From NCBI GenBank assembly GCA_025677605.1, contig GCA_025677605.1_4110.1: a DNA stretch of 64,000 nucleotides, one strand, 5' to 3'. Both the position numbers and the translations under genes were made by a program. Positions 1 to 64,000 of the stretch are shown piece after piece. Origin of the DNA: a phage. The notes beneath the pieces are model-generated. The model saw only the letters and a program-made list of their open reading frames with translations, was not told where the DNA came from and searched no databases. Position 1 is the first letter of the stretch. Each line of letters opens with the position of its first letter.

Positions 1-34
1 ATTTTAACAGTACTTGCATGGTATAGAATCATCA

Positions 35-634
35 TCAATCCTCAGTGAGAATACAGTTCAGGTACGAACACAGTTCATCGTAGAAGAGTTTGTCCAGTAC
101 TGTAAGGTAACAGATACCGTTCTCTTTCATTGCAGCCTGTATCTTATCATAACCATTCACTGTGTCAAGGATTTCTTGATAAGATAATGCATCATCATTA
201 ACAGTACTACTCTGGAATGCCATTTCTTCTATGTTATCGATGGGTTCCTCATCGGAATTTAAGAAGCCTCCATTTTGATATATAATGTAATCTTCATTCC
301 ATGATTTAGTGAAACGGAGCAGGATAGGTTCATTAGCGAACATTTCGATATCACCACTTTCAATGTCGTATGAACAATATAGATTACAGTCTTCATCTAT
401 GAATTCTGCCATAAAGATTGCAGTTCGAGAACCATCATATACATAAACTCCAGTTTTGTTCATCTCAACATCAACTGCCATTCCATTTTTGAATTGCATT
501 CGAATCGTGATTTTAAGACTTTGGAGTATGTTATTTTCTGTATCTTTAACACTATACAATCCACGATATCGTAACCACAAATCTTTGATAGTACTTAAAG
601 AATTGATTAAGTCTTCATTGGGATCTTTTTTCAT
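35..634 (-). CDS. Family A paralog, unknown function
   Basis: 199-aa ORF; motif EEMAFQSSTV; 4-nt overlap with next gene. Confidence 0.7.
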   Translation of the reverse strand: MKKDPNEDLINSLSTIKDLWLRYRGLYSVKDTENNILQSLKITIRMQFKNGMAVDVEMNKTGVYVYDGSRTAIFMAEFIDEDCNLYCSYDIESGDIEMFANEPILLRFTKSWNEDYIIYQNGGFLNSDEEPIDNIEEMAFQSSTVNDDALSYQEILDTVNGYDKIQAAMKENGICYLTVLDKLFYDELCSYLNCILTED

Positions 635-1248
635 TCAGGTATTACCATATTGTTAATTAGTGTTTCTTTCTTGATGCAATCAGGCTTGATATAAATGAAC
701 ATCTTTCGTAGACTCTTCACTTTGTACCAATCATTCAGTACTGAAACCATAAGCCATAATTCTTCTGGTGTAGTGGTAACCTCTGTGATTACACCCATCT
801 GAAACAATGCACCCTTACAATCTTCAAGTGATTTCAGATCAGTCTTATACCCAGATTCAATATCCATTAGTGTTTTAGTTTTGGCATCATATGTGATGAA
901 CGATTCTTTTAGCGTTTTTCTTCCATCATTTAAGGTTAAAAACACTGGATTACCTGGACTAAACATGCACTCTTCAAATTCAGGAAATAAATCATGTGCT
1001 TCTTCATCATCGTCTTGGGTTAATTCCAGTACTAATTCATCTGTATAGATATTACAAATCCCAACGCTATATCTATTATACAGCGTTGTATATTGTGTGG
1101 GTTTTCCCTTTTTTGATAGCTTGAGTTCACTTTTCGGACCGTACTTGTCAAATAGTGTTTGTTTAGCTCTAATTAAATCTGGTGCAATGTTTAGTAAATC
1201 ACGTAGTGCTTTCTCGTACTTAACATACTCTGTTCTAATGTTAGTCAT
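631..1248 (-). CDS. Family A paralog (divergent), unknown function
   Basis: 205-aa ORF; degenerate motif KGALFQMGVI; coupled to neighbours. Confidence 0.6.
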   Translation of the reverse strand: MTNIRTEYVKYEKALRDLLNIAPDLIRAKQTLFDKYGPKSELKLSKKGKPTQYTTLYNRYSVGICNIYTDELVLELTQDDDEEAHDLFPEFEECMFSPGNPVFLTLNDGRKTLKESFITYDAKTKTLMDIESGYKTDLKSLEDCKGALFQMGVITEVTTTPEELWLMVSVLNDWYKVKSLRKMFIYIKPDCIKKETLINNMVIPE

Positions 1249-1780
1249 TGTAACCCTCTAAAAAATAATCTAATGTATCAAGTACATCACTATCAAAAAA
1301 ACAATTATTAACTACAACGATACCAGTATTATGTTCTAAATCATAACATTTATCCAGTACATTGATGCATTCATTGTACTCAATGATATCATGAAGAGTA
1401 CTGTGCTGAAAGTGTTCTTCTTCAGTGTACTCACAGTAATTAATATCAACACTGAACGATTGGTCGTTTCTTTTGCACGGATATAATTTAGTAGACTTTC
1501 GTCCAGACCATGTAATTGAATAACAACCAATCGAATTCTGTGGGATTTGTGTACCAGCATGAAGCATAATGTACAGAGCTTGCGAACTGTATGATTCAAC
1601 GTACAAACGGTTCTTATCTGCATTCATAACACAACCATCAATTGACATGCTTAGTGAATGTGACATTCTACTGGCTTTCCTGATGCCACGGCAGAAATTA
1701 ACATAACGCTGACGTAAGCTGTTAACTTTCTCAGGCCATAGCTCAAATTCTTTAGTATTTGATAATGTTGCAATGTGCAT
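1241..1780 (-). CDS. Family A paralog, unknown function
   Basis: 179-aa ORF; motif EEEHFQHSTL. Confidence 0.7.
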   Translation of the reverse strand: MHIATLSNTKEFELWPEKVNSLRQRYVNFCRGIRKASRMSHSLSMSIDGCVMNADKNRLYVESYSSQALYIMLHAGTQIPQNSIGCYSITWSGRKSTKLYPCKRNDQSFSVDINYCEYTEEEHFQHSTLHDIIEYNECINVLDKCYDLEHNTGIVVVNNCFFDSDVLDTLDYFLEGYND

Positions 1781-1782
1781 TA

Positions 1783-2385
1783 TTATTCCTTAATAACTGG
1801 TATAGCAGACCAAATTCGTTTCATTAGTTCATCTTCTAATACCACATCAGTACTGATCTTTTTGTAGTTCATTGATAATAGAAAATTACATTTCAGTTCT
1901 GATTTTAATTTTTCATAAAGATCAATGTTCATATACATTTCTTCATACGAAGGTAAAGAATGAATTAATGAATTTTGAAAATACCATTCTTCGCTGAAAT
2001 CTTTCACTTCAACACTTTTGATATTCTTAAATGAATCCTTATCAAAATAATATGAAACATCAGAACCATTATAATGTGAAAATGTTTTGAATAATTTTAT
2101 TTCATTTGTTCTACGAAGAATTCTTTCATAGGACAGAATTTTACTATCTTCTAATTCACCATGAAGTATCAGTGAAATATCAAAATCATTTGCAAGTCCA
2201 GCACCAAGGCGTTTGAATGCTAGTGTAATTCGTTGTTCACATGCCGAGATTTCAATCCTGTAAAAATCAGTTGCATACGTTAACATAGAGTATGGGAGAT
2301 GCAACTTTTCATTATTAGAAATACTTTTAGCTAACGTAATGACAGGGTTAAGCATTTTATTAAGAATAGGCATGTCAATGATCAT
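1783..2385 (-). CDS. Family A paralog, unknown function
   Basis: 200-aa ORF; motif EEWYFQNSLI. Confidence 0.7.
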   Translation of the reverse strand: MIIDMPILNKMLNPVITLAKSISNNEKLHLPYSMLTYATDFYRIEISACEQRITLAFKRLGAGLANDFDISLILHGELEDSKILSYERILRRTNEIKLFKTFSHYNGSDVSYYFDKDSFKNIKSVEVKDFSEEWYFQNSLIHSLPSYEEMYMNIDLYEKLKSELKCNFLLSMNYKKISTDVVLEDELMKRIWSAIPVIKE

Positions 2386-2386
2386 A

Positions 2387-2890
2387 TCATAATTCTCTTA
2401 GTTTTTTCAATACATAGTGTAGTACTTCATCTTCATTTACATACGATGTGTACATGAGAAATTTGCAACAAGTACTGTTAAGATAGCACATGTAGGTGAA
2501 CATTGCACTATAATTATTCACAGTACTGTTCTGAAATTCAACTTCATCAATTTCACCCAATGATACAGGTCGCATGTTGCAATCTACACCATCAATTTTT
2601 ACAACAGTAGTTCCTGGATGAAAGACTGCGGATTGTGAACCTATGGTGCTTGTATCGAAACTTGGTGCATCATAGATAGGACTATTGCTATCAAAGAGCA
2701 TGAAAATGTCATGGTCTAAACCTCTTTTCTGCTCAAATACAACTCGGATCATACCATCTTTTTGTATTTTAAGAATAATATCTGGAGCCAGTTCGAATCG
2801 ACCATATTGTTCATTGATATATTTTTCTTCAAGAATTTTATGCAATTCCACAAAGTCTTTAGTACTAAAGTGTTCCATCATATCCCTCAA
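2387..2890 (-). CDS. Family A paralog, unknown function
   Basis: 167-aa ORF; motif DEVEFQNSTV. Confidence 0.7.
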   Translation of the reverse strand: MRDMMEHFSTKDFVELHKILEEKYINEQYGRFELAPDIILKIQKDGMIRVVFEQKRGLDHDIFMLFDSNSPIYDAPSFDTSTIGSQSAVFHPGTTVVKIDGVDCNMRPVSLGEIDEVEFQNSTVNNYSAMFTYMCYLNSTCCKFLMYTSYVNEDEVLHYVLKKLREL

Positions 2891-3323
2891 CTAATTTTGT
2901 AATTTCTGCTCTTCGTACATCAATGTCATGAGCAAATGATATGGATGTGAAACCACGTTCCGCTGCAATGGCTCTCAACTGTAGGAGAAGTAATAACGGA
3001 TATATCACTTCATCAGAATACAAAGTACTTAATTGAAATATGGTTGCTTCATCAATCTCAGTACTTAAATCTATACTTTTAATATCAATGATTAACTGTG
3101 TATTGAAATACCATACATTGTCATTGACATAATCTATAGTAGTATTATCCATTACACTATAATCAATGTATCTTTCATTTGACCATAATGTCATCATATC
3201 ATCGCCGTCCGATGGATAGCTTACGTCAAACCATGAACCTGATTTTCGAGCTTTACCATTATCCAGTTCATTGAGGCAGTACTGGATTAACTTTTTCAGT
3301 AATTCGTAATCGTCTTTATTCAT
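2865..3323 (-). CDS. Family A paralog, unknown function
   Basis: 152-aa ORF; motif EATIFQLSTL. Confidence 0.7.
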   Translation of the reverse strand: MNKDDYELLKKLIQYCLNELDNGKARKSGSWFDVSYPSDGDDMMTLWSNERYIDYSVMDNTTIDYVNDNVWYFNTQLIIDIKSIDLSTEIDEATIFQLSTLYSDEVIYPLLLLLQLRAIAAERGFTSISFAHDIDVRRAEITKLVEGYDGTL

Positions 3324-3801
3324 TGCATTTCCAGAATATAGGATGTTTGTTAAGTGTTTGAAATATCATATCAAATGTAAATTTGTAATAAGAATAAACA
3401 CCGAAATTAATTGATATAGAATTTAAATTAGTTTCATGCACCATAGCACTATGTATCAGAACTGCATTTCTATGAAACTCATTATCAAGGCTCAATTCAG
3501 CCATAAAATCATCTAAAGTTCTGTCGCCGTTCTTTTTCTCGTATATGATTTCACCACTTGGTTCAATGAATACTGAACTTTCCCTTGATAGGATCATGAT
3601 TCGTTTCTCAATGACATTTTGAGATTCTTGACAGTTGAGTTCACAAAATGTCCATGAGCCACAGAACACAGCGATAATGTCGTTGTTTTTCACGAAGTTA
3701 AAGGGAATGCCATCAATCATTATCTGTACTTCGTGCACAAATTTATGAGAATACTTCTCAAGAATTTTACAAAATTTAATAACGTCTGCTGGATTTAACA
3801 T
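3316..3801 (-). CDS. Family A-like paralog (motif degenerate)
   Basis: 161-aa ORF; DDFMAELSLD at the motif position; same size and context. Confidence 0.55.
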   Translation of the reverse strand: MLNPADVIKFCKILEKYSHKFVHEVQIMIDGIPFNFVKNNDIIAVFCGSWTFCELNCQESQNVIEKRIMILSRESSVFIEPSGEIIYEKKNGDRTLDDFMAELSLDNEFHRNAVLIHSAMVHETNLNSISINFGVYSYYKFTFDMIFQTLNKHPIFWKCNE

Positions 3802-4355
3802 TGGATTGCCTTAATATGTTCAATCATTGCCTTGGAGTTAGTACTCATGTACTCAAATATATCATCATTCATGAGTTCTGTCAAGTTCAATTCAACCGTA
3901 CATCCATCTGGTAAGTTCTTCTGACAGAACGGAGCCAGTACTGCACCGTACAGTACATACGGATCATCAATAATTAAACTCTTCTGGAAGCAATCACAAT
4001 CCATATCTTCTTCATTATCGAAGTAAGTACTGATATCTATTGCAGTACTATCTTTACACATCAACTCTACATCACCTTTTTTAATTACTACACGCTTTGT
4101 CTTGGTATTGCGTAATCGGGTGTATTCTTTTATGTGTCGTTGTTGTGTATTGATTTCAATGATATCTTTGTGGTTGTACGTTATTGTGAAGTGCATATCA
4201 TTATTCAAATCACCACTCAGAAAAAAATTAAGATCTCTTAGTACAGTGTGATTGACTTTAATGTATTCACCTTCACGAATTAAACTCAGTGCAGCTACAC
4301 AATCTTCAATAAACTTCTCAAGGAACTTCCCTCTATAGTAAAGACTATATTTCAT
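3795..4355 (-). CDS. Family A paralog, unknown function
   Basis: 186-aa ORF; motif DCDCFQKSLI. Confidence 0.7.
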   Translation of the reverse strand: MKYSLYYRGKFLEKFIEDCVAALSLIREGEYIKVNHTVLRDLNFFLSGDLNNDMHFTITYNHKDIIEINTQQRHIKEYTRLRNTKTKRVVIKKGDVELMCKDSTAIDISTYFDNEEDMDCDCFQKSLIIDDPYVLYGAVLAPFCQKNLPDGCTVELNLTELMNDDIFEYMSTNSKAMIEHIKAIQC

Positions 4356-4930
4356 GAGAACTCCCCAGTATTGTTGATAAGACTGTCCAGACCTTCATGA
4401 ATTCTTTTAAATTCACTACGTTTAAAACGATGAACAATTTGTTGTAATGGACAGTATTTGTCTTTCTTATCCAGTTCATGATTGACGATTGTACTGAAAA
4501 GTAATAAATCCAATTCGTTAGTACTGTACATAGTACTTAACTGGAATAGTTCTTCTTCTATAGTACTACTGTTAAGATTAATCTTTGGAATTTTTTTACC
4601 TGAAATAACAATCCCTGCAAATTCACTTGTCCCTGGAACTTCAGCATTTCCTCCAATAATATAATCGTAGTTAATGTACCCATCGTTATTGGTTAAATCT
4701 TCTTTATTGTACTTAATTATCAGAAAGACACGTAGATCATTCATCGAAACTACTGCATGATCATACATACCTTCCTGGTCTTTAGTAATCGCCAAACGCA
4801 TATATGGGAGATTAAATGTCTTTTTAGTTTTACATAAATCACTATTAAGAATAGCATTCACTTTCAAAACCATCTTAGTGTAATATTGATACTCTTCGGA
4901 CATGTAATTATAAAGATTTGAGAAAGGCAT
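4352..4930 (-). CDS. Family A paralog, unknown function
   Basis: 192-aa ORF; motif EEELFQLSTM. Confidence 0.7.
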   Translation of the reverse strand: MPFSNLYNYMSEEYQYYTKMVLKVNAILNSDLCKTKKTFNLPYMRLAITKDQEGMYDHAVVSMNDLRVFLIIKYNKEDLTNNDGYINYDYIIGGNAEVPGTSEFAGIVISGKKIPKINLNSSTIEEELFQLSTMYSTNELDLLLFSTIVNHELDKKDKYCPLQQIVHRFKRSEFKRIHEGLDSLINNTGEFS

Positions 4931-5480
4931 TTAATTCCTCCAATAATTCTTCTTGTGTTTCAGTACTTTCATTGTATAAATTATTGAAAGCGGAACACTC
5001 CCCACTACCAAGTTGCATTGATAGTTGATATACAAAATCAGCTTTAGCTATCATATCATAACCAGGAAGCAACGACAACTGGAAAAGATATGCTTCTCGC
5101 TCTTCTGGATTTTGTAGCTCAGGTGCAATATGAAGATATTCTTCATCATCATAATAATCATCGTACAAATTTCTGACGATTAATTCGTTAGTTTCTTTGA
5201 GTTTATTCACAGTAAGACTACAATCAGAAACTGAACCCAAAAATTTACTCTCTCTGCCTGATGCCACATAAGAAGCATCAACTGACCATATATTTTTGGT
5301 TTTATGTTGAATGCAGTGTTGTATTTGGATATTAGCATAACGATACAAAGTACTGCAATCAAAAACTAATCGGTACATTGGATTGTTGAAGTAATGAAAA
5401 ATATTCTCTGTTCTTTTTTGTTCATCTAACTTATGAGTAAGTTCTTCTAGTACTTTAAAAATATCAATTAGTGTTTTCAT
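4908..5480 (-). CDS. Family A paralog, unknown function
   Basis: 190-aa ORF; motif EAYLFQLSLL. Confidence 0.7.
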   Translation of the reverse strand: MKTLIDIFKVLEELTHKLDEQKRTENIFHYFNNPMYRLVFDCSTLYRYANIQIQHCIQHKTKNIWSVDASYVASGRESKFLGSVSDCSLTVNKLKETNELIVRNLYDDYYDDEEYLHIAPELQNPEEREAYLFQLSLLPGYDMIAKADFVYQLSMQLGSGECSAFNNLYNESTETQEELLEELNAFLKSL

Positions 5481-6018
5481 GTTCTTTTCTCGTTTGTGCG
5501 TAGTTTTTCAAGTCCTTGAGTAATACTACTAATTGATCATCAGTGAGTAATGATGCTGTTGCACTATATGACATATAATAATTATTGAGATTGAAATCAA
5601 ATTTATAGTTACGTGCTAAAGCTTCAATCGTAAGTGCATCAGTGATTAATTTATCGTGAGTTACAGAACTCTGGAAATTTTGTTCTTCTAAATTCTCAGT
5701 ACTGAACAACGCAATAGGATCATATGATGGTTCTTTGTAATCCACTGCCTCTTTCATTCGAGGATTACGTGAAATAAAAGCCCAAGAACTGTCATATGAA
5801 AAATCAACAACACAGTCTTCCTCATCACCTTCATGTGGGTAAACGCACAGAATAGTTTTATTTTCTTCTGTGAACATCTGCTGCGTTGCAATACCCTCTC
5901 CTGTGTATTCAATTTCATAATCGAAACCGATTCTTAATTTACGTCCCTGTGAATTACACGTTTCAAGAAGTTTTCCCAGTTCGTTGTAAATTTGTAAGAT
6001 TAATAGGTAATTGTCCAT
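5464..6018 (-). CDS. Family A paralog, unknown function
   Basis: Track ORF 5464..6075 trimmed to MDNYLL (GAGGA SD). The removed extension overlaps the terminator/promoter at 6047..6085. Motif EEQNFQSSVT. Confidence 0.65.
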   Translation of the reverse strand: MDNYLLILQIYNELGKLLETCNSQGRKLRIGFDYEIEYTGEGIATQQMFTEENKTILCVYPHEGDEEDCVVDFSYDSSWAFISRNPRMKEAVDYKEPSYDPIALFSTENLEEQNFQSSVTHDKLITDALTIEALARNYKFDFNLNNYYMSYSATASLLTDDQLVVLLKDLKNYAQTRKEHENTN

Positions 6019-6046
6019 ATGATATCCTCGGTTAAATAATATTAAA

Positions 6047-6085
6047 ATAATAGCAAAGAAAAAAGCCAGAGTCAATACCCTGGCT
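6047..6085 (-). promoter_or_regulatory. Terminator hairpin with embedded sigma70-type promoter
   Basis: Stem AGCCAG 6064..6069 / CTGGCT 6080..6085, followed on the minus strand by a U-tract. -35 TTGACT 6070..6075 lies in the loop; 17-bp spacer; -10 TATTAT 6047..6052. Confidence 0.6.
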
Positions 6086-6091
6086 TTAAAA

Positions 6092-7504
6092 TTATTTCAC
6101 GTTAAAAATCGAAGTGGCTTTTTGTAAAGCATGTACTTCAGACTGTTGATTGTCTACCATCATCATTGTGTCCTTGACATGCTCCGCATTTTGCTGTACT
6201 GAACGGTCCATCATATTAACACTCTCGGTAACCTGAAGGATTGCAATGCTTTGTTGTTCAGCCATTATAGCTAAATCATCAATGAACTGCAAGAGAGAAT
6301 CAACATTTTTTACAATAGAATCAATATCACTTGCAGTTTCGTTGATTTGTTCTATTCCTTGGTTGTTGTTTTTTACAGAGTTATCAACGATTTCTTTAAT
6401 TTCTTTACTACATGCATCACATTTCATTGCTAAGTTACGAACTTCCTGTGCAACAACAGAGAATCCACGTCCATGTTCACCCGCTTTAGCAGCCTCAATA
6501 CTGGCATTTAAAGAAAGAATATTAGTCTGGAAAGCAATAGTTTCTATATTTTTGAGTATAGCAACTATAGCATTAGAATCTTCTTTAATTCTATCCATCT
6601 GCTCTTTGCAATTATTAATACTTTCAATTGCATTAGTACTGGATTCTTTTGTAGTTTTAACCATACTTTTTGCAGTATTGGAGTTATCAGATGTATTTGC
6701 AGATGTAGCACTTAATTCTTCCATAGCAGCAGCGATTTGAGTAAGTGCCTGTCCTTGTGTTTCAGTTCTGAAAGCTAAATCATTACTTTTACTTTCGAGA
6801 TGATAGGAGTTGCTTTTCATTGACTGAACTGTAATTTGTACTTGTTCAATTGCCTCACGCATAGCTGATATTGTTTTACTAAAAGTCTGTGCAAATTCTG
6901 AGTTGAAATGATTATTTTGTATTTCTAAAGTAATATTGCCGTCTTCAGAATTCACCGAATGGGCAATTCGTTGAATTTCATCTGCTTCATTTGCATCTTT
7001 CTCCATAATATACGCAACGTACATCAGAACTATTGCCTGTACTACTACATATATTGCGTGCTCTATAATGTGCCATAACGAAATATGGTGAAAAGAAAAC
7101 ACGAATAATATTGGAATTCCAGCACCCTGTAACAATCCAAATAATAAATGATGTATAGCAATCAGTACTGAACCTGCTAATACACAACGCCAGTCACGCC
7201 ATACAATCAATAAACTTAAAAAGACAAAAACTGTAAAGTGCCATTCCACCATCCCTAAGCCAAGATGTATTAGTAACGCACTCCAGCACATCACATTTAT
7301 ACTTAACAACGTTCGAGTGAACGCATTACTTTCAACAAATAGTAAAGGAGTTAGCATTACTAATAATAAAACTGCACCGATTAGTGCAATAATAAAACTA
7401 CCATGAACAACACCGGAAACTAAAGTAACAGCAAATAAAGCCCCTATACAACATAGTACTAAATTATCGGCTTTTTTGCGTATATTTTCTAAATTACTTT
7501 TCAA
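6092..7504 (-). CDS. Methyl-accepting chemotaxis protein homolog (multi-TM N-terminus plus MCP signalling domain)
   Basis: 470 aa. About 5 hydrophobic helices in the first 170 aa. Contains the canonical MCP hairpin-tip signature [37 protein letters not shown]. Alignable by eye to E. coli Tsr. Confidence 0.9.
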
Positions 7505-8049
7505 CGTACTTCTCCATAATTTAAATTATCATCAATATATTTTTTTAATAACAAATGCATTTTCTCTAGTTCCTCTTGGCTTTTGGTAAGTAACTTGTCC
7601 ATAATTGTAATTTCATAATGATCTTCTAATAACCTAAGTAATTTATAACCCATTTCTAGCTTATTATAAGTTAATTGATCATATGACATAGCAGCCATGA
7701 ACATTTGTTCTTTGAAAGTGTTTGAATCAATTTTAGCTACAGCTAACTTCTCGTCATCTTCATAAGAATGTTTTACCAGTATCTTAGTGTAGCGTGATAC
7801 ATTATATAGACGAATTTCACTATCTCCGCGTAGAATTTCCATCTTGTATTCTTGTCTACGTTGTGTTGCATTAATGATCTTTACGACATAACCTAAACCA
7901 CTAATGAACAATGTAATATTAGAATATACTGATGGAGATTCTTTTGGGTTGATATTTAATTCACCTAACTCAAAATTAACAGTCTTATTATCAGGACTGT
8001 TTTTAAAAATATAAATCATGCATTCAATAATATTTACAATGCTATCCAT
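7501..8049 (-). CDS. Family A-like paralog (motif degenerate)
   Basis: 182-aa ORF; [11 protein letters not shown] at the motif position; ATGA overlap with the MCP gene. Confidence 0.6.
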
Positions 8050-8080
8050 AAAATACGCTCTCTTTTAAATAGGTTACAAT

Positions 8081-8109
8081 ATTCTAACACTCTACATTAC
8101 TAATGTCAA
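8081..8109 (-). promoter_or_regulatory. sigma70-type promoter
   Basis: -35 TTGACA 8104..8109; 17 bp; -10 TAGAAT 8081..8086; reads into 7501..8049 and the MCP gene. Confidence 0.6.
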
Positions 8110-8117
8110 CCTATAAA

Positions 8118-8141
8118 CGAAAAAAGACCCATCAGGGTCTT
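8118..8141 (-). terminator. Rho-independent terminator
   Basis: AAGACCC-ATCA-GGGTCTT hairpin covering the stop codon of 8132..8683, then UUUUU on the minus strand. Confidence 0.6.
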
Positions 8142-8683
8142 TTAAATGCTCGTAAGTCTCTCAGAATGTTTGGTAGAGTGCCTTGTTCCATTACAGAATT
8201 CAGTACATTAAGATCCATTGTAAGATAGAAACCATCAGGGATGTAATCACGCACTAACTTATCCAACTCAATGATATCCATTGTTAACTGATCATATAGA
8301 GTACTGTACTGGAAAAGCACCCCATCGTCAACATTTAAATCTATTAAGTTATCACCGTGATTGCATTGGCAAAAGTTATTAGCAAGATTTTTATGTTTAA
8401 TGCTGCTTATGTACACATATGGATAACGTGTGAGTACACGATTCTGTGCCTCCGAACAACCATCTGCAATTTCTTCATCTGATAACTCAGGGTGCAAAAG
8501 AAACAATGAACTATCACTAATGTACAAAGTACCTATAGAACCGTTTTTATTATTACTGTGTCGAATATAACATGAACCAAGATTTGATATAGGTTTTATA
8601 TCTTGTAGTACAATAGGAAAAAAGTTAATAATAACTTTAGATAGATCTTTTAGTACTGGGTTTATTGTTAATGGTAGACTCAT
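8132..8683 (-). CDS. Family A paralog, unknown function
   Basis: 183-aa ORF; motif DGVLFQYSTL. Confidence 0.7.
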   Translation of the reverse strand: MSLPLTINPVLKDLSKVIINFFPIVLQDIKPISNLGSCYIRHSNNKNGSIGTLYISDSSLFLLHPELSDEEIADGCSEAQNRVLTRYPYVYISSIKHKNLANNFCQCNHGDNLIDLNVDDGVLFQYSTLYDQLTMDIIELDKLVRDYIPDGFYLTMDLNVLNSVMEQGTLPNILRDLRAFKRP

Positions 8684-9312
8684 TTCATTATCCTTGAACC
8701 GCCTATATAGGTATCGTTAAAATAATTATCATTTTCAAACGCCATGTTATTCAAATCAGCAAGGTCATCGAAGTAACCGCCTTCAATACATATTTCTTTG
8801 AATACGTCACTGTACTTGAATAAATTTACTAAACTAAAGGTAATGTCTGCTCTTTGAACTTTAGTACATTTAAGGTGCTCATGTAGATATGGGAAAACAA
8901 TAGTATATAATAAATCATTCGGTTCATATATTAAACTATTTTGAAAGAATGATTCTTCTGAATAATCCATAACATTGAGGTTCAATCTAAGTACCTCATT
9001 ACTATCCAGTACTAATGTTTTATCTGACAAATCGAAGTTCAAGCAGTGCGTATAAAATGGTCCCAAATTACCAACTCTATTTTTATCTAAACCACTAGGA
9101 CTGAAATCAAGCCATACTTCATTCAACTCACTATCATCTGATTCTATGTACTCAAGAACATTGTTATGAAAACGCATGTCATAACATTCAAGGAACTTAT
9201 CATCCTTCAGACGTGGTAATATGTCCGTTAATGCTCGTGCATACGCAATGCAGTGCTTATACTCTAGGCGATGAAAAACGTACTTTGAAATTGGTTTTCT
9301 TTTTGTACTCAT
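8680..9312 (-). CDS. Family A paralog, unknown function
   Basis: 210-aa ORF; motif EESFFQNSLI. Confidence 0.7.
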   Translation of the reverse strand: MSTKRKPISKYVFHRLEYKHCIAYARALTDILPRLKDDKFLECYDMRFHNNVLEYIESDDSELNEVWLDFSPSGLDKNRVGNLGPFYTHCLNFDLSDKTLVLDSNEVLRLNLNVMDYSEESFFQNSLIYEPNDLLYTIVFPYLHEHLKCTKVQRADITFSLVNLFKYSDVFKEICIEGGYFDDLADLNNMAFENDNYFNDTYIGGSRIMK

Positions 9313-9316
9313 TCAA

Positions 9317-9931
9317 TTAATCTCCAATTGTACATATGTTTTCTTCAGTAATACTTTTTAATTTAAGTAATAAACCATCCCAGTCCTGTTCTTTGAATAT
9401 TTCAGGTTCTAATTTGATATACTTTGTTAATGGTAATTTAGGGGATAGATTTTTACAAAATTTAATAGCATCAATAACACAGGCGTTGTGAATTAATGAG
9501 TACTGAAACAATGTTTCGTCGAGTACATCATCATCTGGAATATCCAGAAATTCAGGTTCATGTGTTGTGACATAGTATTCTTCTTCTTCATCCATATCAA
9601 TGTAGACTTTATTAAGATAATTAAGTCCAGATGAACTAATAAAAATACCATCGCTTCTTGAGATACAAATATAAGAACTGGGCATATATATATCTAAATC
9701 TCTTTCTCTGTTGTGGTCGGTCAATTCTGTTCTTACGCAGATGATAGCTTTACAATTTTCATCCATTAAATCAAACCATTTGTCACCACGGTCAAATTTG
9801 TATGTAGAATTTTGTTCAGTACTGGTATGAAATGAAATAACACGATTTGTTAGACGCCATGCAAATTCATGAATACGAATTAGTTCTAAACTTATCTGAC
9901 TAATTTTATCTATTGTTTCGTTTGTCAGCAT
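9317..9931 (-). CDS. Family A paralog, unknown function
   Basis: 204-aa ORF; motif DETLFQYSLI. Confidence 0.7.
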   Translation of the reverse strand: MLTNETIDKISQISLELIRIHEFAWRLTNRVISFHTSTEQNSTYKFDRGDKWFDLMDENCKAIICVRTELTDHNRERDLDIYMPSSYICISRSDGIFISSSGLNYLNKVYIDMDEEEEYYVTTHEPEFLDIPDDDVLDETLFQYSLIHNACVIDAIKFCKNLSPKLPLTKYIKLEPEIFKEQDWDGLLLKLKSITEENICTIGD

Positions 9932-10412
9932 TTTTTAAAATCCTTACTTGTTTAATAAAGTGCTTCATTGAAGCAAATTCAAAACTAATTCTCTGAAACT
10001 CACTATATTTTTTAAAGTACGATAGAATAAACATAGCTTTAAGTTCAGAGTCATTGTAAATTAATGAATTTTGGAAATAATTTTCATCCGTTAAATCCGT
10101 AATGTACGGAAGTATATGATTAATAAATTGGGCTTTTCCTCTTTGGTGTGAAATATATTTTATATCAGAACCATCTGAACGAAATAGAATATAGTCTGTT
10201 TTACCTTTCTCAAACATAGAATGAGCCAGACGATCTTCAGCTTTAGTATGAAAATATATACTATGAGCACCGTGACGAATATTGAAAGACGATTCAGTAC
10301 TGTGATGGATAGCGAAATATCTATGCAAATTAACTTCATTAACGTACAAATAAGTTATTGTATCAAGACAATCCTTTGCGAACTTTATTAGTTCTGATAG
10401 TTTCCTCGACAT
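9906..10412 (-). CDS. Family A paralog, unknown function
   Basis: 168-aa ORF; motif DENYFQNSLI. Confidence 0.7.
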   Translation of the reverse strand: MSRKLSELIKFAKDCLDTITYLYVNEVNLHRYFAIHHSTESSFNIRHGAHSIYFHTKAEDRLAHSMFEKGKTDYILFRSDGSDIKYISHQRGKAQFINHILPYITDLTDENYFQNSLIYNDSELKAMFILSYFKKYSEFQRISFEFASMKHFIKQVRILKNADKRNNR

Positions 10413-10421
10413 ATAGCACCT

Positions 10422-10892
10422 TTATAAATGTTCCAAAAATGTATTAAAGAAATCCAAATCAATATAAAAGGAATTAAGTCCTTCGCTTCTTAAGTATGTT
10501 ACAATCACAGATAGTAAAAGTATATTACTTGTATATAATAATGAGTTTTGAAAGTACATCTCTTCATTACATATTTCAATATATGAAGGTAATACTTTAA
10601 AATCACTGTCATGAACACAAATTTTATCAAGGTATGAATGGTACTGAATATAATAGTAATCAAAGCTCATGAATGATTCATTATCACACACTGATTCCCC
10701 TATGTTTAAAACTTCAGTACCAGCGTAATACCATGCATTATGAGTATTTGATTTTTCAAACACTTTGTCAAATTTACCATTATTACCAGCATGATAAATC
10801 TTCATCAAAATCTTTGCAAAATCAATACACGCCGCATATGAATCGTATCGGATAACGTGACCATCCAGTACTAACTCGTCGGATTCTATCAT
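10422..10892 (-). CDS. Family A paralog, unknown function
   Basis: 156-aa ORF; motifs EEMYFQNSLL and FYIDL. Confidence 0.7.
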   Translation of the reverse strand: MIESDELVLDGHVIRYDSYAACIDFAKILMKIYHAGNNGKFDKVFEKSNTHNAWYYAGTEVLNIGESVCDNESFMSFDYYYIQYHSYLDKICVHDSDFKVLPSYIEICNEEMYFQNSLLYTSNILLLSVIVTYLRSEGLNSFYIDLDFFNTFLEHL

Positions 10893-11371
10893 AGAGAAAG
10901 TTCCTCTGCAAGTAATTCCTCAATAAGTTCAAGATGTACTAAATCCAGATAGAAAGCACTGGCATTTACACTATTGAGATATGAATACAACATTATAGCA
11001 CGAACTGTTTCTTCTGTATAGATCAAAGATAACTGAAAGTGCGTCTCTTCAGTAGGCTTATAAGAACCTATATTATCAAGTACAATTGTCTCTTCCTCCC
11101 ATTGGAAGTAACATACAAGTGTATTCCCTGGGGTAAAGGTCATGTACAAATCCATTAGATTGTATTCTGAATCATCATAAATCGTAGCGTAGATGGCCTC
11201 TCTTTTGGATTTGAATGTAGGTAGTTTTATGACAAATGAACTTTTATCACAGCTTTTAATCTTATCGACATATGAACGCTTTTGGAACTCAGTACTTTCC
11301 ATTATAAGATGAATTTTGTAAATCTTTTTTGCAAAATCAATATCTTCCTGGAATGTCATTAATCTCTCCAT
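10889..11371 (-). CDS. Family A paralog, unknown function
   Basis: 160-aa ORF; motifs EETHFQLSLI and FYLDL. Confidence 0.7.
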   Translation of the reverse strand: MERLMTFQEDIDFAKKIYKIHLIMESTEFQKRSYVDKIKSCDKSSFVIKLPTFKSKREAIYATIYDDSEYNLMDLYMTFTPGNTLVCYFQWEEETIVLDNIGSYKPTEETHFQLSLIYTEETVRAIMLYSYLNSVNASAFYLDLVHLELIEELLAEELSL

Positions 11372-11790
11372 TTTTTTCCTGGGAAATGCTTATCGTAGAA
11401 CTCATCATCACTAAGCATATAATCAGGAATTTCTCTTTCGATCTTTAAAAACTCTACATTAGTTGAAAAATATTCAGGGCTAGACTTAGGCACAAAGTCC
11501 ATTAAACCCTCCTGAATCTTCTTGAGAAGGTCAATATCACCACGGTAAGGACATACTAAGCTGTACTGAAATAGCTCGTCAGGTGGCATTACAGCGAGAT
11601 TCTCAATGTCATATTGTGAGTTATCTTTGTGAGAATAGATATAGAATTTATTCTCCGGTACTGGTTGTGTTACTTTAGAATAATACAATTCGTTATTATC
11701 ATCCAGCATTACACTATGAGTGCAACCATACGTTTGAAATCTTGTATTAAGTAAAGCCTTTGATTTAACTTTTATAATTTCAAAATACAT
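11359..11790 (-). CDS. Family A paralog, unknown function
   Basis: 143-aa ORF; motif PDELFQYSLV. Confidence 0.7.
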   Translation of the reverse strand: MYFEIIKVKSKALLNTRFQTYGCTHSVMLDDNNELYYSKVTQPVPENKFYIYSHKDNSQYDIENLAVMPPDELFQYSLVCPYRGDIDLLKKIQEGLMDFVPKSSPEYFSTNVEFLKIEREIPDYMLSDDEFYDKHFPGKKWRD

Positions 11791-12128
11791 TAATCCACCT
11801 CAAGTGTAAATTTGTGCATCATAAATGATTTAACCAGAAATAAATCTTTGTGTTTTAGTTTCTGAAGAGACTCCAACAAAATATTCTGTACATCTAATAA
11901 TTCGTATACATCATATTCAAATGCAGTGCTCATTTGAAATAGTTCTTCTTCACTTAAATTGTAAAGAAGTTCCAAATTCGTATCTTTATGTTTAGTAGAA
12001 ATAAAAGATACAATGGATTCATCCTCTTCTACAGAGAAGATAACCCAATGTCCAGCCTTGCATTCTTTTTGGACAATAAAAATTTCATCACCATCGTGCA
12101 TGTACTCAATATCAACTACTTTTCCCAT
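11790..12128 (-). CDS. Family A paralog (short form), unknown function
   Basis: 112-aa ORF; motif EEELFQMSTA. Confidence 0.7.
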   Translation of the reverse strand: MGKVVDIEYMHDGDEIFIVQKECKAGHWVIFSVEEDESIVSFISTKHKDTNLELLYNLSEEELFQMSTAFEYDVYELLDVQNILLESLQKLKHKDLFLVKSFMMHKFTLEVD

Positions 12129-12615
12129 TTAGATATCCCTTGCATACTTCAAAATCATTCAAATCAAAATAGAAGTCAGTTTCAATTTCATGCTTATATC
12201 GGAGAAAACCGTAGAGTGTTATGACATTCAATACCAACATATTCATAGTAGTACTGAACTGAAAGTAATCTTCTTCAGAAATTAGTTTTACATCTTCTTC
12301 CTTGATACTACTCTTTTTATTACGACCATTTTCATCACGTAAATCTACTACAACTTCACCTTCTTTTGAGTAAGATAGGTAATTCATGCCTACACTATAT
12401 TCACTATCATCAAATGATTCACAGAAGATTTCCATCATTTCGCCTGATTTCTGTGTATATGTTAAACAACTTTTCCTATCCCTGTTAAGACTCTTTTTTC
12501 GAGAATACATTGAACCAAATGCTGTAGTATTGTTCTTGAATTCATCATAGATTTCGTAGATATCTTTTGCGTACTGTTCAATCTCATCGTAATTAAGTTT
12601 GCTAATATCAGGCAT
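12112..12615 (-). CDS. Family A paralog, unknown function
   Basis: 167-aa ORF; motifs EEDYFQFSTT and FYFDL. Confidence 0.7.
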   Translation of the reverse strand: MPDISKLNYDEIEQYAKDIYEIYDEFKNNTTAFGSMYSRKKSLNRDRKSCLTYTQKSGEMMEIFCESFDDSEYSVGMNYLSYSKEGEVVVDLRDENGRNKKSSIKEEDVKLISEEDYFQFSTTMNMLVLNVITLYGFLRYKHEIETDFYFDLNDFEVCKGYLNGKSS

Positions 12616-13112
12616 TACAATTCTCCTACACGATTAATATGATCCAACATGATATCATAATCACTAAGGTCAAAGTAAAATTGGGCATCTGGTGGTAATT
12701 TTTTATGCAATTCAGATATTGCAGTTAATGCAAAAACCACATCTTCTGAATAGATTGTGCAGTACTGAAAGTATTCACACTCATCATTGATATCAATGAG
12801 ATCTATCTCTTCGCACTCCAAAAATTCTTTATAAAAACGAAGAGTACCTTTCGCTTTCGCATTGAATCCAAAGAATGACGAACCAAGAATTCTGACATTA
12901 TTATGTGCTTCAACTTTGCTGTATAACATATGCATACGAAATGACAGGATACTGGATACCTGTACTGTATCGGTAAACATTTCACCACTTTTGGGGTCCA
13001 CATATGTAACGTCAAAATTAGTTTCAACATCTCTTAAAAAGTTATGAATGCGAATTAAATTGTCTGCAAAAGTTATAGCATTACTGTATGAGAGTTCAGG
13101 ATTGAATTGCAT
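12615..13112 (-). CDS. Family A paralog, unknown function
   Basis: 165-aa ORF; motifs CEYFQYCTI and FYFDL. Confidence 0.7.
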   Translation of the reverse strand: MQFNPELSYSNAITFADNLIRIHNFLRDVETNFDVTYVDPKSGEMFTDTVQVSSILSFRMHMLYSKVEAHNNVRILGSSFFGFNAKAKGTLRFYKEFLECEEIDLIDINDECEYFQYCTIYSEDVVFALTAISELHKKLPPDAQFYFDLSDYDIMLDHINRVGEL

Positions 13113-13143
13113 GATATGATCCTTTTCGTATTAGATGAAAAAG

Positions 13144-13172
13144 ATTATATCATGCACAGAAGGAGGTGTCAA
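13144..13172 (-). promoter_or_regulatory. sigma70-type promoter
   Basis: -35 TTGACA 13167..13172 (overlaps the stop of the upstream gene); 17 bp; -10 TATAAT 13144..13149. Confidence 0.65.
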
Positions 13173-13705
13173 GATGGATTACGAACAAAATTCCAAATTA
13201 GATCGTAAAAAGTAAGGTCAACATAAAAAGGAGGGAAGTTATTCTGTTTAAGCCAAGAGAACATGAATTGTACACCAACTATGTACGGGTCGTCAACAGT
13301 ACTCATCTGAAAGAACAGTTCTTCGGTAAGTTCTTCTTCTATAAATGGTATAACAATGTCTGCCTCTTCATAAAAGAACTTTATTCTGTCATAGTCAGGT
13401 GAATAACTTAAAAAGCCACCGCTGTATTTTGGATCATATTCAGGGTCATTAAATTTGTTGATATTGAACATATCAACACTGTACCCGTCATCATCCAGAC
13501 CTCTTGAACGAATACTGAAGTAATCATAACTTGAATCAATAAATCTGTCAGATTTTACCCAAATAGAAGTCTCTCTGTTATTACAAATGAACTCATGGAT
13601 TTGCATAAGATCTTGAGCAGTACTGCGAGCGTGTTCAAAAGTGTCAACCTTTAAATGGTGAGTACCGTCCCAATCATCTTTCTCTATTCTGTCATAATCT
13701 AACAT
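13169..13705 (-). CDS. Family A paralog, unknown function
   Basis: 178-aa ORF; motifs EELFFQMSTV and FYVDL. Confidence 0.7.
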   Translation of the reverse strand: MLDYDRIEKDDWDGTHHLKVDTFEHARSTAQDLMQIHEFICNNRETSIWVKSDRFIDSSYDYFSIRSRGLDDDGYSVDMFNINKFNDPEYDPKYSGGFLSYSPDYDRIKFFYEEADIVIPFIEEELTEELFFQMSTVDDPYIVGVQFMFSWLKQNNFPPFYVDLTFYDLIWNFVRNPS

Positions 13706-13707
13706 AA

Positions 13708-14046
13708 TTAAACCTCTTTGTATTGGACAATAAATTCCAGTTCTCTTTGTAGTTCACATGGATAGTTATTCATTATATCTTTCATTAGTTGTTGATACTT
13801 AAATAACTTTTCAATATCTACAATTCTATTATACTCCCATACTAATGATTCCTGAAATAACTCTTCTTCACTATAATCACTGTAATCAAAAATATGAAAT
13901 ACATCTCGTGCTAAATTATTAGTGATTATCTTGAACATATTCTTTTCATATGTAAGATAATAAAAATGTTCTTTCTTGTGGTTATAACCTAACTCAATCA
14001 TTACATAGTACTGATGTTTGGCTATAGTAACTTTAACTAAATCCAT
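13708..14046 (-). CDS. Family A paralog (short form), unknown function
   Basis: 112-aa ORF; motif EEELFQESLV. Confidence 0.7.
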   Translation of the reverse strand: MDLVKVTIAKHQYYVMIELGYNHKKEHFYYLTYEKNMFKIITNNLARDVFHIFDYSDYSEEELFQESLVWEYNRIVDIEKLFKYQQLMKDIMNNYPCELQRELEFIVQYKEV

Positions 14047-14414
14047 CAGTACTCAACCTCTACATGAATAGATTCAGGAAACTTAGTCATATGATCTTCT
14101 GGATAGTTCTGCATTGCTTTGATCATCTCTACCTGTGTAGCACGGACGTATTCAATTGGTGCTCCTGGTAAATCCCAAACTGTACTTTCCTGAAAGAATT
14201 CCTCTTCTGACAGTACTGTAAGATTTACAAAATCATTACGATAATTTTTTGAATCATCATATGTGAAGATTTTAAAAGACCCATTTTCATATAGTACAAG
14301 AACAAAATGGGAGAATTTTTGTAATGCATCAAACCTTTCCACGACCGCATGATTCAGTGTACAAATGACCTCTTTTTTCCTCATACCGAATTGGATTCTA
14401 ATTTCTTTTTTCAT
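14046..14414 (-). CDS. Family A paralog (short form), unknown function
   Basis: Track ORF 14046..14459 trimmed to MKKEIRIQ (GGAG SD, ATGA coupling to the upstream stop). Motif EEEFFQESTV. Confidence 0.6.
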   Translation of the reverse strand: MKKEIRIQFGMRKKEVICTLNHAVVERFDALQKFSHFVLVLYENGSFKIFTYDDSKNYRNDFVNLTVLSEEEFFQESTVWDLPGAPIEYVRATQVEMIKAMQNYPEDHMTKFPESIHVEVEY

Positions 14415-15061
14415 AAAATCTCCTTCAGATGAGTACAAAATTTGTACAGTATATTGCAATCCGCAATGTACAATAACTCAAGAATTTTGGAATTCTGAAA
14501 TTCCTTACACAGAACATTAGAACTGTATACTGATGCTGAATCCACATTCATAATCAAATCCTGTTGGAATGCAACATCAGTACTTGGATTGAGATCCACA
14601 TCTTGTACTGCACCTTTATTATAAAATGAAGTACCTGTGCCTAAATTCTTACCCAATCCAATAATGAAAGAAGTACTGGAATTTAATGTAAGTTGATACA
14701 GATTGCTTCTTACATCGTAGAAGAAACGATTTAAATCACGATCAATCTTGAAATCATCATTGCATTTAATCAAATCACGCTTTGACATATATGGTTTAAT
14801 ATACATAAAGTTCACACCATTATATGAAAGCTCACATTCTTTTTGTGTTTTATTAAATGATTTAACTAAATCACGAAATGTAGAAGGTGATTGACTCAGT
14901 ACTGTATCGTAATAATATTCAGCAGTACTGATGAGTAGCTTAGCTTTCTCGTGAATATCAAATGTGGAAGTTTTGTTTAAATTGATCAATTCTTCTCTCC
15001 ATTTCATCAATACAAGTATCAATGTCTTCATAATTTGCATATACAAATACAGGAGCATCAT
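14411..15061 (-). CDS. Family A paralog (divergent), start uncertain
   Basis: 216-aa ORF; motif TDVAFQQDLI. The 5' end overlaps 14958..15506 by about 100 nt, so an internal start (e.g. 15007) is possible. Confidence 0.55.
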   Translation of the reverse strand: MMLLYLYMQIMKTLILVLMKWREELINLNKTSTFDIHEKAKLLISTAEYYYDTVLSQSPSTFRDLVKSFNKTQKECELSYNGVNFMYIKPYMSKRDLIKCNDDFKIDRDLNRFFYDVRSNLYQLTLNSSTSFIIGLGKNLGTGTSFYNKGAVQDVDLNPSTDVAFQQDLIMNVDSASVYSSNVLCKEFQNSKILELLYIADCNILYKFCTHLKEIL

Positions 15062-15506
15062 CCCTTAAACGAAGGATATTCCACAAAGAAATACCAAACA
15101 CTTCAATATCATTGTGCACTGTACTTAACTGAAAAACACTTTCTTCATTAATTTCAAGGTGTGGTAAATCTATGTGTTTGTCAACATCACTCAACGATGT
15201 AACATCAACTGCACTCGCTCCTGCATTAAAAGTATTCAGTACTGTCGAATCTTTTCTGTACACTAATCCATACAATTCCCCATTGTTATGGGTGCACATA
15301 GATAATTTTCCATTTGTTTCAGGAACAGAACCGAACTTAATAAGTGTTCGGCCTGAAGATCTGAAAGACATATACGTCATGTAATCGTGTTGTGAAACAT
15401 CTAGCTCACTACGGGCAAGTATACGCTCATCTTGCAGTACTACTTCCGTCAATTTGGTTAGTGTACTTAACTTATTTGCAAAAGAAATTATCTCATCATA
15501 GGTCAT
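14958..15506 (-). CDS. Family A paralog, unknown function
   Basis: 182-aa ORF; motif EESVFQLSTV. Confidence 0.7.
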   Translation of the reverse strand: MTYDEIISFANKLSTLTKLTEVVLQDERILARSELDVSQHDYMTYMSFRSSGRTLIKFGSVPETNGKLSMCTHNNGELYGLVYRKDSTVLNTFNAGASAVDVTSLSDVDKHIDLPHLEINEESVFQLSTVHNDIEVFGISLWNILRLRDDAPVFVYANYEDIDTCIDEMERRIDQFKQNFHI

Positions 15507-15732
15507 AGTGTTCGCTCATTTCATTCATATATTCATAGCACGATAGGTATATAATTTTTTTAATCATAAAAGACATATCAGATTTATCACTGTCCTCTGC
15601 AATACGAAAAATATAACGCATATTAGCAAAGATATAAAGAGGTATATCAGATGCTTCAGTACCAGAAAATATATCTATAATAAACCCATAACTGAAATCC
15701 GATGCTGGTGCTTGTTCAAAAGTATTGTCCAT
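15496..15732 (-). CDS. Hypothetical protein
   Basis: 78-aa ORF co-oriented and coupled with neighbours; no recognisable motif. Confidence 0.5.
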   Translation of the reverse strand: MDNTFEQAPASDFSYGFIIDIFSGTEASDIPLYIFANMRYIFRIAEDSDKSDMSFMIKKIIYLSCYEYMNEMSEHYDL

Positions 15733-15922
15733 TTTTCATCCTTATAATACCCAATAGGTACTTAATATACGTCTCAACTGAAGCCTCCTGGTATTGTGTC
15801 CCTATGTACATCAGTAACTGTAATTCCGACACGTCATTTTGATTGGAAGACCTGATTGCAGTGAACATTTGAGCACTGTATTGGTTAAGAATATCTTGCA
15901 TGTCTCTGTGTCTTATACCCAC
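15716..15922 (-). CDS. Family B-like small protein (xGTxYQ motif)
   Basis: 68 aa; YIGTQYQEASVETYIKYL. Confidence 0.6.
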   Translation of the reverse strand: MGIRHRDMQDILNQYSAQMFTAIRSSNQNDVSELQLLMYIGTQYQEASVETYIKYLLGIIRMKNGQYF

Positions 15923-16140
15923 GGTGACTCCCCCTTTCCTTGAACTTTATTCTGAATTAATTTCTGAAGGTTAAAAATGTAATCTTTCATCACAACCTCT
16001 TGATAATTAGTTCCAAGAAAATGATTCAACTTGTAATCATGATATGGTCGCCTCTTCTTCAAAAGGGGATGAAATGTATTCCATTTTGTGTAAATGTCAG
16101 AACACATCCTGTAGTACTGGTGTTTTGGAATATACTTCAT
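15913..16140 (-). CDS. Family B-like small protein
   Basis: 75 aa; FLGTNYQEVVMKDYIFNL. Confidence 0.6.
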   Translation of the reverse strand: MKYIPKHQYYRMCSDIYTKWNTFHPLLKKRRPYHDYKLNHFLGTNYQEVVMKDYIFNLQKLIQNKVQGKGESPWV

Positions 16141-16670
16141 AGTATACCATCAACGAATACATCTTCGAATTCAAATGTTGAAGTATCAATGTATAAATTA
16201 CTTCTGAAGTTCATTTGCATCTCCATATATAGACGTAGAATCATGTACATGTCATCAGTACATGACAATTGAAACATCTGCTCTTCAAATGCGTTGTAAT
16301 TGTATTTCGGGATTTCAATAGTACTACTCTTTACTGTATCCCACCAGTTCTGAATACCAAAATATAATTCAGTACTTTTTCCTGTATAAAACAAATTCAT
16401 GATTTGATTTTTTTCATTCAAGTACAAACGGTTCGTGCCGCATACGGCAATACCAATACCAATAAGTGTAAGTGCAGGAAGACCGTCACGTAATACACGA
16501 CAACGATGAAATGTACCACCCTTATAGACTGACTGTAGGTAGTATCCTTCTTTAATAATGTCTCGTGATGGAATCAAACCAGTACTGCAATCCTTAAGCA
16601 AAGGAACTATAATGTTGATTTTACGAGATAATTCCTGCATTTCCTCTGCATTGTAAGCATCAATAATCAT
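16137..16670 (-). CDS. Family A paralog, unknown function
   Basis: Track ORF 16137..16706 trimmed to MIIDAYN, because the -10 of the promoter at 16705..16732 overlaps the first ATG. Motif EEQMFQLSCT. Confidence 0.6.
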   Translation of the reverse strand: MIIDAYNAEEMQELSRKINIIVPLLKDCSTGLIPSRDIIKEGYYLQSVYKGGTFHRCRVLRDGLPALTLIGIGIAVCGTNRLYLNEKNQIMNLFYTGKSTELYFGIQNWWDTVKSSTIEIPKYNYNAFEEQMFQLSCTDDMYMILRLYMEMQMNFRSNLYIDTSTFEFEDVFVDGIL

Positions 16671-16704
16671 TTCATGTGCACCTTTTGAATTAATATTACT
16701 GTGC

Positions 16705-16732
16705 ATTGTAACACAGTACAGGCTCTTGTCAA
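16705..16732 (-). promoter_or_regulatory. sigma70-type promoter
   Basis: -35 TTGACA 16727..16732; 16 bp; -10 TACAAT 16705..16710. Confidence 0.55.
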
Positions 16733-16742
16733 TAGCATGAAC

Positions 16743-17189
16743 TCATTTTTTAGAACTAATCTTACGTAAGTACTCAAAGTAATCTAAATCAATGTATACC
16801 TGATCGTGCTTCAAGTTCATAGTACTAATAAGATAAAACAAACGTAATACATGTAGTTCTTCATGATTCAGTACTGTACTCAATTGAAAGTATCCTTCTT
16901 CATTACCTACACTTTGTATTGTCTCTCTGGTATACACTGTACGGTCATCACTACTGTCACGTACCACAATCAACTCGTCTGCAAGTGCATTATAGGAGAT
17001 GTAATTTGAATAAGAATTGAAAAATGATTGCTCTTCCGAGCACCCACCACAGAAAGTAAAATATACACACCCACCTTTCTCGTATTCAAGCTCACTACCC
17101 AATACGTTAGGATTATCATTGAAGTACTTGATTATTTGTACAATATCCTGAACCAACTTATCATTTACTTCATAATAATAAAAAAACAT
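16743..17189 (-). CDS. Family A paralog, unknown function
   Basis: 148-aa ORF; motifs EEGYFQLSTV and VYIDL. Confidence 0.7.
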   Translation of the reverse strand: MFFYYYEVNDKLVQDIVQIIKYFNDNPNVLGSELEYEKGGCVYFTFCGGCSEEQSFFNSYSNYISYNALADELIVVRDSSDDRTVYTRETIQSVGNEEGYFQLSTVLNHEELHVLRLFYLISTMNLKHDQVYIDLDYFEYLRKISSKK

Positions 17190-17194
17190 TACAA

Positions 17195-17650
17195 TTACCT
17201 CTTATATTTCTGTGTCTCTATGTATTCATAATCCATATAGAAACATGTTGAATCTATACTTTTAAAGTACCACATAATGACCAGAGTATCGAGTTCATGT
17301 TCAGTATATACAGTACTTTGCTGAAAGTAATACTCTTCACTATCCCACGGACCATCCAGTACTGAAAACGGAATTGTCAAATCTTTAGCATAATAATCAG
17401 GGTTGTATACGGTTATATCTGACCCTGGGTAGTAATTGATAAAGTAGTACAAAGGGTTATAACCACAATTATCATGATCATAATCATCACATTGCAGTAC
17501 TAATGTATCAGAACCATCAAAATCCTCAATATTCTTCGTGCAATATTCAGTCTCTGACATTTTGAAGATACCTGGAATTTCTCCACCTTTGACCTTAATC
17601 ATGTACTCATGAATCTTCTTTGCTTCTTTTAATGCACTTTGTAACGACAT
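17195..17650 (-). CDS. Family A paralog (recent triplet, copy 1)
   Basis: 151 aa; LDGPWDSEEYYFQQSTVYT; FYMDY. Confidence 0.75.
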   Translation of the reverse strand: MSLQSALKEAKKIHEYMIKVKGGEIPGIFKMSETEYCTKNIEDFDGSDTLVLQCDDYDHDNCGYNPLYYFINYYPGSDITVYNPDYYAKDLTIPFSVLDGPWDSEEYYFQQSTVYTEHELDTLVIMWYFKSIDSTCFYMDYEYIETQKYKR

Positions 17651-18093
17651 TACAAATCCCCTGTACTTAAATATTCACATGCTCCCCAGTCAAGAAAGAA
17701 TGGTTCAAAATTCAATTCCTTAAAGTACCACAACACAACCAAGGAATCAAGCATTTCTTGGTTAAAAATGAGACTCTGTTGGAAGTAATACTCTTCAGTA
17801 CCCCACGGGCCATCAAGTACCCCGAAGTCAACAGGTGAATTTGATGTGTCAAAAGTAATCTTAGTACCTGGAATATATACCATAAAACTAGTATATTGAC
17901 TACATGAAGAGTACTGTATAGTATTGTCTTTATCATGACCCATAAGTAAAATATCAGCAGAGTATGTCTTTATACCTGATAGATAATACTCATTACCAAA
18001 TGCACTTACTTTATCACCATAGAACCCACTTTTTATGTTATCGTGGAAGTGATGTATTTTGTTGGCTAGTTCTAGTGCTCTTTCTAAACTCAT
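17650..18093 (-). CDS. Family A paralog (recent triplet, copy 2)
   Basis: 147 aa; LDGPWGTEEYYFQQSLIFN; FFLDW. Confidence 0.75.
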   Translation of the reverse strand: MSLERALELANKIHHFHDNIKSGFYGDKVSAFGNEYYLSGIKTYSADILLMGHDKDNTIQYSSCSQYTSFMVYIPGTKITFDTSNSPVDFGVLDGPWGTEEYYFQQSLIFNQEMLDSLVVLWYFKELNFEPFFLDWGACEYLSTGDL

Positions 18094-18094
18094 T

Positions 18095-18577
18095 TCAACC
18101 CCTGTGAAGTTTATTAATACCGTTATCTACAGTTTTCTTTACGTATCTGTAATCGAAATAGAAGTTCTCAGAACCAATACTTTTAAAGTACCACATAATT
18201 ACAATACAATCAAGTTCTTCTTCATTGTATACAGTACTTTGTTGGAAGTAATACTCTTCACTATCCCACGGACCATCCAGTACTGCACACGGAATTATAA
18301 TGTCATCGGTATCGTGGACAGTACTGTAGATGGTAATATCTCCACCATTAACATAGACCATGTACTCATTATGCATATCAATGAAACATTCATAATCATT
18401 AGGGTCGGTATCTAGTACGCACGTTTCTGTATCTGGGAAGTCATTATCAATGAGGTTATCAGAGACATAATATTGAGTACTTGTGTCTTTGAAAATACCG
18501 TAAACTGAACCTTCTTTTGCCATATTCATGTACTCATGAATCTTCTTTGCTTCTTGTAATGCTCTTTTTAAACTCAT
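18095..18577 (-). CDS. Family A paralog (recent triplet, copy 3)
   Basis: 160 aa; LDGPWDSEEYYFQQSTVYN; FYFDY. Confidence 0.75.
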   Translation of the reverse strand: MSLKRALQEAKKIHEYMNMAKEGSVYGIFKDTSTQYYVSDNLIDNDFPDTETCVLDTDPNDYECFIDMHNEYMVYVNGGDITIYSTVHDTDDIIIPCAVLDGPWDSEEYYFQQSTVYNEEELDCIVIMWYFKSIGSENFYFDYRYVKKTVDNGINKLHRG

Positions 18578-18578
18578 T

Positions 18579-18749
18579 TCAACCCCTGTGAAGTGTCTTG
18601 ATATATTCTCTGTACGCCATGTGAATATTAGCTATATACAATTCTATACCGTACTTGTCATTTGTAATACAGTTCTTGTGTTGGATATCATTAACAAAAC
18701 GACGAATAACTGCATTCATTAATGATTCCATTTGTTCTTTTTTAAGCAT
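18579..18749 (-). CDS. Small hypothetical protein (56 aa, not in ORF track)
   Basis: Hand translation MLKKEQMESLMNAVIRRF...KTLHRG. Start overlaps the upstream stop (TGATG). C-terminus LHRG matches that of 18095..18577. Confidence 0.45.
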   Translation of the reverse strand: MLKKEQMESLMNAVIRRFVNDIQHKNCITNDKYGIELYIANIHMAYREYIKTLHRG

Positions 18750-19075
18750 CAGTACTCCAGATTAATAGAATAAATGCAAGAACGAACTATTTGGTCCTTG
18801 TTATCTCTGTAGTACTTTTGTAATGCAAGGTACATAAAGAAATCGATTTCTTTATCCCATACTAATGATTCCTGAAATATAAAACTTTCATAGTTCTCCA
18901 TGTATTCACATTCGATGTAATTAGGAAGCTTATCTGTTTTGGATACGTACTCAATATTACATTCATTGAAATCACGAATAATCAATATAGGTGTTTTATT
19001 CAATGTAGTAAAAAAGCACGTATAAGTAAAACCACTTCCCATTGTACTTGAAGAAACATATATTTTAGTATTCAT
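18749..19075 (-). CDS. Family A paralog (short form)
   Basis: 108 aa; motif YESFIFQESLV. Confidence 0.7.
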   Translation of the reverse strand: MNTKIYVSSSTMGSGFTYTCFFTTLNKTPILIIRDFNECNIEYVSKTDKLPNYIECEYMENYESFIFQESLVWDKEIDFFMYLALQKYYRDNKDQIVRSCIYSINLEY

Positions 19076-19419
19076 TAGAATCTACTCTTAAGAAGTTTAT
19101 TACAGTGCTCATTGTATTCTTCCTCGGAAATAACTTGAGTACTGCTATTGTTGAAATGATTTCTATAATGACCAGTATTCAAACAGAATGATGCGTTATT
19201 GCGAGTTATAATGTATTTCACAATTTCTCCGCACCAGACTTCTCCAGTGAAAGTCTTTATTTTAATTTTAGTACCATTATGTTTTTTCTGAAGTACTACT
19301 TTTATTTCTTCGAACATTTCATTAAAGAACGAAAGACTTGTCCATCCGTGCATTAAATCTTCAATTTCATATAATGTATTCTGAAGAAGATCTATTTCAC
19401 GGTATTCATTGTATGTCAT
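19075..19419 (-). CDS. Hypothetical protein
   Basis: 114-aa ORF coupled to neighbours; family A motif not evident. Confidence 0.5.
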   Translation of the reverse strand: MTYNEYREIDLLQNTLYEIEDLMHGWTSLSFFNEMFEEIKVVLQKKHNGTKIKIKTFTGEVWCGEIVKYIITRNNASFCLNTGHYRNHFNNSSTQVISEEEYNEHCNKLLKSRF

Positions 19420-19430
19420 AGTTAAGACCC

Positions 19431-19787
19431 CTATAGATTGAAATAGTACTGAACAGTCTTGTGCTTATCTTGAGTTAATTCTATCATGCACTTCGCAGAG
19501 TATTCTTTCATGATATTCTGAATACCAATAACTTCATCTAGTGTACAAATATATTTCTTATCGAACACTAATGACTCCTGAAATAGAGTCGCCTCATCCA
19601 TTTCTGTATAGTCCAGTAGAGGTTCATTAACACCACCACCCACTCGACCGTAATCAATAAAAGAAAATCCATTTGAGGTGTACTTAATATATTGGTCCAA
19701 CGAATGATTGGTATCACCCTTAACGAGATTACAATAGAACTCAACCTTTTTGTAGAAAAAACTGTGAATAGCAAAATCATTGCTCAT
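19431..19787 (-). CDS. Family A paralog (short form)
   Basis: 118 aa; motif DEATLFQESLV. Confidence 0.7.
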   Translation of the reverse strand: MSNDFAIHSFFYKKVEFYCNLVKGDTNHSLDQYIKYTSNGFSFIDYGRVGGGVNEPLLDYTEMDEATLFQESLVFDKKYICTLDEVIGIQNIMKEYSAKCMIELTQDKHKTVQYYFNL

Positions 19788-19882
19788 AATAACCTCTACT
19801 ATAATTAATAAGGTAAACTACAATATAAGGAGCACGTTCGGCGGCGGGGTATTTTTTTGTTTAAGGAAACATGAACTGTACT

Positions 19883-19938
19883 CTGAAAAACACAATATAA
19901 AATTTTATATTAAACATATACCTTAACATGTTTTTCAG
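19883..19938. repeat. Inverted repeat with nested perfect AT palindrome
   Basis: CTGAAAAACA 19883..19892 pairs with TGTTTTTCAG 19929..19938. The nested 18-bp palindrome AATATAAAATTTTATATT is at 19894..19911. Confidence 0.7.
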
Positions 19939-20000
19939 CGAAAATTTTTTTGACCCCCCAAAACGCCCCCAAAAACAAGCCTATATTTATCATTTTAAAA

Positions 20001-20567
20001 TTACCCCTTTTCCGCGACCTTATCAAACACGTACTGTATGTACTGATTCAATGCAATGAGATCGATATCTCTGTCAAATCTCAACGTTAACTTCTCTGTC
20101 AACTCCCCGAAGGTATCATAATAATGCTTAACAAAATAACGATATCGTATTGAATTATAATCGTGCAATGTACTGTACTGAAACACTACATCAGGACTAT
20201 ATGGCATCAAATCAATAAGCTCACTTACTTTTAATTTCTCATTTTCGCCATTATTTTTAACTGTTATATATTCATTTGAACTGAACCATGCACATGATAC
20301 ATCTGAACAAATTGATGTTGTACTGTAAAATCTATCTGTACTCACAAATAATACACTATGTGATTTGTTGGATTTTCTTTCGTAAATCGATAAATCCGAC
20401 ATAAGCGTAATGATTGGTTCGTGTCGAAATTTATTATGCTGGTACGTTTCCTGAAACGCATTCGGATTTTTGTAAATCCTATCTACAATTAAATACAACC
20501 CCTTGATGTATTCTAAATCATCTTCTATCGCTTTGCATGTACTTTCTATGTCCTGAAGGTCCAGCAT
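20001..20567 (-). CDS. Family A paralog, unknown function
   Basis: 188 aa; motif SPDVVFQYSTL. Confidence 0.7.
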   Translation of the reverse strand: MLDLQDIESTCKAIEDDLEYIKGLYLIVDRIYKNPNAFQETYQHNKFRHEPIITLMSDLSIYERKSNKSHSVLFVSTDRFYSTTSICSDVSCAWFSSNEYITVKNNGENEKLKVSELIDLMPYSPDVVFQYSTLHDYNSIRYRYFVKHYYDTFGELTEKLTLRFDRDIDLIALNQYIQYVFDKVAEKG

Positions 20568-21103
20568 TACTCCCCCTTAATCTCTTTGAGATCTTTTACT
20601 AACCTATCGTACCACGTTAAAGCTAAAAAGAAATTCGTTTTCACATTAGCACGTAATACATTATATACTTGCTGCACCTGTAAAACATAAGGATCTTGTA
20701 CTAAGGACTCCTGAAAATATTCTTCAGGACTCAGGATGTTAGGATTCAAGGTTGCAATATCAACGTGCTTTGTTAAACCAAAAAAGGTTTCTTCCTCTCT
20801 CTTGCTCATATCCAAATAACGAATCCAATTCACTGGAGCGAACTCTTCAGATGCTGATGTAGCCGATGTAATAGCATTGAACAAAAGACAATACTCTAAC
20901 TGCATCTTCTCACCTACAGCGTGCATTACCGTATCTCTCCTGTAATACACAATAGAGGGATACTTTTCAATATCGCTCTTAGGCTCAAGCCATCCTTCCT
21001 TGTGCTTAGGATAGATGTGGTCAAAATCCCCAGCCTCAAACGCCTGTACGATTTTTACTAAATTGTCAGCGAACTCGTACTCAAAATGTTTGTGCTGGAT
21101 CAT
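20567..21103 (-). CDS. Family A paralog, unknown function
   Basis: 178 aa; motif SPEEYFQESLV. Confidence 0.7.
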   Translation of the reverse strand: MIQHKHFEYEFADNLVKIVQAFEAGDFDHIYPKHKEGWLEPKSDIEKYPSIVYYRRDTVMHAVGEKMQLEYCLLFNAITSATSASEEFAPVNWIRYLDMSKREEETFFGLTKHVDIATLNPNILSPEEYFQESLVQDPYVLQVQQVYNVLRANVKTNFFLALTWYDRLVKDLKEIKGE

Positions 21104-21133
21104 CTAAATCACTCCCGTCTTTGTTGTATTGTG

Positions 21134-21168
21134 TGTTATTGCATGTTATTGCATGTTATTGCGTATTA
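21134..21168. repeat. Tandem decamer repeat (TGTTATTGCA x3 plus a partial copy)
   Basis: Copies at 21134, 21144 and 21154, in the 62-bp gap between two family A genes. Confidence 0.7.
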
Positions 21169-21804
21169 TAACACAATCTCTTTTAACTTCAAAATGAAAT
21201 CTTCATATACTTTTATCTGAAAATGCGGACTCTGTGCACTGAAACTAAACCCAGGTTCAATCAATTTCTTGTACTCATTTGCATATTTGCACAACTTCAG
21301 GATTTCGGTAGGGTCCACCATATCCTTCTGTACTAAGGACATTTGAAAAAGCACTTCCTCTACACCCTCGTACTCTTGACCTGCAATGTAACATATGTCA
21401 TCGTCTAACGATAATGATATGAACGTCTTTGTACTTATTACATTACCATCTTTTGAAACACCATAATCTGCAACTGAATCCACAAAGGAATCCGGCTTAG
21501 ATGAACCTGCTATGTCGCAAATGTACTTGTCAATGTATGTGATGTTATTGTTGTTATCGAATATACCAAATGCTAATGACGTGTCAAATACTTCCCTGAA
21601 ACCAATTCTGTCACTACCGATAACTAAAACTAATTTACCACAGGATGCACTGTATCTGGATGCGGAATCAAATGGAATCTCCAATTTTGAATTCTCAGGG
21701 AAAATAGCATTGAACTTCTTTAGCATTTCAAACATATAAGGAACATGAGGCTCCATGAACTTCATCACCTCATACGGTGAAGCATTTCTGGGAAAATTAT
21801 GCAT
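21166..21804 (-). CDS. Family A paralog, unknown function
   Basis: 212 aa; motif VEEVLFQMSLV. Confidence 0.7.
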   Translation of the reverse strand: MHNFPRNASPYEVMKFMEPHVPYMFEMLKKFNAIFPENSKLEIPFDSASRYSASCGKLVLVIGSDRIGFREVFDTSLAFGIFDNNNNITYIDKYICDIAGSSKPDSFVDSVADYGVSKDGNVISTKTFISLSLDDDICYIAGQEYEGVEEVLFQMSLVQKDMVDPTEILKLCKYANEYKKLIEPGFSFSAQSPHFQIKVYEDFILKLKEIVL

Positions 21805-22330
21805 ATGTACTTACCCTTAAATTTTCGAAATCCCATACATCACTGATTGTACCATTGTGCCTGTAATCATAATATTGTACTAATACATTATACAATAACT
21901 TCAACGATACAAATTCATGATTCCACGGGGCTTTATTCTCATGAACACATTTAGAGATATAAGGTATCATATATAAAGCAACCATCTCTAATGGTTCATG
22001 TACACATTGCTTTTGAAAATATTCTTCTTCTTGCATACAATGCTCAGGAATAATTAGATCACCATGTTTACCGAAGACATATGAACCTACTGTGTATTTT
22101 TTCACATCGCAAGCGAACCATATTGTACTATCCGAAACAAATGGAATGATACCATTATTGTTTGCAATGTACATCATATGGTAAGAGCTATTTGACTTGT
22201 TAAATACCTCTATACTTTTAATATTACTACAAATCGCGTATTCAATACAATCAATAATCTTATCTTTAAATACACCAATTTCATTGAATGTCATTGCTTT
22301 CTGTACTTGCGATGTTTGCGATGTTTGCAT
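21797..22330 (-). CDS. Family A paralog (divergent)
   Basis: Track ORF 21797..22366 trimmed to MQTSQTSQ (AAGGAG SD; the extension overlaps the -10). Motif QEEEYFQKQCV. Confidence 0.6.
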   Translation of the reverse strand: MQTSQTSQVQKAMTFNEIGVFKDKIIDCIEYAICSNIKSIEVFNKSNSSYHMMYIANNNGIIPFVSDSTIWFACDVKKYTVGSYVFGKHGDLIIPEHCMQEEEYFQKQCVHEPLEMVALYMIPYISKCVHENKAPWNHEFVSLKLLYNVLVQYYDYRHNGTISDVWDFENLRVSTYA

Positions 22331-22356
22331 GGGGTTCTCCTTAAAAATGTTCAGGT

Positions 22357-22385
22357 ATATTAGCACCGATTCGGTACTGTGTCAA
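22357..22385 (-). promoter_or_regulatory. sigma70-type promoter
   Basis: -35 TTGACA 22380..22385; 17 bp; -10 TAATAT 22357..22362. Confidence 0.6.
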
Positions 22386-22394
22386 TACCAAAAC

Positions 22395-22424
22395 GAAAAA
22401 AGCCCATATCTTACGATACAGGCT
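22395..22424 (-). terminator. Probable rho-independent terminator
   Basis: Imperfect hairpin AGCCCATAT / ATACAGGCT followed by U6 on the minus strand; overlaps the stop of 22411..22908. Confidence 0.45.
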
Positions 22425-22908
22425 CGGTTGGGTAAAAGGACTCATATACATTTTTCATTTGCTGGAAATAAAAATATACATGATTCTTAAGCACACCATT
22501 CTCATAAAGCATCTTGTATATTGCGTAGAAAAAGATATCAATTTCTTCATGTATTGTACTGTACTGGAACCACAACTCCGGTGTCAAGGGTTCTGGACTG
22601 TATTTGATTTCCAACAAAGCATCATCCATTGGCTTATCACGTCCTGGATACATATACCAAAGGTCATCTCTTTCCAGACGAAGATCATCTTCATCAGGAT
22701 ATACATTGTCAGGAGCAAAATTTAAAAAACTAAAAAGCACTTTACCTGAATTTGATTCTTCTAACTGATTGTTAATATAATCATATTTGTGATTTATTGA
22801 AGCATATCCTTTTCCTTCATATGCTTTCATTATATTGTATACACCTTCAATGTACTTAACGTACTGTACAGCACTCTCTAAACTAAATTCCACTTTACAT
22901 TTTTGCAT
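22411..22908 (-). CDS. Family A paralog, unknown function
   Basis: 165 aa; motif TPELWFQYSTI. Confidence 0.7.
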   Translation of the reverse strand: MQKCKVEFSLESAVQYVKYIEGVYNIMKAYEGKGYASINHKYDYINNQLEESNSGKVLFSFLNFAPDNVYPDEDDLRLERDDLWYMYPGRDKPMDDALLEIKYSPEPLTPELWFQYSTIHEEIDIFFYAIYKMLYENGVLKNHVYFYFQQMKNVYESFYPTEPVS

Positions 22909-23246
22909 AATAAAATAATCTCAACTAAAGCAAGAACTGTATTGAATTCCACTATACTTGTAATTCCCTGAAGGTACATGTACTTTGCTATTACATATTT
23001 CTGTACTAAATTATCATTCTTCTTGAATTCATCAAACGCATCATTACAACGTGTCATGTATTCTGTACTCAAAAATATCTTATGCATCTCTAATGCACTC
23101 TGATAATATGCATACAACTCACGAATATCTATACTACGTAAATCACGTTGTTCGTACTTGTGATACGGAATAGCTTCAATTTCAATATTATAAAACCATT
23201 CTGTTAACTTATTAATATCAAATGTATTATTGTACTTCGAGGTCAT
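22878..23246 (-). CDS. Hypothetical protein
   Basis: Track ORF 22878..23279 trimmed to MTSKYNN (AGGAA SD); no family motif. Confidence 0.5.
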   Translation of the reverse strand: MTSKYNNTFDINKLTEWFYNIEIEAIPYHKYEQRDLRSIDIRELYAYYQSALEMHKIFLSTEYMTRCNDAFDEFKKNDNLVQKYVIAKYMYLQGITSIVEFNTVLALVEIILLCKNVKWNLV

Positions 23247-23535
23247 AATATTTCCTTTCCCATTCGGATACATGGGCATTAAAATTCATAACAGCTTTCT
23301 GTATCTTTTTTAATAATAACACATCATATCCACCTGTGTCAATCACTAATTGCTGTTGAAACAATTCTTCGTCGGATAATGTATTGAAATCTACAAAATA
23401 ATCTGTGACTTCGTTATCATTTAAATGTGCCATGTACCAACCTGAACTACATGAATAAATCAAATTCCAACCGTCTTCATCGCCTTCTAATTCAACATAA
23501 ATCATATCTTTTGTATAAAGCATTCTATACTTCAT
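23227..23535 (-). CDS. Family A paralog (short form)
   Basis: 102 aa; motif SDEELFQQQLV. Confidence 0.65.
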   Translation of the reverse strand: MKYRMLYTKDMIYVELEGDEDGWNLIYSCSSGWYMAHLNDNEVTDYFVDFNTLSDEELFQQQLVIDTGGYDVLLLKKIQKAVMNFNAHVSEWERKYYDLEVQ

Positions 23536-24040
23536 AACTATATCCTTGCATCAAAATATCATAAACTGCTTGAATGTCAGGAACTTTTATATAAAATTTA
23601 AAACCCTTAATTAAAGGATTCGCGTACAATGAACTGAATAACTTTAGATAATGCATTTGACGAGGACTATATAATAACGATTTCTGAAATAATTCAGCAC
23701 TACAATCTGTACTAATATCAATTAAATCAATTCGTTCTTCTACTTCATCATCTTGTTTCAAATCATAAAAGAAATAATCGTTTGTGTTTACCCACAAATA
23801 CCCTTCTTTATTTTCGTATACAACAGGAGATGTTTGTACCGGATTGGCTTGGGTAAATGCTGCAATACAAACGTTAACATTCCCTGCATTATTTGCATTG
23901 TGAAACATAAACGATAATTTACCATGCCTATCTTCTATGCGTAATTCATCTATATCAATGTACTTATGTATAGGATGATTATTTTTGAGCATAAGCATTA
24001 TTGTACTAATCTTGTGCGTTAATAATTCAATTTCATTCAT
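23525..24040 (-). CDS. Family A paralog, unknown function
   Basis: 171 aa; motif CSAELFQKSLL. Confidence 0.7.
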   Translation of the reverse strand: MNEIELLTHKISTIMLMLKNNHPIHKYIDIDELRIEDRHGKLSFMFHNANNAGNVNVCIAAFTQANPVQTSPVVYENKEGYLWVNTNDYFFYDLKQDDEVEERIDLIDISTDCSAELFQKSLLYSPRQMHYLKLFSSLYANPLIKGFKFYIKVPDIQAVYDILMQGYSYEV

Positions 24041-24046
24041 ATATTA

Positions 24047-24430
24047 TTACCTATAGCATTTGAGCACTGTAACCAATCCCTCTGCATTCTTGAAATGCAT
24101 TAAAGACAATGAACTATCAACGTACTGCAATGATATAATTACATCCTGTTCTGTGTGTTTGAATAAAAATTCCTGTACCGAATTCGTACCATAATACATG
24201 TACTTCGTTGCTTCAATCTGCAAATAAGGCACTTCTGTATTGTGTAAAAAGATATTGATTATTTCATTATTCTGTAATCTGCAATCAAATTTGTATGTTT
24301 CATATAACGGTACATCCGATGATGCCTGTACTGCCTGTACTGCCTGTGCTGCATGAGCGGTGTTTATAAATGATAAAAACACAAATGTTAAAATGAATAT
24401 GATTTTATTGAACATGTTTTGTTTCCTCAA
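24047..24430 (-). CDS. Secreted/periplasmic small protein (signal peptide)
   Basis: 127 aa. N-terminus MRKQNMFNKIIFILTFVFLSFINTAHA, then AQAVQAVQA encoded by a 9-bp tandem repeat at 24324..24350. Confidence 0.6.
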   Translation of the reverse strand: MRKQNMFNKIIFILTFVFLSFINTAHAAQAVQAVQASSDVPLYETYKFDCRLQNNEIINIFLHNTEVPYLQIEATKYMYYGTNSVQEFLFKHTEQDVIISLQYVDSSLSLMHFKNAEGLVTVLKCYR

Positions 24431-24624
24431 TAATGTTTGTACTTGTGTAAAATTCTATCCTGTACTGAAAGATGCTCAAATATAATTACACTCAAATAAT
24501 AATTGTAATCATTGATACCACCCCTCAAATGCATATTGTAATACAGCTTAATACTATCTAATAATGAATCCTGTAATGCATGTAATGCATTTAATGTCTT
24601 TGCATCTATCATCATCTTTCCCAT
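24427..24624 (-). CDS. Hypothetical protein
   Basis: 65-aa ORF; ATGA coupling to the downstream gene. Confidence 0.5.
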   Translation of the reverse strand: MGKMMIDAKTLNALHALQDSLLDSIKLYYNMHLRGGINDYNYYLSVIIFEHLSVQDRILHKYKHY

Positions 24625-25013
24625 TTAATAGGGTATTCCGTTTCATTCACTACATACGACATAATCCATCCGTAATGGATAGGATGATATTTGTCTGAAT
24701 CAGGAATAAAATATAAAGCTGTACTGGGATTATAACTGAAGAAATCCCTCTCGTCAAATGTTAATCTGGCTAACTTAATTTTCCTTGGAATTGCATGAGG
24801 ACGAACTGCATTCTTTACACAGAATATACCATCTTTGTATTTTGGTTCGATAACACCCAATGCACTCTGGATTAACTCCTGAAAGACTAAATTGATTTGT
24901 GCAAATGAATCCTTGTTGTTATGCATTTCGTGCCATAAATCTCGTCTTGCATTTAACATCATTATTACTGGTCTAAGATCCTGTACTATTGTTAGATTCT
25001 GCATTGTATTCAT
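24612..25013 (-). CDS. Hypothetical protein
   Basis: 133-aa ORF, co-oriented. Confidence 0.55.
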   Translation of the reverse strand: MNTMQNLTIVQDLRPVIMMLNARRDLWHEMHNNKDSFAQINLVFQELIQSALGVIEPKYKDGIFCVKNAVRPHAIPRKIKLARLTFDERDFFSYNPSTALYFIPDSDKYHPIHYGWIMSYVVNETEYPIKWER

Positions 25014-25230
25014 TTATCTCATTCTGTAACTTAACAACCAAAATTTGCGTATGAATTTTTCGCTCAAGGTGCTTGATAAATTTCTGTACCATTTCTTCTT
25101 GTACTGATGTACCAAGATAAAATAACATATTAAATTCTGATAATCGCAGAGCAAAATCTTCATCGCCCCCCTGTAAACAAAAATCCCTGTACTTCGATGC
25201 GTACAAATGATGGTTTACATTTTTGTACAT
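24973..25230 (-). CDS. Family B-like small protein
   Basis: 85 aa; FYLGTSVQEEMVQKFIKHL. Confidence 0.6.
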   Translation of the reverse strand: MYKNVNHHLYASKYRDFCLQGGDEDFALRLSEFNMLFYLGTSVQEEMVQKFIKHLERKIHTQILVVKLQNEINEYNAESNNSTGS

Positions 25231-25433
25231 TTAGACTCCTTTGGTGTGCATACTATCTCTGTTCGTAAAGCCCTTATGTATGCATCAACGAATTGTGGCT
25301 GTGCTCTCGTTCCTAGATAAAATAATAAATCGAACTCTGCCATTTTAACATTAAAAGGATCTGAATCTACATTTCGAATAAACTGTCTGTACTTCAATTC
25401 ATATCCGTTAGGCATCTTCTTGTATACTATCAT
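25215..25433 (-). CDS. Family B-like small protein
   Basis: 72 aa; FYLGTRAQPQFVDAYIRAL. Confidence 0.6.
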   Translation of the reverse strand: MIVYKKMPNGYELKYRQFIRNVDSDPFNVKMAEFDLLFYLGTRAQPQFVDAYIRALRTEIVCTPKESKCTKM

Positions 25434-25743
25434 ATTCTATACAATCACCTCTTTTAATCGAATCCCAAACTTCTTTCATCCTCTTCTGTAAACTGCACAT
25501 AATATCTATATCAAACATATAAGGGTCATGAATTAGACTGTACTGAAATAATTCATCTTCCTGCATAAGAGAAAGATCCTGAAGCAACTCGTACTTACCT
25601 AAACTCCTGGGACTCAAATAAGCAAAATATTCTTTACCGTCCTCAAAAACATAATGTACTTCATGATTCATGTACTTCTTGTAATTCTCATGCGTATAAG
25701 CAAATATACAACCGGAATTAATTCGGTGAATGTTGAATTTCAT
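25408..25743 (-). CDS. Family A paralog (short form)
   Basis: 111 aa; motif QEDELFQYSLI. Confidence 0.7.
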   Translation of the reverse strand: MKFNIHRINSGCIFAYTHENYKKYMNHEVHYVFEDGKEYFAYLSPRSLGKYELLQDLSLMQEDELFQYSLIHDPYMFDIDIMCSLQKRMKEVWDSIKRGDCIEYDSIQEDA

Positions 25744-25752
25744 ATTAATCTC

Positions 25753-26079
25753 TTATACGTAAATTGGATGAATATTTTGAAGGAAATGCTTAGAAATATT
25801 CATACATGATATCATCTGCCTTTGTACTTCCTTCATCTCTTTGTATGTCAACCCAAAAGAATCATCGTATACTAACATGTACTGAAACTCTTCTTCTTCA
25901 GAGATATCAACTAGATTCGGTACTGCTATCGTATTTTCATATGATTTGATACCTTCTACCCAATAGAAACAATTATCAACTTTATTGTACTCAAATATCT
26001 TAACCCCAGGCCCACCCTGTACATTGGTCAACGCAATGAAACATGTATTCGCTCTTTTTATACAATTGATCTTACGCAT
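25753..26079 (-). CDS. Family A paralog (short form)
   Basis: Track ORF 25753..26109 trimmed to MRKINCIK (avoids overlap with the upstream gene; GGAG upstream). Motif SEEEEFQYMLV. Confidence 0.55.
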   Translation of the reverse strand: MRKINCIKRANTCFIALTNVQGGPGVKIFEYNKVDNCFYWVEGIKSYENTIAVPNLVDISEEEEFQYMLVYDDSFGLTYKEMKEVQRQMISCMNISKHFLQNIHPIYV

Positions 26080-26086
26080 TATCGCA

Positions 26087-26332
26087 TTATCTCCATCTCT
26101 CTCCGTCATCGCAAGAGTACTGGTACGTTGTCGTTAGGGTAGGAATCATGTTCGTAATCGGCATATTATTCACAATAACCGTTACGGGCATCATAACCGT
26201 CTCTTTTCTACTCTGTCCTGTCTTTGTGCAATTCATCTTGTGCATTTCATCTGAATCCAGATACGCTAATACAAACGGTGCAATCCCAAGAACAATACAC
26301 AAGACGATAAGGAAATTTAAAAATTTTAACAT
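26087..26332 (-). CDS. Small membrane-anchored protein
   Basis: 81 aa; N-terminal hydrophobic helix LKFLNFLIVLCIVLGIAPFVLAY. Confidence 0.55.
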   Translation of the reverse strand: MLKFLNFLIVLCIVLGIAPFVLAYLDSDEMHKMNCTKTGQSRKETVMMPVTVIVNNMPITNMIPTLTTTYQYSCDDGERWR

Positions 26333-26361
26333 AATCTGTACCCTATGATTAACGTTAGTGT

Positions 26362-26390
26362 ACTATAGCACTACAATAGAGTACTGTCAA
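26362..26390 (-). promoter_or_regulatory. sigma70-type promoter
   Basis: -35 TTGACA 26385..26390 (inside the 3' end of 26371..26601); 17 bp; -10 TATAGT 26362..26367. Confidence 0.55.
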
Positions 26391-26601
26391 CTGCTTTGTT
26401 CTCTATTATACTCATTAAACCCCAAATTAGATAACGAACACTATCAGCTTGATAGTTAGTACCTACTGTGCATTTTAAAATTAACTCATCTTTCAGTACT
26501 GCACGTTCTTCTTGGGATATAGGAAGAGAATTTATTTGTTTTATTTGTGGTTGTAAAGTATTAATAAGCTTGCAGTACTCTTCGAATGATAATCTTTTCA
26601 T
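26371..26601 (-). CDS. Family B small protein (LGTNYQ family)
   Basis: 76 aa; CTVGTNYQADSV. Confidence 0.65.
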   Translation of the reverse strand: MKRLSFEEYCKLINTLQPQIKQINSLPISQEERAVLKDELILKCTVGTNYQADSVRYLIWGLMSIIENKAVDSTLL

Positions 26602-26604
26602 GGT

Positions 26605-26946
26605 TCAGTACTCAATAATGTGTTCTTCATAAGCACTATTAGGCTCCTGTTTAGTTTCTTTTATTAGTACTATCATCTTATGTGCCAATGGCATAGGAAA
26701 CTCTAAATCCCATACTAATGATTCTTGAAAGTATTCTTCTTCAGATAAAGTACTTAAATCTTCAATGTCAATGTGTTCGTACATGTTATATTTGTAATCA
26801 GCAAAAGATATATAAAAACCTCTTGTAGAATCGTAAGTAATCGTGAATGGCTTACCTTTGTAGTCCATTACATCTTTACATAGACTGCATTTGATATATG
26901 TACTTGCAAATGATTTATAAACCTTAAGTTGAATATTAGTTTTCAT
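26605..26946 (-). CDS. Family A paralog (short form)
   Basis: 113 aa; motif SEEEYFQESLV. Confidence 0.7.
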   Translation of the reverse strand: MKTNIQLKVYKSFASTYIKCSLCKDVMDYKGKPFTITYDSTRGFYISFADYKYNMYEHIDIEDLSTLSEEEYFQESLVWDLEFPMPLAHKMIVLIKETKQEPNSAYEEHIIEY

Positions 26947-26948
26947 TT

Positions 26949-27170
26949 TTAAACACCTATTCCATTAGCAATAGCAGTACTTAACGCTAACAAATACTTC
27001 TGTACTGCTTGCTCTTGATGATCTGTACCTAAAAGTATATACACCCATAATTCACTGTAGTGTACATCTTCTGTATAAGGGTTGTTGTAACTTTTTGATA
27101 ATATAGCATCAAATTCAGATGCATGAACCCTTGTGAACTTAAGAATATCTTGTTGTGTTATGATTCTCAT
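26949..27170 (-). CDS. Family B small protein
   Basis: 73 aa; LLGTDHQEQAV. Confidence 0.65.
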   Translation of the reverse strand: MRIITQQDILKFTRVHASEFDAILSKSYNNPYTEDVHYSELWVYILLGTDHQEQAVQKYLLALSTAIANGIGV

Positions 27171-27382
27171 AGCTTTTCCTGTATAAGCTTCTTAAGTATT
27201 TCTATGTGTGAATTAACAGTTCTTTCTTGATGCTGTGTTCCTAAGAGTATCAGTACTATCATCTCTGAACGCAAAAGATTTTTTTCAAGTTCCCCTATAT
27301 CAGTTCTTGTATCAAGTACTAAAAATTTGTGATTATTCTTTCTGAATAGTTCTAAGTACTCTTGATTTGATATTGTCTTCAT
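27167..27382 (-). CDS. Family B small protein
   Basis: 71 aa; LLGTQHQERTV; ATGA coupling. Confidence 0.65.
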   Translation of the reverse strand: MKTISNQEYLELFRKNNHKFLVLDTRTDIGELEKNLLRSEMIVLILLGTQHQERTVNSHIEILKKLIQEKL

Positions 27383-27609
27383 AGTTTATCCCTGATGCCA
27401 TTTAAAAGTGCTCTAATATGCTCCTGTACGAATTTGTACTGACTGTCTGTTCCTAGAGTGAGTAACAATCTTAAATCTGAACTTTTGATATGATATTCTA
27501 AATCATTATTTGATTCTTGCCTCAGTTTCTGAAAGGATGAGAAGTTTGCTGCCATTAGTTCAATGTATTCTGCTGTTCCTAGGGGTTTGTGTATGTGCTG
27601 TCTGTGCAT
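27379..27609 (-). CDS. Family B small protein
   Basis: 76 aa; TLGTDSQYKFV. Confidence 0.65.
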   Translation of the reverse strand: MHRQHIHKPLGTAEYIELMAANFSSFQKLRQESNNDLEYHIKSSDLRLLLTLGTDSQYKFVQEHIRALLNGIRDKL

Positions 27610-27815
27610 TTTAATTGTATTACCCTTTTAAGTGTATTAATATAATCCACGATGATGTGTTCTTGATAGTTAGTTCCTATAGTAGCTAGAACATAGATTT
27701 CACTTATTAGAATATTTTTTTCATCCTGTGATAATTCTTCTGACCAGCTACGATGCAACTTTGGAATTAAACTACTTAATAGTTGGTTGTATTCAGTAGG
27801 TGAAATGATTTTCAT
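27579..27815 (-). CDS. Family B small protein
   Basis: 78 aa; TIGTNYQEHII. Confidence 0.65.
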   Translation of the reverse strand: MKIISPTEYNQLLSSLIPKLHRSWSEELSQDEKNILISEIYVLATIGTNYQEHIIVDYINTLKRVIQLKCTDSTYTNP

Positions 27816-28027
27816 TTACATCTTCTCAGTACTGATTCTTTAAGTTCATCGATGTAGTCCTCAACAAATTGTTCTTGTAGGTTTGTTCCGAGATGTAACA
27901 GTACTCTTAAATCTGCTCTAAGTACTTCTTTGTCATCTTCATCTATATCAGACAGTGATATGTTTAAGAATTTACTTGAATTCTCTATAAGTAATATTAC
28001 TTCATCACCTTCGCTTAAAATTTTCAT
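27812..28027 (-). CDS. Family B small protein
   Basis: 71 aa; HLGTNLQEQFV. Confidence 0.65.
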   Translation of the reverse strand: MKILSEGDEVILLIENSSKFLNISLSDIDEDDKEVLRADLRVLLHLGTNLQEQFVEDYIDELKESVLRRCK

Positions 28028-28239
28028 AATCTTTGTGTTTTCCTCGACAGTAGGTACAGGTAACGTTCAGTGCATTGTTCTTGATAGTTTGTTCCTAATA
28101 AATGAACTAATTGTTGTTCAGCTATAGAAAGCTGTTTATCTTCATAACAAGCGTATCGTTGTTTCCTATGGTATTCTTTATTGATAACATCAAGGATGAT
28201 AACACCGTATTCGTCATCTGTCAAGTGTTTCATGTGCAT
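28024..28239 (-). CDS. Family B small protein
   Basis: 71 aa; LLGTNYQEQCT. Confidence 0.65.
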   Translation of the reverse strand: MHMKHLTDDEYGVIILDVINKEYHRKQRYACYEDKQLSIAEQQLVHLLGTNYQEQCTERYLYLLSRKTQRL

Positions 28240-28471
28240 TTCTTTTTCTTATATGTTTAGTTAAAAGGTATATTAGTTTTCTTACGTACTCGTCTTGATA
28301 GTTAGTCCCTAATAGTGCAAGAAGTTTTGCTTCAACTAAAGCTAATTGTCGTTCTTCAAATGTGTGTTCCAGAATGTACTTGGGGTTTGATTTTTTAGAA
28401 ATTGCACTATTAGTCTTCATTATAATCTTATGATATTCATTGACTGTTAAGATTTTTATATATTTGGTCAT
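28214..28471 (-). CDS. Family B small protein
   Basis: 85 aa; LLGTNYQDEYV. Confidence 0.65.
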   Translation of the reverse strand: MTKYIKILTVNEYHKIIMKTNSAISKKSNPKYILEHTFEERQLALVEAKLLALLGTNYQDEYVRKLIYLLTKHIRKRNAHETLDR

Positions 28472-28691
28472 GTATCTTTTCCTGAATAGTCATTTTAAGA
28501 TATCTAAGAATCGATCGAACATAATACTCCTGTCTATCGGTTCCAAGAAAGTACAGGAGTTGTTGATATAATACTTCTGCACTCCTTGCAGCAGGGGTTT
28601 GATTTGGGTCTTTTGGAAGTTGATTTGTATGTTTTCTGGATTTAATTATTCTTTCTTTTATTTCATCGTCTGTTAAGTATATCATTTGCAT
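28437..28691 (-). CDS. Family B small protein
   Basis: Track ORF 28437..28727 trimmed to MQMIYLTDDE (compare MQMINLS in the next two paralogs); FLGTDRQEYYV. Confidence 0.6.
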   Translation of the reverse strand: MQMIYLTDDEIKERIIKSRKHTNQLPKDPNQTPAARSAEVLYQQLLYFLGTDRQEYYVRSILRYLKMTIQEKIHDQIYKNLNSQ

Positions 28692-28918
28692 TTTATGTTC
28701 CTCACATGAATTGTTTGGATTAAACATTCAATCCAAGATGTAACATATCTTGTTTGATATTGTGTGCCTAAGAGACTCTGCATTTTAAACTCTGCTTCAA
28801 GTTCATATCTCTTTTCTATCGTAAAGCTTAAATGACCATATTCTGCATCGTATCTTCTCAGTGATTCCCCAATTCTATCAAATCTTTCTGCTAAGTTGAT
28901 GTTATTCACAGTATTCAT
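28682..28918 (-). CDS. Family B small protein
   Basis: 78 aa; LLGTQYQTRYV. Confidence 0.65.
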   Translation of the reverse strand: MNTVNNINLAERFDRIGESLRRYDAEYGHLSFTIEKRYELEAEFKMQSLLGTQYQTRYVTSWIECLIQTIHVRNIKCK

Positions 28919-29178
28919 CGATCAGTACACCTCAGTGGTTGGGTCATTTGATAAAAGTACAGCTTACCTCTGATTTCCATTAACAACTCGGCTATGACGC
29001 GATTTACTTCTGTCTCTTGATAGTTTGTTCCTAAGAAGACACCCATCTTTAACTCACGATGCATAATCATCTTCTTACTGTGTTGAATTTCTTGGCTGTA
29101 ATAGATTGCATTACGTTTAGGTGAGATTTTTGCTAGTCGCTCGTTATATTCATCTTGACTTAAATTAATCATTTGCAT
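28915..29178 (-). CDS. Family B small protein
   Basis: 87 aa; FLGTNYQETEV. Confidence 0.65.
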   Translation of the reverse strand: MQMINLSQDEYNERLAKISPKRNAIYYSQEIQHSKKMIMHRELKMGVFLGTNYQETEVNRVIAELLMEIRGKLYFYQMTQPLRCTDR

Positions 29179-29393
29179 TTACTTTGGACCTCATTTTGAA
29201 GTGCATTAATGACCTTCAGTACAGCACTCGCTTGATAGTTTGTTCCTAAGACTGAAAGCATCTTGATCTCATTTACTACAATCCACTTATTTGATTGTTC
29301 AATAATGTGACTTTCATAAATGGCCTTGCGTAATGAATAAGTTTTTGCAAGACGTACATAATATTCATCTTTACTTAAATTAATCATTTGCAT
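29169..29393 (-). CDS. Family B small protein
   Basis: 74 aa; VLGTNYQASAV. Confidence 0.65.
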   Translation of the reverse strand: MQMINLSKDEYYVRLAKTYSLRKAIYESHIIEQSNKWIVVNEIKMLSVLGTNYQASAVLKVINALQNEVQSKCK

Positions 29394-29602
29394 TTACTTT
29401 TAACCTCTTTCTGGAGTGCATCAATCCATAGGTCTATATACGTTTGTTGATAGTTTGTGCCTAAGAGTGCCTCTACATAGAGTTCAGCTACCTTTGCGTG
29501 CTTTAGGTCAACAGGGATGCTCTTATCGCTTGATAACATTCTCCTTCTGCTGGTGCATGTTTTCAGAAGCCTGATGTATTCAACACCTTGTAATTTTCTC
29601 AT
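29384..29602 (-). CDS. Family B small protein
   Basis: 72 aa; LLGTNYQQTYI. Confidence 0.65.
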   Translation of the reverse strand: MRKLQGVEYIRLLKTCTSRRRMLSSDKSIPVDLKHAKVAELYVEALLGTNYQQTYIDLWIDALQKEVKSKCK

Positions 29603-29814
29603 TCTCTGGATATCACCTTGTTACGTAGACTTGCTAACCATGCGTCAGTATAGATGTTTTGATAGTTTGTCCCAATGAAGATAGATAGCTTCATTTCAGT
29701 TATTATAACACATTTGTCCACTTGTGCAATAGATTTGTTTAAAGAAATACTAGAAACTTTTGCTTGTATAGTTCGCAACAGCCTGTAATATTCATACCCA
29801 CTAAGGATTTTCAT
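29599..29814 (-). CDS. Family B small protein
   Basis: 71 aa; FIGTNYQNIYT. Confidence 0.65.
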   Translation of the reverse strand: MKILSGYEYYRLLRTIQAKVSSISLNKSIAQVDKCVIITEMKLSIFIGTNYQNIYTDAWLASLRNKVISRE

Positions 29815-30061
29815 TCTCTCGTCTCCAGACTTCCGTTCTTATATGTTGTTGATATGCTTCCAGATAGTTCTCTATTGCCTTAGAGATTGTTTGTGTATCG
29901 TCGCCCGTCATCAGTACAAGCATCTCTGCTTCACAGTGTATAAGTCTGCTAATATCATTAGTGAGTTTATCAGATACCGTATCATAGTGTTTGTGGATTA
30001 GTTTCTGAAATAGTTTAACGTACATAATGTGATTTATTCTGGATCGCATTGTCTTTTCCAT
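29801..30061 (-). CDS. Family B small protein (divergent)
   Basis: 86 aa; MTGDDTQTIS at the motif position. Confidence 0.55.
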   Translation of the reverse strand: MEKTMRSRINHIMYVKLFQKLIHKHYDTVSDKLTNDISRLIHCEAEMLVLMTGDDTQTISKAIENYLEAYQQHIRTEVWRRENENP

Positions 30062-30285
30062 TCTCTTTTGGCCTGTCGGGTTTTATACGCTACAAGGTTT
30101 CTTAGTGCATTGATATAACGATCAGTGAAGATATCTTGTTTATTAGTTCCAACGAATTTAAGAAGAAACACGTCACCATTAACTACATCATTCTCAGGGG
30201 AAGGATAAAGTTCATTGTTCTTGCGAAGGGTGTTTAGTAAAGAGAATAGGGCAGATTGATACTCAGTGCTTGATAATACTTTCAT
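30034..30285 (-). CDS. Family B small protein
   Basis: 83 aa; FVGTNKQDIFT. Confidence 0.65.
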   Translation of the reverse strand: MKVLSSTEYQSALFSLLNTLRKNNELYPSPENDVVNGDVFLLKFVGTNKQDIFTDRYINALRNLVAYKTRQAKREWKRQCDPE

Positions 30286-30509
30286 TAGTTCATTCCCTTT
30301 CTTTCTATATGTTTCATAAGAACATTAAGATACTCACCCACAAACCTATTCTGATACTGCGTCCCCATGAATTCAAACAGCCATACTTCAGCAACCATTT
30401 CTTCAATTTCATTCCAAGATAAGTACATCATAGTGAAGTAAATGTGGTTCTCTTTTTGAGATGCACTCCTTGAGCGAGCCTCGTATTCAAAGTTATTAAT
30501 GCAGTTCAT
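30285..30509 (-). CDS. Family B small protein
   Basis: 74 aa; FMGTQYQNRFV. Confidence 0.65.
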   Translation of the reverse strand: MNCINNFEYEARSRSASQKENHIYFTMMYLSWNEIEEMVAEVWLFEFMGTQYQNRFVGEYLNVLMKHIERKGMN

Positions 30510-30718
30510 AGTTTACTCCTGATGTATTTCTCAAGAGCTATTAGATACTCTTGGACATAAGATTTCTGGTGGTCAGTTCCTAAGAAGACACCCAGAAGTA
30601 ATTCTTTTTCCATAACTTTTGATAAGTATACATCATCCCTGTCTGCATATATCAGCAAGATTTCAATCTGCTTAGAATTGTAACGTTTCCTATATTGCTC
30701 TGGTGTTAATATAATCAT
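30506..30718 (-). CDS. Family B small protein
   Basis: 70 aa; FLGTDHQKSYV. Confidence 0.65.
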   Translation of the reverse strand: MIILTPEQYRKRYNSKQIEILLIYADRDDVYLSKVMEKELLLGVFLGTDHQKSYVQEYLIALEKYIRSKL

Positions 30719-30924
30719 AGTTTACTCTTTATATCTTCAATTAAAAATCCAATACAATCATTGACATACTCTTCCTGAAAGTTAGTCCCCAGTACAGCCA
30801 ACATGCGATACTCTGCTGACCTTATCGCTCTTTCAGTTTTTGGTAAGTTACGTGGTATAGTTACCATCAATTCAAGATACTCCACCATACGACTCAATGC
30901 TTGTCTTTGTGTTATAGTTTTCAT
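30715..30924 (-). CDS. Family B small protein
   Basis: 69 aa; VLGTNFQEEYV. Confidence 0.65.
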   Translation of the reverse strand: MKTITQRQALSRMVEYLELMVTIPRNLPKTERAIRSAEYRMLAVLGTNFQEEYVNDCIGFLIEDIKSKL

Positions 30925-31121
30925 AATTTACACCTCGCTCGTATGTCAGCTTTCAAAGATTCCAAATAGTGCGTTACCCACACTTCCTGATAGTTGGTTC
31001 CCATCGTAATCAACAGGTACAACTCAACTCTTTCTAAGTGCACATTGCTTTGGTAAATCCTTGCCGTGTTTTTACGTAGTATATGATGATATTCATCTTG
31101 GGTTAATGTACGCATTTTCAT
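30921..31121 (-). CDS. Family B small protein
   Basis: 66 aa; TMGTNYQEVWV. Confidence 0.65.
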   Translation of the reverse strand: MKMRTLTQDEYHHILRKNTARIYQSNVHLERVELYLLITMGTNYQEVWVTHYLESLKADIRARCKL

Positions 31122-31315
31122 AGTTTACCATTTATCTCTAAACATAACTCTTTTACATATAGTTTAACATATTCATTTTGTAAGTTAGTTCCTAAGAATA
31201 GTTCCATAACTAATTCACGTTTATAGGCATTACCACGTTTATGAGACTTATACATTATCATAGCCATGTTATTGATAAGTCTTTCGTGATGCTCTTCTTG
31301 TGTTAAAATACGCAT
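31118..31315 (-). CDS. Family B small protein (first gene of operon)
   Basis: 65 aa; FLGTNLQNEYV. Confidence 0.65.
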   Translation of the reverse strand: MRILTQEEHHERLINNMAMIMYKSHKRGNAYKRELVMELFLGTNLQNEYVKLYVKELCLEINGKL

Positions 31316-31349
31316 AGGGCAAATTCCATAGGTTCATATATGAAAAAAC

Positions 31350-31378
31350 ATCATACCCCATATGAGGCATGATGTCAA
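31350..31378 (-). promoter_or_regulatory. sigma70-type promoter of the family B operon
   Basis: -35 TTGACA 31373..31378; 17 bp; -10 TATGAT 31350..31355. Confidence 0.6.
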
Positions 31379-31381
31379 GTG

Positions 31382-32203
31382 TTAAAGCTTACCCATGTAA
31401 GTAAGTTCTTCCATAATAAATTTTAGTCCAGCTTCGTCGGTGAGTTCAGTACAGCCATCTTTGATTTTAACATGTTGCATATGATTAATTAAATTAGTAT
31501 ACTTCAACATATCCTCAAGGTCAGCAGCTTCAACTGAGTTTTCAAACAGTACAGCTATGATTTCTTCAGAATCGAACCTATTGTTATATTTGAATAGTTC
31601 ACGACGATTTGTTAAATTATGAGTAACTCCGTATTTGTAAACAACTTCACTATTGTGGATGAACTTATTGACATAGAAATAAGCTTCATGCGAACCATTG
31701 AATGTCTTACGCTTATAACAATCTGGGCAGTTTGTTATATTACCATTTTCAACTATATGACACATTTTTCGTTCAAAAATACAACCACATTTACATTCAA
31801 GATTGCATGTGTAATTACCATATACTCCATGTCTATTTGATTTACCTGACGGAATATACCCATTACATCTTATATCATTTCCCTGAAATTCTAGAATGCA
31901 ATTAGCAACGTAAACTATATCTTTATCAGTATATCGTATACGAGAAATATTATTAGCTTTCATCAAATAATTAGCTGACCTTGTAAGTAAAACACCATTA
32001 TATTCATAAAGGATTGGTGTTTTATTTCCTATATATTCCGATGATTTTTTGATAGCATATCCTAAGATTTTTATCGATGTGTGTTTATTTGAAATTTCAT
32101 TTGTATAAAATTTCGGTGTTTTAATATTATGAGTGTTGTAAATTACATTTATATTTTCAGCCAACATATAATTGAATGTACGACCGCCGCGTATAATTTG
32201 CAT
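31382..32203 (-). CDS. Putative nuclease: Cys-cluster plus GIY-YIG-superfamily (T5orf172-like) C-terminal domain
   Basis: 273 aa. CNLECKCGC..C..CPDC cluster. The C-terminus AYFYVNKF..VYKYGVTHNLTNRR..AADLEDML..DGCTE fits the Y..Y-KxGxT..R...E pattern of T5orf172/GIY-YIG-like domains. Confidence 0.45.
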   Translation of the reverse strand: MQIIRGGRTFNYMLAENINVIYNTHNIKTPKFYTNEISNKHTSIKILGYAIKKSSEYIGNKTPILYEYNGVLLTRSANYLMKANNISRIRYTDKDIVYVANCILEFQGNDIRCNGYIPSGKSNRHGVYGNYTCNLECKCGCIFERKMCHIVENGNITNCPDCYKRKTFNGSHEAYFYVNKFIHNSEVVYKYGVTHNLTNRRELFKYNNRFDSEEIIAVLFENSVEAADLEDMLKYTNLINHMQHVKIKDGCTELTDEAGLKFIMEELTYMGKL

Positions 32204-32360
32204 ATTAAGTCTCCCTGATAATTGTAATTATTATATCACACATATATTTTTTATCCCATCTATGAACACATTCACACGCGACTAAGCATTAATAGCCTTT
32301 ACTTTGATAATAATATAATAACAGTCCGAAACTATTTCATACGTTATAGTGTACTGGTTA

Positions 32361-32393
32361 AAATAAAAAACGATGCATTTTTAAAATGCACCG
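32361..32393 (-). terminator. Rho-independent terminator ending the early-like block
   Basis: Minus-strand hairpin GGUGCAU..AUGCAUC followed by UUUUUUAUUU. Confidence 0.6.
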
Positions 32394-32437
32394 ATTATTT
32401 TCTGACTAATAGTTTTAGTACTGAATCATTTAATTCA

Positions 32438-32647
32438 TTAATCATTACTTACTGCAATGATAATCTGCGTATCCGCGTAGTCCTGCCAGACTTCACCGCC
32501 AGCCTTTGCCCTGGTTAGTCGTGCTGTCATCTGCTTAACAGTCTTAGGCTTTAGTGGAACCTGTTGCAGTACTGTACGCATAGCATCATCGATGTTATCG
32601 TGTACGCCTGCAATAGTACCTAGAACGCTGTATACTGTATAGATCAT
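32438..32647 (-). CDS. Hypothetical small protein
   Basis: 69-aa ORF; last gene before the terminator. Confidence 0.55.
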   Translation of the reverse strand: MIYTVYSVLGTIAGVHDNIDDAMRTVLQQVPLKPKTVKQMTARLTRAKAGGEVWQDYADTQIIIAVSND

Positions 32648-32715
32648 GTGTATGTACTCCTGATATAGTTAAGGCCGCTACAAGGCGGCCTATGATGTTT
32701 GGTGATGTGTAATGC

Positions 32716-33117
32716 TTACAGTCCTAAGATTGTGCGTGCTTCGTTACGCTCCTTAGTCTGCTGCATGATGTAAGCGAGCAAGTCCTTACTAATGTATCCC
32801 GTGTCCATAGCTTCACGGATGGATACATCATAAGCACCGAACCCCGTGCGAACGATACGCACATCATTCAGGTTAGTGTTATAGATACCGCCGAGATCAA
32901 CGGCTTCAAATACTGCATCAACAGTATATTCATTGTTACCATCATTGAAGTTTTCCAGTTCAATCGTATTGTTAGTTGCCCAACGTTTACAGCTTCCAAT
33001 GATGCGGCAATATTCAGGGTGCATGTGACCATTGTTTACAGCATACTCCATGCCAGCTTTACCAAAAGTCCGAGCCAGTACTAAAACGTCAGCGTAGGAA
33101 GTGATTGAGAAAGTCAT
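32716..33117 (-). CDS. Hypothetical protein
   Basis: Track ORF 32716..33174 trimmed to MTFSITSY (AAGGAG SD); the extension is a translation of the leader hairpin and promoter. Confidence 0.6.
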   Translation of the reverse strand: MTFSITSYADVLVLARTFGKAGMEYAVNNGHMHPEYCRIIGSCKRWATNNTIELENFNDGNNEYTVDAVFEAVDLGGIYNTNLNDVRIVRTGFGAYDVSIREAMDTGYISKDLLAYIMQQTKERNEARTILGL

Positions 33118-33137
33118 GGTAGTACTCCTTAAGTTAG

Positions 33138-33200
33138 GAGGGAGAACCATTTCCCCCCTCTCTATGTAAAACATTATACACTTTACTAAGTACTATGCAA
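33138..33200 (-). promoter_or_regulatory. sigma70-type promoter plus leader hairpin
   Basis: -35 TTGCAT 33195..33200; 16 bp; -10 TATAAT 33173..33178; hairpin about 33138..33160. Confidence 0.65.
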
Positions 33201-33207
33201 GTACTTT

Positions 33208-33540
33208 TTACATTTTAATACCTGGATTCAGGTAGCGGTGAGATCCATATTCTGGATCGGTTTCGGTCCAGTACTGTAAATCGATAGTACCTTTAGCGTT
33301 AATCTTGTCTACCAGCTTATTCATCTTAGCGTATACTACGTCCGCATCGATGCGTTTAAAGCCAGTAGCTTTAGTGTAGTAGTAGTGATTTGCTTCACTA
33401 TCATTGAGGATATACCGAGCACCGTTTGCAGTTTGTGCGATAATGATTGAGTATTCTACTTCCCGATCCAGCCCGTCAATGAATACAGATGAAACATTGG
33501 TACGGATGAAAGCGTTTACGATAGCGATTGAAGTACTCAT
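33208..33540 (-). CDS. Hypothetical protein
   Basis: 110-aa ORF; GGAG SD. Confidence 0.6.
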   Translation of the reverse strand: MSTSIAIVNAFIRTNVSSVFIDGLDREVEYSIIIAQTANGARYILNDSEANHYYYTKATGFKRIDADVVYAKMNKLVDKINAKGTIDLQYWTETDPEYGSHRYLNPGIKM

Positions 33541-33593
33541 TTTGAATCTCCTAACTTTGTGGACCGTCGCACCATTGCCGCCCTACGAGATAC

Positions 33594-33622
33594 ATTATTG
33601 CAGTACTGCTATACTTTGTCAA
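33594..33622 (-). promoter_or_regulatory. sigma70-type promoter
   Basis: -35 TTGACA 33617..33622; 17 bp; -10 AATAAT 33594..33599. Confidence 0.55.
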
Positions 33623-33647
33623 TAGTTTTTTATTAATAGTTTTCACT

Positions 33648-33655
33648 CCACCAGC
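33648..33655 (-). other. Chi octamer (GCTGGTGG on minus strand)
   Basis: Plus strand reads CCACCAGC; intergenic. Confidence 0.8.
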
Positions 33656-33734
33656 AGATAGTTACTCACCGTTATTAACTATATATTTTAGATACACCTA
33701 TGCACCCGGTGGGCTAGTTTTTGTCTATGCGTAT

Positions 33735-33767
33735 ATAATAGCAAAGGGACTGACCGGAGTCAATCCC
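33735..33767 (-). promoter_or_regulatory. R-module copy 1: terminator hairpin with embedded promoter
   Basis: Hairpin GGGACTGAC / GTCAATCCC 33746..33767; -35 TTGACT 33758..33763; 17 bp; -10 TATTAT 33735..33740; conserved core 33699..33717. Confidence 0.5.
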
Positions 33768-33785
33768 TTTTTTTATTCTTTTTTG

Positions 33786-33986
33786 TTAGATGATCTTCCA
33801 ATCTTCCACGATCATTGTAAGATACCGAACCATCGATTCGAGTGATTCGAATTCACGATAATCTGTCGCCCCACCAGCGGTACAAGTACAGCCGATTAAG
33901 CCGGATTGTAGTTCCTGGATCTTTACGTCGATCAGGTTAGCTTTAGCATCTTTCAGTACTTCAACCAGGGCGATAGCGATAGACAT
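33786..33986 (-). CDS. Hypothetical small protein
   Basis: 66-aa ORF with its own promoter and hairpin; contains a Chi site. Confidence 0.55.
   Translation of the reverse strand: MSIAIALVEVLKDAKANLIDVKIQELQSGLIGCTCTAGGATDYREFESLESMVRYLTMIVEDWKII
33871..33878 (-). other. Chi octamer (minus strand)
   Basis: Plus strand reads CCACCAGC; inside a CDS. Confidence 0.8.
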
Positions 33987-34008
33987 AATGTTTTACTCCA
34001 AACTATTG

Positions 34009-34069
34009 GCGGGAGAACTATTCCCCCGCTCTATGTAAAACATTATACACTATATGATAGTACTGTCAA
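34009..34069 (-). promoter_or_regulatory. sigma70-type promoter plus leader hairpin
   Basis: -35 TTGACA 34064..34069; 16 bp; -10 TATAAT 34042..34047; hairpin GCGGGAGAA / TTCCCCCGC 34009..34029. Confidence 0.65.
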
Positions 34070-34075
34070 ATAGTT

Positions 34076-34333
34076 TTATGAGATATCCTCGATATAGTCG
34101 GCCCATTTCATTTTTTCAGTACTGTCAAGTGCAATCGGATTGTTAGGATCAAACCATTCACCATTACCGCAATACATCCCCACGGCAACGGTTTTATATC
34201 CATCCTGGGCCGTATTCCATGCAAGGCCACGATAGATACGGCCTTTAACTGGTTGCAGTACTGGTAACGTTTTATGGTCTTCTACGTAGGCCATAGCTTG
34301 AGGATTTACCCGATATTGTGTGAATTGTTCCAT
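34076..34333 (-). CDS. Hypothetical small protein (paralog of 34416..34682)
   Basis: Track ORF trimmed to MEQFTQYRV; the extension MFCIGEISSP is a translation of the promoter and hairpin. Confidence 0.6.
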   Translation of the reverse strand: MEQFTQYRVNPQAMAYVEDHKTLPVLQPVKGRIYRGLAWNTAQDGYKTVAVGMYCGNGEWFDPNNPIALDSTEKMKWADYIEDIS

Positions 34334-34355
34334 GATGTTTCCCCTTTTAATATTG

Positions 34356-34410
34356 GGGGAGGATATCTCCCCTATGCAAAACATTATACACTATCAGTTA
34401 GTACTGTCAA
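34356..34410 (-). promoter_or_regulatory. sigma70-type promoter plus leader hairpin
   Basis: -35 TTGACA 34405..34410; 16 bp; -10 TATAAT 34383..34388; hairpin 34356..34372. Confidence 0.65.
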
Positions 34411-34415
34411 TACTA

Positions 34416-34682
34416 TCAATTAAATTTAGGATGTATTTCAATGTAGTCACAATAAGGAAAATATTCAATATAACGCGTAGTGATTGGATGTAACGGATCG
34501 GACCATACACCGTCACCCTCATAGCGTGCTATTGGGCCTTTTAAGTACTTTTGTTGTTTCCTTGACCAGTATATGGATTGATAGACTACACCAACGGCAG
34601 GAACAACGAGCGGGAGCATAGAGTGATCTAATACAACGGATTGATAATTTTTATTATAGCGATATGTTGTTTTCTTTTTCAT
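34416..34682 (-). CDS. Hypothetical small protein (paralog of 34076..34333)
   Basis: 88 aa; shares the pattern ..LP..P..G..Y....W......Y......Y.G.G.W.DP..PI. Confidence 0.6.
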   Translation of the reverse strand: MKKKTTYRYNKNYQSVVLDHSMLPLVVPAVGVVYQSIYWSRKQQKYLKGPIARYEGDGVWSDPLHPITTRYIEYFPYCDYIEIHPKFN

Positions 34683-34734
34683 TGTTAACCTATTATAGAA
34701 ATTATTAAGGGGATATTATCATCCCCTTTTATTG

Positions 34735-34959
34735 TTATACTAGATTATTTAATCCTCTTATGGTTGATGCTTTTTCTTCTTTCTCCCATTGGCGGTAATA
34801 CTTCCATGCTTCGTGATAGGTGGCGATCAGTTTATCTTTCTCTTCCTGGGGGCTATTCAGGAATGTATCCCGATAATCAGTACTATAGATTACATCGAAT
34901 GGTTTTTTCTCAAAGGCCAGGTCTGCAACTACTGATTCAAGTACTTCGTATGTGGTCAT
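34735..34959 (-). CDS. Hypothetical small protein
   Basis: 74-aa ORF. Confidence 0.55.
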   Translation of the reverse strand: MTTYEVLESVVADLAFEKKPFDVIYSTDYRDTFLNSPQEEKDKLIATYHEAWKYYRQWEKEEKASTIRGLNNLV

Positions 34960-34977
34960 GATATTACACCTTTTAGT

Positions 34978-35034
34978 GGGGGAGGATATCTCCCCCTATG
35001 CAAAACATTATACTTTGTTTTACTTACTATGCAA
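34978..35034 (-). promoter_or_regulatory. sigma70-type promoter plus leader hairpin
   Basis: -35 TTGCAT 35029..35034 (overlaps the stop of the upstream gene); 16 bp; -10 TATAAT 35007..35012; hairpin 34978..34996. Confidence 0.65.
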
Positions 35035-35290
35035 GTACTTTTTTCATATAAAGGTTATATTCTACACCGCCGTAACCTTCTACGATGATATGTTTTGCGT
35101 TATCACGTTTGCACATAGTGAAACCGTTGTTGATGTGTTCTGCATTTTCCAGGGATACATCACCGATAGCGGCACATACAGCACTTATAACAGTATTCCG
35201 CAAAGTACTGGTATCGTTAGCGGTCATAGTAGTTTGCAGTACTACGTTGTCGTATACGTGTGCATTGATAGTGATTTCGATAGTGTTCAT
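35027..35290 (-). CDS. Hypothetical small protein
   Basis: 87-aa ORF; GGAG SD. Confidence 0.6.
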   Translation of the reverse strand: MNTIEITINAHVYDNVVLQTTMTANDTSTLRNTVISAVCAAIGDVSLENAEHINNGFTMCKRDNAKHIIVEGYGGVEYNLYMKKVLA

Positions 35291-35308
35291 GGTGTATCTC
35301 CTGGACTT

Positions 35309-35369
35309 GAGGGGAAACCATTTCCCCTCTCGATATAAAACATTATACGTTAATCTAACTACAATGCAA
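35309..35369 (-). promoter_or_regulatory. sigma70-type promoter plus leader hairpin
   Basis: -35 TTGCAT 35364..35369; 16 bp; -10 TATAAT 35342..35347; hairpin GAGGGGAAA / TTTCCCCTC 35309..35329. Confidence 0.65.
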
Positions 35370-35376
35370 GTACTTT

Positions 35377-35568
35377 TTAAATTTTATTTCCGATATAGTC
35401 CGGCCTATTCTTTTCAGTCATACGCTTTGCTAATGTTTGTATATGGCTTATCGCGTTTAAGGTGTCTTCCTCCAGGGATGAATCAACATAATCAGGATCA
35501 TTCTTAACCTTGCAATGATTATGATAGCGTAGTACTGCAAGTACTTTTTTAACTTCTTCAACTGTCAT
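35377..35568 (-). CDS. Hypothetical small protein
   Basis: 63-aa ORF; ATGA coupling to 35565..35837. Confidence 0.55.
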   Translation of the reverse strand: MTVEEVKKVLAVLRYHNHCKVKNDPDYVDSSLEEDTLNAISHIQTLAKRMTEKNRPDYIGNKI

Positions 35569-35837
35569 AATAAGTATTCCACTTCGTTAGCTTTCAGGTT
35601 AGTATCAATCATTAGTGGATTTTTGTAGTCCACAAAACGTTTAGTTTTCTCGATAGCGAAGCCCATATAATCCATCTTGCTTACAGTGCATTCATTCTTA
35701 AAAACTTCTTTCGCTGCATTGATGGCTGATTCCATTGATAACCGACCATCTAAGTTAATATTTCCAAATGATCCACCAGCAGAAGTAGGATTACCGTTCA
35801 TATCTTTAATGATCATAGTAGCGGAGTAGCTAGACAT
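35565..35837 (-). CDS. Hypothetical small protein
   Basis: 90-aa ORF; contains a Chi site. Confidence 0.6.
   Translation of the reverse strand: MSSYSATMIIKDMNGNPTSAGGSFGNINLDGRLSMESAINAAKEVFKNECTVSKMDYMGFAIEKTKRFVDYKNPLMIDTNLKANEVEYLL
35773..35780 (-). other. Chi octamer (minus strand)
   Basis: Plus strand reads CCACCAGC; inside a CDS. Confidence 0.8.
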
Positions 35838-35859
35838 AATTTTGTTTCCTTTTATTGGT

Positions 35860-35918
35860 GGGGAGAACTATTCTCCCCTTGATGTAAACTATTATACAGT
35901 ACTGATATACTTTGTCAA
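35860..35918 (-). promoter_or_regulatory. sigma70-type promoter plus leader hairpin
   Basis: -35 TTGACA 35913..35918; 16 bp; -10 TATAAT 35891..35896 (TG-extended); hairpin GGGGAGAA / TTCTCCCC 35860..35878. Confidence 0.7.
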
Positions 35919-35924
35919 GTACTT

Positions 35925-36329
35925 TTATTCGCCCATATAGATTAGATTATCATCGCCCACATAGGGATCGCAAACGTTGATTTCTTCGCAGTACTTAGTG
36001 AATACATCGTCATAGTGACCGATATCACGATCCCAAAAGCCAGTACCGTGACCTTCGCGAGTAAGAAAGAGATCATGACCTGCATGATTATAAGTATAAT
36101 CAGGATTATGGTGTTTTTGTACTGCTTCCATTTCATTACTAAACTTTTCAAGGAAACGAGAACATGCAATCACCGCCGCTTGATGGGCTTGCTCTGATAA
36201 TTCGTAATCTTCCAGGTAGTCGCCGTTCTCATTGTGTACAGTACTGAATTGCATAGCTTCAATGTAACCAGCGACCATAGCAGCATGATTTTTATCGTTG
36301 GCGATGTTCCGGGCTTGATTAGTAGTCAT
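35925..36329 (-). CDS. Hypothetical protein
   Basis: 134-aa ORF. Confidence 0.6.
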   Translation of the reverse strand: MTTNQARNIANDKNHAAMVAGYIEAMQFSTVHNENGDYLEDYELSEQAHQAAVIACSRFLEKFSNEMEAVQKHHNPDYTYNHAGHDLFLTREGHGTGFWDRDIGHYDDVFTKYCEEINVCDPYVGDDNLIYMGE

Positions 36330-36348
36330 GATTTTATTCCTTTGTGCT

Positions 36349-36407
36349 GGGGAGAACTATTCTCCCCTTGATGAAAACTATTATACAGTACTAAGATACT
36401 TTGTCAA
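36349..36407 (-). promoter_or_regulatory. sigma70-type promoter plus leader hairpin
   Basis: -35 TTGACA 36402..36407; 16 bp; -10 TATAAT 36380..36385; hairpin 36349..36367. Confidence 0.7.
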
Positions 36408-36410
36408 TAC

Positions 36411-36632
36411 TTAATTACGTTTAAAATGATATGTGCCTTTATCATCCTGTACGCCCCATACTGATTTACCATCAACACCAGTGAAGCCGGATTGTAATTC
36501 AATATGGAAACCATTATTATCAACTACAAAAACTTTTTTATTTTCATCCCGATAACATTGATATTCTGAATCAACATTAAAGGCCGCATCATTCAGAAGA
36601 TTGGAAGCGTAAATGCAAGTCATTGTAGTCAT
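36411..36632 (-). CDS. Hypothetical small protein
   Basis: Track ORF 36411..36707 trimmed to MTTMTCIY; the extension covers the hairpin and promoter. Confidence 0.55.
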   Translation of the reverse strand: MTTMTCIYASNLLNDAAFNVDSEYQCYRDENKKVFVVDNNGFHIELQSGFTGVDGKSVWGVQDDKGTYHFKRN

Positions 36633-36651
36633 GATTTTATTCCTTATTACC

Positions 36652-36712
36652 AGGGAGAACCGTTCCCCCCTCTCGATATAAAACATTATACTTGATTCTA
36701 AGTACAATGCAA
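36652..36712 (-). promoter_or_regulatory. sigma70-type promoter plus leader hairpin
   Basis: -35 TTGCAT 36707..36712; 16 bp; -10 TATAAT 36685..36690; hairpin 36652..36671. Confidence 0.65.
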
Positions 36713-36807
36713 GTACTTTTTAAAAATAGTTTTCAGTACTGACAATACTTATATTATAGATACACTTATGCACCCTATGGGTCAGTGAGTTATCTCTCAA
36801 TGACTAT

Positions 36808-36840
36808 ATAATAGCAAAGGGACTGACTGGAGTCAATCCC
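36808..36840 (-). promoter_or_regulatory. R-module copy 2: terminator hairpin with embedded promoter
   Basis: Hairpin 36819..36840; -35 TTGACT 36831..36836; 17 bp; -10 TATTAT 36808..36813; core 36768..36785. Confidence 0.5.
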
Positions 36841-36854
36841 TTTTTTAATCTTTT

Positions 36855-37439
36855 TTATCGTGTTATAGTTACGGCTTTTACGTCGCGTTGTTTATAGTAC
36901 TGATTCCAGATATTGCGGGTTAAACCGTAATCAAGTACTTTAATCAGGCCATTGCGATCTTGGCCTATGTTCTGCTTTCTGATATCTCTTATCGTTAGTG
37001 TTGATAAGGTATCATCAACGTGTTGTAGTGCATCAGCGAAATGGTGTTGGCGTTCAATAGTGTTACGTTTGACATTGTACTTTAATTCATTGCAAGCGTT
37101 AACGTGCTTTACACTGCCTTTGCTTGCAGTACTCAAACGATCCATAACAATAAACATATTATCAGGATCGCTTAAATGCATATGCACCTTAGCAAAGTAC
37201 TGTTTAAGGTGAGGGCGGTCATAATCTAAAAAATTCCATACCTTACATTCTGTTTCATTTTGTTCTACGCCAGCGTCACAATTAGCGACCTTAATCACTA
37301 ACCGATCATTTAAAGCGAATACGATACGGGATGATCCGGCCCCGATGATCTCCAGACCAGCCAACCGACAAGCTGTAAGGATCTCTTTGTTAGTTTCCAT
37401 TTCTGCCAGTGTACGGATGAATTTAGTATAATTACGCAT
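36855..37439 (-). CDS. Small protein kinase-like protein (Ser/Thr kinase fold)
   Basis: 194 aa. Gly-loop GAGSSRIVF; VIKVA (VAIK-like Lys); catalytic-loop-like IRDIRKQN; KVLDYG (DFG-like). Confidence 0.6.
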   Translation of the reverse strand: MRNYTKFIRTLAEMETNKEILTACRLAGLEIIGAGSSRIVFALNDRLVIKVANCDAGVEQNETECKVWNFLDYDRPHLKQYFAKVHMHLSDPDNMFIVMDRLSTASKGSVKHVNACNELKYNVKRNTIERQHHFADALQHVDDTLSTLTIRDIRKQNIGQDRNGLIKVLDYGLTRNIWNQYYKQRDVKAVTITR

Positions 37440-37459
37440 TGCATTTACTCTTTAAGATA

Positions 37460-37519
37460 GCAGGGAGGTATTCCCTGCCTTGATGTGACTATTATATGTT
37501 AGTACTAATTAGATTGCAA
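37460..37519 (-). promoter_or_regulatory. sigma70-type promoter plus leader hairpin
   Basis: -35 TTGCAA 37514..37519; 17 bp; -10 TATAAT 37491..37496; hairpin GCAGGGA / TCCCTGC 37460..37478. Confidence 0.6.
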
Positions 37520-37736
37520 CAGTTTTATTTGCAATTACAGAATGAATTGCGGTTTTACCTGATTTAGTACTGAATACATTAGCACGACCATTTTCAATAG
37601 TGATGCGGTATTCACCTTTACTATCAATGAGGTTGATAAATTCAGGAGTACTAAACCGAGTTACTTTAAAAGTCAGTACATTGAGTAGGTCCACCAGCGT
37701 AGTAGTTTCTTTGATGCGTTCTAAGATATTAATCAT
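37509..37736 (-). CDS. Hypothetical small protein
   Basis: 75-aa ORF; contains a Chi site. Confidence 0.55.
   Translation of the reverse strand: MINILERIKETTTLVDLLNVLTFKVTRFSTPEFINLIDSKGEYRITIENGRANVFSTKSGKTAIHSVIANKTVAI
37691..37698 (-). other. Chi octamer (minus strand)
   Basis: Plus strand reads CCACCAGC; inside a CDS. Confidence 0.8.
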
Positions 37737-37765
37737 TTTGTTTCTCCCCGTGTTGGTATAGATAC

Positions 37766-37794
37766 ATAGTACTAAAACAATTGAGTACTGTCAA
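37766..37794 (-). promoter_or_regulatory. sigma70-type promoter (repeat copy 1)
   Basis: -35 TTGACA 37789..37794; 17 bp; -10 TACTAT 37766..37771; about 58 bp nearly identical to 38011..38070. Confidence 0.6.
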
Positions 37795-38013
37795 TTAGAT
37801 AATTGCATATTTCTTTAAAGATAATGCGTCTTGTGTTGGCTGATACTCGATACCGTTACCGTTATCTACTTTAACTAATAAACCTTTGTCAATTAGTTTT
37901 TTAATAGTCCGTTGGCCTTGTTGAAAATTGGTAAAATGTGAATCATTACGAAAGGTATAACCGTGCTTAACTGCTTCATCAATAGTTTTCTTTTCGATTT
38001 TAGATAATTTCAT
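37795..38013 (-). CDS. Hypothetical small protein, possible winged-helix DNA binder
   Basis: Track ORF trimmed to MKLSKIEKK (the extension covers the promoter). The wHTH suggestion rests only on a ..TIKKLIDKGLLVKV.. helix-strand pattern. Confidence 0.45.
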   Translation of the reverse strand: MKLSKIEKKTIDEAVKHGYTFRNDSHFTNFQQGQRTIKKLIDKGLLVKVDNGNGIEYQPTQDALSLKKYAII

Positions 38014-38041
38014 TTTGTTTCTCCCGTGTTGGTATAGATAC

Positions 38042-38070
38042 ATAGTACTAAAACAATTGAGTACTGTCAA
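38042..38070 (-). promoter_or_regulatory. sigma70-type promoter (repeat copy 2)
   Basis: -35 TTGACA 38065..38070; 17 bp; -10 TACTAT 38042..38047. Confidence 0.6.
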
Positions 38071-38321
38071 CGTGATATTAGTTTTATTTTCTTATTATAT
38101 TGTTGGTGTTCATATAGGTTTATCTTTCCTGTATTCTCGATTACTATTCTGTTGTTGGTGTCCACGTCGATTACACGCAGTTTGCCGTTGCTTAACTTCC
38201 TGGGCAATAGATTACCATTAATAAACTCATTAGCAAGCTGTACGGCCTTTGTGATGATTCTCTGTGGTGCTTTATAGTGTACCCGCAAGATATTATCTTT
38301 TGATAGTTGAACCTTAATCAT
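38067..38321 (-). CDS. Hypothetical small protein
   Basis: 84-aa ORF. Confidence 0.55.
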   Translation of the reverse strand: MIKVQLSKDNILRVHYKAPQRIITKAVQLANEFINGNLLPRKLSNGKLRVIDVDTNNRIVIENTGKINLYEHQQYNKKIKLISR

Positions 38322-38335
38322 TTTAGTTTATCCTA

Positions 38336-38361
38336 TAAAAAAGGCGGGAACTGATCCCGCC
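38336..38361 (-). terminator. Rho-independent terminator
   Basis: Minus-strand hairpin GGCGGGA-UCAGU-UCCCGCC followed by UUUUUUAU. Confidence 0.7.
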
Positions 38362-38383
38362 GTGTTGTTAGTACTGCAAGTTA

Positions 38384-38788
38384 TTAGATAACCTGGCGGC
38401 GTTTACTGTATACGGTAACACGGTTTCCCTTACGGTCATGACGGATCTCTCGTTTGTTGCGAATCAGTTCACTTGGACGCTTCAGGTTTACCAGGTGATC
38501 CGCGTGAGTCCATGCATTCGAATTTACCTGTACTTTAATATCAGAACCAGCGATAAATTCATCTTGAGCGTTAAGTACTGCTGACAGTTCATCAGCTTTC
38601 TTCTGTTCTGCTGCTGTCAGTACTGGCTCCGGTGAATTCACAATATCAGAGATTTCTTTGAACTGTACGGCCCAGCGTTGACCTTTCGGTGCGGTCGTGC
38701 CCATGTCTTTAAATGCTGCTCCTTCCTCGCGTGCAACAATACGGGCAGCTTCACGGGTAGCGTAGAATTTAGTAATCATGGTATACAT
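38384..38788 (-). CDS. Hypothetical protein (paralog of 50198..50464)
   Basis: 134 aa; shares FYATREAAR..GA.FKDMG...G.RWAV and C-terminal HDRKGNRVTVYS. Confidence 0.6.
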   Translation of the reverse strand: MYTMITKFYATREAARIVAREEGAAFKDMGTTAPKGQRWAVQFKEISDIVNSPEPVLTAAEQKKADELSAVLNAQDEFIAGSDIKVQVNSNAWTHADHLVNLKRPSELIRNKREIRHDRKGNRVTVYSKRRQVI

Positions 38789-38823
38789 CCTATTAGTTAA
38801 GTTAGTACTACAAGTTAGAGTCT

Positions 38824-38852
38824 ATTATAAAGTACTATCTGGGCAATGTCAA
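38824..38852 (-). promoter_or_regulatory. sigma70-type promoter
   Basis: -35 TTGACA 38847..38852; 17 bp; -10 TATAAT 38824..38829. Confidence 0.65.
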
Positions 38853-38874
38853 ATAGTACTTTAAATGGATTCTA

Positions 38875-39198
38875 TTACATATCTTTCTTACGTTTTACAT
38901 CGTTGTAGCGAACTGTGATTTCTTTGTTGATCTCTTTCTCAATGTGGTGAATAACTTTTTCTTTCGGGTTGAAACCTATAACCGTTTCTTTAATGATCTC
39001 CAAGCCCGTGTATTCGCCTTGTGTACCGTAACCGTAAGTAAAGGTTTCATGTCCCAGGTCTTCCCAGCGGTCGCCAATCAACGCAGACACGTAGCAAGAG
39101 TGGTAAGTATTGCCGTGTGAATCAGTCCACCGATTAACTTTAATGTCAAAGGATGTTACAATTTTCAGTTCTACTTTCTGGGTAAGGATCATAGCCAT
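38875..39198 (-). CDS. Hypothetical protein (paralog of 44672..45016)
   Basis: 107 aa; shares GNTY.S, F.YGYG and C-terminal DVKRKKD. Confidence 0.6.
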   Translation of the reverse strand: MAMILTQKVELKIVTSFDIKVNRWTDSHGNTYHSCYVSALIGDRWEDLGHETFTYGYGTQGEYTGLEIIKETVIGFNPKEKVIHHIEKEINKEITVRYNDVKRKKDM

Positions 39199-39221
39199 TT
39201 TTATTTCTCTCTTTTAGTTAG

Positions 39222-39283
39222 GAGGGGAACCGTTTCCCCTCACTCGATGTAAACTATTATACAGTACTAAGATACTTTGTCAA
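39222..39283 (-). promoter_or_regulatory. sigma70-type promoter plus leader hairpin (88-bp repeat copy 1)
   Basis: -35 TTGACA 39278..39283; 16 bp; -10 TATAAT 39256..39261; hairpin 39222..39241. Confidence 0.7.
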
Positions 39284-39286
39284 TAC

Positions 39287-39469
39287 TTATTTTTTGGAAA
39301 GTTTACGCATTAATTCTACGCTTTCTTGTGAACGTTTTGCTACCTGGCAATCTGCATGGGCAGTAAACATTTTTGTATAGTCTGACGCTTTGCCACCGAA
39401 CCGAGCGGCACGTTCACGGGCACTTGGAACTAATACAATTTCTTTCTTACAGATAGTGCACTTAGCCAT
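39287..39469 (-). CDS. Hypothetical small basic protein
   Basis: 60-aa ORF; CxxC near the N-terminus. Confidence 0.5.
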   Translation of the reverse strand: MAKCTICKKEIVLVPSARERAARFGGKASDYTKMFTAHADCQVAKRSQESVELMRKLSKK

Positions 39470-39492
39470 TTTTATTTCTCTCTTTTAGTTAG

Positions 39493-39553
39493 GAGGGGAA
39501 CCATTCCCCTCACTTGATGTAAACTATTATACAGTACTAAGATACTTTGTCAA
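39493..39553 (-). promoter_or_regulatory. sigma70-type promoter plus leader hairpin (88-bp repeat copy 2)
   Basis: -35 TTGACA 39548..39553; 16 bp; -10 TATAAT 39526..39531; hairpin 39493..39511. Confidence 0.7.
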
Positions 39554-39556
39554 TAC

Positions 39557-39832
39557 TTAAGTATTGTAAATGTCGTGAATAGTGATAAAGTTTTTACGAC
39601 CGTAAACCTGTAAATCAGTATCAATGTAGTGCTTATCAAGTACATCCTCGACGCTTAACGCGGTGTCGTGAATATCTTCATAGAATTGAGGATCTACAAT
39701 CTTGCTTAAGTCATCCGGCGTTAACTTATCGTTAAGCCATTGAACCGCCTGGATATCTGCTTCACGTTTCCAGTCTTGCAGGTTAGTAGTCAGTACTTGC
39801 TCGATTTCGTTAGCTGTCAGTAGAATCCGCAT
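39557..39832 (-). CDS. Hypothetical small acidic protein
   Basis: 91-aa ORF. Confidence 0.55.
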   Translation of the reverse strand: MRILLTANEIEQVLTTNLQDWKREADIQAVQWLNDKLTPDDLSKIVDPQFYEDIHDTALSVEDVLDKHYIDTDLQVYGRKNFITIHDIYNT

Positions 39833-39864
39833 TTTATGTTTCCTTATCAGTAGTTGATGTAAGT

Positions 39865-39892
39865 ATTATACTCGTTTACTTTCTATTGTCAA
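39865..39892 (-). promoter_or_regulatory. sigma70-type promoter (proximal of a tandem pair)
   Basis: -35 TTGACA 39887..39892; 16 bp; -10 TATAAT 39865..39870. Confidence 0.6.
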
Positions 39893-39980
39893 ACTATTTT
39901 ATCAGGGGAGTTTTTCGTATGTCTTACTCCTGGACTACTTAACGGGGTTACTTGTTTCATTCCCCGTCCTGATGTAAAAC

Positions 39981-40008
39981 ATTATACTTGATTCTAAGTA
40001 CAATGCAA
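39981..40008 (-). promoter_or_regulatory. sigma70-type promoter (distal of a tandem pair)
   Basis: -35 TTGCAT 40003..40008; 16 bp; -10 TATAAT 39981..39986; structured leader 39893..39975. Confidence 0.6.
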
Positions 40009-40039
40009 GTACTTTTTTAAAAATAGTTTTCAGTACTAG

Positions 40040-40047
40040 CCACCAGC
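40040..40047 (-). other. Chi octamer (minus strand)
   Basis: Plus strand reads CCACCAGC; intergenic. Confidence 0.8.
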
Positions 40048-40099
40048 AAACAATAGATACATTTATGCACCCGGTGGGCTAGTTTTTGTCTATGCATAT

Positions 40100-40132
40100 A
40101 TAATAGCAAAGGGACTGACCGGAGTCAATCCC
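40100..40132 (-). promoter_or_regulatory. R-module copy 3: terminator hairpin with embedded promoter
   Basis: Hairpin 40111..40132; -35 TTGACT 40123..40128; 17 bp; -10 TATTAT 40100..40105; core 40064..40082. Confidence 0.5.
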
Positions 40133-40147
40133 TTTTTTCAATTTATT

Positions 40148-40297
40148 TTATGCCTCGCGAGGGTTGCGATATGTGATAGCGTTCGGGTACATTTGTTTTA
40201 AGTTATTCCACGCCTGGTTAACACTGTATCCGCTGGACCGTATCAGTTGATGCATACCTTTACCCAAAAACGTAACTTCGAAAATGTATTCTTTCAT
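40148..40297 (-). CDS. Small hypothetical protein (49 aa, not in ORF track)
   Basis: Hand translation MKEYIFEVTFLGKGMHQLIR...NPREA; ATGA coupling to the upstream ORF. Confidence 0.45.
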   Translation of the reverse strand: MKEYIFEVTFLGKGMHQLIRSSGYSVNQAWNNLKQMYPNAITYRNPREA

Positions 40298-40467
40298 GCT
40301 ACGGCCCCCTTGTCGGCTTTACCTTTACGCCAGGACGTTACTAATTGTTCGCGTTGCCATAAGTCGAGTGATACAAAAAGTTTTGCGGTATCACCCTTCG
40401 GATATTCGCCAGTAGTACCCATCCGATAAAACAAATCTTTCAGTACTGACAATTCTACATGGATCAT
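40294..40467 (-). CDS. Small hypothetical protein (57 aa, not in ORF track)
   Basis: Hand translation MIHVELSVLKDLFYRMGTTG...DKGAVA; begins 1 nt after the upstream stop. Confidence 0.45.
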   Translation of the reverse strand: MIHVELSVLKDLFYRMGTTGEYPKGDTAKLFVSLDLWQREQLVTSWRKGKADKGAVA

Positions 40468-40468
40468 T

Positions 40469-40558
40469 TTAGATAACTCCTGCTTTGCTTAAGTAAACTA
40501 ATACGGCCTGTACTGCCATAATGATTGCAATTACTACTATGAACGGATTCATGTGCAT
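40469..40558 (-). CDS. Small hydrophobic peptide (29 aa, not in ORF track)
   Basis: Hand translation MHMNPFIVVIAIIMAVQAVLVYLSKAGVI; first ORF after the promoter and hairpin. Confidence 0.4.
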   Translation of the reverse strand: MHMNPFIVVIAIIMAVQAVLVYLSKAGVI

Positions 40559-40578
40559 AACTGTTACCCTTATATGGT

Positions 40579-40637
40579 GGGGAGAAAACTTCTCCCCTTG
40601 ATGTAATTAATTATACAGTACTGTGATACTTTGTCAA
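40579..40637 (-). promoter_or_regulatory. sigma70-type promoter plus leader hairpin
   Basis: -35 TTGACA 40632..40637; 16 bp; -10 TATAAT 40610..40615; hairpin 40579..40597. Confidence 0.7.
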
Positions 40638-40645
40638 ATACTTTT

Positions 40646-40858
40646 TTAATCTTTCAGCCAATGATCTTGGATGAATTTTTCACCGAAGCCTTGCTGCATG
40701 GATTGTAACAGGCGTTCACGGTGTGCGGCGGCAAACTGCTCAGTACTATGCGTTACACCTGGTTGATATCTGGATTCACCATTGGGGGCGATGTATTGTA
40801 CATCCCACGGTTTAGCGTTAGTATCAGACCATTTACGAACGATTAGTTGACCTTGCAT
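40646..40858 (-). CDS. Hypothetical small protein
   Basis: Track ORF 40646..40888 trimmed to MQGQLIVRK; the extension covers the hairpin. Confidence 0.55.
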   Translation of the reverse strand: MQGQLIVRKWSDTNAKPWDVQYIAPNGESRYQPGVTHSTEQFAAAHRERLLQSMQQGFGEKFIQDHWLKD

Positions 40859-40876
40859 TTTTCTTTCCTCAGTACT

Positions 40877-40936
40877 GGGGAGAATCATTTCTCCCCTTCA
40901 TGTAACTTATTATACAGTACTATAATCTATTGTCTA
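40877..40936 (-). promoter_or_regulatory. sigma70-type promoter plus leader hairpin
   Basis: -35 TAGACA 40931..40936; 16 bp; -10 TATAAT 40909..40914; hairpin 40877..40896. Confidence 0.6.
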
Positions 40937-40944
40937 GTACTTTT

Positions 40945-41139
40945 TTAAAGTTTATGTATCAGTTCTTTATCTAAGCGATAGCGTACATTATTAATAGTAA
41001 CGGCATTGTTTTTAATGCTACGCTGTACAGGTCCACCAGCAATAACAAACGTTGCCTTATTACCCCGAACAATGATAGCACTTCCTGGATTGCCGTATTC
41101 ATCTTGTACTAAAATACTTGATAAGTTTTCCATTTTCAT
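40945..41139 (-). CDS. Hypothetical small protein
   Basis: 64-aa ORF; the start may instead be the second Met (41133), given the AGAGGA spacing; contains a Chi site. Confidence 0.55.
   Translation of the reverse strand: MKMENLSSILVQDEYGNPGSAIIVRGNKATFVIAGGPVQRSIKNNAVTINNVRYRLDKELIHKL
41033..41040 (-). other. Chi octamer (minus strand)
   Basis: Plus strand reads CCACCAGC; inside a CDS. Confidence 0.8.
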
Positions 41140-41150
41140 TTCCTCTTAGT

Positions 41151-41208
41151 AGGGGAAGATGTTTCCCCTTCATGTAAAACATTATACACTATCTTTCAGT
41201 ACTGTCAA
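41151..41208 (-). promoter_or_regulatory. sigma70-type promoter plus leader hairpin
   Basis: -35 TTGACA 41203..41208; 16 bp; -10 TATAAT 41181..41186; hairpin 41151..41169. Confidence 0.65.
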
Positions 41209-41292
41209 TTACTTTTTAGTACTTATTTAAACGCTCTCAATCGCATTCTAACGAGCTAATCTATTTTGTAGTACTATCGGATAGGTATATAC

Positions 41293-41323
41293 TAAAAAGC
41301 CCACCAGCGTTAACCAGTGGGCT
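41293..41323 (-). terminator. Rho-independent terminator (Chi in the loop)
   Basis: AGCCCAC..GTGGGCT stem followed by UUUUU on the minus strand; the loop carries the Chi at 41301..41308. Confidence 0.6.
41301..41308 (-). other. Chi octamer (minus strand)
   Basis: Plus strand reads CCACCAGC. Confidence 0.8.
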
Positions 41324-41329
41324 ATAATC

Positions 41330-41473
41330 TTACATCTTGCGGATAATCTTAACAGTATCTTTCACCGATTTACCGTCTTGCTGGCATTGTTCGATCATTG
41401 CGTATTGTTCTGCGGTCAGATCTTCGCCAGTTTTTGCCAGTACTGCTTCGATGAATGAATCCAGTGCGATCAT
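41330..41473 (-). CDS. Small hypothetical protein (47 aa, not in ORF track)
   Basis: Hand translation MIALDSFIEAVLAKTGEDLTAEQYAMIEQCQQDGKSVKDTVKIIRKM; has its own promoter and terminator. Confidence 0.5.
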   Translation of the reverse strand: MIALDSFIEAVLAKTGEDLTAEQYAMIEQCQQDGKSVKDTVKIIRKM

Positions 41474-41517
41474 TTTGTTTCTCTCTTAGGTTAAGTTAAC
41501 TACTGTTTATAAAACTT

Positions 41518-41545
41518 ATTATACAGTACTATCAAACTATGTCAA
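41518..41545 (-). promoter_or_regulatory. sigma70-type promoter
   Basis: -35 TTGACA 41540..41545; 16 bp; -10 TATAAT 41518..41523. Confidence 0.65.
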
Positions 41546-41572
41546 TATCTTTAATAGTACTGGTAATATATT

Positions 41573-41752
41573 TTAGCGGTAGTCGTCGTATGCTTTATTC
41601 ACCTGGCGAATGTAACTTTCAAAGGCTTCGTCTACCGTTTCATACTCCCGAACATAATCACCATAGGAAACTACATACATCCCTTTTTGATCTTCAAACG
41701 TCATGATGATAGAATCCAGGCCGATGATTTCAGTTTTTGCGATGATAGCCAT
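41573..41752 (-). CDS. Hypothetical small protein (related to 45097..45309)
   Basis: Track ORF 41573..41815 trimmed to MAIIAKTE, because the track start lies inside the -35 of its own promoter; AAGGAA SD. Confidence 0.55.
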   Translation of the reverse strand: MAIIAKTEIIGLDSIIMTFEDQKGMYVVSYGDYVREYETVDEAFESYIRQVNKAYDDYR

Positions 41753-41786
41753 TTTTAATTCCTTAGTAGTGTAGTTGATAAAATCT

Positions 41787-41815
41787 ATTATGCCAGTACT
41801 ATCAATCTTTGTCAA
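41787..41815 (-). promoter_or_regulatory. sigma70-type promoter (repeat family with 45049 and 45345)
   Basis: -35 TTGACA 41810..41815; 17 bp; -10 CATAAT 41787..41792. Confidence 0.6.
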
Positions 41816-41834
41816 TAGTACTGTGATAATATTT

Positions 41835-42047
41835 TTAATCGATAATGGTTAATGTAAAGTTATAATCACCGCATCGATATAGCACGTTATTCCCAAATGT
41901 TCCAACCAATCGCACATCACACAAAACGCCAGTTTTTTCTTTTACTTCCTTGATACTTGTAACTCCTGTAATATCTTTATTAAAGTATTCATGGTCTGAA
42001 AATAAAACTTGTTTTGCATTTTTCAATTTCGACCGGATATTAGCCAT
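41835..42047 (-). CDS. Hypothetical small protein
   Basis: 70-aa ORF. Confidence 0.55.
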   Translation of the reverse strand: MANIRSKLKNAKQVLFSDHEYFNKDITGVTSIKEVKEKTGVLCDVRLVGTFGNNVLYRCGDYNFTLTIID

Positions 42048-42069
42048 TTTGTTTTCTCTCTCTGTTAGT

Positions 42070-42128
42070 GGGGAGAACTATTCTCCCCTTGATGTAAACT
42101 ATTATACAGTACTATAATCTATTGTCAA
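42070..42128 (-). promoter_or_regulatory. sigma70-type promoter plus leader hairpin
   Basis: -35 TTGACA 42123..42128; 16 bp; -10 TATAAT 42101..42106; hairpin GGGGAGAA / TTCTCCCC 42070..42088. Confidence 0.7.
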
Positions 42129-42142
42129 ACTATTTTTTAATA

Positions 42143-42484
42143 TTATTCGAAATCTTCTGGACCGGACTGATAATCATCTTCACCGTATGCACTTTCTAAC
42201 TTCTCGCCAGTGCAATCATCAGTTAGTGAGTCATCCTCATAGTTCACGTCTACGCCCGTGATGTAAAACTGGCTATCGTATGGATCATTGAAATTAATTT
42301 TCTGAATGTTTACAATAACTGTATTGATGCCCAGGACACCGCCATCAGCCGTTACAAAGTACTGATAGTTTTCACATCCACCACTATTGAAACCGTAATT
42401 GATTTCGGCCCGACCATCATTTAAACGCAGTGCCTGAGCGATGAATTCGTTTTCAAAGTTAGATTGAGCAATTGCAATAGTCAT
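42143..42484 (-). CDS. Hypothetical acidic protein
   Basis: 113-aa ORF. Confidence 0.6.
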   Translation of the reverse strand: MTIAIAQSNFENEFIAQALRLNDGRAEINYGFNSGGCENYQYFVTADGGVLGINTVIVNIQKINFNDPYDSQFYITGVDVNYEDDSLTDDCTGEKLESAYGEDDYQSGPEDFE

Positions 42485-42503
42485 GATTCGTTTCCTTATT
42501 ACC

Positions 42504-42563
42504 AGGGGAAACGGTTTCCCCTTGCTATGTAAAACATTATACTTGATTCTAAGTACAATGCAA
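42504..42563 (-). promoter_or_regulatory. sigma70-type promoter plus leader hairpin
   Basis: -35 TTGCAT 42558..42563; 16 bp; -10 TATAAT 42536..42541; hairpin 42504..42522. Confidence 0.65.
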
Positions 42564-42583
42564 GTACTTTTTGCAAAATACTT

Positions 42584-42766
42584 TTAATCCCTTTGATACT
42601 CACATAACGCCATATCATACGCAATTGACGCTGATTTGAAATCATCGTGTCGCTCAATCTCTTTCATGTCAACATAGATGATCCATAGGTTTACGTCTTC
42701 CTGGCGTATGATAACGGCAGGTTTACCGATGATATGTGATGCCGCTAGTTCGATTGGATTAAACAT
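42584..42766 (-). CDS. Hypothetical small protein
   Basis: 60-aa ORF. Confidence 0.5.
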   Translation of the reverse strand: MFNPIELAASHIIGKPAVIIRQEDVNLWIIYVDMKEIERHDDFKSASIAYDMALCEYQRD

Positions 42767-42847
42767 TGTAGTACTCCTTATTAGATTGATATATTTTATT
42801 TACACTTCCGCACCCTGTGGGCTAGTGAGCTATCTCTCAATGAATAT

Positions 42848-42879
42848 ATAATAGCAAAATGGCTGACCGAAGTCAACCA
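42848..42879 (-). promoter_or_regulatory. R-module copy 4: hairpin with embedded promoter
   Basis: Hairpin 42860..42879; -35 TTGACT 42871..42876; 17 bp; -10 TATTAT 42848..42853; core 42808..42825. Confidence 0.45.
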
Positions 42880-42885
42880 CTTTTT

Positions 42886-43023
42886 TCATTTATTTTTAGC
42901 TTTTAGAATCGCCGCTTTTCGCGTCATGCCTTGCTTGATGTACTCCTTTACTTTCGCTTTACGTGCTTTCGCTTTATCTGCTTTCGTTTTAGGAGTACTG
43001 TAAATTAAACCGTTAGGATTCAT
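42886..43023 (-). CDS. Small basic protein (45 aa, not in ORF track)
   Basis: Hand translation MNPNGLIYSTPKTKADKAKARKAKVKEYIKQGMTRKAAILKAKNK. Confidence 0.45.
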   Translation of the reverse strand: MNPNGLIYSTPKTKADKAKARKAKVKEYIKQGMTRKAAILKAKNK

Positions 43024-43113
43024 TTAAATCACCATAAAGAATAGATAGGTTACTAACAATGCCGCGATCAATGCACCGATCACCGCCGAACTGTAATAAG
43101 CCAATGATTTCAT
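43024..43113 (-). CDS. Small hydrophobic peptide (29 aa, not in ORF track)
   Basis: Hand translation MKSLAYYSSAVIGALIAALLVTYLFFMVI; ATGA coupling. Confidence 0.4.
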   Translation of the reverse strand: MKSLAYYSSAVIGALIAALLVTYLFFMVI

Positions 43114-43262
43114 TTTTTAGCCTGGAAGTAATGTTTAATTTGTGCGGCGGTCAATGCACAATTACGCAGGAAGTTTTCTGTATAACTGCGACGAGTACTG
43201 AAAGAAAATTGACCTTTGCCGTTGCCGATAGTAACATCAAACCGAGCATTATATTGTTTCAT
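43110..43262 (-). CDS. Small hypothetical protein (50 aa, not in ORF track)
   Basis: Hand translation MKQYNARFDVTIGNGKGQFSFSTRRSYTENFLRNCALTAAQIKHYFQAKK; GGAG SD after the hairpin. Confidence 0.5.
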   Translation of the reverse strand: MKQYNARFDVTIGNGKGQFSFSTRRSYTENFLRNCALTAAQIKHYFQAKK

Positions 43263-43281
43263 TTTGATTCTCCTAGTATCA

Positions 43282-43343
43282 GGGGAGAACCATTTCCCCC
43301 CCCTCTATGTAAAACATTATACAGTACTAAAAACTAATTGCAA
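43282..43343 (-). promoter_or_regulatory. sigma70-type promoter plus leader hairpin
   Basis: -35 TTGCAA 43338..43343; 16 bp; -10 TATAAT 43316..43321; hairpin about 43282..43301. Confidence 0.65.
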
Positions 43344-43346
43344 GTA

Positions 43347-43493
43347 CTATTTTTTAGATTTACGCAAACTTTCTACCATCTCAGGAGTAAGGCCCGGCGG
43401 GTAGGAAACCACTTCATCAACGAAACGTAAAGGGAATACCCCAGCGAAAGGTGAACATGCTTTCTTAGTATTACTCTTTTTTGATGCTTTCAT
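43347..43493 (-). CDS. Small hypothetical protein (48 aa, not in ORF track)
   Basis: Hand translation MKASKKSNTKKACSPFAGVFPLRFVDEVVSYPPGLTPEMVESLRKSKK. Confidence 0.45.
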   Translation of the reverse strand: MKASKKSNTKKACSPFAGVFPLRFVDEVVSYPPGLTPEMVESLRKSKK

Positions 43494-43512
43494 TTCATAT
43501 TCCTTAATTAGT

Positions 43513-43572
43513 GGGAAGTACTATTTCTCCCCTTCATGTAAAACATTATACAGTACTAAAAACTAATTGCAA
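43513..43572 (-). promoter_or_regulatory. sigma70-type promoter plus weak leader hairpin
   Basis: -35 TTGCAA 43567..43572; 16 bp; -10 TATAAT 43545..43550. Confidence 0.6.
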
Positions 43573-43575
43573 GTA

Positions 43576-43818
43576 TTATTTTAAACTTTGTGCGACTAAT
43601 TTCGCACGGTCAATCATATACTGCCATTTTTTGATCTCTTCTGGTAGAAAACGATATTCACCAATAACAATAGTGATACACTTTTCAGCCTGGTCAATGT
43701 ATGTAGTGTCAATCTCGACTTGAACGGGTACACGTTCGCCGTAATCAGTGCCAGGGATAATACAATCATTATCATAAGTAACAGTAGTAGCAGTGTCTTT
43801 GATTAAAATTGTTTCCAT
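43576..43818 (-). CDS. Hypothetical small protein
   Basis: 80-aa ORF. Confidence 0.55.
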   Translation of the reverse strand: METILIKDTATTVTYDNDCIIPGTDYGERVPVQVEIDTTYIDQAEKCITIVIGEYRFLPEEIKKWQYMIDRAKLVAQSLK

Positions 43819-43840
43819 TATACTTTCCTCGTTAGGTGTA

Positions 43841-43898
43841 AGGGGAAAAAGTTTCCCCTCTATGTAAACAATTATACAGTACTGAAAACTAATTGCAA
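43841..43898 (-). promoter_or_regulatory. sigma70-type promoter plus leader hairpin
   Basis: -35 TTGCAA 43893..43898 (in the 3' end of the upstream CDS); 16 bp; -10 TATAAT 43871..43876; hairpin 43841..43859. Confidence 0.65.
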
Positions 43899-44098
43899 GT
43901 ATTATTTTCTAAAAAATGATTGTATGCTGCATCAACCACTCTTTCGATAACATACGCCAACGGCACGTATCCAACTACATGACTACAATAGAAAGGACTA
44001 CGATTAGAATCATCGTATGCAAATACTTTACCAGGTACGGCATCAATCACATACATATTAACCTTTAAGATGTCGATCTTATCCTGTACAGTAAGCAT
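43889..44098 (-). CDS. Hypothetical small protein
   Basis: Track ORF 43889..44125 trimmed to MLTVQDKI, which begins 1 nt after the stop of 44100..44270. Confidence 0.5.
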   Translation of the reverse strand: MLTVQDKIDILKVNMYVIDAVPGKVFAYDDSNRSPFYCSHVVGYVPLAYVIERVVDAAYNHFLENNTCN

Positions 44099-44099
44099 A

Positions 44100-44270
44100 T
44101 TACGCCGCCTTATCAGTACTAGCAACCGGACGGATACGGGCCATCGCCTGGGCTTGTTCTACGCTGTATTGTTCGTATAGTCTGCATTCTTCCGGTGTAG
44201 GAATAGCATCAATACGTTTCATTGGTTTAATGATGCTTTCAACTTCATTCAGTACTTGATTAACGTTCAT
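44100..44270 (-). CDS. Small hypothetical protein (56 aa, not in ORF track)
   Basis: Hand translation MNVNQVLNEVESIIKPMKRIDAIPTPEECRLYEQYSVEQAQAMARIRPVASTDKAA; GAGGA SD. Confidence 0.5.
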   Translation of the reverse strand: MNVNQVLNEVESIIKPMKRIDAIPTPEECRLYEQYSVEQAQAMARIRPVASTDKAA

Positions 44271-44321
44271 GGTATTATCCTCAATATTAGCGGCCTAAAT
44301 CAACCGCTAACGATGTTTTGA

Positions 44322-44591
44322 TTAATAGGTGTATGGTTGACGCTCAAACAATGAATAGACGTTATACGCCCCGCTAATGGGCTTCGCTGGCAAATCAATT
44401 TTATATTGTTCACGCTTAAAGATAATAAAACGGCAATTGTTTTTTACATCAAAATTGATTGAACGTTCCAGGAGTTTTCCATCGTGTACAAATACAAGAT
44501 AACCGCTTGGTACTTGTTTTGTAGTACTGGTTGCAACCATAGACCGACGAACATGCGTACCTGCATCGATTAAAGTACTGATATTTTTCAT
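44322..44591 (-). CDS. Hypothetical small protein
   Basis: 89-aa ORF. Confidence 0.55.
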   Translation of the reverse strand: MKNISTLIDAGTHVRRSMVATSTTKQVPSGYLVFVHDGKLLERSINFDVKNNCRFIIFKREQYKIDLPAKPISGAYNVYSLFERQPYTY

Positions 44592-44637
44592 TATACTATC
44601 CTCTTAAGTTAATTTAATTTCTTTCCCCTATGCAGAC

Positions 44638-44666
44638 ACTATATCAAAGTATCTGCATAAAGTAAA
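44638..44666 (-). promoter_or_regulatory. sigma70-type promoter
   Basis: -35 TTTACT 44661..44666; 17 bp; -10 TATAGT 44638..44643; flanked by the 7-bp inverted repeat ATGCAGA / TCTGCAT. Confidence 0.5.
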
Positions 44667-44671
44667 GCTAA

Positions 44672-45016
44672 TTAAAGATCTTTTTTGCGTTTAACATCAG
44701 TTACCGAACTGTAAACAGTGATATTATTGTCACGGCAAAAACGGGAAAGATAAGAACCGCGTAAAAACTCTTTACCTTCCATATCAATAACCTTGCTAAA
44801 TTCATCCATTGCTACGGTGTCAAAGTGATCCCCGTATCCATATTGGAACGGCACGTTTACTACTTCAATAAAATTACCATCAATTTCTACGTCTACACTT
44901 AAAGAGAAATAAGTGTTACCATATGAAGCCTGGAACCAACGCCGAGCGGCAATATGTACAACTTCAACAGAAGACAGGTTGATATTTTGTGCTGTGATAG
45001 TGTTGATGTTAGCCAT
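44672..45016 (-). CDS. Hypothetical protein (paralog of 38875..39198)
   Basis: 114 aa; GNTYFS, FQYGYG, C-terminal DVKRKKDL. Confidence 0.6.
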   Translation of the reverse strand: MANINTITAQNINLSSVEVVHIAARRWFQASYGNTYFSLSVDVEIDGNFIEVVNVPFQYGYGDHFDTVAMDEFSKVIDMEGKEFLRGSYLSRFCRDNNITVYSSVTDVKRKKDL

Positions 45017-45048
45017 TTTTAGTTTCCTCAGTTGTTTTGATAAAATCT

Positions 45049-45077
45049 ATTATGCCAGTACTATCAATCTATGTCAA
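45049..45077 (-). promoter_or_regulatory. sigma70-type promoter
   Basis: -35 TTGACA 45072..45077; 17 bp; -10 CATAAT 45049..45054. Confidence 0.6.
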
Positions 45078-45096
45078 TAGTACTGTGATAATAATT

Positions 45097-45309
45097 TTAC
45101 TTACTTTCTTTCGATGCTTTATGTTGTGCAACTGCCATTACTACATCAGCACGAACAAAGTTTTTAACCGTGTCAGTGTAATAATTGATTGCATCGTCTA
45201 TATCTGCGAACGTCCGATACATACCGCACCAAGATACTTTATAACCTGCTTTCACTTGTTCCAGCTTAACCAGTGATTTGTTTACTTTGATTTTAGTAAT
45301 GATAGCCAT
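45097..45309 (-). CDS. Hypothetical small protein
   Basis: 70-aa ORF; N-terminus MAIITK resembles that of 41573..41752. Confidence 0.55.
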   Translation of the reverse strand: MAIITKIKVNKSLVKLEQVKAGYKVSWCGMYRTFADIDDAINYYTDTVKNFVRADVVMAVAQHKASKESK

Positions 45310-45344
45310 TTTTTGTTTCCTCTTAGTTGTCTTGATAAAATCTA

Positions 45345-45372
45345 TTATGCCAGTACTATCAAACTATGTCAA
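45345..45372 (-). promoter_or_regulatory. sigma70-type promoter
   Basis: -35 TTGACA 45367..45372; 16 bp; -10 CATAAT 45345..45350. Confidence 0.6.
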
Positions 45373-45391
45373 TAGTACTGTGATAATATTT

Positions 45392-45535
45392 TTACTTACT
45401 TTTTGCTTTCTTTGCTGCTTCCACCTGGTCGGCCCACTCTTTACCCCATACTTGAGCATTATAGTGATACTGACAAAGAGCAACGCCCCGCTTCAAACCA
45501 GTAATAGATTTTTTACCACATTGACAAGTTTTCAT
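45392..45535 (-). CDS. Small Cys-containing protein (47 aa, not in ORF track)
   Basis: Hand translation MKTCQCGKKSITGLKRGVALCQYHYNAQVWGKEWADQVEAAKKAKSK. Confidence 0.45.
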   Translation of the reverse strand: MKTCQCGKKSITGLKRGVALCQYHYNAQVWGKEWADQVEAAKKAKSK

Positions 45536-45552
45536 TTTAGTTTCCTCTTAGT

Positions 45553-45613
45553 GGGGAGAACCATTTTCTCCCCTTGATGTAATGTATTATACTTTATCTG
45601 ATTTACTTTGCAA
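45553..45613 (-). promoter_or_regulatory. sigma70-type promoter plus leader hairpin
   Basis: -35 TTGCAA 45608..45613; 16 bp; -10 TATAAT 45586..45591; hairpin 45553..45573. Confidence 0.65.
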
Positions 45614-45622
45614 GTACTTTTT

Positions 45623-45850
45623 TTAATTTAATTCATCCAGGCAAAGGATACGCTCAACGCCCAAATCAGTTAAACTAATAGACGGCACTTGATAGGTTTC
45701 AACGTATTCTACACTCGCCCACTGACCGAACTCATTCACCGCCCAGGTATTCATTGCAAAATGTAATTCCGCACCTTTCTTATTAGTAATTACAGCAACA
45801 GTAGAAGAATTGCCAGTAGTACCAGATACGCGAGTGATTACGATAGCCAT
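45623..45850 (-). CDS. Hypothetical small protein
   Basis: 75-aa ORF. Confidence 0.55.
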   Translation of the reverse strand: MAIVITRVSGTTGNSSTVAVITNKKGAELHFAMNTWAVNEFGQWASVEYVETYQVPSISLTDLGVERILCLDELN

Positions 45851-45883
45851 TGTTTTGATTCCTATTCAGTAGTTGATGTATGT

Positions 45884-45912
45884 ATTATCGCAGTACTTAA
45901 AACTATTGTCAA
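45884..45912 (-). promoter_or_regulatory. sigma70-type promoter
   Basis: -35 TTGACA 45907..45912; 17 bp; -10 GATAAT 45884..45889. Confidence 0.6.
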
Positions 45913-45920
45913 ACTATTTT

Positions 45921-46073
45921 TTAAAGTTTATCAATGATTGATGCCGTTTCATTGATAGTCTTGCCGTGTTTTGCACACGCGATAACTGCTTTAAATTCCT
46001 TTGATGACCAATCTTTTTTACTGCATACTGACATTACTTGTAAAGTGAAACAATCCAGTTCATAAGTATTCAT
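45921..46073 (-). CDS. Small hypothetical protein (50 aa, not in ORF track)
   Basis: Hand translation MNTYELDCFTLQVMSVCSKKDWSSKEFKAVIACAKHGKTINETASIIDKL; GAGGA SD. Confidence 0.45.
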   Translation of the reverse strand: MNTYELDCFTLQVMSVCSKKDWSSKEFKAVIACAKHGKTINETASIIDKL

Positions 46074-46117
46074 CTTTATATCCTCAGTTAGTTAAGGTGT
46101 CTCGCCTTGATGAAATT

Positions 46118-46145
46118 AATTATACGCTAATCTCTTAATCGTGCA
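46118..46145 (-). promoter_or_regulatory. sigma70-type promoter
   Basis: -35 TTGCAC 46140..46145; 16 bp; -10 TATAAT 46118..46123. Confidence 0.6.
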
Positions 46146-46211
46146 AGTACTTTTTATTAGTTTTTGCAAAATACTTTAAACGCCCGCAATCGCATTCTAA
46201 CGACCTTAACG

Positions 46212-46219
46212 CCACCAGC
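46212..46219 (-). other. Chi octamer (minus strand)
   Basis: Plus strand reads CCACCAGC; intergenic, inside a 9-bp-stem inverted repeat (ATTCTAACG / CGTTAGAAT). Confidence 0.8.
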
Positions 46220-46299
46220 TAGGGCGATGCATCAGATAATCAGTTTAATGCGTTAGAATCGATTCTAGGCGGTGCTGGGGGCATGGTAAACGATAAACA

Positions 46300-46327
46300 C
46301 AAAAAAGCCCACTGTTTAAGGTGGGCT
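46300..46327 (-). terminator. Rho-independent terminator
   Basis: AGCCCAC-8 nt-GTGGGCT followed by UUUUUU on the minus strand; near-identical copy at 47030..47058. Confidence 0.7.
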
Positions 46328-46348
46328 AGTGATTCAGTACTTTAATTG

Positions 46349-46831
46349 TTATGCTTCAACTTTGCGATGAGCTTCGATCCATTCCTCGCGAGTCAATCCG
46401 CTTTCTTTGATAGCATCCAGTACTACGGCAATGCAGTTACCGCGTACTGGTACAGTGTATTCCTCGCCATTATCCAGAACTACCGGCACGCGTTCCTGAA
46501 TCCATTTTTTAGCTTTTACTTCTGGCTTGTCTTCCCCGTATTTCGCTGCCAGGGCTTTACGTGCCATTTCGGTTACTACTTCCAGATCAAGCCCAGCGAC
46601 GGCGGCGTTAATATCTTCAATCGTTTTCTGCAATTCAGCTTCGCGTGCTGCCTTCTCAGCTTCAAGTGCCGCCGCTTTATTAGCTTGTAGTTCTTTCGCT
46701 TCGCTGTACGCAATGTTAAAATTGTTGCGTACTGCTTTCATGGTATCGCTATCCAGTTCAGCCAGGATCTCAGCCGCTACGTTAGTTTCATTTGCTACCA
46801 GTGCTTTGATGAATGATTTTACATTAGCCAT
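46349..46831 (-). CDS. Ala/Glu/Lys-rich helical protein, unknown function
   Basis: Track ORF trimmed to MANVKSFIK (GAGGA SD); coiled-coil-like AAALEAEKAAREAELQK; locally higher GC. Confidence 0.6.
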   Translation of the reverse strand: MANVKSFIKALVANETNVAAEILAELDSDTMKAVRNNFNIAYSEAKELQANKAAALEAEKAAREAELQKTIEDINAAVAGLDLEVVTEMARKALAAKYGEDKPEVKAKKWIQERVPVVLDNGEEYTVPVRGNCIAVVLDAIKESGLTREEWIEAHRKVEA

Positions 46832-46954
46832 TATATAATTCCTCAATTAAAGTTTAGTTTACGTTTATTAGTGTATCAAAGTTTTCTTGACGTGTCCAGT
46901 TTTTCGTTCGACTTACTGGCGGTCTACTTAGTGTTCCCCGTCTTGATGTAATAC

Positions 46955-46982
46955 ATTCTACGCTTTTCTTCGGTAATGTCAA
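46955..46982 (-). promoter_or_regulatory. sigma70-type promoter with long leader
   Basis: -35 TTGACA 46977..46982; 16 bp; -10 TAGAAT 46955..46960; the leader is related to 39893..39975. Confidence 0.5.
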
Positions 46983-47029
46983 CTACTTTTTTAAAACTAT
47001 TTTCAAAGTATCTCAGTACTACACCACTA

Positions 47030-47058
47030 CAAAAAAAGCCCACTGTTTAAGGTGGGCT
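47030..47058 (-). terminator. Rho-independent terminator
   Basis: AGCCCAC-8 nt-GTGGGCT followed by UUUUUUU on the minus strand. Confidence 0.7.
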
Positions 47059-47075
47059 ATTGATTCAGTACTAGA

Positions 47076-47375
47076 TTATAAACAGTTAATTACTCCTGTG
47101 TGCGTTACTTTCTCAGTATCCATAACCGTGACCGAACCGCGTTTTTTCTTCGCATCATAATAAATTGTTGTGCTACCTTTCGCATCTTCTTCATGGAACG
47201 GGCCATTTTTAAATGCTTCTGGCTGTAATTCCAGATCCTTTAAAACAATCTCGCCAGTACTTTCATCGGTCATTGCTACGGTGCACTGAATGAATTTATC
47301 ACCAGGTACATCTAACGACGCATTAACAGCGAAAGAGGAAACAGATAAAGCCAGGGCGATGATTGCTACTTTCAT
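47076..47375 (-). CDS. Secreted/periplasmic small protein (signal peptide)
   Basis: 99 aa; MKVAIIALALSVSSFAVNA followed by a mature domain. Confidence 0.6.
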   Translation of the reverse strand: MKVAIIALALSVSSFAVNASLDVPGDKFIQCTVAMTDESTGEIVLKDLELQPEAFKNGPFHEEDAKGSTTIYYDAKKKRGSVTVMDTEKVTHTGVINCL

Positions 47376-47394
47376 TTGATTATCCTTAGTTACC

Positions 47395-47455
47395 AGGGGA
47401 ACCGTTCCCCCCCTTGCTATGTAAAATATTATACAGTACTAAAAACTAATTGCAA
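47395..47455 (-). promoter_or_regulatory. sigma70-type promoter plus leader hairpin
   Basis: -35 TTGCAA 47450..47455; 16 bp; -10 TATAAT 47428..47433; hairpin 47395..47413. Confidence 0.65.
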
Positions 47456-47460
47456 GTACT

Positions 47461-47697
47461 TTATGATTTTTTATAAAACATTTCGGCAGTGATATTTTTA
47501 CCCGTTGGTTGTACTTTATCCAGGATTTTTTGATGCCCGGACCGTCCAAATGAATATGATCCGTAAACCGTAAACCAGTAGTTACCCTCAGTGTTTACAT
47601 GTACAGCACAATAGGGAACGCCCCGCGATTCATCACTAGTAAAGTGTGCTACCGTTCCCGTTACATTCGAAGACGTTGATTTGATTTGTTCGACCAT
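47461..47697 (-). CDS. Hypothetical small protein
   Basis: 78-aa ORF. Confidence 0.55.
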   Translation of the reverse strand: MVEQIKSTSSNVTGTVAHFTSDESRGVPYCAVHVNTEGNYWFTVYGSYSFGRSGHQKILDKVQPTGKNITAEMFYKKS

Positions 47698-47718
47698 TTT
47701 CTTATTCCTTAGTTACCA

Positions 47719-47772
47719 GGGGAACCGCTCCCCCTATGCAAAACATTATACGCGTTTAAAAACTATTAGCAA
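47719..47772 (-). promoter_or_regulatory. sigma70-type promoter plus leader hairpin
   Basis: -35 TTGCTA 47767..47772; 16 bp; -10 TATAAT 47745..47750; hairpin 47719..47735. Confidence 0.6.
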
Positions 47773-47805
47773 GTATTTTAATAAAAAGTATTTGAAAAAT
47801 AGTTC

Positions 47806-47834
47806 TTGACAACTGCATCCAATACTGGCATAAT
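47806..47834 (+). promoter_or_regulatory. sigma70-type promoter on the opposite (plus) strand
   Basis: -35 TTGACA 47806..47811; 17 bp; -10 CATAAT 47829..47834; no ORF downstream. Confidence 0.6.
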
Positions 47835-47840
47835 TACTAC

Positions 47841-47947
47841 ATAAAGACAAAACAGTCTCTAACCCACCGGGTGCATAGATCCGTCTATTAAATGATTCAG
47901 TACTGAAAAAAGAAAGGGGATCAATTGATCCCCTCGTTGTTATTTTG
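47841..47947 (+). ncRNA. Candidate small RNA carrying the R-module conserved core
   Basis: Lies between the plus promoter and the hairpin AGGGGATCA / TGATCCCCT (47915..47934) plus a U-rich tail. Contains AGAC-loop-GTCT and the core CTAACCCACCGGGTGCATAG. Confidence 0.3.
47905..47934 (-). terminator. Bidirectional terminator
   Basis: Same hairpin as above, followed on the minus strand by UUUCUUUUUU; directly downstream of the stop of 47940..48161. Confidence 0.65.
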
Positions 47948-48161
47948 TAAGGTATAAACAGAAGTCACCTTTATTTGCTACGCCGCCAGTGTAACGCGAT
48001 GAATAGTTAGAAACGTCCTGGACTTCTGCTATTACCAGTGTATCATCATTCAATTCGTCGCAGAAGCAAACGGCTGGATCTTTTACGCCGATATTGTCGG
48101 CATGTTCCCGCATAGATTTAACCAGTGCTTCAAGTTGGGAAAGGGTAGTAATGTTAGCCAT
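47940..48161 (-). CDS. Hypothetical small protein
   Basis: Track ORF 47940..48191 trimmed to MANITTLSQ; the extension covers the hairpin. Confidence 0.55.
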   Translation of the reverse strand: MANITTLSQLEALVKSMREHADNIGVKDPAVCFCDELNDDTLVIAEVQDVSNYSSRYTGGVANKGDFCLYLTK

Positions 48162-48180
48162 TTTATTTTCCTCATTACCA

Positions 48181-48239
48181 GGGAGAACCATTTCTCCCCT
48201 CTATGTAAACCATTATACAGTACTAAAAACTAATTGCAA
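48181..48239 (-). promoter_or_regulatory. sigma70-type promoter plus leader hairpin
   Basis: -35 TTGCAA 48234..48239; 16 bp; -10 TATAAT 48212..48217; hairpin 48181..48199. Confidence 0.65.
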
Positions 48240-48246
48240 GTACTTT

Positions 48247-48450
48247 TTAATTTAATTGCTTAAAAACATACTCAAAGACACGACGCACATCATTGATCAT
48301 CGCCTGGCGGTTAGCAGGTAACGCATCAGGATCGCCACTATCCCAGGCATTGATAAAACTCCCCAAATCATGATAGATTTTATTCTGTAAGCCGATTAAC
48401 TGCAATTCTTTTTCTTCAAGCTCTTTGATACGTTCAATTAAATCACTCAT
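48247..48450 (-). CDS. Hypothetical small helical protein
   Basis: Track ORF 48247..48486 trimmed to MSDLIERIK (AAGGA SD; avoids overlap with the upstream CDS). Confidence 0.55.
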   Translation of the reverse strand: MSDLIERIKELEEKELQLIGLQNKIYHDLGSFINAWDSGDPDALPANRQAMINDVRRVFEYVFKQLN

Positions 48451-48467
48451 TATATAATCCTTAGTAC

Positions 48468-48752
48468 TTAACTGTAAGATCCGCAACGGTCGCAGTAGTG
48501 CCCGTCCTCGTCATCGTCAACGAATTGACCGACGAAATGATCTACTTTCGCTTTCAGGTTATTATAATCGTTTTCTACTTCCTTTAAACGCTTCTGGTAG
48601 TATTCCAGTGCTTTAAGATATGCCGCATCAGCAGTTTTCTCCTGCATAGCTAAATTCATGCCACGCGTTTCATCGTACAGCCAAAAACCATCGGTGCACT
48701 GGCTAATAGATAATGACTTGCTTAGTACTGTATAGTTAATTACTTTGCTCAT
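48468..48752 (-). CDS. Hypothetical small protein
   Basis: 94-aa ORF. Confidence 0.55.
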   Translation of the reverse strand: MSKVINYTVLSKSLSISQCTDGFWLYDETRGMNLAMQEKTADAAYLKALEYYQKRLKEVENDYNNLKAKVDHFVGQFVDDDEDGHYCDRCGSYS

Positions 48753-48770
48753 TAGATAATCCTCAGTAAA

Positions 48771-48830
48771 GGCGGGAACTATTCCCCGCCTCGATATAAA
48801 GTATTATACGTTAATCTAACTACAATGCAA
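48771..48830 (-). promoter_or_regulatory. sigma70-type promoter plus leader hairpin
   Basis: -35 TTGCAT 48825..48830; 16 bp; -10 TATAAT 48803..48808; hairpin GGCGGGAA / TTCCCCGCC 48771..48790. Confidence 0.65.
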
Positions 48831-48837
48831 GTACTTT

Positions 48838-49110
48838 TTAGTTTTTTAATTCTTTTACTGCATCAGGTGCGACAGAACCATCAATGTATTGAACATCGTT
48901 TTCAACTTCACGGGCGGCATCATTCAGCAGATCAAAATTAAATTCCATTTCTTCCAGATCATCAAAATCAGGCTCATAACCATTAATTGTTGAATAAGTC
49001 CAAGTACCTTTTTCATAAGTCACGACACTTACATCAGGGAAGAAATCTTGCACATGATCCATTGCATCCCGAACCAGTTGATGTGCAGTTGTGATATTTA
49101 AAGTTTTCAT
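48838..49110 (-). CDS. Hypothetical acidic small protein
   Basis: 90-aa ORF. Confidence 0.55.
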   Translation of the reverse strand: MKTLNITTAHQLVRDAMDHVQDFFPDVSVVTYEKGTWTYSTINGYEPDFDDLEEMEFNFDLLNDAAREVENDVQYIDGSVAPDAVKELKN

Positions 49111-49131
49111 TTTGTTACCCTTTTAGTGTGA

Positions 49132-49191
49132 GCGGGGAACCACTCCCCGCCTCGATATAAAGTATTATACGCTTTTAAACTTAGTATGCAA
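49132..49191 (-). promoter_or_regulatory. sigma70-type promoter plus leader hairpin
   Basis: -35 TTGCAT 49186..49191; 16 bp; -10 TATAAT 49164..49169; hairpin 49132..49150. Confidence 0.65.
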
Positions 49192-49203
49192 GTACTTTTT
49201 AAA

Positions 49204-49878
49204 TTAATATTCGATTGATTCTACTACGCCATCAATAACATTGAATTGATATTCGTTACCCTCAATCAGTGCCGTAATGTTTTCAGTAGTGAATTGATCC
49301 TCATATGCATTCTCTAAATCACGGTACAACTTGCGGGATAATTCACGAATAGTTTCAGTGAGTAGTTCCTCAAGCTCATTAACTAACGCTTCTTGTTTTG
49401 CGGTTAAATCAGTGTAAGCCGATTCAATGTACCCGCTTACAGTGTTTTCATGCGAGTAGTTGGAGTGAGAACGCTTTACACTCATTGCCAAATCATCTTC
49501 ATTCAGCAGGTGACGGATTGAGCGATACTTAGTTAATGCTCTAACCTTGCGTAAAAACTTCTCAGCGTCAACGTGGTCAGTACTAATTGATGCACCGTCA
49601 CCCTGCGACCAAAAACCACTGAATTGTATTTCAGCGTCATTAATGCCATATTCCGGTAGTACTGTTTCTTTATAGTATTCAATTTCACTTTCAGAAAAAT
49701 AATCGTCGTTTAAGTTTTTTTCACGTTCCCGAACCAGTTCGATAGCTGACGTTTGTTGTTCTGCGTTCAATTCAGAAAAATCCATAACGAAAGTAGTATT
49801 AGTGACAGTTTTCGCTTTGCAACCCTCATTCAATTCAGAAAAATCCATAACGAAAGTAGTAGTAGTGATAGTTTTCAT
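49204..49878 (-). CDS. Acidic protein with duplicated N-terminus, unknown function
   Basis: 224 aa. TTFVMDFSELN occurs twice, encoded by a 66-bp-spaced direct DNA repeat at about 49745..49878. Motif FSGFWSQGDGAS. Confidence 0.6.
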   Translation of the reverse strand: MKTITTTTFVMDFSELNEGCKAKTVTNTTFVMDFSELNAEQQTSAIELVREREKNLNDDYFSESEIEYYKETVLPEYGINDAEIQFSGFWSQGDGASISTDHVDAEKFLRKVRALTKYRSIRHLLNEDDLAMSVKRSHSNYSHENTVSGYIESAYTDLTAKQEALVNELEELLTETIRELSRKLYRDLENAYEDQFTTENITALIEGNEYQFNVIDGVVESIEY

Positions 49879-49910
49879 TTTGTAACTCTCATTCAGTAGT
49901 TGATGTAAGT

Positions 49911-49938
49911 ATTATACGCTTTTAAAAACAATTGTCAA
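49911..49938 (-). promoter_or_regulatory. sigma70-type promoter (proximal of a tandem pair)
   Basis: -35 TTGACA 49933..49938; 16 bp; -10 TATAAT 49911..49916. Confidence 0.6.
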
Positions 49939-50028
49939 ACTATTTTATCAGGGGAGTTTTTCGTGTGCCTTACTCCTGGGCTACTTAACGGGGAGTTACT
50001 TATTTCGTTCCCCGTCCTGATGTAAAAC

Positions 50029-50056
50029 ATTATACGCCTTTAAACATAGTTTGCAA
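50029..50056 (-). promoter_or_regulatory. sigma70-type promoter (distal of a tandem pair)
   Basis: -35 TTGCAA 50051..50056; 16 bp; -10 TATAAT 50029..50034. Confidence 0.6.
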
Positions 50057-50149
50057 GTACTTTTTATCAAATAGTTTTCAGTACTGGCATTGTACTTAAT
50101 CACTTTACTATAGATACACTTCCGCACCCTATGGGCTATCGCCTTGTGT

Positions 50150-50191
50150 CCGGCTTGTAAGTATTATCTCACTAAGCCGGATAATGGTCAA
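50150..50191 (-). promoter_or_regulatory. R-module copy 5: hairpin with embedded promoter
   Basis: Stem CCGGCTT 50150..50156 / AAGCCGG 50174..50180; -35 TTGACC 50186..50191; 17 bp; -10 GATAAT 50163..50168; core about 50121..50139. Confidence 0.4.
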
Positions 50192-50197
50192 GTACTT

Positions 50198-50464
50198 TTA
50201 TTCAAGTACTGCAATCTTTTTAGTACTGTACACGGTAACACGGTTTCCCTTGCGGTCGTGCTTTATTTCTACCACTCGACGCGATACACTATCAGGACTT
50301 TTTAACGCCGCTAACCAGTACTGAATTGATCGGGCTGTACTTTGCTTTACTACGGCCCAACGTTTACCCCTGGCTGATTGTACGCCCATATCTTTAAACG
50401 TTGCACCGTCAACCTTTGCCGCTTGCCGAGCTTGTTCACGCGTCGCAAAGTATATAATATTCAT
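50198..50464 (-). CDS. Hypothetical protein (paralog of 38384..38788)
   Basis: Track ORF 50198..50518 trimmed to MNIIYFATREQ; shares the FATRE..R..A...GA.FKDMG and HDRKGNRVTVYS blocks. Confidence 0.6.
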   Translation of the reverse strand: MNIIYFATREQARQAAKVDGATFKDMGVQSARGKRWAVVKQSTARSIQYWLAALKSPDSVSRRVVEIKHDRKGNRVTVYSTKKIAVLE

Positions 50465-50546
50465 GCTGTTACCCCTATCGTTGTTGTATAAAAGAAATCT
50501 ATTATAAAGTACTATCACCGTGCAATAGTACTTTTAATCTATTCTC

Positions 50547-50786
50547 TTACATGCCAACCATTGCAGCACGGATCGCAGTAGTGCTATACTTGAATCCGTC
50601 CGGTGTTTTATCTTGTCCAGTCTGTTCTAAAAATAGCATCATATGACGGGCCGCATCATTTCGATTAGTGTTAGCGGCAATAAAGTCCAGGGCCAACCGG
50701 TATAATGATTCATCGTTATTAATCCAAAGGCTTACATTCCATTGAGTTTTGTTTTTGTGACCTAAGAACATTTTTGATTTAGCCAT
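50547..50786 (-). CDS. Hypothetical small protein
   Basis: 79-aa ORF. Confidence 0.55.
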   Translation of the reverse strand: MAKSKMFLGHKNKTQWNVSLWINNDESLYRLALDFIAANTNRNDAARHMMLFLEQTGQDKTPDGFKYSTTAIRAAMVGM

Positions 50787-50807
50787 TTTTAAATCCTCTT
50801 AATTATA

Positions 50808-50866
50808 GTGGGGAACTATTCCCCACCGGATAGAAAGTATTATACATTAATCTAATTACTTTGCAA
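50808..50866 (-). promoter_or_regulatory. sigma70-type promoter plus leader hairpin
   Basis: -35 TTGCAA 50861..50866; 16 bp; -10 TATAAT 50839..50844; hairpin GTGGGGAA / TTCCCCAC 50808..50826. Confidence 0.65.
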
Positions 50867-50879
50867 GTACTTTTTTAAC

Positions 50880-51242
50880 TTATTCGTAAATCTTGCCACT
50901 GTCAGCCCATACCAGGAAACGAGGCATATTATCCCATGCATCTTGTTTTAAGTTTAAGCCGTGCAATACTTCGGTACTTTCCATCCCAGGCACTGGTTTA
51001 CTATACACCGCAAATAGTTCGCCCATGTACTGATAAGCCATCGTTAAATCACTGGCAATCATCTTGTGGATCATCGCATCAAGCATCACAGTAGCGGCGT
51101 ATTGTTCACGCTTAAGCGGCAACATTGCAATCAATTCCCGATAAGCTGATATATGAATCTTTACAGTCTCAGCCGGAAGATCTTTCATCTCTTCGCGAAA
51201 GTTAACCAGGTTAGCAATGATTTTAGTGATTTGAGTCGCCAT
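50880..51242 (-). CDS. Hypothetical protein
   Basis: 120-aa ORF. Confidence 0.6.
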   Translation of the reverse strand: MATQITKIIANLVNFREEMKDLPAETVKIHISAYRELIAMLPLKREQYAATVMLDAMIHKMIASDLTMAYQYMGELFAVYSKPVPGMESTEVLHGLNLKQDAWDNMPRFLVWADSGKIYE

Positions 51243-51298
51243 CGTTTTAATTCCTATTAAAGTGAGTTAGGAGCGTTTCCCCCGTCTCGATGTAAAAC

Positions 51299-51326
51299 AT
51301 TATACGCCCTTAAACATAGTATGCAA
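51299..51326 (-). promoter_or_regulatory. sigma70-type promoter
   Basis: -35 TTGCAT 51321..51326; 16 bp; -10 TATAAT 51299..51304. Confidence 0.6.
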
Positions 51327-51534
51327 GTACTTTCTACAAATACTTTTAAAATAGTTTTCTTTCTATATAGGAGTACTATCATTCAGTACTGAATCAATCC
51401 AGTGGTACAATTATTCAGTACTATACCCTTAAAACGGCCTCAATCGCGTTCTAACGCATTAATACACCTAAGCTATACATTTGCACCACTCCCAACAATC
51501 CAGGGCTTTACGGGCCGTTTAAACACCAGTACTG

Positions 51535-52044
51535 TTAAGAGTACTTTTTAAAATATTTTATTATTGTTTCCTTTGTAACTCCAAATTTTCTACCCAATGC
51601 AGTAGCACCATAAACGCGATCCCCTGGCTTATAATGTGTTATAATGTATTGTGTATCGTCGGCGGTCAAACGTGCCTTATCGTTATCATATCCCGTTAAA
51701 CGTGGTTTAACTAATCCAGAATCAAACGCATGTTTAACATTTTCGCTATTGGTTGCCCATTCCAACGCGGTGTAATGATTGTTCGCCTTTCCCTTTAAAT
51801 GATTAACTTGAACTATCTTATAGTGAGTTTTTGCAGCCCATGCGATTTGTTCCGCAGTAGGCGGTGATAGATAGTTATTAGCAACCAATCTATGAACAAA
51901 ATGATCCCCATCGTTTAACGATACTCTTTGATAACCTTTTTCGGTTATACGTGGTTTAAGATTGGTTGTAGTGCCAATCTTTCTAACATCCCCATACTCG
52001 CTAACTTCATATAAATTATTTTCTTTTAGTACCTTCCATTGCAT
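51535..52044 (-). CDS. HNH homing endonuclease
   Basis: 169 aa. N-terminal YEVSEYGDVR and GYQRVSL..HRLVA (NUMOD4/HNH_3-type). VNHLKGKANNHYTALEWATNSEN is the HNH core. C-terminal HTH-like GRKFGVTKETIIKY. Confidence 0.8.
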   Translation of the reverse strand: MQWKVLKENNLYEVSEYGDVRKIGTTTNLKPRITEKGYQRVSLNDGDHFVHRLVANNYLSPPTAEQIAWAAKTHYKIVQVNHLKGKANNHYTALEWATNSENVKHAFDSGLVKPRLTGYDNDKARLTADDTQYIITHYKPGDRVYGATALGRKFGVTKETIIKYFKKYS

Positions 52045-52118
52045 ACACGATCCCCTGATGTAACATTTATTTGATACTATTATATCATAAAAATATGTTC
52101 CATCTCATAAAATAGTAC

Positions 52119-52146
52119 TTGCATTCTGTACGGCATAGCGTATAAT
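52119..52146 (+). promoter_or_regulatory. Plus-strand sigma70-type promoter followed by the R core
   Basis: -35 TTGCAT 52119..52124; 16 bp; -10 TATAAT 52141..52146; downstream GCC-loop-GGC then CTAACCCACAGGGTGCCGAG. Confidence 0.5.
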
Positions 52147-52334
52147 TACTACATAAGCCGGAAACAAGGCACTAACCCACAGGGTGCCGAGATCCGCCCA
52201 AAATTCATATAATTTAAAAAGGATACACTCCCGCACCCTAGCAGGTCAAAGCACTTTCTCAGTACTGAATCATAGTACCATAGTACGCCCCAGGATGGCA
52301 AGCAAATTAATTAAAACTTTTTACACTTAGGCTA

Positions 52335-52363
52335 TTGCTTTTATAATTCAGTACTGCTATAAT
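52335..52363 (+). promoter_or_regulatory. Plus-strand sigma70-type promoter followed by the R core
   Basis: -35 TTGCTT 52335..52340; 17 bp; -10 TATAAT 52358..52363; downstream AGTC-loop-GACT then CTAGCCCACCGGGTGCATAG. Confidence 0.5.
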
Positions 52364-52459
52364 TATTTCATCAAGTCGAGAAAGACTCTAGCCCACCGGG
52401 TGCATAGTTACGCCCAAAATTCAGTACTAGATTATTTTTAAAAATATTCATCCAGGCGG

Positions 52460-52540
52460 TTGACATACCCCGCTAAAACTGGGATAATGTTTCCAGATTC
52501 AGAAAAATCTAACTCCAGATACTGCGGGGAAACCATCCCC
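52460..52540 (+). promoter_or_regulatory. Plus-strand sigma70-type promoter plus leader hairpin firing into the repeat array
   Basis: -35 TTGACA 52460..52465; 17 bp; -10 GATAAT 52483..52488; hairpin GGGGA-AACCA-TCCCC 52526..52540; no ORF follows. Confidence 0.55.
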
Positions 52541-52587
52541 ACGCGGTAGGGGAACTATTGGAAAAAACAAAATAAAAATTTTGATTT

Positions 52588-52765
52588 AGCCGTCTATACA
52601 TCCAGACGTGTAACCATCTAGCCATCTAGCCGTCCAAACGTCTAGCAGTACAGCCATCTAGAAATCTAGCCATCTAGAAATCTAGCCATCCAGCCGTCTA
52701 GAGGGATAGCCATCTTTACTTCCAGACTTCTGGAGGGCTAGACATCTCTACGTCCAAAATCCACC
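52588..52765. repeat. Iteron-like array of about 15-18 degenerate 8-9-bp units (consensus ATCTAGCC / GTCTAGAN)
   Basis: For example CCATCTAGCCATCTAGCCGTCCAAACGTCTAGCAG...CCATCTAGAAATCTAGCCATCTAGAAATCTAGCCATCCAGCCGTCTAGAG. Confidence 0.75.
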
Positions 52766-53118
52766 CAGGGTTACTACGCCCAAAATCCGTCAGTACTATA
52801 CCATAGATCTATCTTTAAGAAGGGAGTATTCAGTACTGCCATCATAGTCCTCACTATGTTACCCTAGGAGGATGAAGACTATCATGTAGTACTGAATACT
52901 TTTAAGGGGAATATCATCACATTGCGTGATGCATTATATATTAGATTAATATCAGTACTGCTACCATTCTGTTAATAACAGTACTGTTTATATTACGAAA
53001 AAAGAGGTTGTCAAAGATGAACCACTGCATAGGAGGATTCAATCTCTTCTGTACTGTCTCACGACAGGAGGGTTAAGGCTCTGAATTGTTTGCGGCAATT
53101 CATCACTCTATGTAGAAC

Positions 53119-53146
53119 ATTATACAGTACTGAATCATAATGTCAA
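53119..53146 (-). promoter_or_regulatory. sigma70-type promoter with no downstream ORF
   Basis: -35 TTGACA 53141..53146; 16 bp; -10 TATAAT 53119..53124; more than 1 kb downstream lacks any credible ORF. Confidence 0.5.
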
Positions 53147-53591
53147 TAGATTTCTTCCATTATTCAGTACTGAAAACATATCTTCTGTATCTCTTCAAAA
53201 CTCATTATATCCCACTAATCCTATATGTCCCAATGTAAATTTCAACTTTCGAAGATCCAACTTTTATTTCATAGGTACTCCAAAATTTTTACGATCCAGA
53301 TTTACGATGGAGTACTAACCAACTTTTTGCTGGAGCCTCAAGGGGTATTCGGAATTTTCCCCAATGGGTATTCGGGATTTTTGACGAAGGGTAAATTGAA
53401 CTTTTTTGAATAGGTGATTGGGAGTTTTCAGTACTGGTCATTCCGTGATTACTTTTGATTGGAAATGATTTGTTTTGCAATTGTTCAGTACTGTAAAATT
53501 ATGTAAATTTTGGGCGACTTCATTTGCCTACTTAGTGGGATATCAGTACTGAATCATTCCTGCACTCTAGTACTCAATACTCTTCACTACA

Positions 53592-53651
53592 ATGATTATA
53601 AATGATTACTTAAATGTTTATATATGATTACTTATGACTACCTATGATTAC
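53592..53651. repeat. Five phased copies of ATGAT/CTAC/T
   Basis: Copies start at 53592, 53602, 53624, 53634 and 53644 (10-bp register within each group). Confidence 0.7.
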
Positions 53652-53691
53652 GGGGTTTAGCCTGGGGAGAATCCTAGTGATCGCATTTGTC

Positions 53692-53731
53692 CAGGCTGAA
53701 TTTTAACATATGCAACATATGTTAAAGCCTG
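53692..53731. repeat. Large palindrome/hairpin
   Basis: Perfect 11-bp arms TTTAACATATG 53702..53712 and CATATGTTAAA 53716..53726, extended by CAGGCT / AGCCTG; TGTATAAT immediately follows on the plus strand. Confidence 0.75.
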
Positions 53732-53776
53732 TATAATGCTTGCACTACGGAGCTTCCCCTAGCTATATGTGTTTAA

Positions 53777-53974
53777 TTACTTCCTATATATAAGCATTAA
53801 GATATAGTAGTACTGATTGTACTGTACATTCTCTAGAACAGGAGAAGGGTCTATTGCTATATTAGTACATTTATTAAATTCATATCGAGTCATTGGTAGA
53901 GGGATTAGAGCGTTAATCCATACTTGTTCATTCTCTTTGAGTTTACTTATATAGAATTCTTTATGGTCATTCAT
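53777..53974 (-). CDS. Family C tiny protein
   Basis: Track ORF 53777..54085 trimmed to MNDHKEFY (abuts the upstream stop); ends LMLIYRK. Confidence 0.55.
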   Translation of the reverse strand: MNDHKEFYISKLKENEQVWINALIPLPMTRYEFNKCTNIAIDPSPVLENVQYNQYYYILMLIYRK

Positions 53975-53975
53975 A

Positions 53976-54167
53976 TTAGTGTCTGTATATAAGTAATAGT
54001 AAGAATACGTACTGCACCTGTTCATCTTTAGTATTGAGTACTGTACGTATTGCGTCCTTAAACAAGAATATAGAACTTGGGTCATGGGAATTTAAAGGGA
54101 TTACGGGGACGGCATCTTTGTAGTTCTCTTTAACAAATTGTTTATAGTATTCTTTATAATTATCCAT
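53976..54167 (-). CDS. Family C tiny protein
   Basis: 63 aa; MDNYKEYY...LLLLIYRH. Confidence 0.6.
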   Translation of the reverse strand: MDNYKEYYKQFVKENYKDAVPVIPLNSHDPSSIFLFKDAIRTVLNTKDEQVQYVFLLLLIYRH

Positions 54168-54360
54168 AGATATATACTAGCAACATTAGGTTAGAGTATA
54201 GTGCTTTAGTGTCATCTTGTTCTAGAGCTTCAATTGAGTTCGTTGTAGCTTTCCTAAAGCCCATTTTTGCGTATGCACTTTTTGGATTAACGGGGGCGGC
54301 GGCTTCGCACCAGATTCTTTCGGTGCTTGATAGTTTACTCATATAGAATTCTTTATACAT
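54160..54360 (-). CDS. Family C tiny protein
   Basis: 66 aa; MYKEFY...LMLLVYIYG. Confidence 0.6.
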   Translation of the reverse strand: MYKEFYMSKLSSTERIWCEAAAPVNPKSAYAKMGFRKATTNSIEALEQDDTKALYSNLMLLVYIYG

Positions 54361-54361
54361 A

Positions 54362-54544
54362 TTAGTACCTGAATATTAGCATTGTTATGTAGTACAGCAT
54401 ATATGGATTGTCATCGTATATTAGGGTGTACTTAGTACATTGTTGGAACATTATCTTTGCGTGATCTTTTATTCCTATTGGTTCTGTTGGTACAAGGTGT
54501 TGGAGATGCATTGGGAGATGATCTTTATAAAATTCTTTATACAT
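54362..54544 (-). CDS. Family C tiny protein
   Basis: 60 aa; MYKEFY...ITMLIFRY. Confidence 0.6.
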   Translation of the reverse strand: MYKEFYKDHLPMHLQHLVPTEPIGIKDHAKIMFQQCTKYTLIYDDNPYMLYYITMLIFRY

Positions 54545-54552
54545 ATTAGTCC

Positions 54553-54741
54553 TTAGTACTGGAACGCGAGATACAGAGTGTGGTACAGTTGCACTTGAGA
54601 ATTGTTTTCATTAAGTACTTGTTCAGTACATGTGCGGAAGTAATCAGCTTCGTATATACAGTTAATATCGCGAGGTTCATCTTCTAATAGATTGCCTTGT
54701 AGAAACTTTGGTAGTTCTTTTATGTAGTATTCTTTATGCAT
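54553..54741 (-). CDS. Family C tiny protein
   Basis: 62 aa; MHKEYY...TLYLAFQY. Confidence 0.6.
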   Translation of the reverse strand: MHKEYYIKELPKFLQGNLLEDEPRDINCIYEADYFRTCTEQVLNENNSQVQLYHTLYLAFQY

Positions 54742-54750
54742 ATGATTTCC

Positions 54751-54939
54751 TTAGTACACGAATGCGAGGTACAGGGTGTGGTACAGTACTCGATGATAGC
54801 TATCATAATCTTGTATACATGCTTTAGTGCACATAGTAAAGTACTTTTTATCGTTTTGTGCATTGATACCGCGAGGTTTATCTAATAGATTAGTTATGAG
54901 GTACATTGGGAAATATTTTGTGTAGTATTCTTTGTGCAT
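54751..54939 (-). CDS. Family C tiny protein
   Basis: 62 aa; MHKEYY...TLYLAFVY. Confidence 0.6.
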   Translation of the reverse strand: MHKEYYTKYFPMYLITNLLDKPRGINAQNDKKYFTMCTKACIQDYDSYHRVLYHTLYLAFVY

Positions 54940-54940
54940 A

Positions 54941-55123
54941 TTAGTACCTGTATATAAGTGTTAGTACATTGTACAAGTTATAGATATCATCTTCATTTAT
55001 TGCAGATTCTGTTTGATATCGGTAGAATATAGTTTGGCTTTTATCTTTGAAATCTACAGGTTTTTGGGGAATAAGTTTTTGGAGATCTATTGTAAGTTTA
55101 CTTACGTAGTATTCTTTATACAT
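54941..55123 (-). CDS. Family C tiny protein
   Basis: Track ORF 54941..55186 trimmed to MYKEYYVSKL; ends VLTLIYRY. Confidence 0.55.
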   Translation of the reverse strand: MYKEYYVSKLTIDLQKLIPQKPVDFKDKSQTIFYRYQTESAINEDDIYNLYNVLTLIYRY

Positions 55124-55787
55124 AGTTTGTAATATAAGTAATGAGGTGATGAATTTTCTTATCAGTACTGATAAGTTCCTGTACATGTTTTGTTAGTTTG
55201 TACGCGTTTTTGTACAGTACAGGATTATCGATTACAGTACTGTACATGAATAGATCTTCTTCCTGTAGTTCTTTGTGTTCTAGTTCTTTGAGGAATTCTA
55301 CAATTGATTTAGTTTCTTCTGTACGTTGCTGTTGGAAGAAATGCATGTTATCGTGTATTTCTTCTGAACCCATACTGTATATGCCACCCATTTGGAATTG
55401 TGCTGTATTGACATCGTGGGAGGTGTTACAATTCCCGAAGAAGTATGTATTCCCGAAGTATAGCATTAAAGTGCACGGGGTATTATCCAACTGCATATGG
55501 ATGATGAAGGATGCGTTCTTTAGTACCTTCATGCTCGTATTAGTACTCAATACTTTTAAATCAGTATTATAGATATTCATATAATGAACAGCTATATTAT
55601 TTTTCTTCATGTACAATTCAAGGTTCTTTGATACGTTAACTCCATTTGTACTGGTTTTTTTACTTTTCTTTAGGTTCTTTAGTACATTAGGGTGATAAGT
55701 ATATGCATTAGTGGTAGATTCAGCCTGGATTGATTGCAGGTACTTGAAGTGCTGTAGGTATCGTTTACTTTGTGGATTGAGTTTCAT
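55116..55787 (-). CDS. Family A-like outlier within the family C array
   Basis: 223 aa; LQEEDLFMYSTVIDN at the motif position. Confidence 0.55.
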   Translation of the reverse strand: MKLNPQSKRYLQHFKYLQSIQAESTTNAYTYHPNVLKNLKKSKKTSTNGVNVSKNLELYMKKNNIAVHYMNIYNTDLKVLSTNTSMKVLKNASFIIHMQLDNTPCTLMLYFGNTYFFGNCNTSHDVNTAQFQMGGIYSMGSEEIHDNMHFFQQQRTEETKSIVEFLKELEHKELQEEDLFMYSTVIDNPVLYKNAYKLTKHVQELISTDKKIHHLITYITNYV

Positions 55788-55815
55788 TTTAGTCTCCTTA
55801 AATTGCTTATACTGC

Positions 55816-55995
55816 TTATACTGTTACAAGCGAGATTATTTCTCTGTATGGGTTATTTTTTGTCAGGACGTGATGAATGCAGCTATTGAGATTAATAGTT
55901 TTAGTACTTTTTGTTCCTATGTTGTAGTACTTCACGAAGGTGTCGTACATGAAACGATCCTTAGTACTGAGATTATCGGTGTAGTACTCTAGCAT
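55816..55995 (-). CDS. Family C tiny protein (59 aa, not in ORF track)
   Basis: Hand translation MLEYYTDNLSTKDRFMYDTF...NPYREIISLVTV. Confidence 0.5.
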   Translation of the reverse strand: MLEYYTDNLSTKDRFMYDTFVKYYNIGTKSTKTINLNSCIHHVLTKNNPYREIISLVTV

Positions 55996-56005
55996 AGTTT
56001 ATTCC

Positions 56006-56185
56006 TTATATAGAGATTAGTTTCAGTACTTCTCTGTACGTGTACTTTTCGTTTTGTGCTTCTACTGTACATGATAGCAGGTATCGTTTTTTATCTCTTT
56101 TGTTCCCGACTGTGTAGTACCTTTGGAATTGATTATAGATGTATCTATCTTTGTTCTGGAGTTTATAGATATAGAATTCTTGCAT
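56006..56185 (-). CDS. Family C tiny protein (59 aa, not in ORF track)
   Basis: Hand translation MQEFYIYKLQNKDRYIYNQF...KYTYREVLKLISI. Confidence 0.5.
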   Translation of the reverse strand: MQEFYIYKLQNKDRYIYNQFQRYYTVGNKRDKKRYLLSCTVEAQNEKYTYREVLKLISI

Positions 56186-56193
56186 AGTGTACC

Positions 56194-56373
56194 TTAGATA
56201 GAAATTAGTTTCAGTACTTCATTATATGTGAACATTTCGTCCTGTGCCAATTTAGTACAATTCAGGAGTAATTTTCTTTGTTTTCTTTGCGAACTACAAT
56301 GATAGCTCATTGAGAAGTAATTGAAGCCGTATCTATCTTCTGGGTAAATTACGCTTAGGTAGTATTCTAGCAT
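56194..56373 (-). CDS. Family C tiny protein (59 aa, not in ORF track)
   Basis: Hand translation MLEYYLSVIYPEDRYGFNYF...MFTYNEVLKLISI. Confidence 0.5.
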   Translation of the reverse strand: MLEYYLSVIYPEDRYGFNYFSMSYHCSSQRKQRKLLLNCTKLAQDEMFTYNEVLKLISI

Positions 56374-56381
56374 TGTATTCT

Positions 56382-56567
56382 CTACATTTCAATAAGTTTA
56401 AGTACTGCTCTGTACGTGTACTTAGTTGTTAGTACTTCTTTTATAGCAGTACAGAAGTAATGTTGTTTGTCTCTTATACTGCCGCGTTTGTAGTACCATA
56501 CATGGGAGTTGTGGCTGTACTTGTCTCTGTCGGATAGTTGTTGGTAATAGTAGCTTATATGATTCAT
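56382..56567 (-). CDS. Family C tiny protein
   Basis: 61 aa; ...KYTYRAVLKLIEM. Confidence 0.6.
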   Translation of the reverse strand: MNHISYYYQQLSDRDKYSHNSHVWYYKRGSIRDKQHYFCTAIKEVLTTKYTYRAVLKLIEM

Positions 56568-56776
56568 TGTAATGTAATTAGCCTTACTATATTAAAGTAC
56601 TCGGTCCCTGTTGCACCTTGTAGAATATTACGCACGACATGTTTGTGGTGCAGGATGATTGCTGAAGGTGCGGTTCTTTTAAGTTTTTTAAAAGTACTGA
56701 ATTCTTGTTTAAGTATGAACTGTACATCTTTAGGGAGAATATCTATGTAGTACTGATGAATGTTTGTAATTTTCAT
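56564..56776 (-). CDS. Family C tiny protein (divergent)
   Basis: 70 aa; MKITNIHQYY...NIVRLITLQ. Confidence 0.55.
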   Translation of the reverse strand: MKITNIHQYYIDILPKDVQFILKQEFSTFKKLKRTAPSAIILHHKHVVRNILQGATGTEYFNIVRLITLQ

Positions 56777-56787
56777 ATAGTACCTTT

Positions 56788-56979
56788 TTAGAACTTAAAG
56801 ATGAGGTACATGATAGATAGGTACTTAGTTGAAGTAAATGGTTGTTCTATTGCATAACGTGTCTCCAACCTGAAATCGTAATTATAAAAGGGACTATTCT
56901 TTCTCATAGGTTCTTGAGGGAATGAGTCCCTGTATTGTTCGTGTAGTTTACTACAGTAGAAATCTTTATGATTATTCAT
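56788..56979 (-). CDS. Family C tiny protein
   Basis: 63 aa; MNNHKDFY...IMYLIFKF. Confidence 0.6.
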   Translation of the reverse strand: MNNHKDFYCSKLHEQYRDSFPQEPMRKNSPFYNYDFRLETRYAIEQPFTSTKYLSIMYLIFKF

Positions 56980-57181
56980 AGAAGTATATTAGTCCGATTA
57001 AACTTGAGTACTGCATATTTTTGTTATTGCATTCAATAGCTTCTAGAGTACTACGTATACAATTATTAAAGCAATTCCTTGTGTTGGGTGTGTCTATACT
57101 TACAGGTGGTACACTCCTTAGAAACATTTGTTCTTCGTTGCTGAGGTATTTGGTGTAGAATTCTTTATGTTCAGTATTCAT
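56972..57181 (-). CDS. Family C tiny protein
   Basis: 69 aa; MNTEHKEFY...LIGLIYFYE. Confidence 0.6.
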   Translation of the reverse strand: MNTEHKEFYTKYLSNEEQMFLRSVPPVSIDTPNTRNCFNNCIRSTLEAIECNNKNMQYSSLIGLIYFYE

Positions 57182-57182
57182 A

Positions 57183-57383
57183 TTAGTACTCCAATAGTAG
57201 TGTTAAGATGAAATAGTACTGCATACTTTCGTTACCTTCTATTGCATTCCAGATGAGGTTATTCCTGTTTGAGTTCAGGAGTCCTGGTATGCGTTTAGCA
57301 TTTTTCAGTACTGTTTTTTGGTTCTTCATTGCATCTTGTAGCCCAGGGTGCAATGCATTGATGTAGTACGGGTTAATGTTCAT
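57183..57383 (-). CDS. Family C tiny protein
   Basis: 66 aa; MNINPYY...ILTLLLEY. Confidence 0.6.
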   Translation of the reverse strand: MNINPYYINALHPGLQDAMKNQKTVLKNAKRIPGLLNSNRNNLIWNAIEGNESMQYYFILTLLLEY

Positions 57384-57607
57384 ATAGCCACTAGTACTAA
57401 GATGTTTAAAAATTGTTTACGGGTATCCCCTAATAGTGTATTGTGTACAATGCTCACAGTAAGGGTATTCAGTGCACTACCAAGCATAAGGTTACACCCT
57501 GTGCTCTTATGATTTTTTAGTTCAATTAGCCACGATTGGTCAGAGAGAACCTTTGCGTACTCTAGTTCATTTAGTTCATTGATGTAGTACTTTAGAGCAT
57601 ATGGCAT
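57380..57607 (-). CDS. Family C tiny protein (first gene of operon)
   Basis: 75 aa; MPYALKYY...NILVLVAI; AAGGAG SD. Confidence 0.6.
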   Translation of the reverse strand: MPYALKYYINELNELEYAKVLSDQSWLIELKNHKSTGCNLMLGSALNTLTVSIVHNTLLGDTRKQFLNILVLVAI

Positions 57608-57632
57608 GTACGATTCTCCTTAGATTTCTCAT

Positions 57633-57661
57633 ATAGTACATCAGTACTGAAAGGGTGTCAA
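57633..57661 (-). promoter_or_regulatory. sigma70-type promoter of the family C operon
   Basis: -35 TTGACA 57656..57661; 17 bp; -10 TACTAT 57633..57638. Confidence 0.6.
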
Positions 57662-57673
57662 GGGTTTTCTTTT

Positions 57674-57709
57674 TTGATTAAATATAGTATAATGAATAAA
57701 GGAGGAATT
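57674..57709 (+). promoter_or_regulatory. Conserved cassette leader (TATAAT box without -35, plus SD)
   Basis: TTGATTAAATATAGTATAATGAATAAAGGAGGAATT; TATAAT 57688..57693; repeated 5 times in front of the beta-propeller genes. Confidence 0.5.
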
Positions 57710-58606
57710 ATGTTACCTTTTGTTAGAATGTTTAAGTACGGGAATGTAGGTCCATTACCTGGCCCAAATGGTGGAGTACGAACACCATTTACTACAACAC
57801 CCGTACCTTCAGCACGAAATAACTTTGGTTATACGTATGATGCGGAAAGTAATATTGCTTATATATTTGGTGGTATACAGAATGCGGTGCAGACGGATAA
57901 TCAGTTATGGAGTTTTAATTTAACTACAAGAACGTGGTCACAATTAGCCAATGCACCTGTATCTACATTTGGTAGTGCGTTATGTGCTTATCAGGGAAAA
58001 ATATATTTGTTTGGTGGTTCAGGTAATAGTAGTAATAATTTTTATGTATATAATATAAGTACAAATACATGGATTCTGAACACTAACAGTATTGGGAAGC
58101 CTAGTCAACTGGCGTATAGTAAGATGATTACTGCTGGGGATAAGATATATTTGTGGGGTTCGCCTACTAATAATTCGTTATACAGTTATACTCCAAGTAC
58201 TAATACATGGTCATCATTAGGTACAAGTGATGGAACAAATAACAATGGAGGTGGTGATATGTGTACGGATGGTACTTACATATATATTACTGGTCAAGGT
58301 ACTAGTACTGCACAAAAATATCATATACAAAGTGCGGTGTGGTCTAACATAGCACCAGTTGGTGGTAATAACCCTAGTAAAATATGTTACAGTACATATG
58401 ATAAAAATATATATGCAGTGTCGTATGGTGCATTAAATTTATTGAGATACGATGCAGAAGAAGACATATGGATTCCCTTAGCGGTTAATACTACTTTGAG
58501 TAGTAGTACTGGTGCGTTATTTGGTTCTAAGAATAGTGCTGAGATATTTTATGTACTTGGTTTTGACAATGGCACTCGTGTTAATACGCAGTATGTTTTT
58601 AAATAA
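57710..58606 (+). CDS. Kelch-repeat beta-propeller protein with conserved MLPFVRM N-terminus
   Basis: Track ORF trimmed to MLPFVRMFKYGN (AAAGGAGG SD). 5-6 Kelch-like units, e.g. IYIFGG..LWSFNLTTRTW, KIYLFGG..YVYNISTNTW, KIYLWG..YSYTPSTNTW. Confidence 0.75.
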   Translation: MLPFVRMFKYGNVGPLPGPNGGVRTPFTTTPVPSARNNFGYTYDAESNIAYIFGGIQNAVQTDNQLWSFNLTTRTWSQLANAPVSTFGSALCAYQGKIYLFGGSGNSSNNFYVYNISTNTWILNTNSIGKPSQLAYSKMITAGDKIYLWGSPTNNSLYSYTPSTNTWSSLGTSDGTNNNGGGDMCTDGTYIYITGQGTSTAQKYHIQSAVWSNIAPVGGNNPSKICYSTYDKNIYAVSYGALNLLRYDAEEDIWIPLAVNTTLSSSTGALFGSKNSAEIFYVLGFDNGTRVNTQYVFK

Positions 58607-58618
58607 TTTGGAGGAATT

Positions 58619-59761
58619 ATGTTACCTTTTGTTAGAATGTTAGAGTACGGGAATATTGCACCAGAACCAAAACCTCTATTTAAAAATAGATTACAAGCAA
58701 ATTATAATACTCGTTTTTATTTGCATGTTAATGGTGACTTGTACTGGTATGGTTCATCTTCATTTGGACAAGGTGGTAATGGTTCATTACAATCATCCAC
58801 CGTATGGACCCGTGTGAATAATAATATTGAACGTTACTGGGGTGGTGTTCTTGGTTCCATTGCCATTAAGAATGATGGAACTATTTGGTTCACAGGTGCT
58901 AGTATAGTAATGCCACAAATCGGAACAAATACAAATGGGGTTTGGATTGATGTAACCCAGTACTTCACTGATTTTGGTGTCAGTGCTGATGATATTGATG
59001 GTATTGCTGTTGGGCAGAATTTGCGTGTATTTTTAAAAAATGGAAAATGGTTCTACTGTGGTGCTGGCGAAGGTGGTGTATTTGGTAACGCGTCAACAGC
59101 TAATGTCACATCGTTCAGATACAGCACTATAGAAAATGTTAAAAGTTATGGCTGTTCTTTGCTCAGTACTGGGTTAGTACTTGATGATGGCTCCTATTGG
59201 TATGCAGGAAATACTGTTGCTCCTGGTAGTACAAAAACATCAAATATATTAAGTTTTACAAAAGACAATACGATCACCAATGCTATACAAGCTGTAAATA
59301 CATACCGTACTTCATATATATTTCTTAATGATGGTTCAGTGAAGGTTGCTTCACCAAATGCATATGGTCAAGCTGGTGTAGGTACAGTATCAGCAGTACC
59401 AATGAGTACATTAATTCCCAATTTATCATTCCAAGGTGAAATAGAGTTGGTGGGTGGTTTATCCAACAACGAAGGGAATGGATGTGTTGTTAAAAATAAT
59501 AATAAGTTATATACTTGTGGTCGAAATACCTATGGTGCATGTGGTGTTAATCAAACATCCGAAAATATACTAACTTTCACCGAAATGGTTCTTGATGCAT
59601 TAGAAGGAAGACGAATTTCAGGCTTCGTAATTGATAATTTCTATTCAATGATAATTGATGAAAATAACAATTTGTATATGAGTGGTTTACCTGAACTTGG
59701 AAATGTTCCAGCCGTTAGAGTACCAACCAGAGTTCCTGATTCACTTCTACCGTGGAAATAA
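58619..59761 (+). CDS. RCC1-like repeat beta-propeller protein with MLPFVRM N-terminus
   Basis: 380 aa; GGAGG SD. Repeats such as LYWYGSSSFGQGGNG, WFYCGAGEGGVFGN, SPNAYGQAGVG, LYTCGRNTYGACGVN. Confidence 0.7.
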   Translation: MLPFVRMLEYGNIAPEPKPLFKNRLQANYNTRFYLHVNGDLYWYGSSSFGQGGNGSLQSSTVWTRVNNNIERYWGGVLGSIAIKNDGTIWFTGASIVMPQIGTNTNGVWIDVTQYFTDFGVSADDIDGIAVGQNLRVFLKNGKWFYCGAGEGGVFGNASTANVTSFRYSTIENVKSYGCSLLSTGLVLDDGSYWYAGNTVAPGSTKTSNILSFTKDNTITNAIQAVNTYRTSYIFLNDGSVKVASPNAYGQAGVGTVSAVPMSTLIPNLSFQGEIELVGGLSNNEGNGCVVKNNNKLYTCGRNTYGACGVNQTSENILTFTEMVLDALEGRRISGFVIDNFYSMIIDENNNLYMSGLPELGNVPAVRVPTRVPDSLLPWK

Positions 59762-59768
59762 TATAATA

Positions 59769-59797
59769 GCCAGTACTCTGTACTGGCTTTTCTTATT
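59769..59797 (+). terminator. Rho-independent terminator
   Basis: GCCAGTAC-TCT-GTACTGGC followed by TTTTCTTATTT. Confidence 0.75.
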
Positions 59798-59833
59798 TGT
59801 ATTAAATATAGTATAATGAATAAAGGAGGAATT
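59798..59833 (+). promoter_or_regulatory. Conserved cassette leader
   Basis: TATAAT 59812..59817; AAAGGAGG SD. Confidence 0.5.
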
Positions 59834-60943
59834 ATGTTACCTTTTGTTAGAATGTTAGAGTATGGGAATATTGTACCCGGTCCTAAAAATATAATTAAAG
59901 TTGGTGCTTCTACACAAGGTCAATTCTTATTGACTGATTCACATGATTTATATTACATAGGTAGAAATCAAGGTGGTGAATCTGGAAATGGTAATAACAA
60001 CACGGTATCTTCATGGATATTAGTAAGTTCAGATGTTTCTAATTTTTTCGTGGGTGGTCGTACACTTGTTATTATTAAAAATGATAATACGATATGGACA
60101 TCGGGTGAAACGTACTGGTTCTCATCTTCTACAACTACTTCTTACAGTACTATATTAGTTGAAAGGACTAATTGGTTTACCAATGCTATACCAGTGAGTG
60201 AAATTGCTAATATTGTATGTACAAATGGTTTAATATTTGTACTTAGCACTAGTTCAGTACTCTATGGTGCAGGAGATAATGGATATCGTGGTTCTTTAGG
60301 TATTGGCTCATCATCGATTTACACATTAACTCAATGTGCTACTAACGTGCGTAAAGTAATGACTAATGCAAATGATAGTATGTATATTACATTAGATAAT
60401 AAGCTATATAGTTCTGGATGGAATAGCAGTGGGCAGCATGGTACAGGGGACCAAACACAAATTAACACTTGGGGATTACGTAGTTCTGGTGTAATCGATG
60501 CAGCGATTGGTGGTAATGCATTTAATTACTATAATGGTACATCATATTTCGTATGTGGTCAAACTCCAAACTTTCTTAGTTCAGGTACGACTACATTCCG
60601 TGCAGTTCCTGTAAGTACTTTGCCTAATAGTTCTCCGTTGTTTATGACGAATTCACCTGCATTAAATACTGCTACACAAATGGTAATTACTAGTACATAT
60701 CAGAAGGGTGTTGGGGCGAACCGTGGTTTGGGATTAAACAATTCTCAAACTGGTGCTATATATAGTGCTACAAATTTACAATTACCCGTTGAAGTTAGTG
60801 AGATTAGGGATGTTCTTTTTAGTGATGGTTTGACTTCAATATTAACCAAAGATGGAGATGTATATAGTACTGGAACGTATTACGCCATTCCTGGTGCAAG
60901 CGAGGATGTTGCAGTCTTTACTAAAATTGATTTACCAAAATAA
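59834..60943 (+). CDS. RCC1-like repeat beta-propeller protein with MLPFVRM N-terminus
   Basis: Track ORF trimmed to MLPFVRMLEYGN. Repeats LYYIGRNQGGESGNG, LYGAGDNGYRGSLGIG, LYSSGWNSSGQHGTGD. Confidence 0.7.
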   Translation: MLPFVRMLEYGNIVPGPKNIIKVGASTQGQFLLTDSHDLYYIGRNQGGESGNGNNNTVSSWILVSSDVSNFFVGGRTLVIIKNDNTIWTSGETYWFSSSTTTSYSTILVERTNWFTNAIPVSEIANIVCTNGLIFVLSTSSVLYGAGDNGYRGSLGIGSSSIYTLTQCATNVRKVMTNANDSMYITLDNKLYSSGWNSSGQHGTGDQTQINTWGLRSSGVIDAAIGGNAFNYYNGTSYFVCGQTPNFLSSGTTTFRAVPVSTLPNSSPLFMTNSPALNTATQMVITSTYQKGVGANRGLGLNNSQTGAIYSATNLQLPVEVSEIRDVLFSDGLTSILTKDGDVYSTGTYYAIPGASEDVAVFTKIDLPK

Positions 60944-60949
60944 CATAAT

Positions 60950-60977
60950 GCCAGTACTTGATACTGGCTTTCTTATT
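60950..60977 (+). terminator. Rho-independent terminator
   Basis: GCCAGTA-CTTGA-TACTGGC followed by TTTCTTATTT. Confidence 0.75.
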
Positions 60978-61014
60978 TGTATTAAATATAGTATAATGAA
61001 TAAAGGAGGAATAT
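60978..61014 (+). promoter_or_regulatory. Conserved cassette leader
   Basis: TATAAT 60992..60997; AAAGGAGG SD. Confidence 0.5.
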
Positions 61015-62194
61015 ATGTTACCTTTTGTTAGATTGTTTGATTATGGGAATGTTGCCCCTATTAAAGATACTGTTGTTAAAATTAATAGTGATGAAAATTC
61101 AATAAGCGTATTATACAGTGACGGGTCATTATATATGCGTGGACGGAAACCAATCAGCAAAAATGGGAGTTACTGGTTCATCTTTTTTAGATAGATGGGT
61201 TTTATGTCCTTATAGTGTTGATGATTTCTGGAGTTCTTTATATTGTACTATAATTAGAACAAAACAAGGGGAATTGTACTATAGTGGAACTAACTCAGTT
61301 TTTGGTATATCATCTTCTGTTTCAACATGGACTCGTTGTGAATCATATTTTGGATCTATCTCGGCGAGTTCTATAAAAGATATAAAAATAACATCAACAA
61401 CCAGTACTAACAATTCTATGCTAATACTCACAAGTGACGGTCAGTTATATGGTATAGGCATGAATGGTGCAAGTGAATTGGGTACAGCAACTGCACCAAT
61501 TACATCTCCACTCTTAATTGACACTAGTGTAACTGCAATTGCATCTAGCGAAATGAGCAGAAACTTTCACTATATAAAAGATGGTATATATTATCGTTGT
61601 GGTGAGAATACTTTTTATCAATTAGGGACAGGTGATAATAATCCAATTACGACTTTTACTGCATTGAATCTTGCAAGTTCTCAAGTAATTGCAGTACAAG
61701 CTACACGATGGGTAACACGTTTGATTGTTCAAAGTAGTACATCTGCTTTGTCTTTAATGGCGGCTGGTTGGAACACACAGTTGACTATAGGTGGTTCTGA
61801 AAATACTGGTATAATAAGGTCATCATTTACTACAAATCCCTATACCGATATAACAGCAAATTCATTCGATAAACTTTCACCAGTATCCTATGTTAATGCA
61901 ATAAAATCCAGTACTAACATTATTAATACGAATGGTAAGGGATATAATTCTAATGGTGCTGGTTTAGGCCGCAACGCATTCTCTGGGAATTATGGTTCAA
62001 TATTACCAATAGAATTCTTTGATGATAGTGTTGACTTATCACATGTTGAGTGGTTTGGTACGATTGGTAATGGTTCAGTATCGGTAGTTAGTATAGGTGA
62101 GGATTTATACTGGACTGGAAACCCTGGGTATTTTACTGAACAAGGTGAGACTGGATATATATATAAATTCAAAAAGTGCATTCCTTTTAGATAA
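61015..62194 (+). pseudogene. Frameshifted RCC1-like beta-propeller paralog
   Basis: MLPFVRLFDYGN...LYSDGSLYMRG is in frame 1 (stop at 61192..61194). The homologous continuation GNQSAKMGVTG... is in the +1 frame (track ORF 61118..62194). One extra nucleotide near 61144. Confidence 0.6.
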
Positions 62195-62202
62195 TCACAA
62201 TA

Positions 62203-62229
62203 CCAGTACTTGATACTGGCTTTTCTTTT
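62203..62229 (+). terminator. Rho-independent terminator
   Basis: CCAGTA-CTTGA-TACTGG followed by CTTTTCTTTTTT. Confidence 0.7.
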
Positions 62230-62265
62230 TTGATTAAATATAGTATAATGAATAAAGGAGGAAAT
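62230..62265 (+). promoter_or_regulatory. Conserved cassette leader
   Basis: TATAAT 62244..62249; AAAGGAGG SD. Confidence 0.5.
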
Positions 62266-63456
62266 ATGTTACCTTTTGTTAGAATGTTTGATTACGGGAA
62301 TATAACACCAGTCCCTATTCAAATTAAGAAAATATCACCAACTGATTTAGATGTTGTCGTTCTTTATACGGATGGTCAACTATACGCACGTGGAAATAAT
62401 AGTTTTGGGAAGTTTGGTAGAGGAAATAGTAATGCAGTAAAGTCATGGACCTTAATTAGAGAAAATGTTAAAGATTTCTGGGTGTCACAAGGAACTTTGT
62501 TAGTACAAGATAATGACTTAAATTATTTTTATTGTGGATACGGTGATCATGTTGGTTTACCAACTAGTACTACAACATTTTTAAGTTATAACCAATATAT
62601 TGAAAATTTATACACACAAAGTTCAAGTACTTCAATTAAACAGATGTATGCAGGCACTACGTGGTTTACTTTCTTAATGGATAATAATACAATATGGAGT
62701 ACTGGTTGGAGTGGGGCTAGACAATTCGCTGATGGTACTGGAAAAACTCAACAAATAACAGATGGATCATTTGTAAAAGCTGTCACGCCTAATGTTGATA
62801 TTGCACAAATACAGTCAACAAATAACTGTGTAATGTTTTTTGATACACAAAATAATTTATATATTGGTGGTGGTACGTCAGGTATAAGTACCAGTACCAC
62901 ATGGACACCATTTAATGAATATACTTTATATAAACCAAGTACAACATACACAAAAACGTTACAATACACTGGATGCTCAAGTGGTGCAGTCAGTGCTTTG
63001 GTTGAGAATCCAAGTACTGGTGCACGTCAGTTTCTAGTTGGTGGTTTAGCGAGTAATGGTGCATGGGGTAACAATACCACAACCAGTTCGGCACTTGCTG
63101 TATTAGGGAGCAATAGTACGACATTACCAACTGGAACTTTGTATTCAATTCATACAGGATACCCAACACAATCTAGTATACTAGTTACGAGTACTGGTGT
63201 ATATGCAACTGGTTTAAATGCGAGTAGTTATGCTGGTTCGTTGGGTGTTGGTTCTAATGTTACTATTGGTAGATTTACTATATGTCCAATGCCAGCAGAA
63301 ATATCATATTCTATGTATGATAAAATAAAAATATATCGCGGTTCGTATCGTACTTTTCTAACTGCTGATATGAAAAATATATATTCAACCGGAACGTATG
63401 ATGATGGTGGTCCTAGTACAAATAGATATGTTCTGGATACACCTAGACAATTGTAA
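62266..63456 (+). CDS. RCC1-like repeat beta-propeller protein with MLPFVRM N-terminus
   Basis: Track ORF trimmed to MLPFVRMFDYGN. Repeats LYARGNNSFGKFGRGN, IWSTGWSGARQFADGTG, GGLASNGAWGN. Confidence 0.65.
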   Translation: MLPFVRMFDYGNITPVPIQIKKISPTDLDVVVLYTDGQLYARGNNSFGKFGRGNSNAVKSWTLIRENVKDFWVSQGTLLVQDNDLNYFYCGYGDHVGLPTSTTTFLSYNQYIENLYTQSSSTSIKQMYAGTTWFTFLMDNNTIWSTGWSGARQFADGTGKTQQITDGSFVKAVTPNVDIAQIQSTNNCVMFFDTQNNLYIGGGTSGISTSTTWTPFNEYTLYKPSTTYTKTLQYTGCSSGAVSALVENPSTGARQFLVGGLASNGAWGNNTTTSSALAVLGSNSTTLPTGTLYSIHTGYPTQSSILVTSTGVYATGLNASSYAGSLGVGSNVTIGRFTICPMPAEISYSMYDKIKIYRGSYRTFLTADMKNIYSTGTYDDGGPSTNRYVLDTPRQL

Positions 63457-63463
63457 TAATTTC

Positions 63464-63491
63464 GCCAGTACTTGATACTGGCTTTTCTTTT
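63464..63491 (+). terminator. Rho-independent terminator
   Basis: GCCAGTA-CTTGA-TACTGGC followed by TTTTCTTTTTT. Confidence 0.75.
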
Positions 63492-63527
63492 TTGATTAAA
63501 TATAGTATAATGAATAAAGGAGGAAAT
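63492..63527 (+). promoter_or_regulatory. Conserved cassette leader
   Basis: TATAAT 63506..63511; AAAGGAGG SD. Confidence 0.5.
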
Positions 63528-64000
63528 ATGTTACCTTTTGTAAGAATGTTGGATTATGGAAATAAAGTTTTACCATATATTCCCAATTTTGTTAAATTAG
63601 TTACACCATCGTGTGGTTATTCATATACATGTACAATGATGCTTGATAAAAATGGTTCAATATGGGCTATAGGTTTTCAGAATGGTGGAATTTTTGGTTT
63701 AGGTCATACTAATCCAGTAACTGAATGGACAAAAATATATAGCAATGTTAAAGATTTTTGGTGCAGTACAATGAACGCTTTTTGTCTAATACGCACAAAT
63801 GATGATAGATTCTTTTATAGTGGTTTAGATAAATGGCTGGGTAATAATACAACCAATAATATAACAACATTCACAGAATGTACAAGCTATTTTACACAAT
63901 TTGGAATTTCAAGAATTAAAGATATATACGTGGGTTATGATTATGCTTTGATTTTAGGTACAGATAATAGTTTATATTTGTTAGGTGATAATACTGGTTA
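63528..64000 (+). CDS. Beta-propeller paralog with MLPFVRM N-terminus (partial; runs off the window)
   Basis: Hand translation MLPFVRMLDYGNKVLPYIPNF...IWAIGFQNGGIFGLGHTN... is open to the window end; not in the track because no stop is reached. Confidence 0.65.
   Translation, partial: MLPFVRMLDYGNKVLPYIPNFVKLVTPSCGYSYTCTMMLDKNGSIWAIGFQNGGIFGLGHTNPVTEWTKIYSNVKDFWCSTMNAFCLIRTNDDRFFYSGLDKWLGNNTTNNITTFTECTSYFTQFGISRIKDIYVGYDYALILGTDNSLYLLGDNTG

Follow-up and report, generated by a model that had tools for sequence, protein, structure and literature searches.

In the 64,000-nucleotide stretch of phage DNA analysed here (the window), the genes from position 57,677 to the end are best explained as the 5' portion of a tandem, hypervariable array of an Asteriusvirus-type jumbo coliphage, in which a 12-residue N-terminal docking tag is retained on interchangeable putative binding modules. 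We give this reading as a whole about an even chance of being correct. If the docking part is true, the fast-shuffling array would supply the phage with swappable virion modules.

Array layout and cargo folds

The window derives from the 121Q/phAPEC6/A4 group of Asteriusvirus-type phages and holds the first six cassettes of the array (Table 1), which comprises 8-18 cassettes in relatives. All six tagged genes lie on the plus strand and start with ATGTTACCTTTTGT..., corresponding to MLPFVR[ML][LF][EDK]YGN, a start that has six matches in the window against 0 expected. The earlier note had described this shared start correctly but had counted seven genes, because gene 4, probably a pseudogene, is split by a frameshift into two open reading frames. 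The protein of cassette 1 is 98.7% identical to the 'kelch-like protein' of A4, that of cassette 2 is 98.2% identical to phAPEC6 gp001 and 121Q gp247. The array adjoins the early region, outside the structural module, and its start shares a 100-nt divergent intergenic region with a leftward promoter.

Table 1 Features of the cassette array and its flank, with window positions.
Feature	Position	Strand	Description
Sigma-70-type promoter (TTGACA-17-TACTAT)	57633..57661	-	promoter scan; drives leftward small-gene array
Junction block 1	57677..57707	+	TTAAATATAGTATAAT and AAAGGAGG Shine-Dalgarno (SD); no upstream terminator hairpin
Cassette 1	57710..58606	+	tag (57710-57745), then Kelch beta-propeller; 298 aa
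SD-only junction before gene 2	58607..58618	+	TTTGGAGGAATT, 12-nt Shine-Dalgarno spacer
Cassette 2	58619..59761	+	tag, then seven-bladed RCC1-like propeller; 380 aa
Terminator hairpin AGCCAGTACTCTGTACTGGCT and T-tract	59768..59788	+	-13.3 kcal/mol
Junction block 2	59801..59831	+	exact copy of 31-nt block
Cassette 3	59834..60943	+	tag, then RCC1-like propeller; 369 aa
Terminator hairpin and T-tract	60950..60968	+	motif match, terminator folding
Junction block 3	60981..61011	+	exact copy of 31-nt block
Cassette 4	61015..62194	+	tag, then RCC1-like propeller, frameshifted (ORFs 61015-61194 and 61118-62194)
Terminator hairpin (one mismatch) and T-tract	62202..62220	+	A4 homology restarts exactly here
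Junction block 4	62233..62263	+	exact copy of 31-nt block
Cassette 5	62266..63456	+	tag, then RCC1-like propeller; 396 aa
Terminator hairpin and T-tract	63464..63482	+	motif match, terminator folding
Junction block 5	63495..63525	+	exact copy of 31-nt block
Cassette 6	63528..64000	+	tag, then RCC1-like propeller; cut by window end, array goes on

The proposed division into one Kelch-type and several RCC1-like propellers agrees with the structure models and, for the RCC1-like genes only in part, with profile searches. Gene 1 exceeds the Pfam cut-offs of Kelch_1, Kelch_6, Kelch_4, Kelch_3, Kelch_2 and PF24681, and its AlphaFold2 (AF2) model (pLDDT 85.7) is an all-beta propeller with a Kelch signature. 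The AF2 model of gene 2 (pLDDT 89.8) is a seven-bladed propeller which in Foldseek matches UVR8 (TM 0.77-0.79, E = 1e-21) as well as the RCC1-like domains (RLDs) of RCC1, HERC1/2 and RPGR. Pfam RCC1_2 scores above its cut-off in genes 2 and 3, at the cut-off in gene 5 and below it in gene 6, while PF25390 remains far under its 150-bit cut-off. With a pI of 5.1-8.6 the cargo proteins are close to neutral and not basic, and G, S, T and N are abundant in them; this composition, with its low charge density, lends no support to a role in DNA or chromatin binding or as a GEF. Both models are single globular propellers, unlike a trimeric fibre or beta-helix encoded in a late tail module.

Junctions, terminators and promoters

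The cassettes are separated by repeated DNA. The 31-nt junction block ATTAAATATAGTATAATGAATAAAGGAGGAA occurs in exactly five copies in the window (0 expected), and the hairpin GCCAGTACTTGATACTGGC in four copies with 0-3 mismatches (0.02 expected). Each hairpin copy is followed by a T-tract, with folding energies of -6.5 to -13.3 kcal/mol, so that a GC-rich stem and T-tract typical of intrinsic (rho-independent) terminators are present at four sites in the window. Of the five near-identical hairpin junctions described before, all five thus have the 31-nt block and four have the hairpin; junction block 1 lacks it because it lies at the start of the array. An alignment of 27 hairpin copies gave a 7-bp consensus stem (-9.9 kcal/mol) whose positions are for the most part invariant, one pair being compensatory, and in phage G17 terminators annotated with ARNOLD lie at equivalent places.

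The junction TATAAT had been noted to lack a credible -35 box, and this is borne out: the sigma-70 scan makes no call at the junctions, since the -35 position lies within the T-tract, and a hexamer pair (-35 and -10) spaced by 16-18 nt was not found there. TATAAC or TATAAA replaces TATAAT in 3 of the 27 junction copies. The suggestion that this box is a late-type promoter is not supported. T4-type late promoters carry TATAAATA about 40-50 nt 5' of the start codon, and this motif stands upstream of the phAPEC6 genes for MCP, scaffold, gp232 and gp238. At the junctions TTAAATATAnTATAA is found instead, and the whole window contains no copy of TATAAATA (13.3 +/- 3.4 expected), which rules out the junction TATAAT as a T4-type late promoter.

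Shuffling between close relatives

Variation of the array between close relatives is on record (PMC13070987). We compared cassette order and content with phage A4, as the earlier note had proposed. One additional cassette is present in A4, the crossover falling within the common SD and tag; the SD-only junction before gene 2 is the site where this cassette is missing from the present phage. In slot 4, A4 carries an unrelated cassette, and this exchange is bounded by one breakpoint roughly after codon 13 and another at the hairpin. This loss and this replacement link the repeated junctions to cassette shuffling, as had been suspected, and the alignment shows that recombination between the two phages has indeed broken at the junctions and the tag.

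The tag and its spread

The tag has the consensus M-[LI]-P-F-x-R-x-x-x-Y-G-N, in which position 9 may be E, D, K, Q, N or R. In the AF2 models, pLDDT falls below 50 in residues 1-17 (RCC1-like protein) and 1-20 (Kelch protein), beside confidently modelled propellers; the tag is accordingly predicted to be a disordered segment that is not part of the fold. The tag is also not specific to propellers, as other Rak2-like genera carry it on at least four cargo folds, including ConA-like/LamG proteins and an RCC1+Kelch fusion. Both observations support the constant short N-terminal module proposed earlier. Tagged proteins of CBB comprise Kelch (CBB_550/552/554), LamG (CBB_548/551) and phrog_6011 proteins (CBB_536/537/549/553). 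GAP32 has tagged gp001 (RCC1-like) and gp002, and Erwinia phage Hallingskeid one Kelch, eight RCC1-like and one ConA-like protein. The full tag also heads the ConA-like/LamG proteins, as well as the RCC1+Kelch fusion, in uncultured contigs and Serratia phage BF; in BF, the RCC1-like proteins and the glycine-rich protein have a shortened form that lacks YGN, MLPFPIIS. Of 40 matches to the tag profile in a set of 1.84 billion representative proteins, 38 begin at residue 1 or, for a single match, residue 6. The tag is conserved as a peptide, on which selection acts, with synonymous codon variation at P3, F4, R6, Y10, G11 and N12.

Virion association and tag retention

Published mass spectrometry of whole virions places orthologous array members in the particle, which upholds the virion part of the claim that these are virion-attached modules. 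For phAPEC6, the virion set includes 8 of 11 array members compared to 62 of 551 proteins overall (PMC7247149 Table 1; P = 2e-6 for the enrichment), and for CBB 7 of 9 tagged proteins compared to 55 of 554 (PMC5259590 Table 4; P = 2e-6). GAP32 gp001 is likewise reported as a virion protein.

The CBB peptide lists include LFEYANVIIPPNYK, i.e. residues 7-20 of CBB_536, which spans an L-F-E site, and YANVIVEYATK, residues 10-20 of CBB_548. The tag therefore remains on the mature protein, and removal of a propeptide at an (L/I)-x-E site by a gp21-type prohead protease was not seen in these peptides. Tag-containing peptides are few and none covers residues 1-6, so that trimming of the first six tag residues is possible.

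Possible roles of the tag

Since the tag stands on structurally unrelated virion proteins across related phages, it probably represents a docking address. In each cassette a -10-like box, which is optional, and a strong Shine-Dalgarno sequence come first. The 12-residue tag (M-L-P-F-x-R-(M/L/I)-x-x-Y-G-N) follows, joined by a short linker rich in Pro to a globular, beta-rich cargo domain (a Kelch or RCC1-like propeller in this window), and an intrinsic terminator closes the unit. The tag would act as a disordered, fold-independent address peptide, kept on the mature protein, and may itself mediate incorporation by docking the cargo on a putative component common to all virions of the phage clade; many different cargo proteins would therefore be loaded together, each in low copy. 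The location is most likely external, on hair-like fibres or other decoration sites of capsid or tail, where the modules may act as interchangeable heads for ligand or receptor binding. The near-identical junctions and tag codons would provide portable homology by which cassettes could be deleted, duplicated and exchanged between phages. The chances of such a retained docking tag on interchangeable putative binding modules appear to us evenly balanced. Several points speak against it: as a stable anchor, twelve residues are short; the cargo domains are predicted to be globular monomers, whereas typical receptor-binding proteins are trimeric fibres; the array adjoins the early region rather than forming part of the structural module, and has no TATAAATA late promoter; tagged virion proteins are present in GAP32, yet hairs were not reported for this phage (PMC5259590); and the inner body of phAPEC6 and 121Q could house the tagged proteins (PMC7247149).

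This last point leads to an alternative modelled on the internal proteins of T4 and other T-even phages (IPI, IPII, IPIII, Alt), which we consider unlikely but worth weighing. There, as here, a short N-terminal address (10-19 aa; about 10 residues in the T4 capsid-targeting sequence, CTS) is common to otherwise unrelated virion proteins that are non-essential and hypervariable, and close relatives differ at the locus (PMC3012670, PMC9026906). The tag could likewise target the proteins to the prohead scaffolding core; they would be packaged along with the DNA, perhaps inside the inner body or close to it, and later be ejected into the host, where diversified propellers and lectin-like domains might bind and neutralise host defence proteins. 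A T4-type head and a gp21-family protease (phAPEC6 gp227c against Peptidase_S77, E = 1e-20) are features of this phage type, large CTS fusions are packaged and ejected by T4, the joint presence of many low-copy paralogues in virions fits promiscuous loading, and the array genes are not part of the late structural module. On the other hand, the array tag bears no sequence resemblance to the T4 CTS with its (L/I)-x-E cleavage site; its variable position 9 leaves it without a conserved site, and mature CBB virions keep it even across an L-F-E site that fits the T4 protease motif. T4 internal proteins are small and basic, whereas the array cargo consists of neutral beta-propellers or lectin-like domains of 24-45 kDa, and a 40-kDa propeller could traverse the tail tube only after unfolding. 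Finally, ConA-like/LamG, Kelch, RCC1-like and Gly_rich_2 folds are typical of ligand-binding surface modules, and cargo fold types and tag retention together lead us to lean towards an external, putative binding role.

It is improbable that the shared N-terminus has no targeting role and that virion association is a property of the cargo domains, the 5' end being kept as part of a duplicated and gene-converted junction or for translation initiation or folding. Within one genome the tag codons are indeed near-identical in DNA and contiguous with the conserved SD block, and recombination occurs at SD and tag. Yet the peptide is kept across genera despite synonymous changes and wholly different upstream DNA, the CBB and Hallingskeid cassettes are operon-like and lack the junction, and the tag, found on four unrelated folds, is the sole feature common to the virion-detected set. 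In addition, homologous cargo of the Vequintavirinae, from the same two families, has its own lineage-specific common N-terminus (MLEMLNLG / MNEMLMLG), which constitutes a parallel system. More remote still is the proposal from the phAPEC6 paper (PMC7247149) that the RCC1-like proteins are 'DNA condensation proteins' which arrange the packaged genome or make up the inner body. The RCC1 fold and the existence of an inner body in phAPEC6 and 121Q agree with it, but the proposal takes only the eukaryotic RCC1 name as its basis, the proteins are near-neutral with a low charge density, and their peptide coverage of 3-17% is low compared to other virion proteins of about 40 kDa. It also leaves aside the Kelch and lectin-like cargo with the same tag and locus, and it fits poorly with near-identical phages that differ in gene content and with one member that is a conserved, probable pseudogene.

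Comparison with annotated arrays and multi-tailspike sets

The paralogue arrays annotated as 'RCC1 / DNA condensation protein' in 121Q, PBECO4 and phAPEC6 represent the same gene family at the same locus, and members were previously reported as multiple copies and in virions (PMC5259590, PMC7247149). In the literature searched we found no description of the common tag, its non-RCC1 folds, its retention, the cassette junctions or shuffling at the level of breakpoints. The docking reading has a counterpart in the multi-tailspike sets of RaK2 and K64-1, where a conserved N-terminal anchor is also kept in the particle and variable C-terminal modules form tandem paralogues that are exchanged between relatives, binding being putative in the present array. 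In comparison to these sets, the array anchor measures only 12 residues, the cargo is a predicted monomeric propeller and not a trimeric beta-helix or fibre, and the genes lie outside the tail module without late promoters. The RaK2 tailspikes do not carry the array tag, and RaK2 lacks these cargo families. Short common N-terminal motifs are nevertheless present in RaK2 tailspikes, too (LIQPKGSVSKE..., MSLSNLSS...).

Tagged genes and junctions of the array

Six plus-strand genes in the window begin with the common 12-residue N-terminus MLPFVR[ML][LF][EDK]YGN (hereafter the tag), encoded by ATGTTACCTTTTGT... The earlier note had counted seven, the seventh being the second ORF of the frameshifted gene 4. 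Its division of the proteins into a Kelch propeller (gene 1) and RCC1-like propellers (the remaining genes) was confirmed. AF2 gave confident propellers for gene 1 (pLDDT 85.7) and gene 2 (pLDDT 89.8), and the model of gene 2 can be overlaid on UVR8, RCC1 and the HERC RLDs (TM at most 0.79). The near-identical junction described before five genes holds for the 31-nt promoter-like/Shine-Dalgarno (SD) block, which occurs five times in exact copy, but the terminator hairpin and T-tract are present only four times. Gene 2 is preceded by a 12-nt SD spacer only. Of the 41 tagged starts in four arrays, 29 follow a complete junction of hairpin, T-tract, TTAAATATAnTATAA and SD, and the other 12 follow the SD alone, while no junction block was found outside the arrays, a 50-kb structural region of phage phAPEC6 included. 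The palindrome CAGTACTG is present in variants of the terminator stem, and the same octamer also lies in the hairpin-less first junction of the window and likewise in WPEC3 and G17.

The Asteriusvirus-type jumbo coliphages 121Q, PBECO4, phAPEC6, G17, A4 and WPEC3 match the window at 84-98% identity and cover 40-60% of the cassette region, as a mosaic. The gene 2 product is matched at 100% identity by a protein from a 351,638-bp contig that was deposited under E. coli. The first 57.6 kb of the window consist almost entirely of small minus-strand ORFs, and the cassette region is the sole plus-strand block. It starts at a 100-nt divergent intergenic region, which also holds a consensus sigma-70 promoter of the leftward genes, and is incomplete in the window, whose right end cuts it. 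The array comprises 17-18 cassettes in WPEC3, 12 in G17 (with ARNOLD terminators annotated in between), 8 in A4 and about 13-15 in phAPEC6, where it spans the arbitrary start of the record.

Coordinates of array features, neighbouring gene families and tagged loci in other phages
Sequence	Position	Strand	Feature
Window	10.9-26.9 kb		several smaller paralogue families, scattered, ORFs 110-180 aa
Window	24973-31315	minus	tandem 21-member paralogue family, ORFs 65-87 aa
Window	53777-57607	minus	about 17 tandem ORFs, 59-81 aa
Window	57640-57650		octamer in hairpin-less first junction (ATCAGTACTGAAAGG)
Window	57710, 58619, 59834, 61015, 62266, 63528	plus	starts of genes 1 to 6
Window	59768, 60950, 62202, 63464		terminator hairpins
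Window	61015-62194	plus	cassette 4
Window	near 61140		frameshift in cassette 4 (CGTGGACGGAAAC)
Window	61192-61194		stop in cassette 4, just behind a T6 run (TTTTTTAGATAG)
G17	33013-33528 (locus)		endonuclease V (denV) homologue
A4	15841-16059, 19114-19551 (locus)		denV homologue
Serratia phage BF	4184-11724 (locus)		proteins with shortened tag
355-kb uncultured viral contig	6413-8416	minus	667-aa tagged protein
Escherichia phage A5-4	9007-12505 (locus)		three tandem RCC1-like genes
Cronobacter phage PBES 02	6995-7645 (locus)		ConA-like protein

A common tag on unrelated folds

As a module, the tag extends across the whole clade and is independent of the fold. Pectobacterium phage CBB carries it as MLPF[SPAT]R..[YF][GA]N on three Kelch proteins, two of which have a looser form, on two Laminin_G_3 proteins and on four phrog_6011 proteins of ~220 aa. 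GAP32 bears the tag on gp001 (RCC1-like) and gp002, and Erwinia phage Hallingskeid on one Kelch, eight RCC1-like and one ConA-like protein. Serratia phage BF has the full tag on a 221-aa ConA-like protein and a shortened tag, MLPFPIIS, without YGN, on RCC1-like proteins and on a 265-aa glycine-rich protein with a weak Gly_rich_2 match. The protein P0057 (MFPISIISQYGN) bridges the full and shortened forms. For related Erwinia phages, a published list of virion proteins identified by mass spectrometry names a 'PE-PGRS family protein', possibly this glycine-rich cargo. Two uncultured jumbo contigs show the tag on LamG proteins and on a 667-aa protein that, judged by eye from its repeats, appears to be a fusion of RCC1-like and Kelch domains; one tag may carry two cargo domains.

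A degenerate DNA scan of IMG/VR placed the tag at gene starts only in Rak2-like jumbo contigs, and four further matches, which lay off gene starts and would have put it in unrelated phages, were rejected as chance matches. When residues 1-30 were used as a profile, 40 matches were obtained among 1.84 billion representative proteins; 38 are real, and all of these lie at the extreme N-terminus. A codon alignment across genera revealed synonymous variation at P3, F4, R6, Y10, G11 and N12. Selection therefore acts on the peptide, and conservation of the tag only at the DNA or RNA level is ruled out.

In the AF2 models, pLDDT falls below 50 over residues 1-17 of gene 2 and 1-20 of gene 1, outside the propeller, so that the most conserved segment is a disordered N-terminal extension. 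A conserved N-terminus predicted to be disordered is the signature of a partner-binding short linear motif. The constant short N-terminal adaptor that had been read from the sequence is borne out by this position outside the fold and by its occurrence on unrelated folds in other genera. Disorder in both models and presence on non-propeller folds also rule out a propeller-closing 'velcro' strand. A tag in common with the RaK2 multi-tailspike anchors was likewise rejected, as the 50-kb RaK2 tail-spike region contained no matches and the N-termini of the spikes differ.

Two cargo families of the Rak2-like arrays bear a different, lineage-specific N-terminus in Vequintavirinae. The RCC1-like genes of phage A5-4 begin MLEMLNLG or MLEMMNLG, and phage PBES 02 has MNEMLMLG at the start of its ConA-like 'virion structural protein'. 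Such a replacement would be expected if the N-terminus were an address fitted to the virion of each lineage.

Virion incorporation and retention of the tag

ESI-MS/MS of phAPEC6 virions had detected gp003, 005, 006, 007, 009, 010, 549 and 551 (PMC7247149, Table 1). These eight proteins all belong to the array, and 8 of its 11 annotated full-length members were thus found, compared to 62 of 551 proteins overall (P = 2e-6). In CBB virions, CBB_536, 537, 548, 549, 551, 552 and 553 were detected (PMC5259590, Table 4), corresponding to 7 of 9 tagged proteins versus 55 of 554 overall (P = 2e-6), and gp001 of GAP32 is reported as a virion protein. The tag therefore strongly predicts virion incorporation, whatever the fold, and virion mass spectrometry, one of the checks proposed in the earlier note, was positive for the tagged proteins of these relatives. 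Furthermore, the peptide-level data for CBB (supplementary file 6) contain the tryptic peptides LFEYANVIIPPNYK, residues 7-20 of CBB_536, which spans an L-F-E site, and YANVIVEYATK, residues 10-20 of CBB_548. As both hold tag residues, the tag is kept in mature virions.

External anchor or internal cargo

The internal proteins of T4 are diverse and hypervariable and have only an N-terminal capsid-targeting sequence (CTS) of 10-19 residues in common, which directs them to the scaffolding core before gp21 cuts it off at (L/I)-x-E (PMC3012670, PMC9026906). The tagged proteins follow the same logic of a short N-terminal peptide on diverse virion proteins, and these phages also encode a gp21-family protease (Peptidase_S77), both of which favour internal cargo, ejected from the particle, as the main rival to an external anchor. 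An inner body is present in phAPEC6 and 121Q. Position 9 of the tag, however, is not constant (E/D/K/Q/N/R), and the tag stays on the mature virion protein, thereby failing a defining CTS feature. In T4, a CTS that carries Asp at position 10 escapes processing and yet targets, so that unprocessed internal targeting would be compatible with tag retention.

Besides the retention in CBB virions, the near-neutral, G/S/T/N-rich character of the cargo and its ConA-like/LamG, Kelch, RCC1-like and Gly_rich_2 folds speak against internal cargo, which we consider rather unlikely. For the same reasons we prefer to read the tag as a retained external docking anchor, a view on which our confidence is evenly poised. 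Hair-like fibres occur on both phAPEC6 and CBB and would be an obvious candidate docking site for the tagged proteins. It may be speculated, with some doubt, that the retained address peptide loads a stochastic, fast-shuffled repertoire of lectin-like and propeller binding modules onto one generic virion site, for example the tips of the 'hairs', with each particle bearing a different mix of binding heads, as a form of bet-hedging in adsorption or decoration in Rak2-like jumbo phages and, with another tag, in parallel in Vequintavirinae.

Exchange of cassettes at the junctions

Breakpoints were analysed with WPEC3, G17, A4 and Turkey5. The closest relative, A4, shows 98-99% identity in common cassettes and contains, between its Kelch gene and the counterpart of gene 2, the cassette A4_244, which the window lacks. 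Upstream of the gene 2 ATG, the window corresponds to the A4 Kelch/A4_244 junction, and from about codon 17 onwards to A4_243. The crossover therefore lay within the common SD and tag, a stretch of ~50 nt. In slot 4, A4 holds a cassette unrelated to that of the window. Here, homology spans the end of gene 3, the terminator, block, SD and tag, fades after about codon 13 and is back exactly at the next terminator hairpin. The gene 4 cassette occurs in 12 other phages, with different upstream neighbours in WPEC3. The crossover and the limits of slot 4 support the earlier proposal of shuffling by repeated junctions. The junctions show, breakpoint by breakpoint, the gain, loss and swap of accessory virion genes in a jumbo phage.

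Cassette 4 itself is interrupted by a frameshift and a stop, and it is matched at an equal length of 1,180 nt in 11 other phage records. In WPEC3 it is split into the same two ORFs, and in Turkey5 the loss of 1 nt at the T-run compensates for the frameshift and restores one ORF. Cassette 4 is probably a conserved pseudogene; alternatively, its sequence may allow recoding at TTT-TTT-AGA-TAG.

Promoter class of the junction

A promoter scan confirmed the TATAAT box without a -35 element, but its reading as a late-type promoter was not supported. In phAPEC6, the T4-type late promoter octamer TATAAATA lies 40-50 nt upstream of structural genes (MCP, scaffold, gp232, gp238), with ATAAATA before others, which agrees with the late promoter earlier proposed for CBB and GAP32. 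The octamer is absent from both strands of the window, where shuffles predict 13.3 +/- 3.4 copies, whereas the 50-kb structural region of phAPEC6, of equal GC content, contains seven. This suggests that late promoters are strongly counter-selected in this early or accessory region, and it rules out the junction as a canonical late promoter. The motif conserved in 27 junction copies is TTAAATATAnTATAA, and the last T of TATAAT is replaced in three copies. With this motif in place of the late octamer and no -35 element, the junction would be classed as neither a canonical early nor a canonical late promoter.

Relation to previous descriptions

Earlier papers already cover the paralogue array, the annotation as 'RCC1/DNA condensation', the mass-spectrometric detection of its members and its variability between relatives (PMC5259590, PMC7247149, PMC13070987). 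In the literature searched, we came across no account of the common tag, its fold independence, retention and virion predictiveness, the junction architecture, shuffling at breakpoint level or the Vequintavirinae parallel. Interchangeable virion proteins with an address or anchor peptide at the N-terminus are, as a kind, already known. The database labels 'DNA condensation proteins' and 'regulators of chromosome condensation' rest solely on fold similarity, and the genes are recast here as one address-tagged virion cargo class, which also takes in Kelch, ConA-like and glycine-rich proteins. If the tag suffices for incorporation, it could serve as a 12-residue handle for display or packaging of foreign proteins in jumbo phages, as bait for the docking protein and as a route to the make-up and function of the hair-like fibres or inner body (phAPEC6, CBB, 121Q).

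Gene families beside the array

The paralogue families of 65-87-aa and 110-180-aa ORFs in the window are probably the tandem duplications noted by Hua et al. 2017 for 121Q. The 59-81-aa ORFs immediately precede the cassettes, on the opposite strand, and form two or more subfamilies, M(Y/H)KE(F/Y)Y... and M(L/Q)E(Y/F)Y...Y(R/N)EVLKLISI. They are arranged alike beside the cassettes of WPEC3, G17 and phAPEC6. Downstream of the array, at a distance of a few kb, G17 and A4 encode a denV homologue. In T4, denV adjoins ipII and ipIII, and its position in these relatives is possibly a trace of locus ancestry common with the T4 internal-protein genes.
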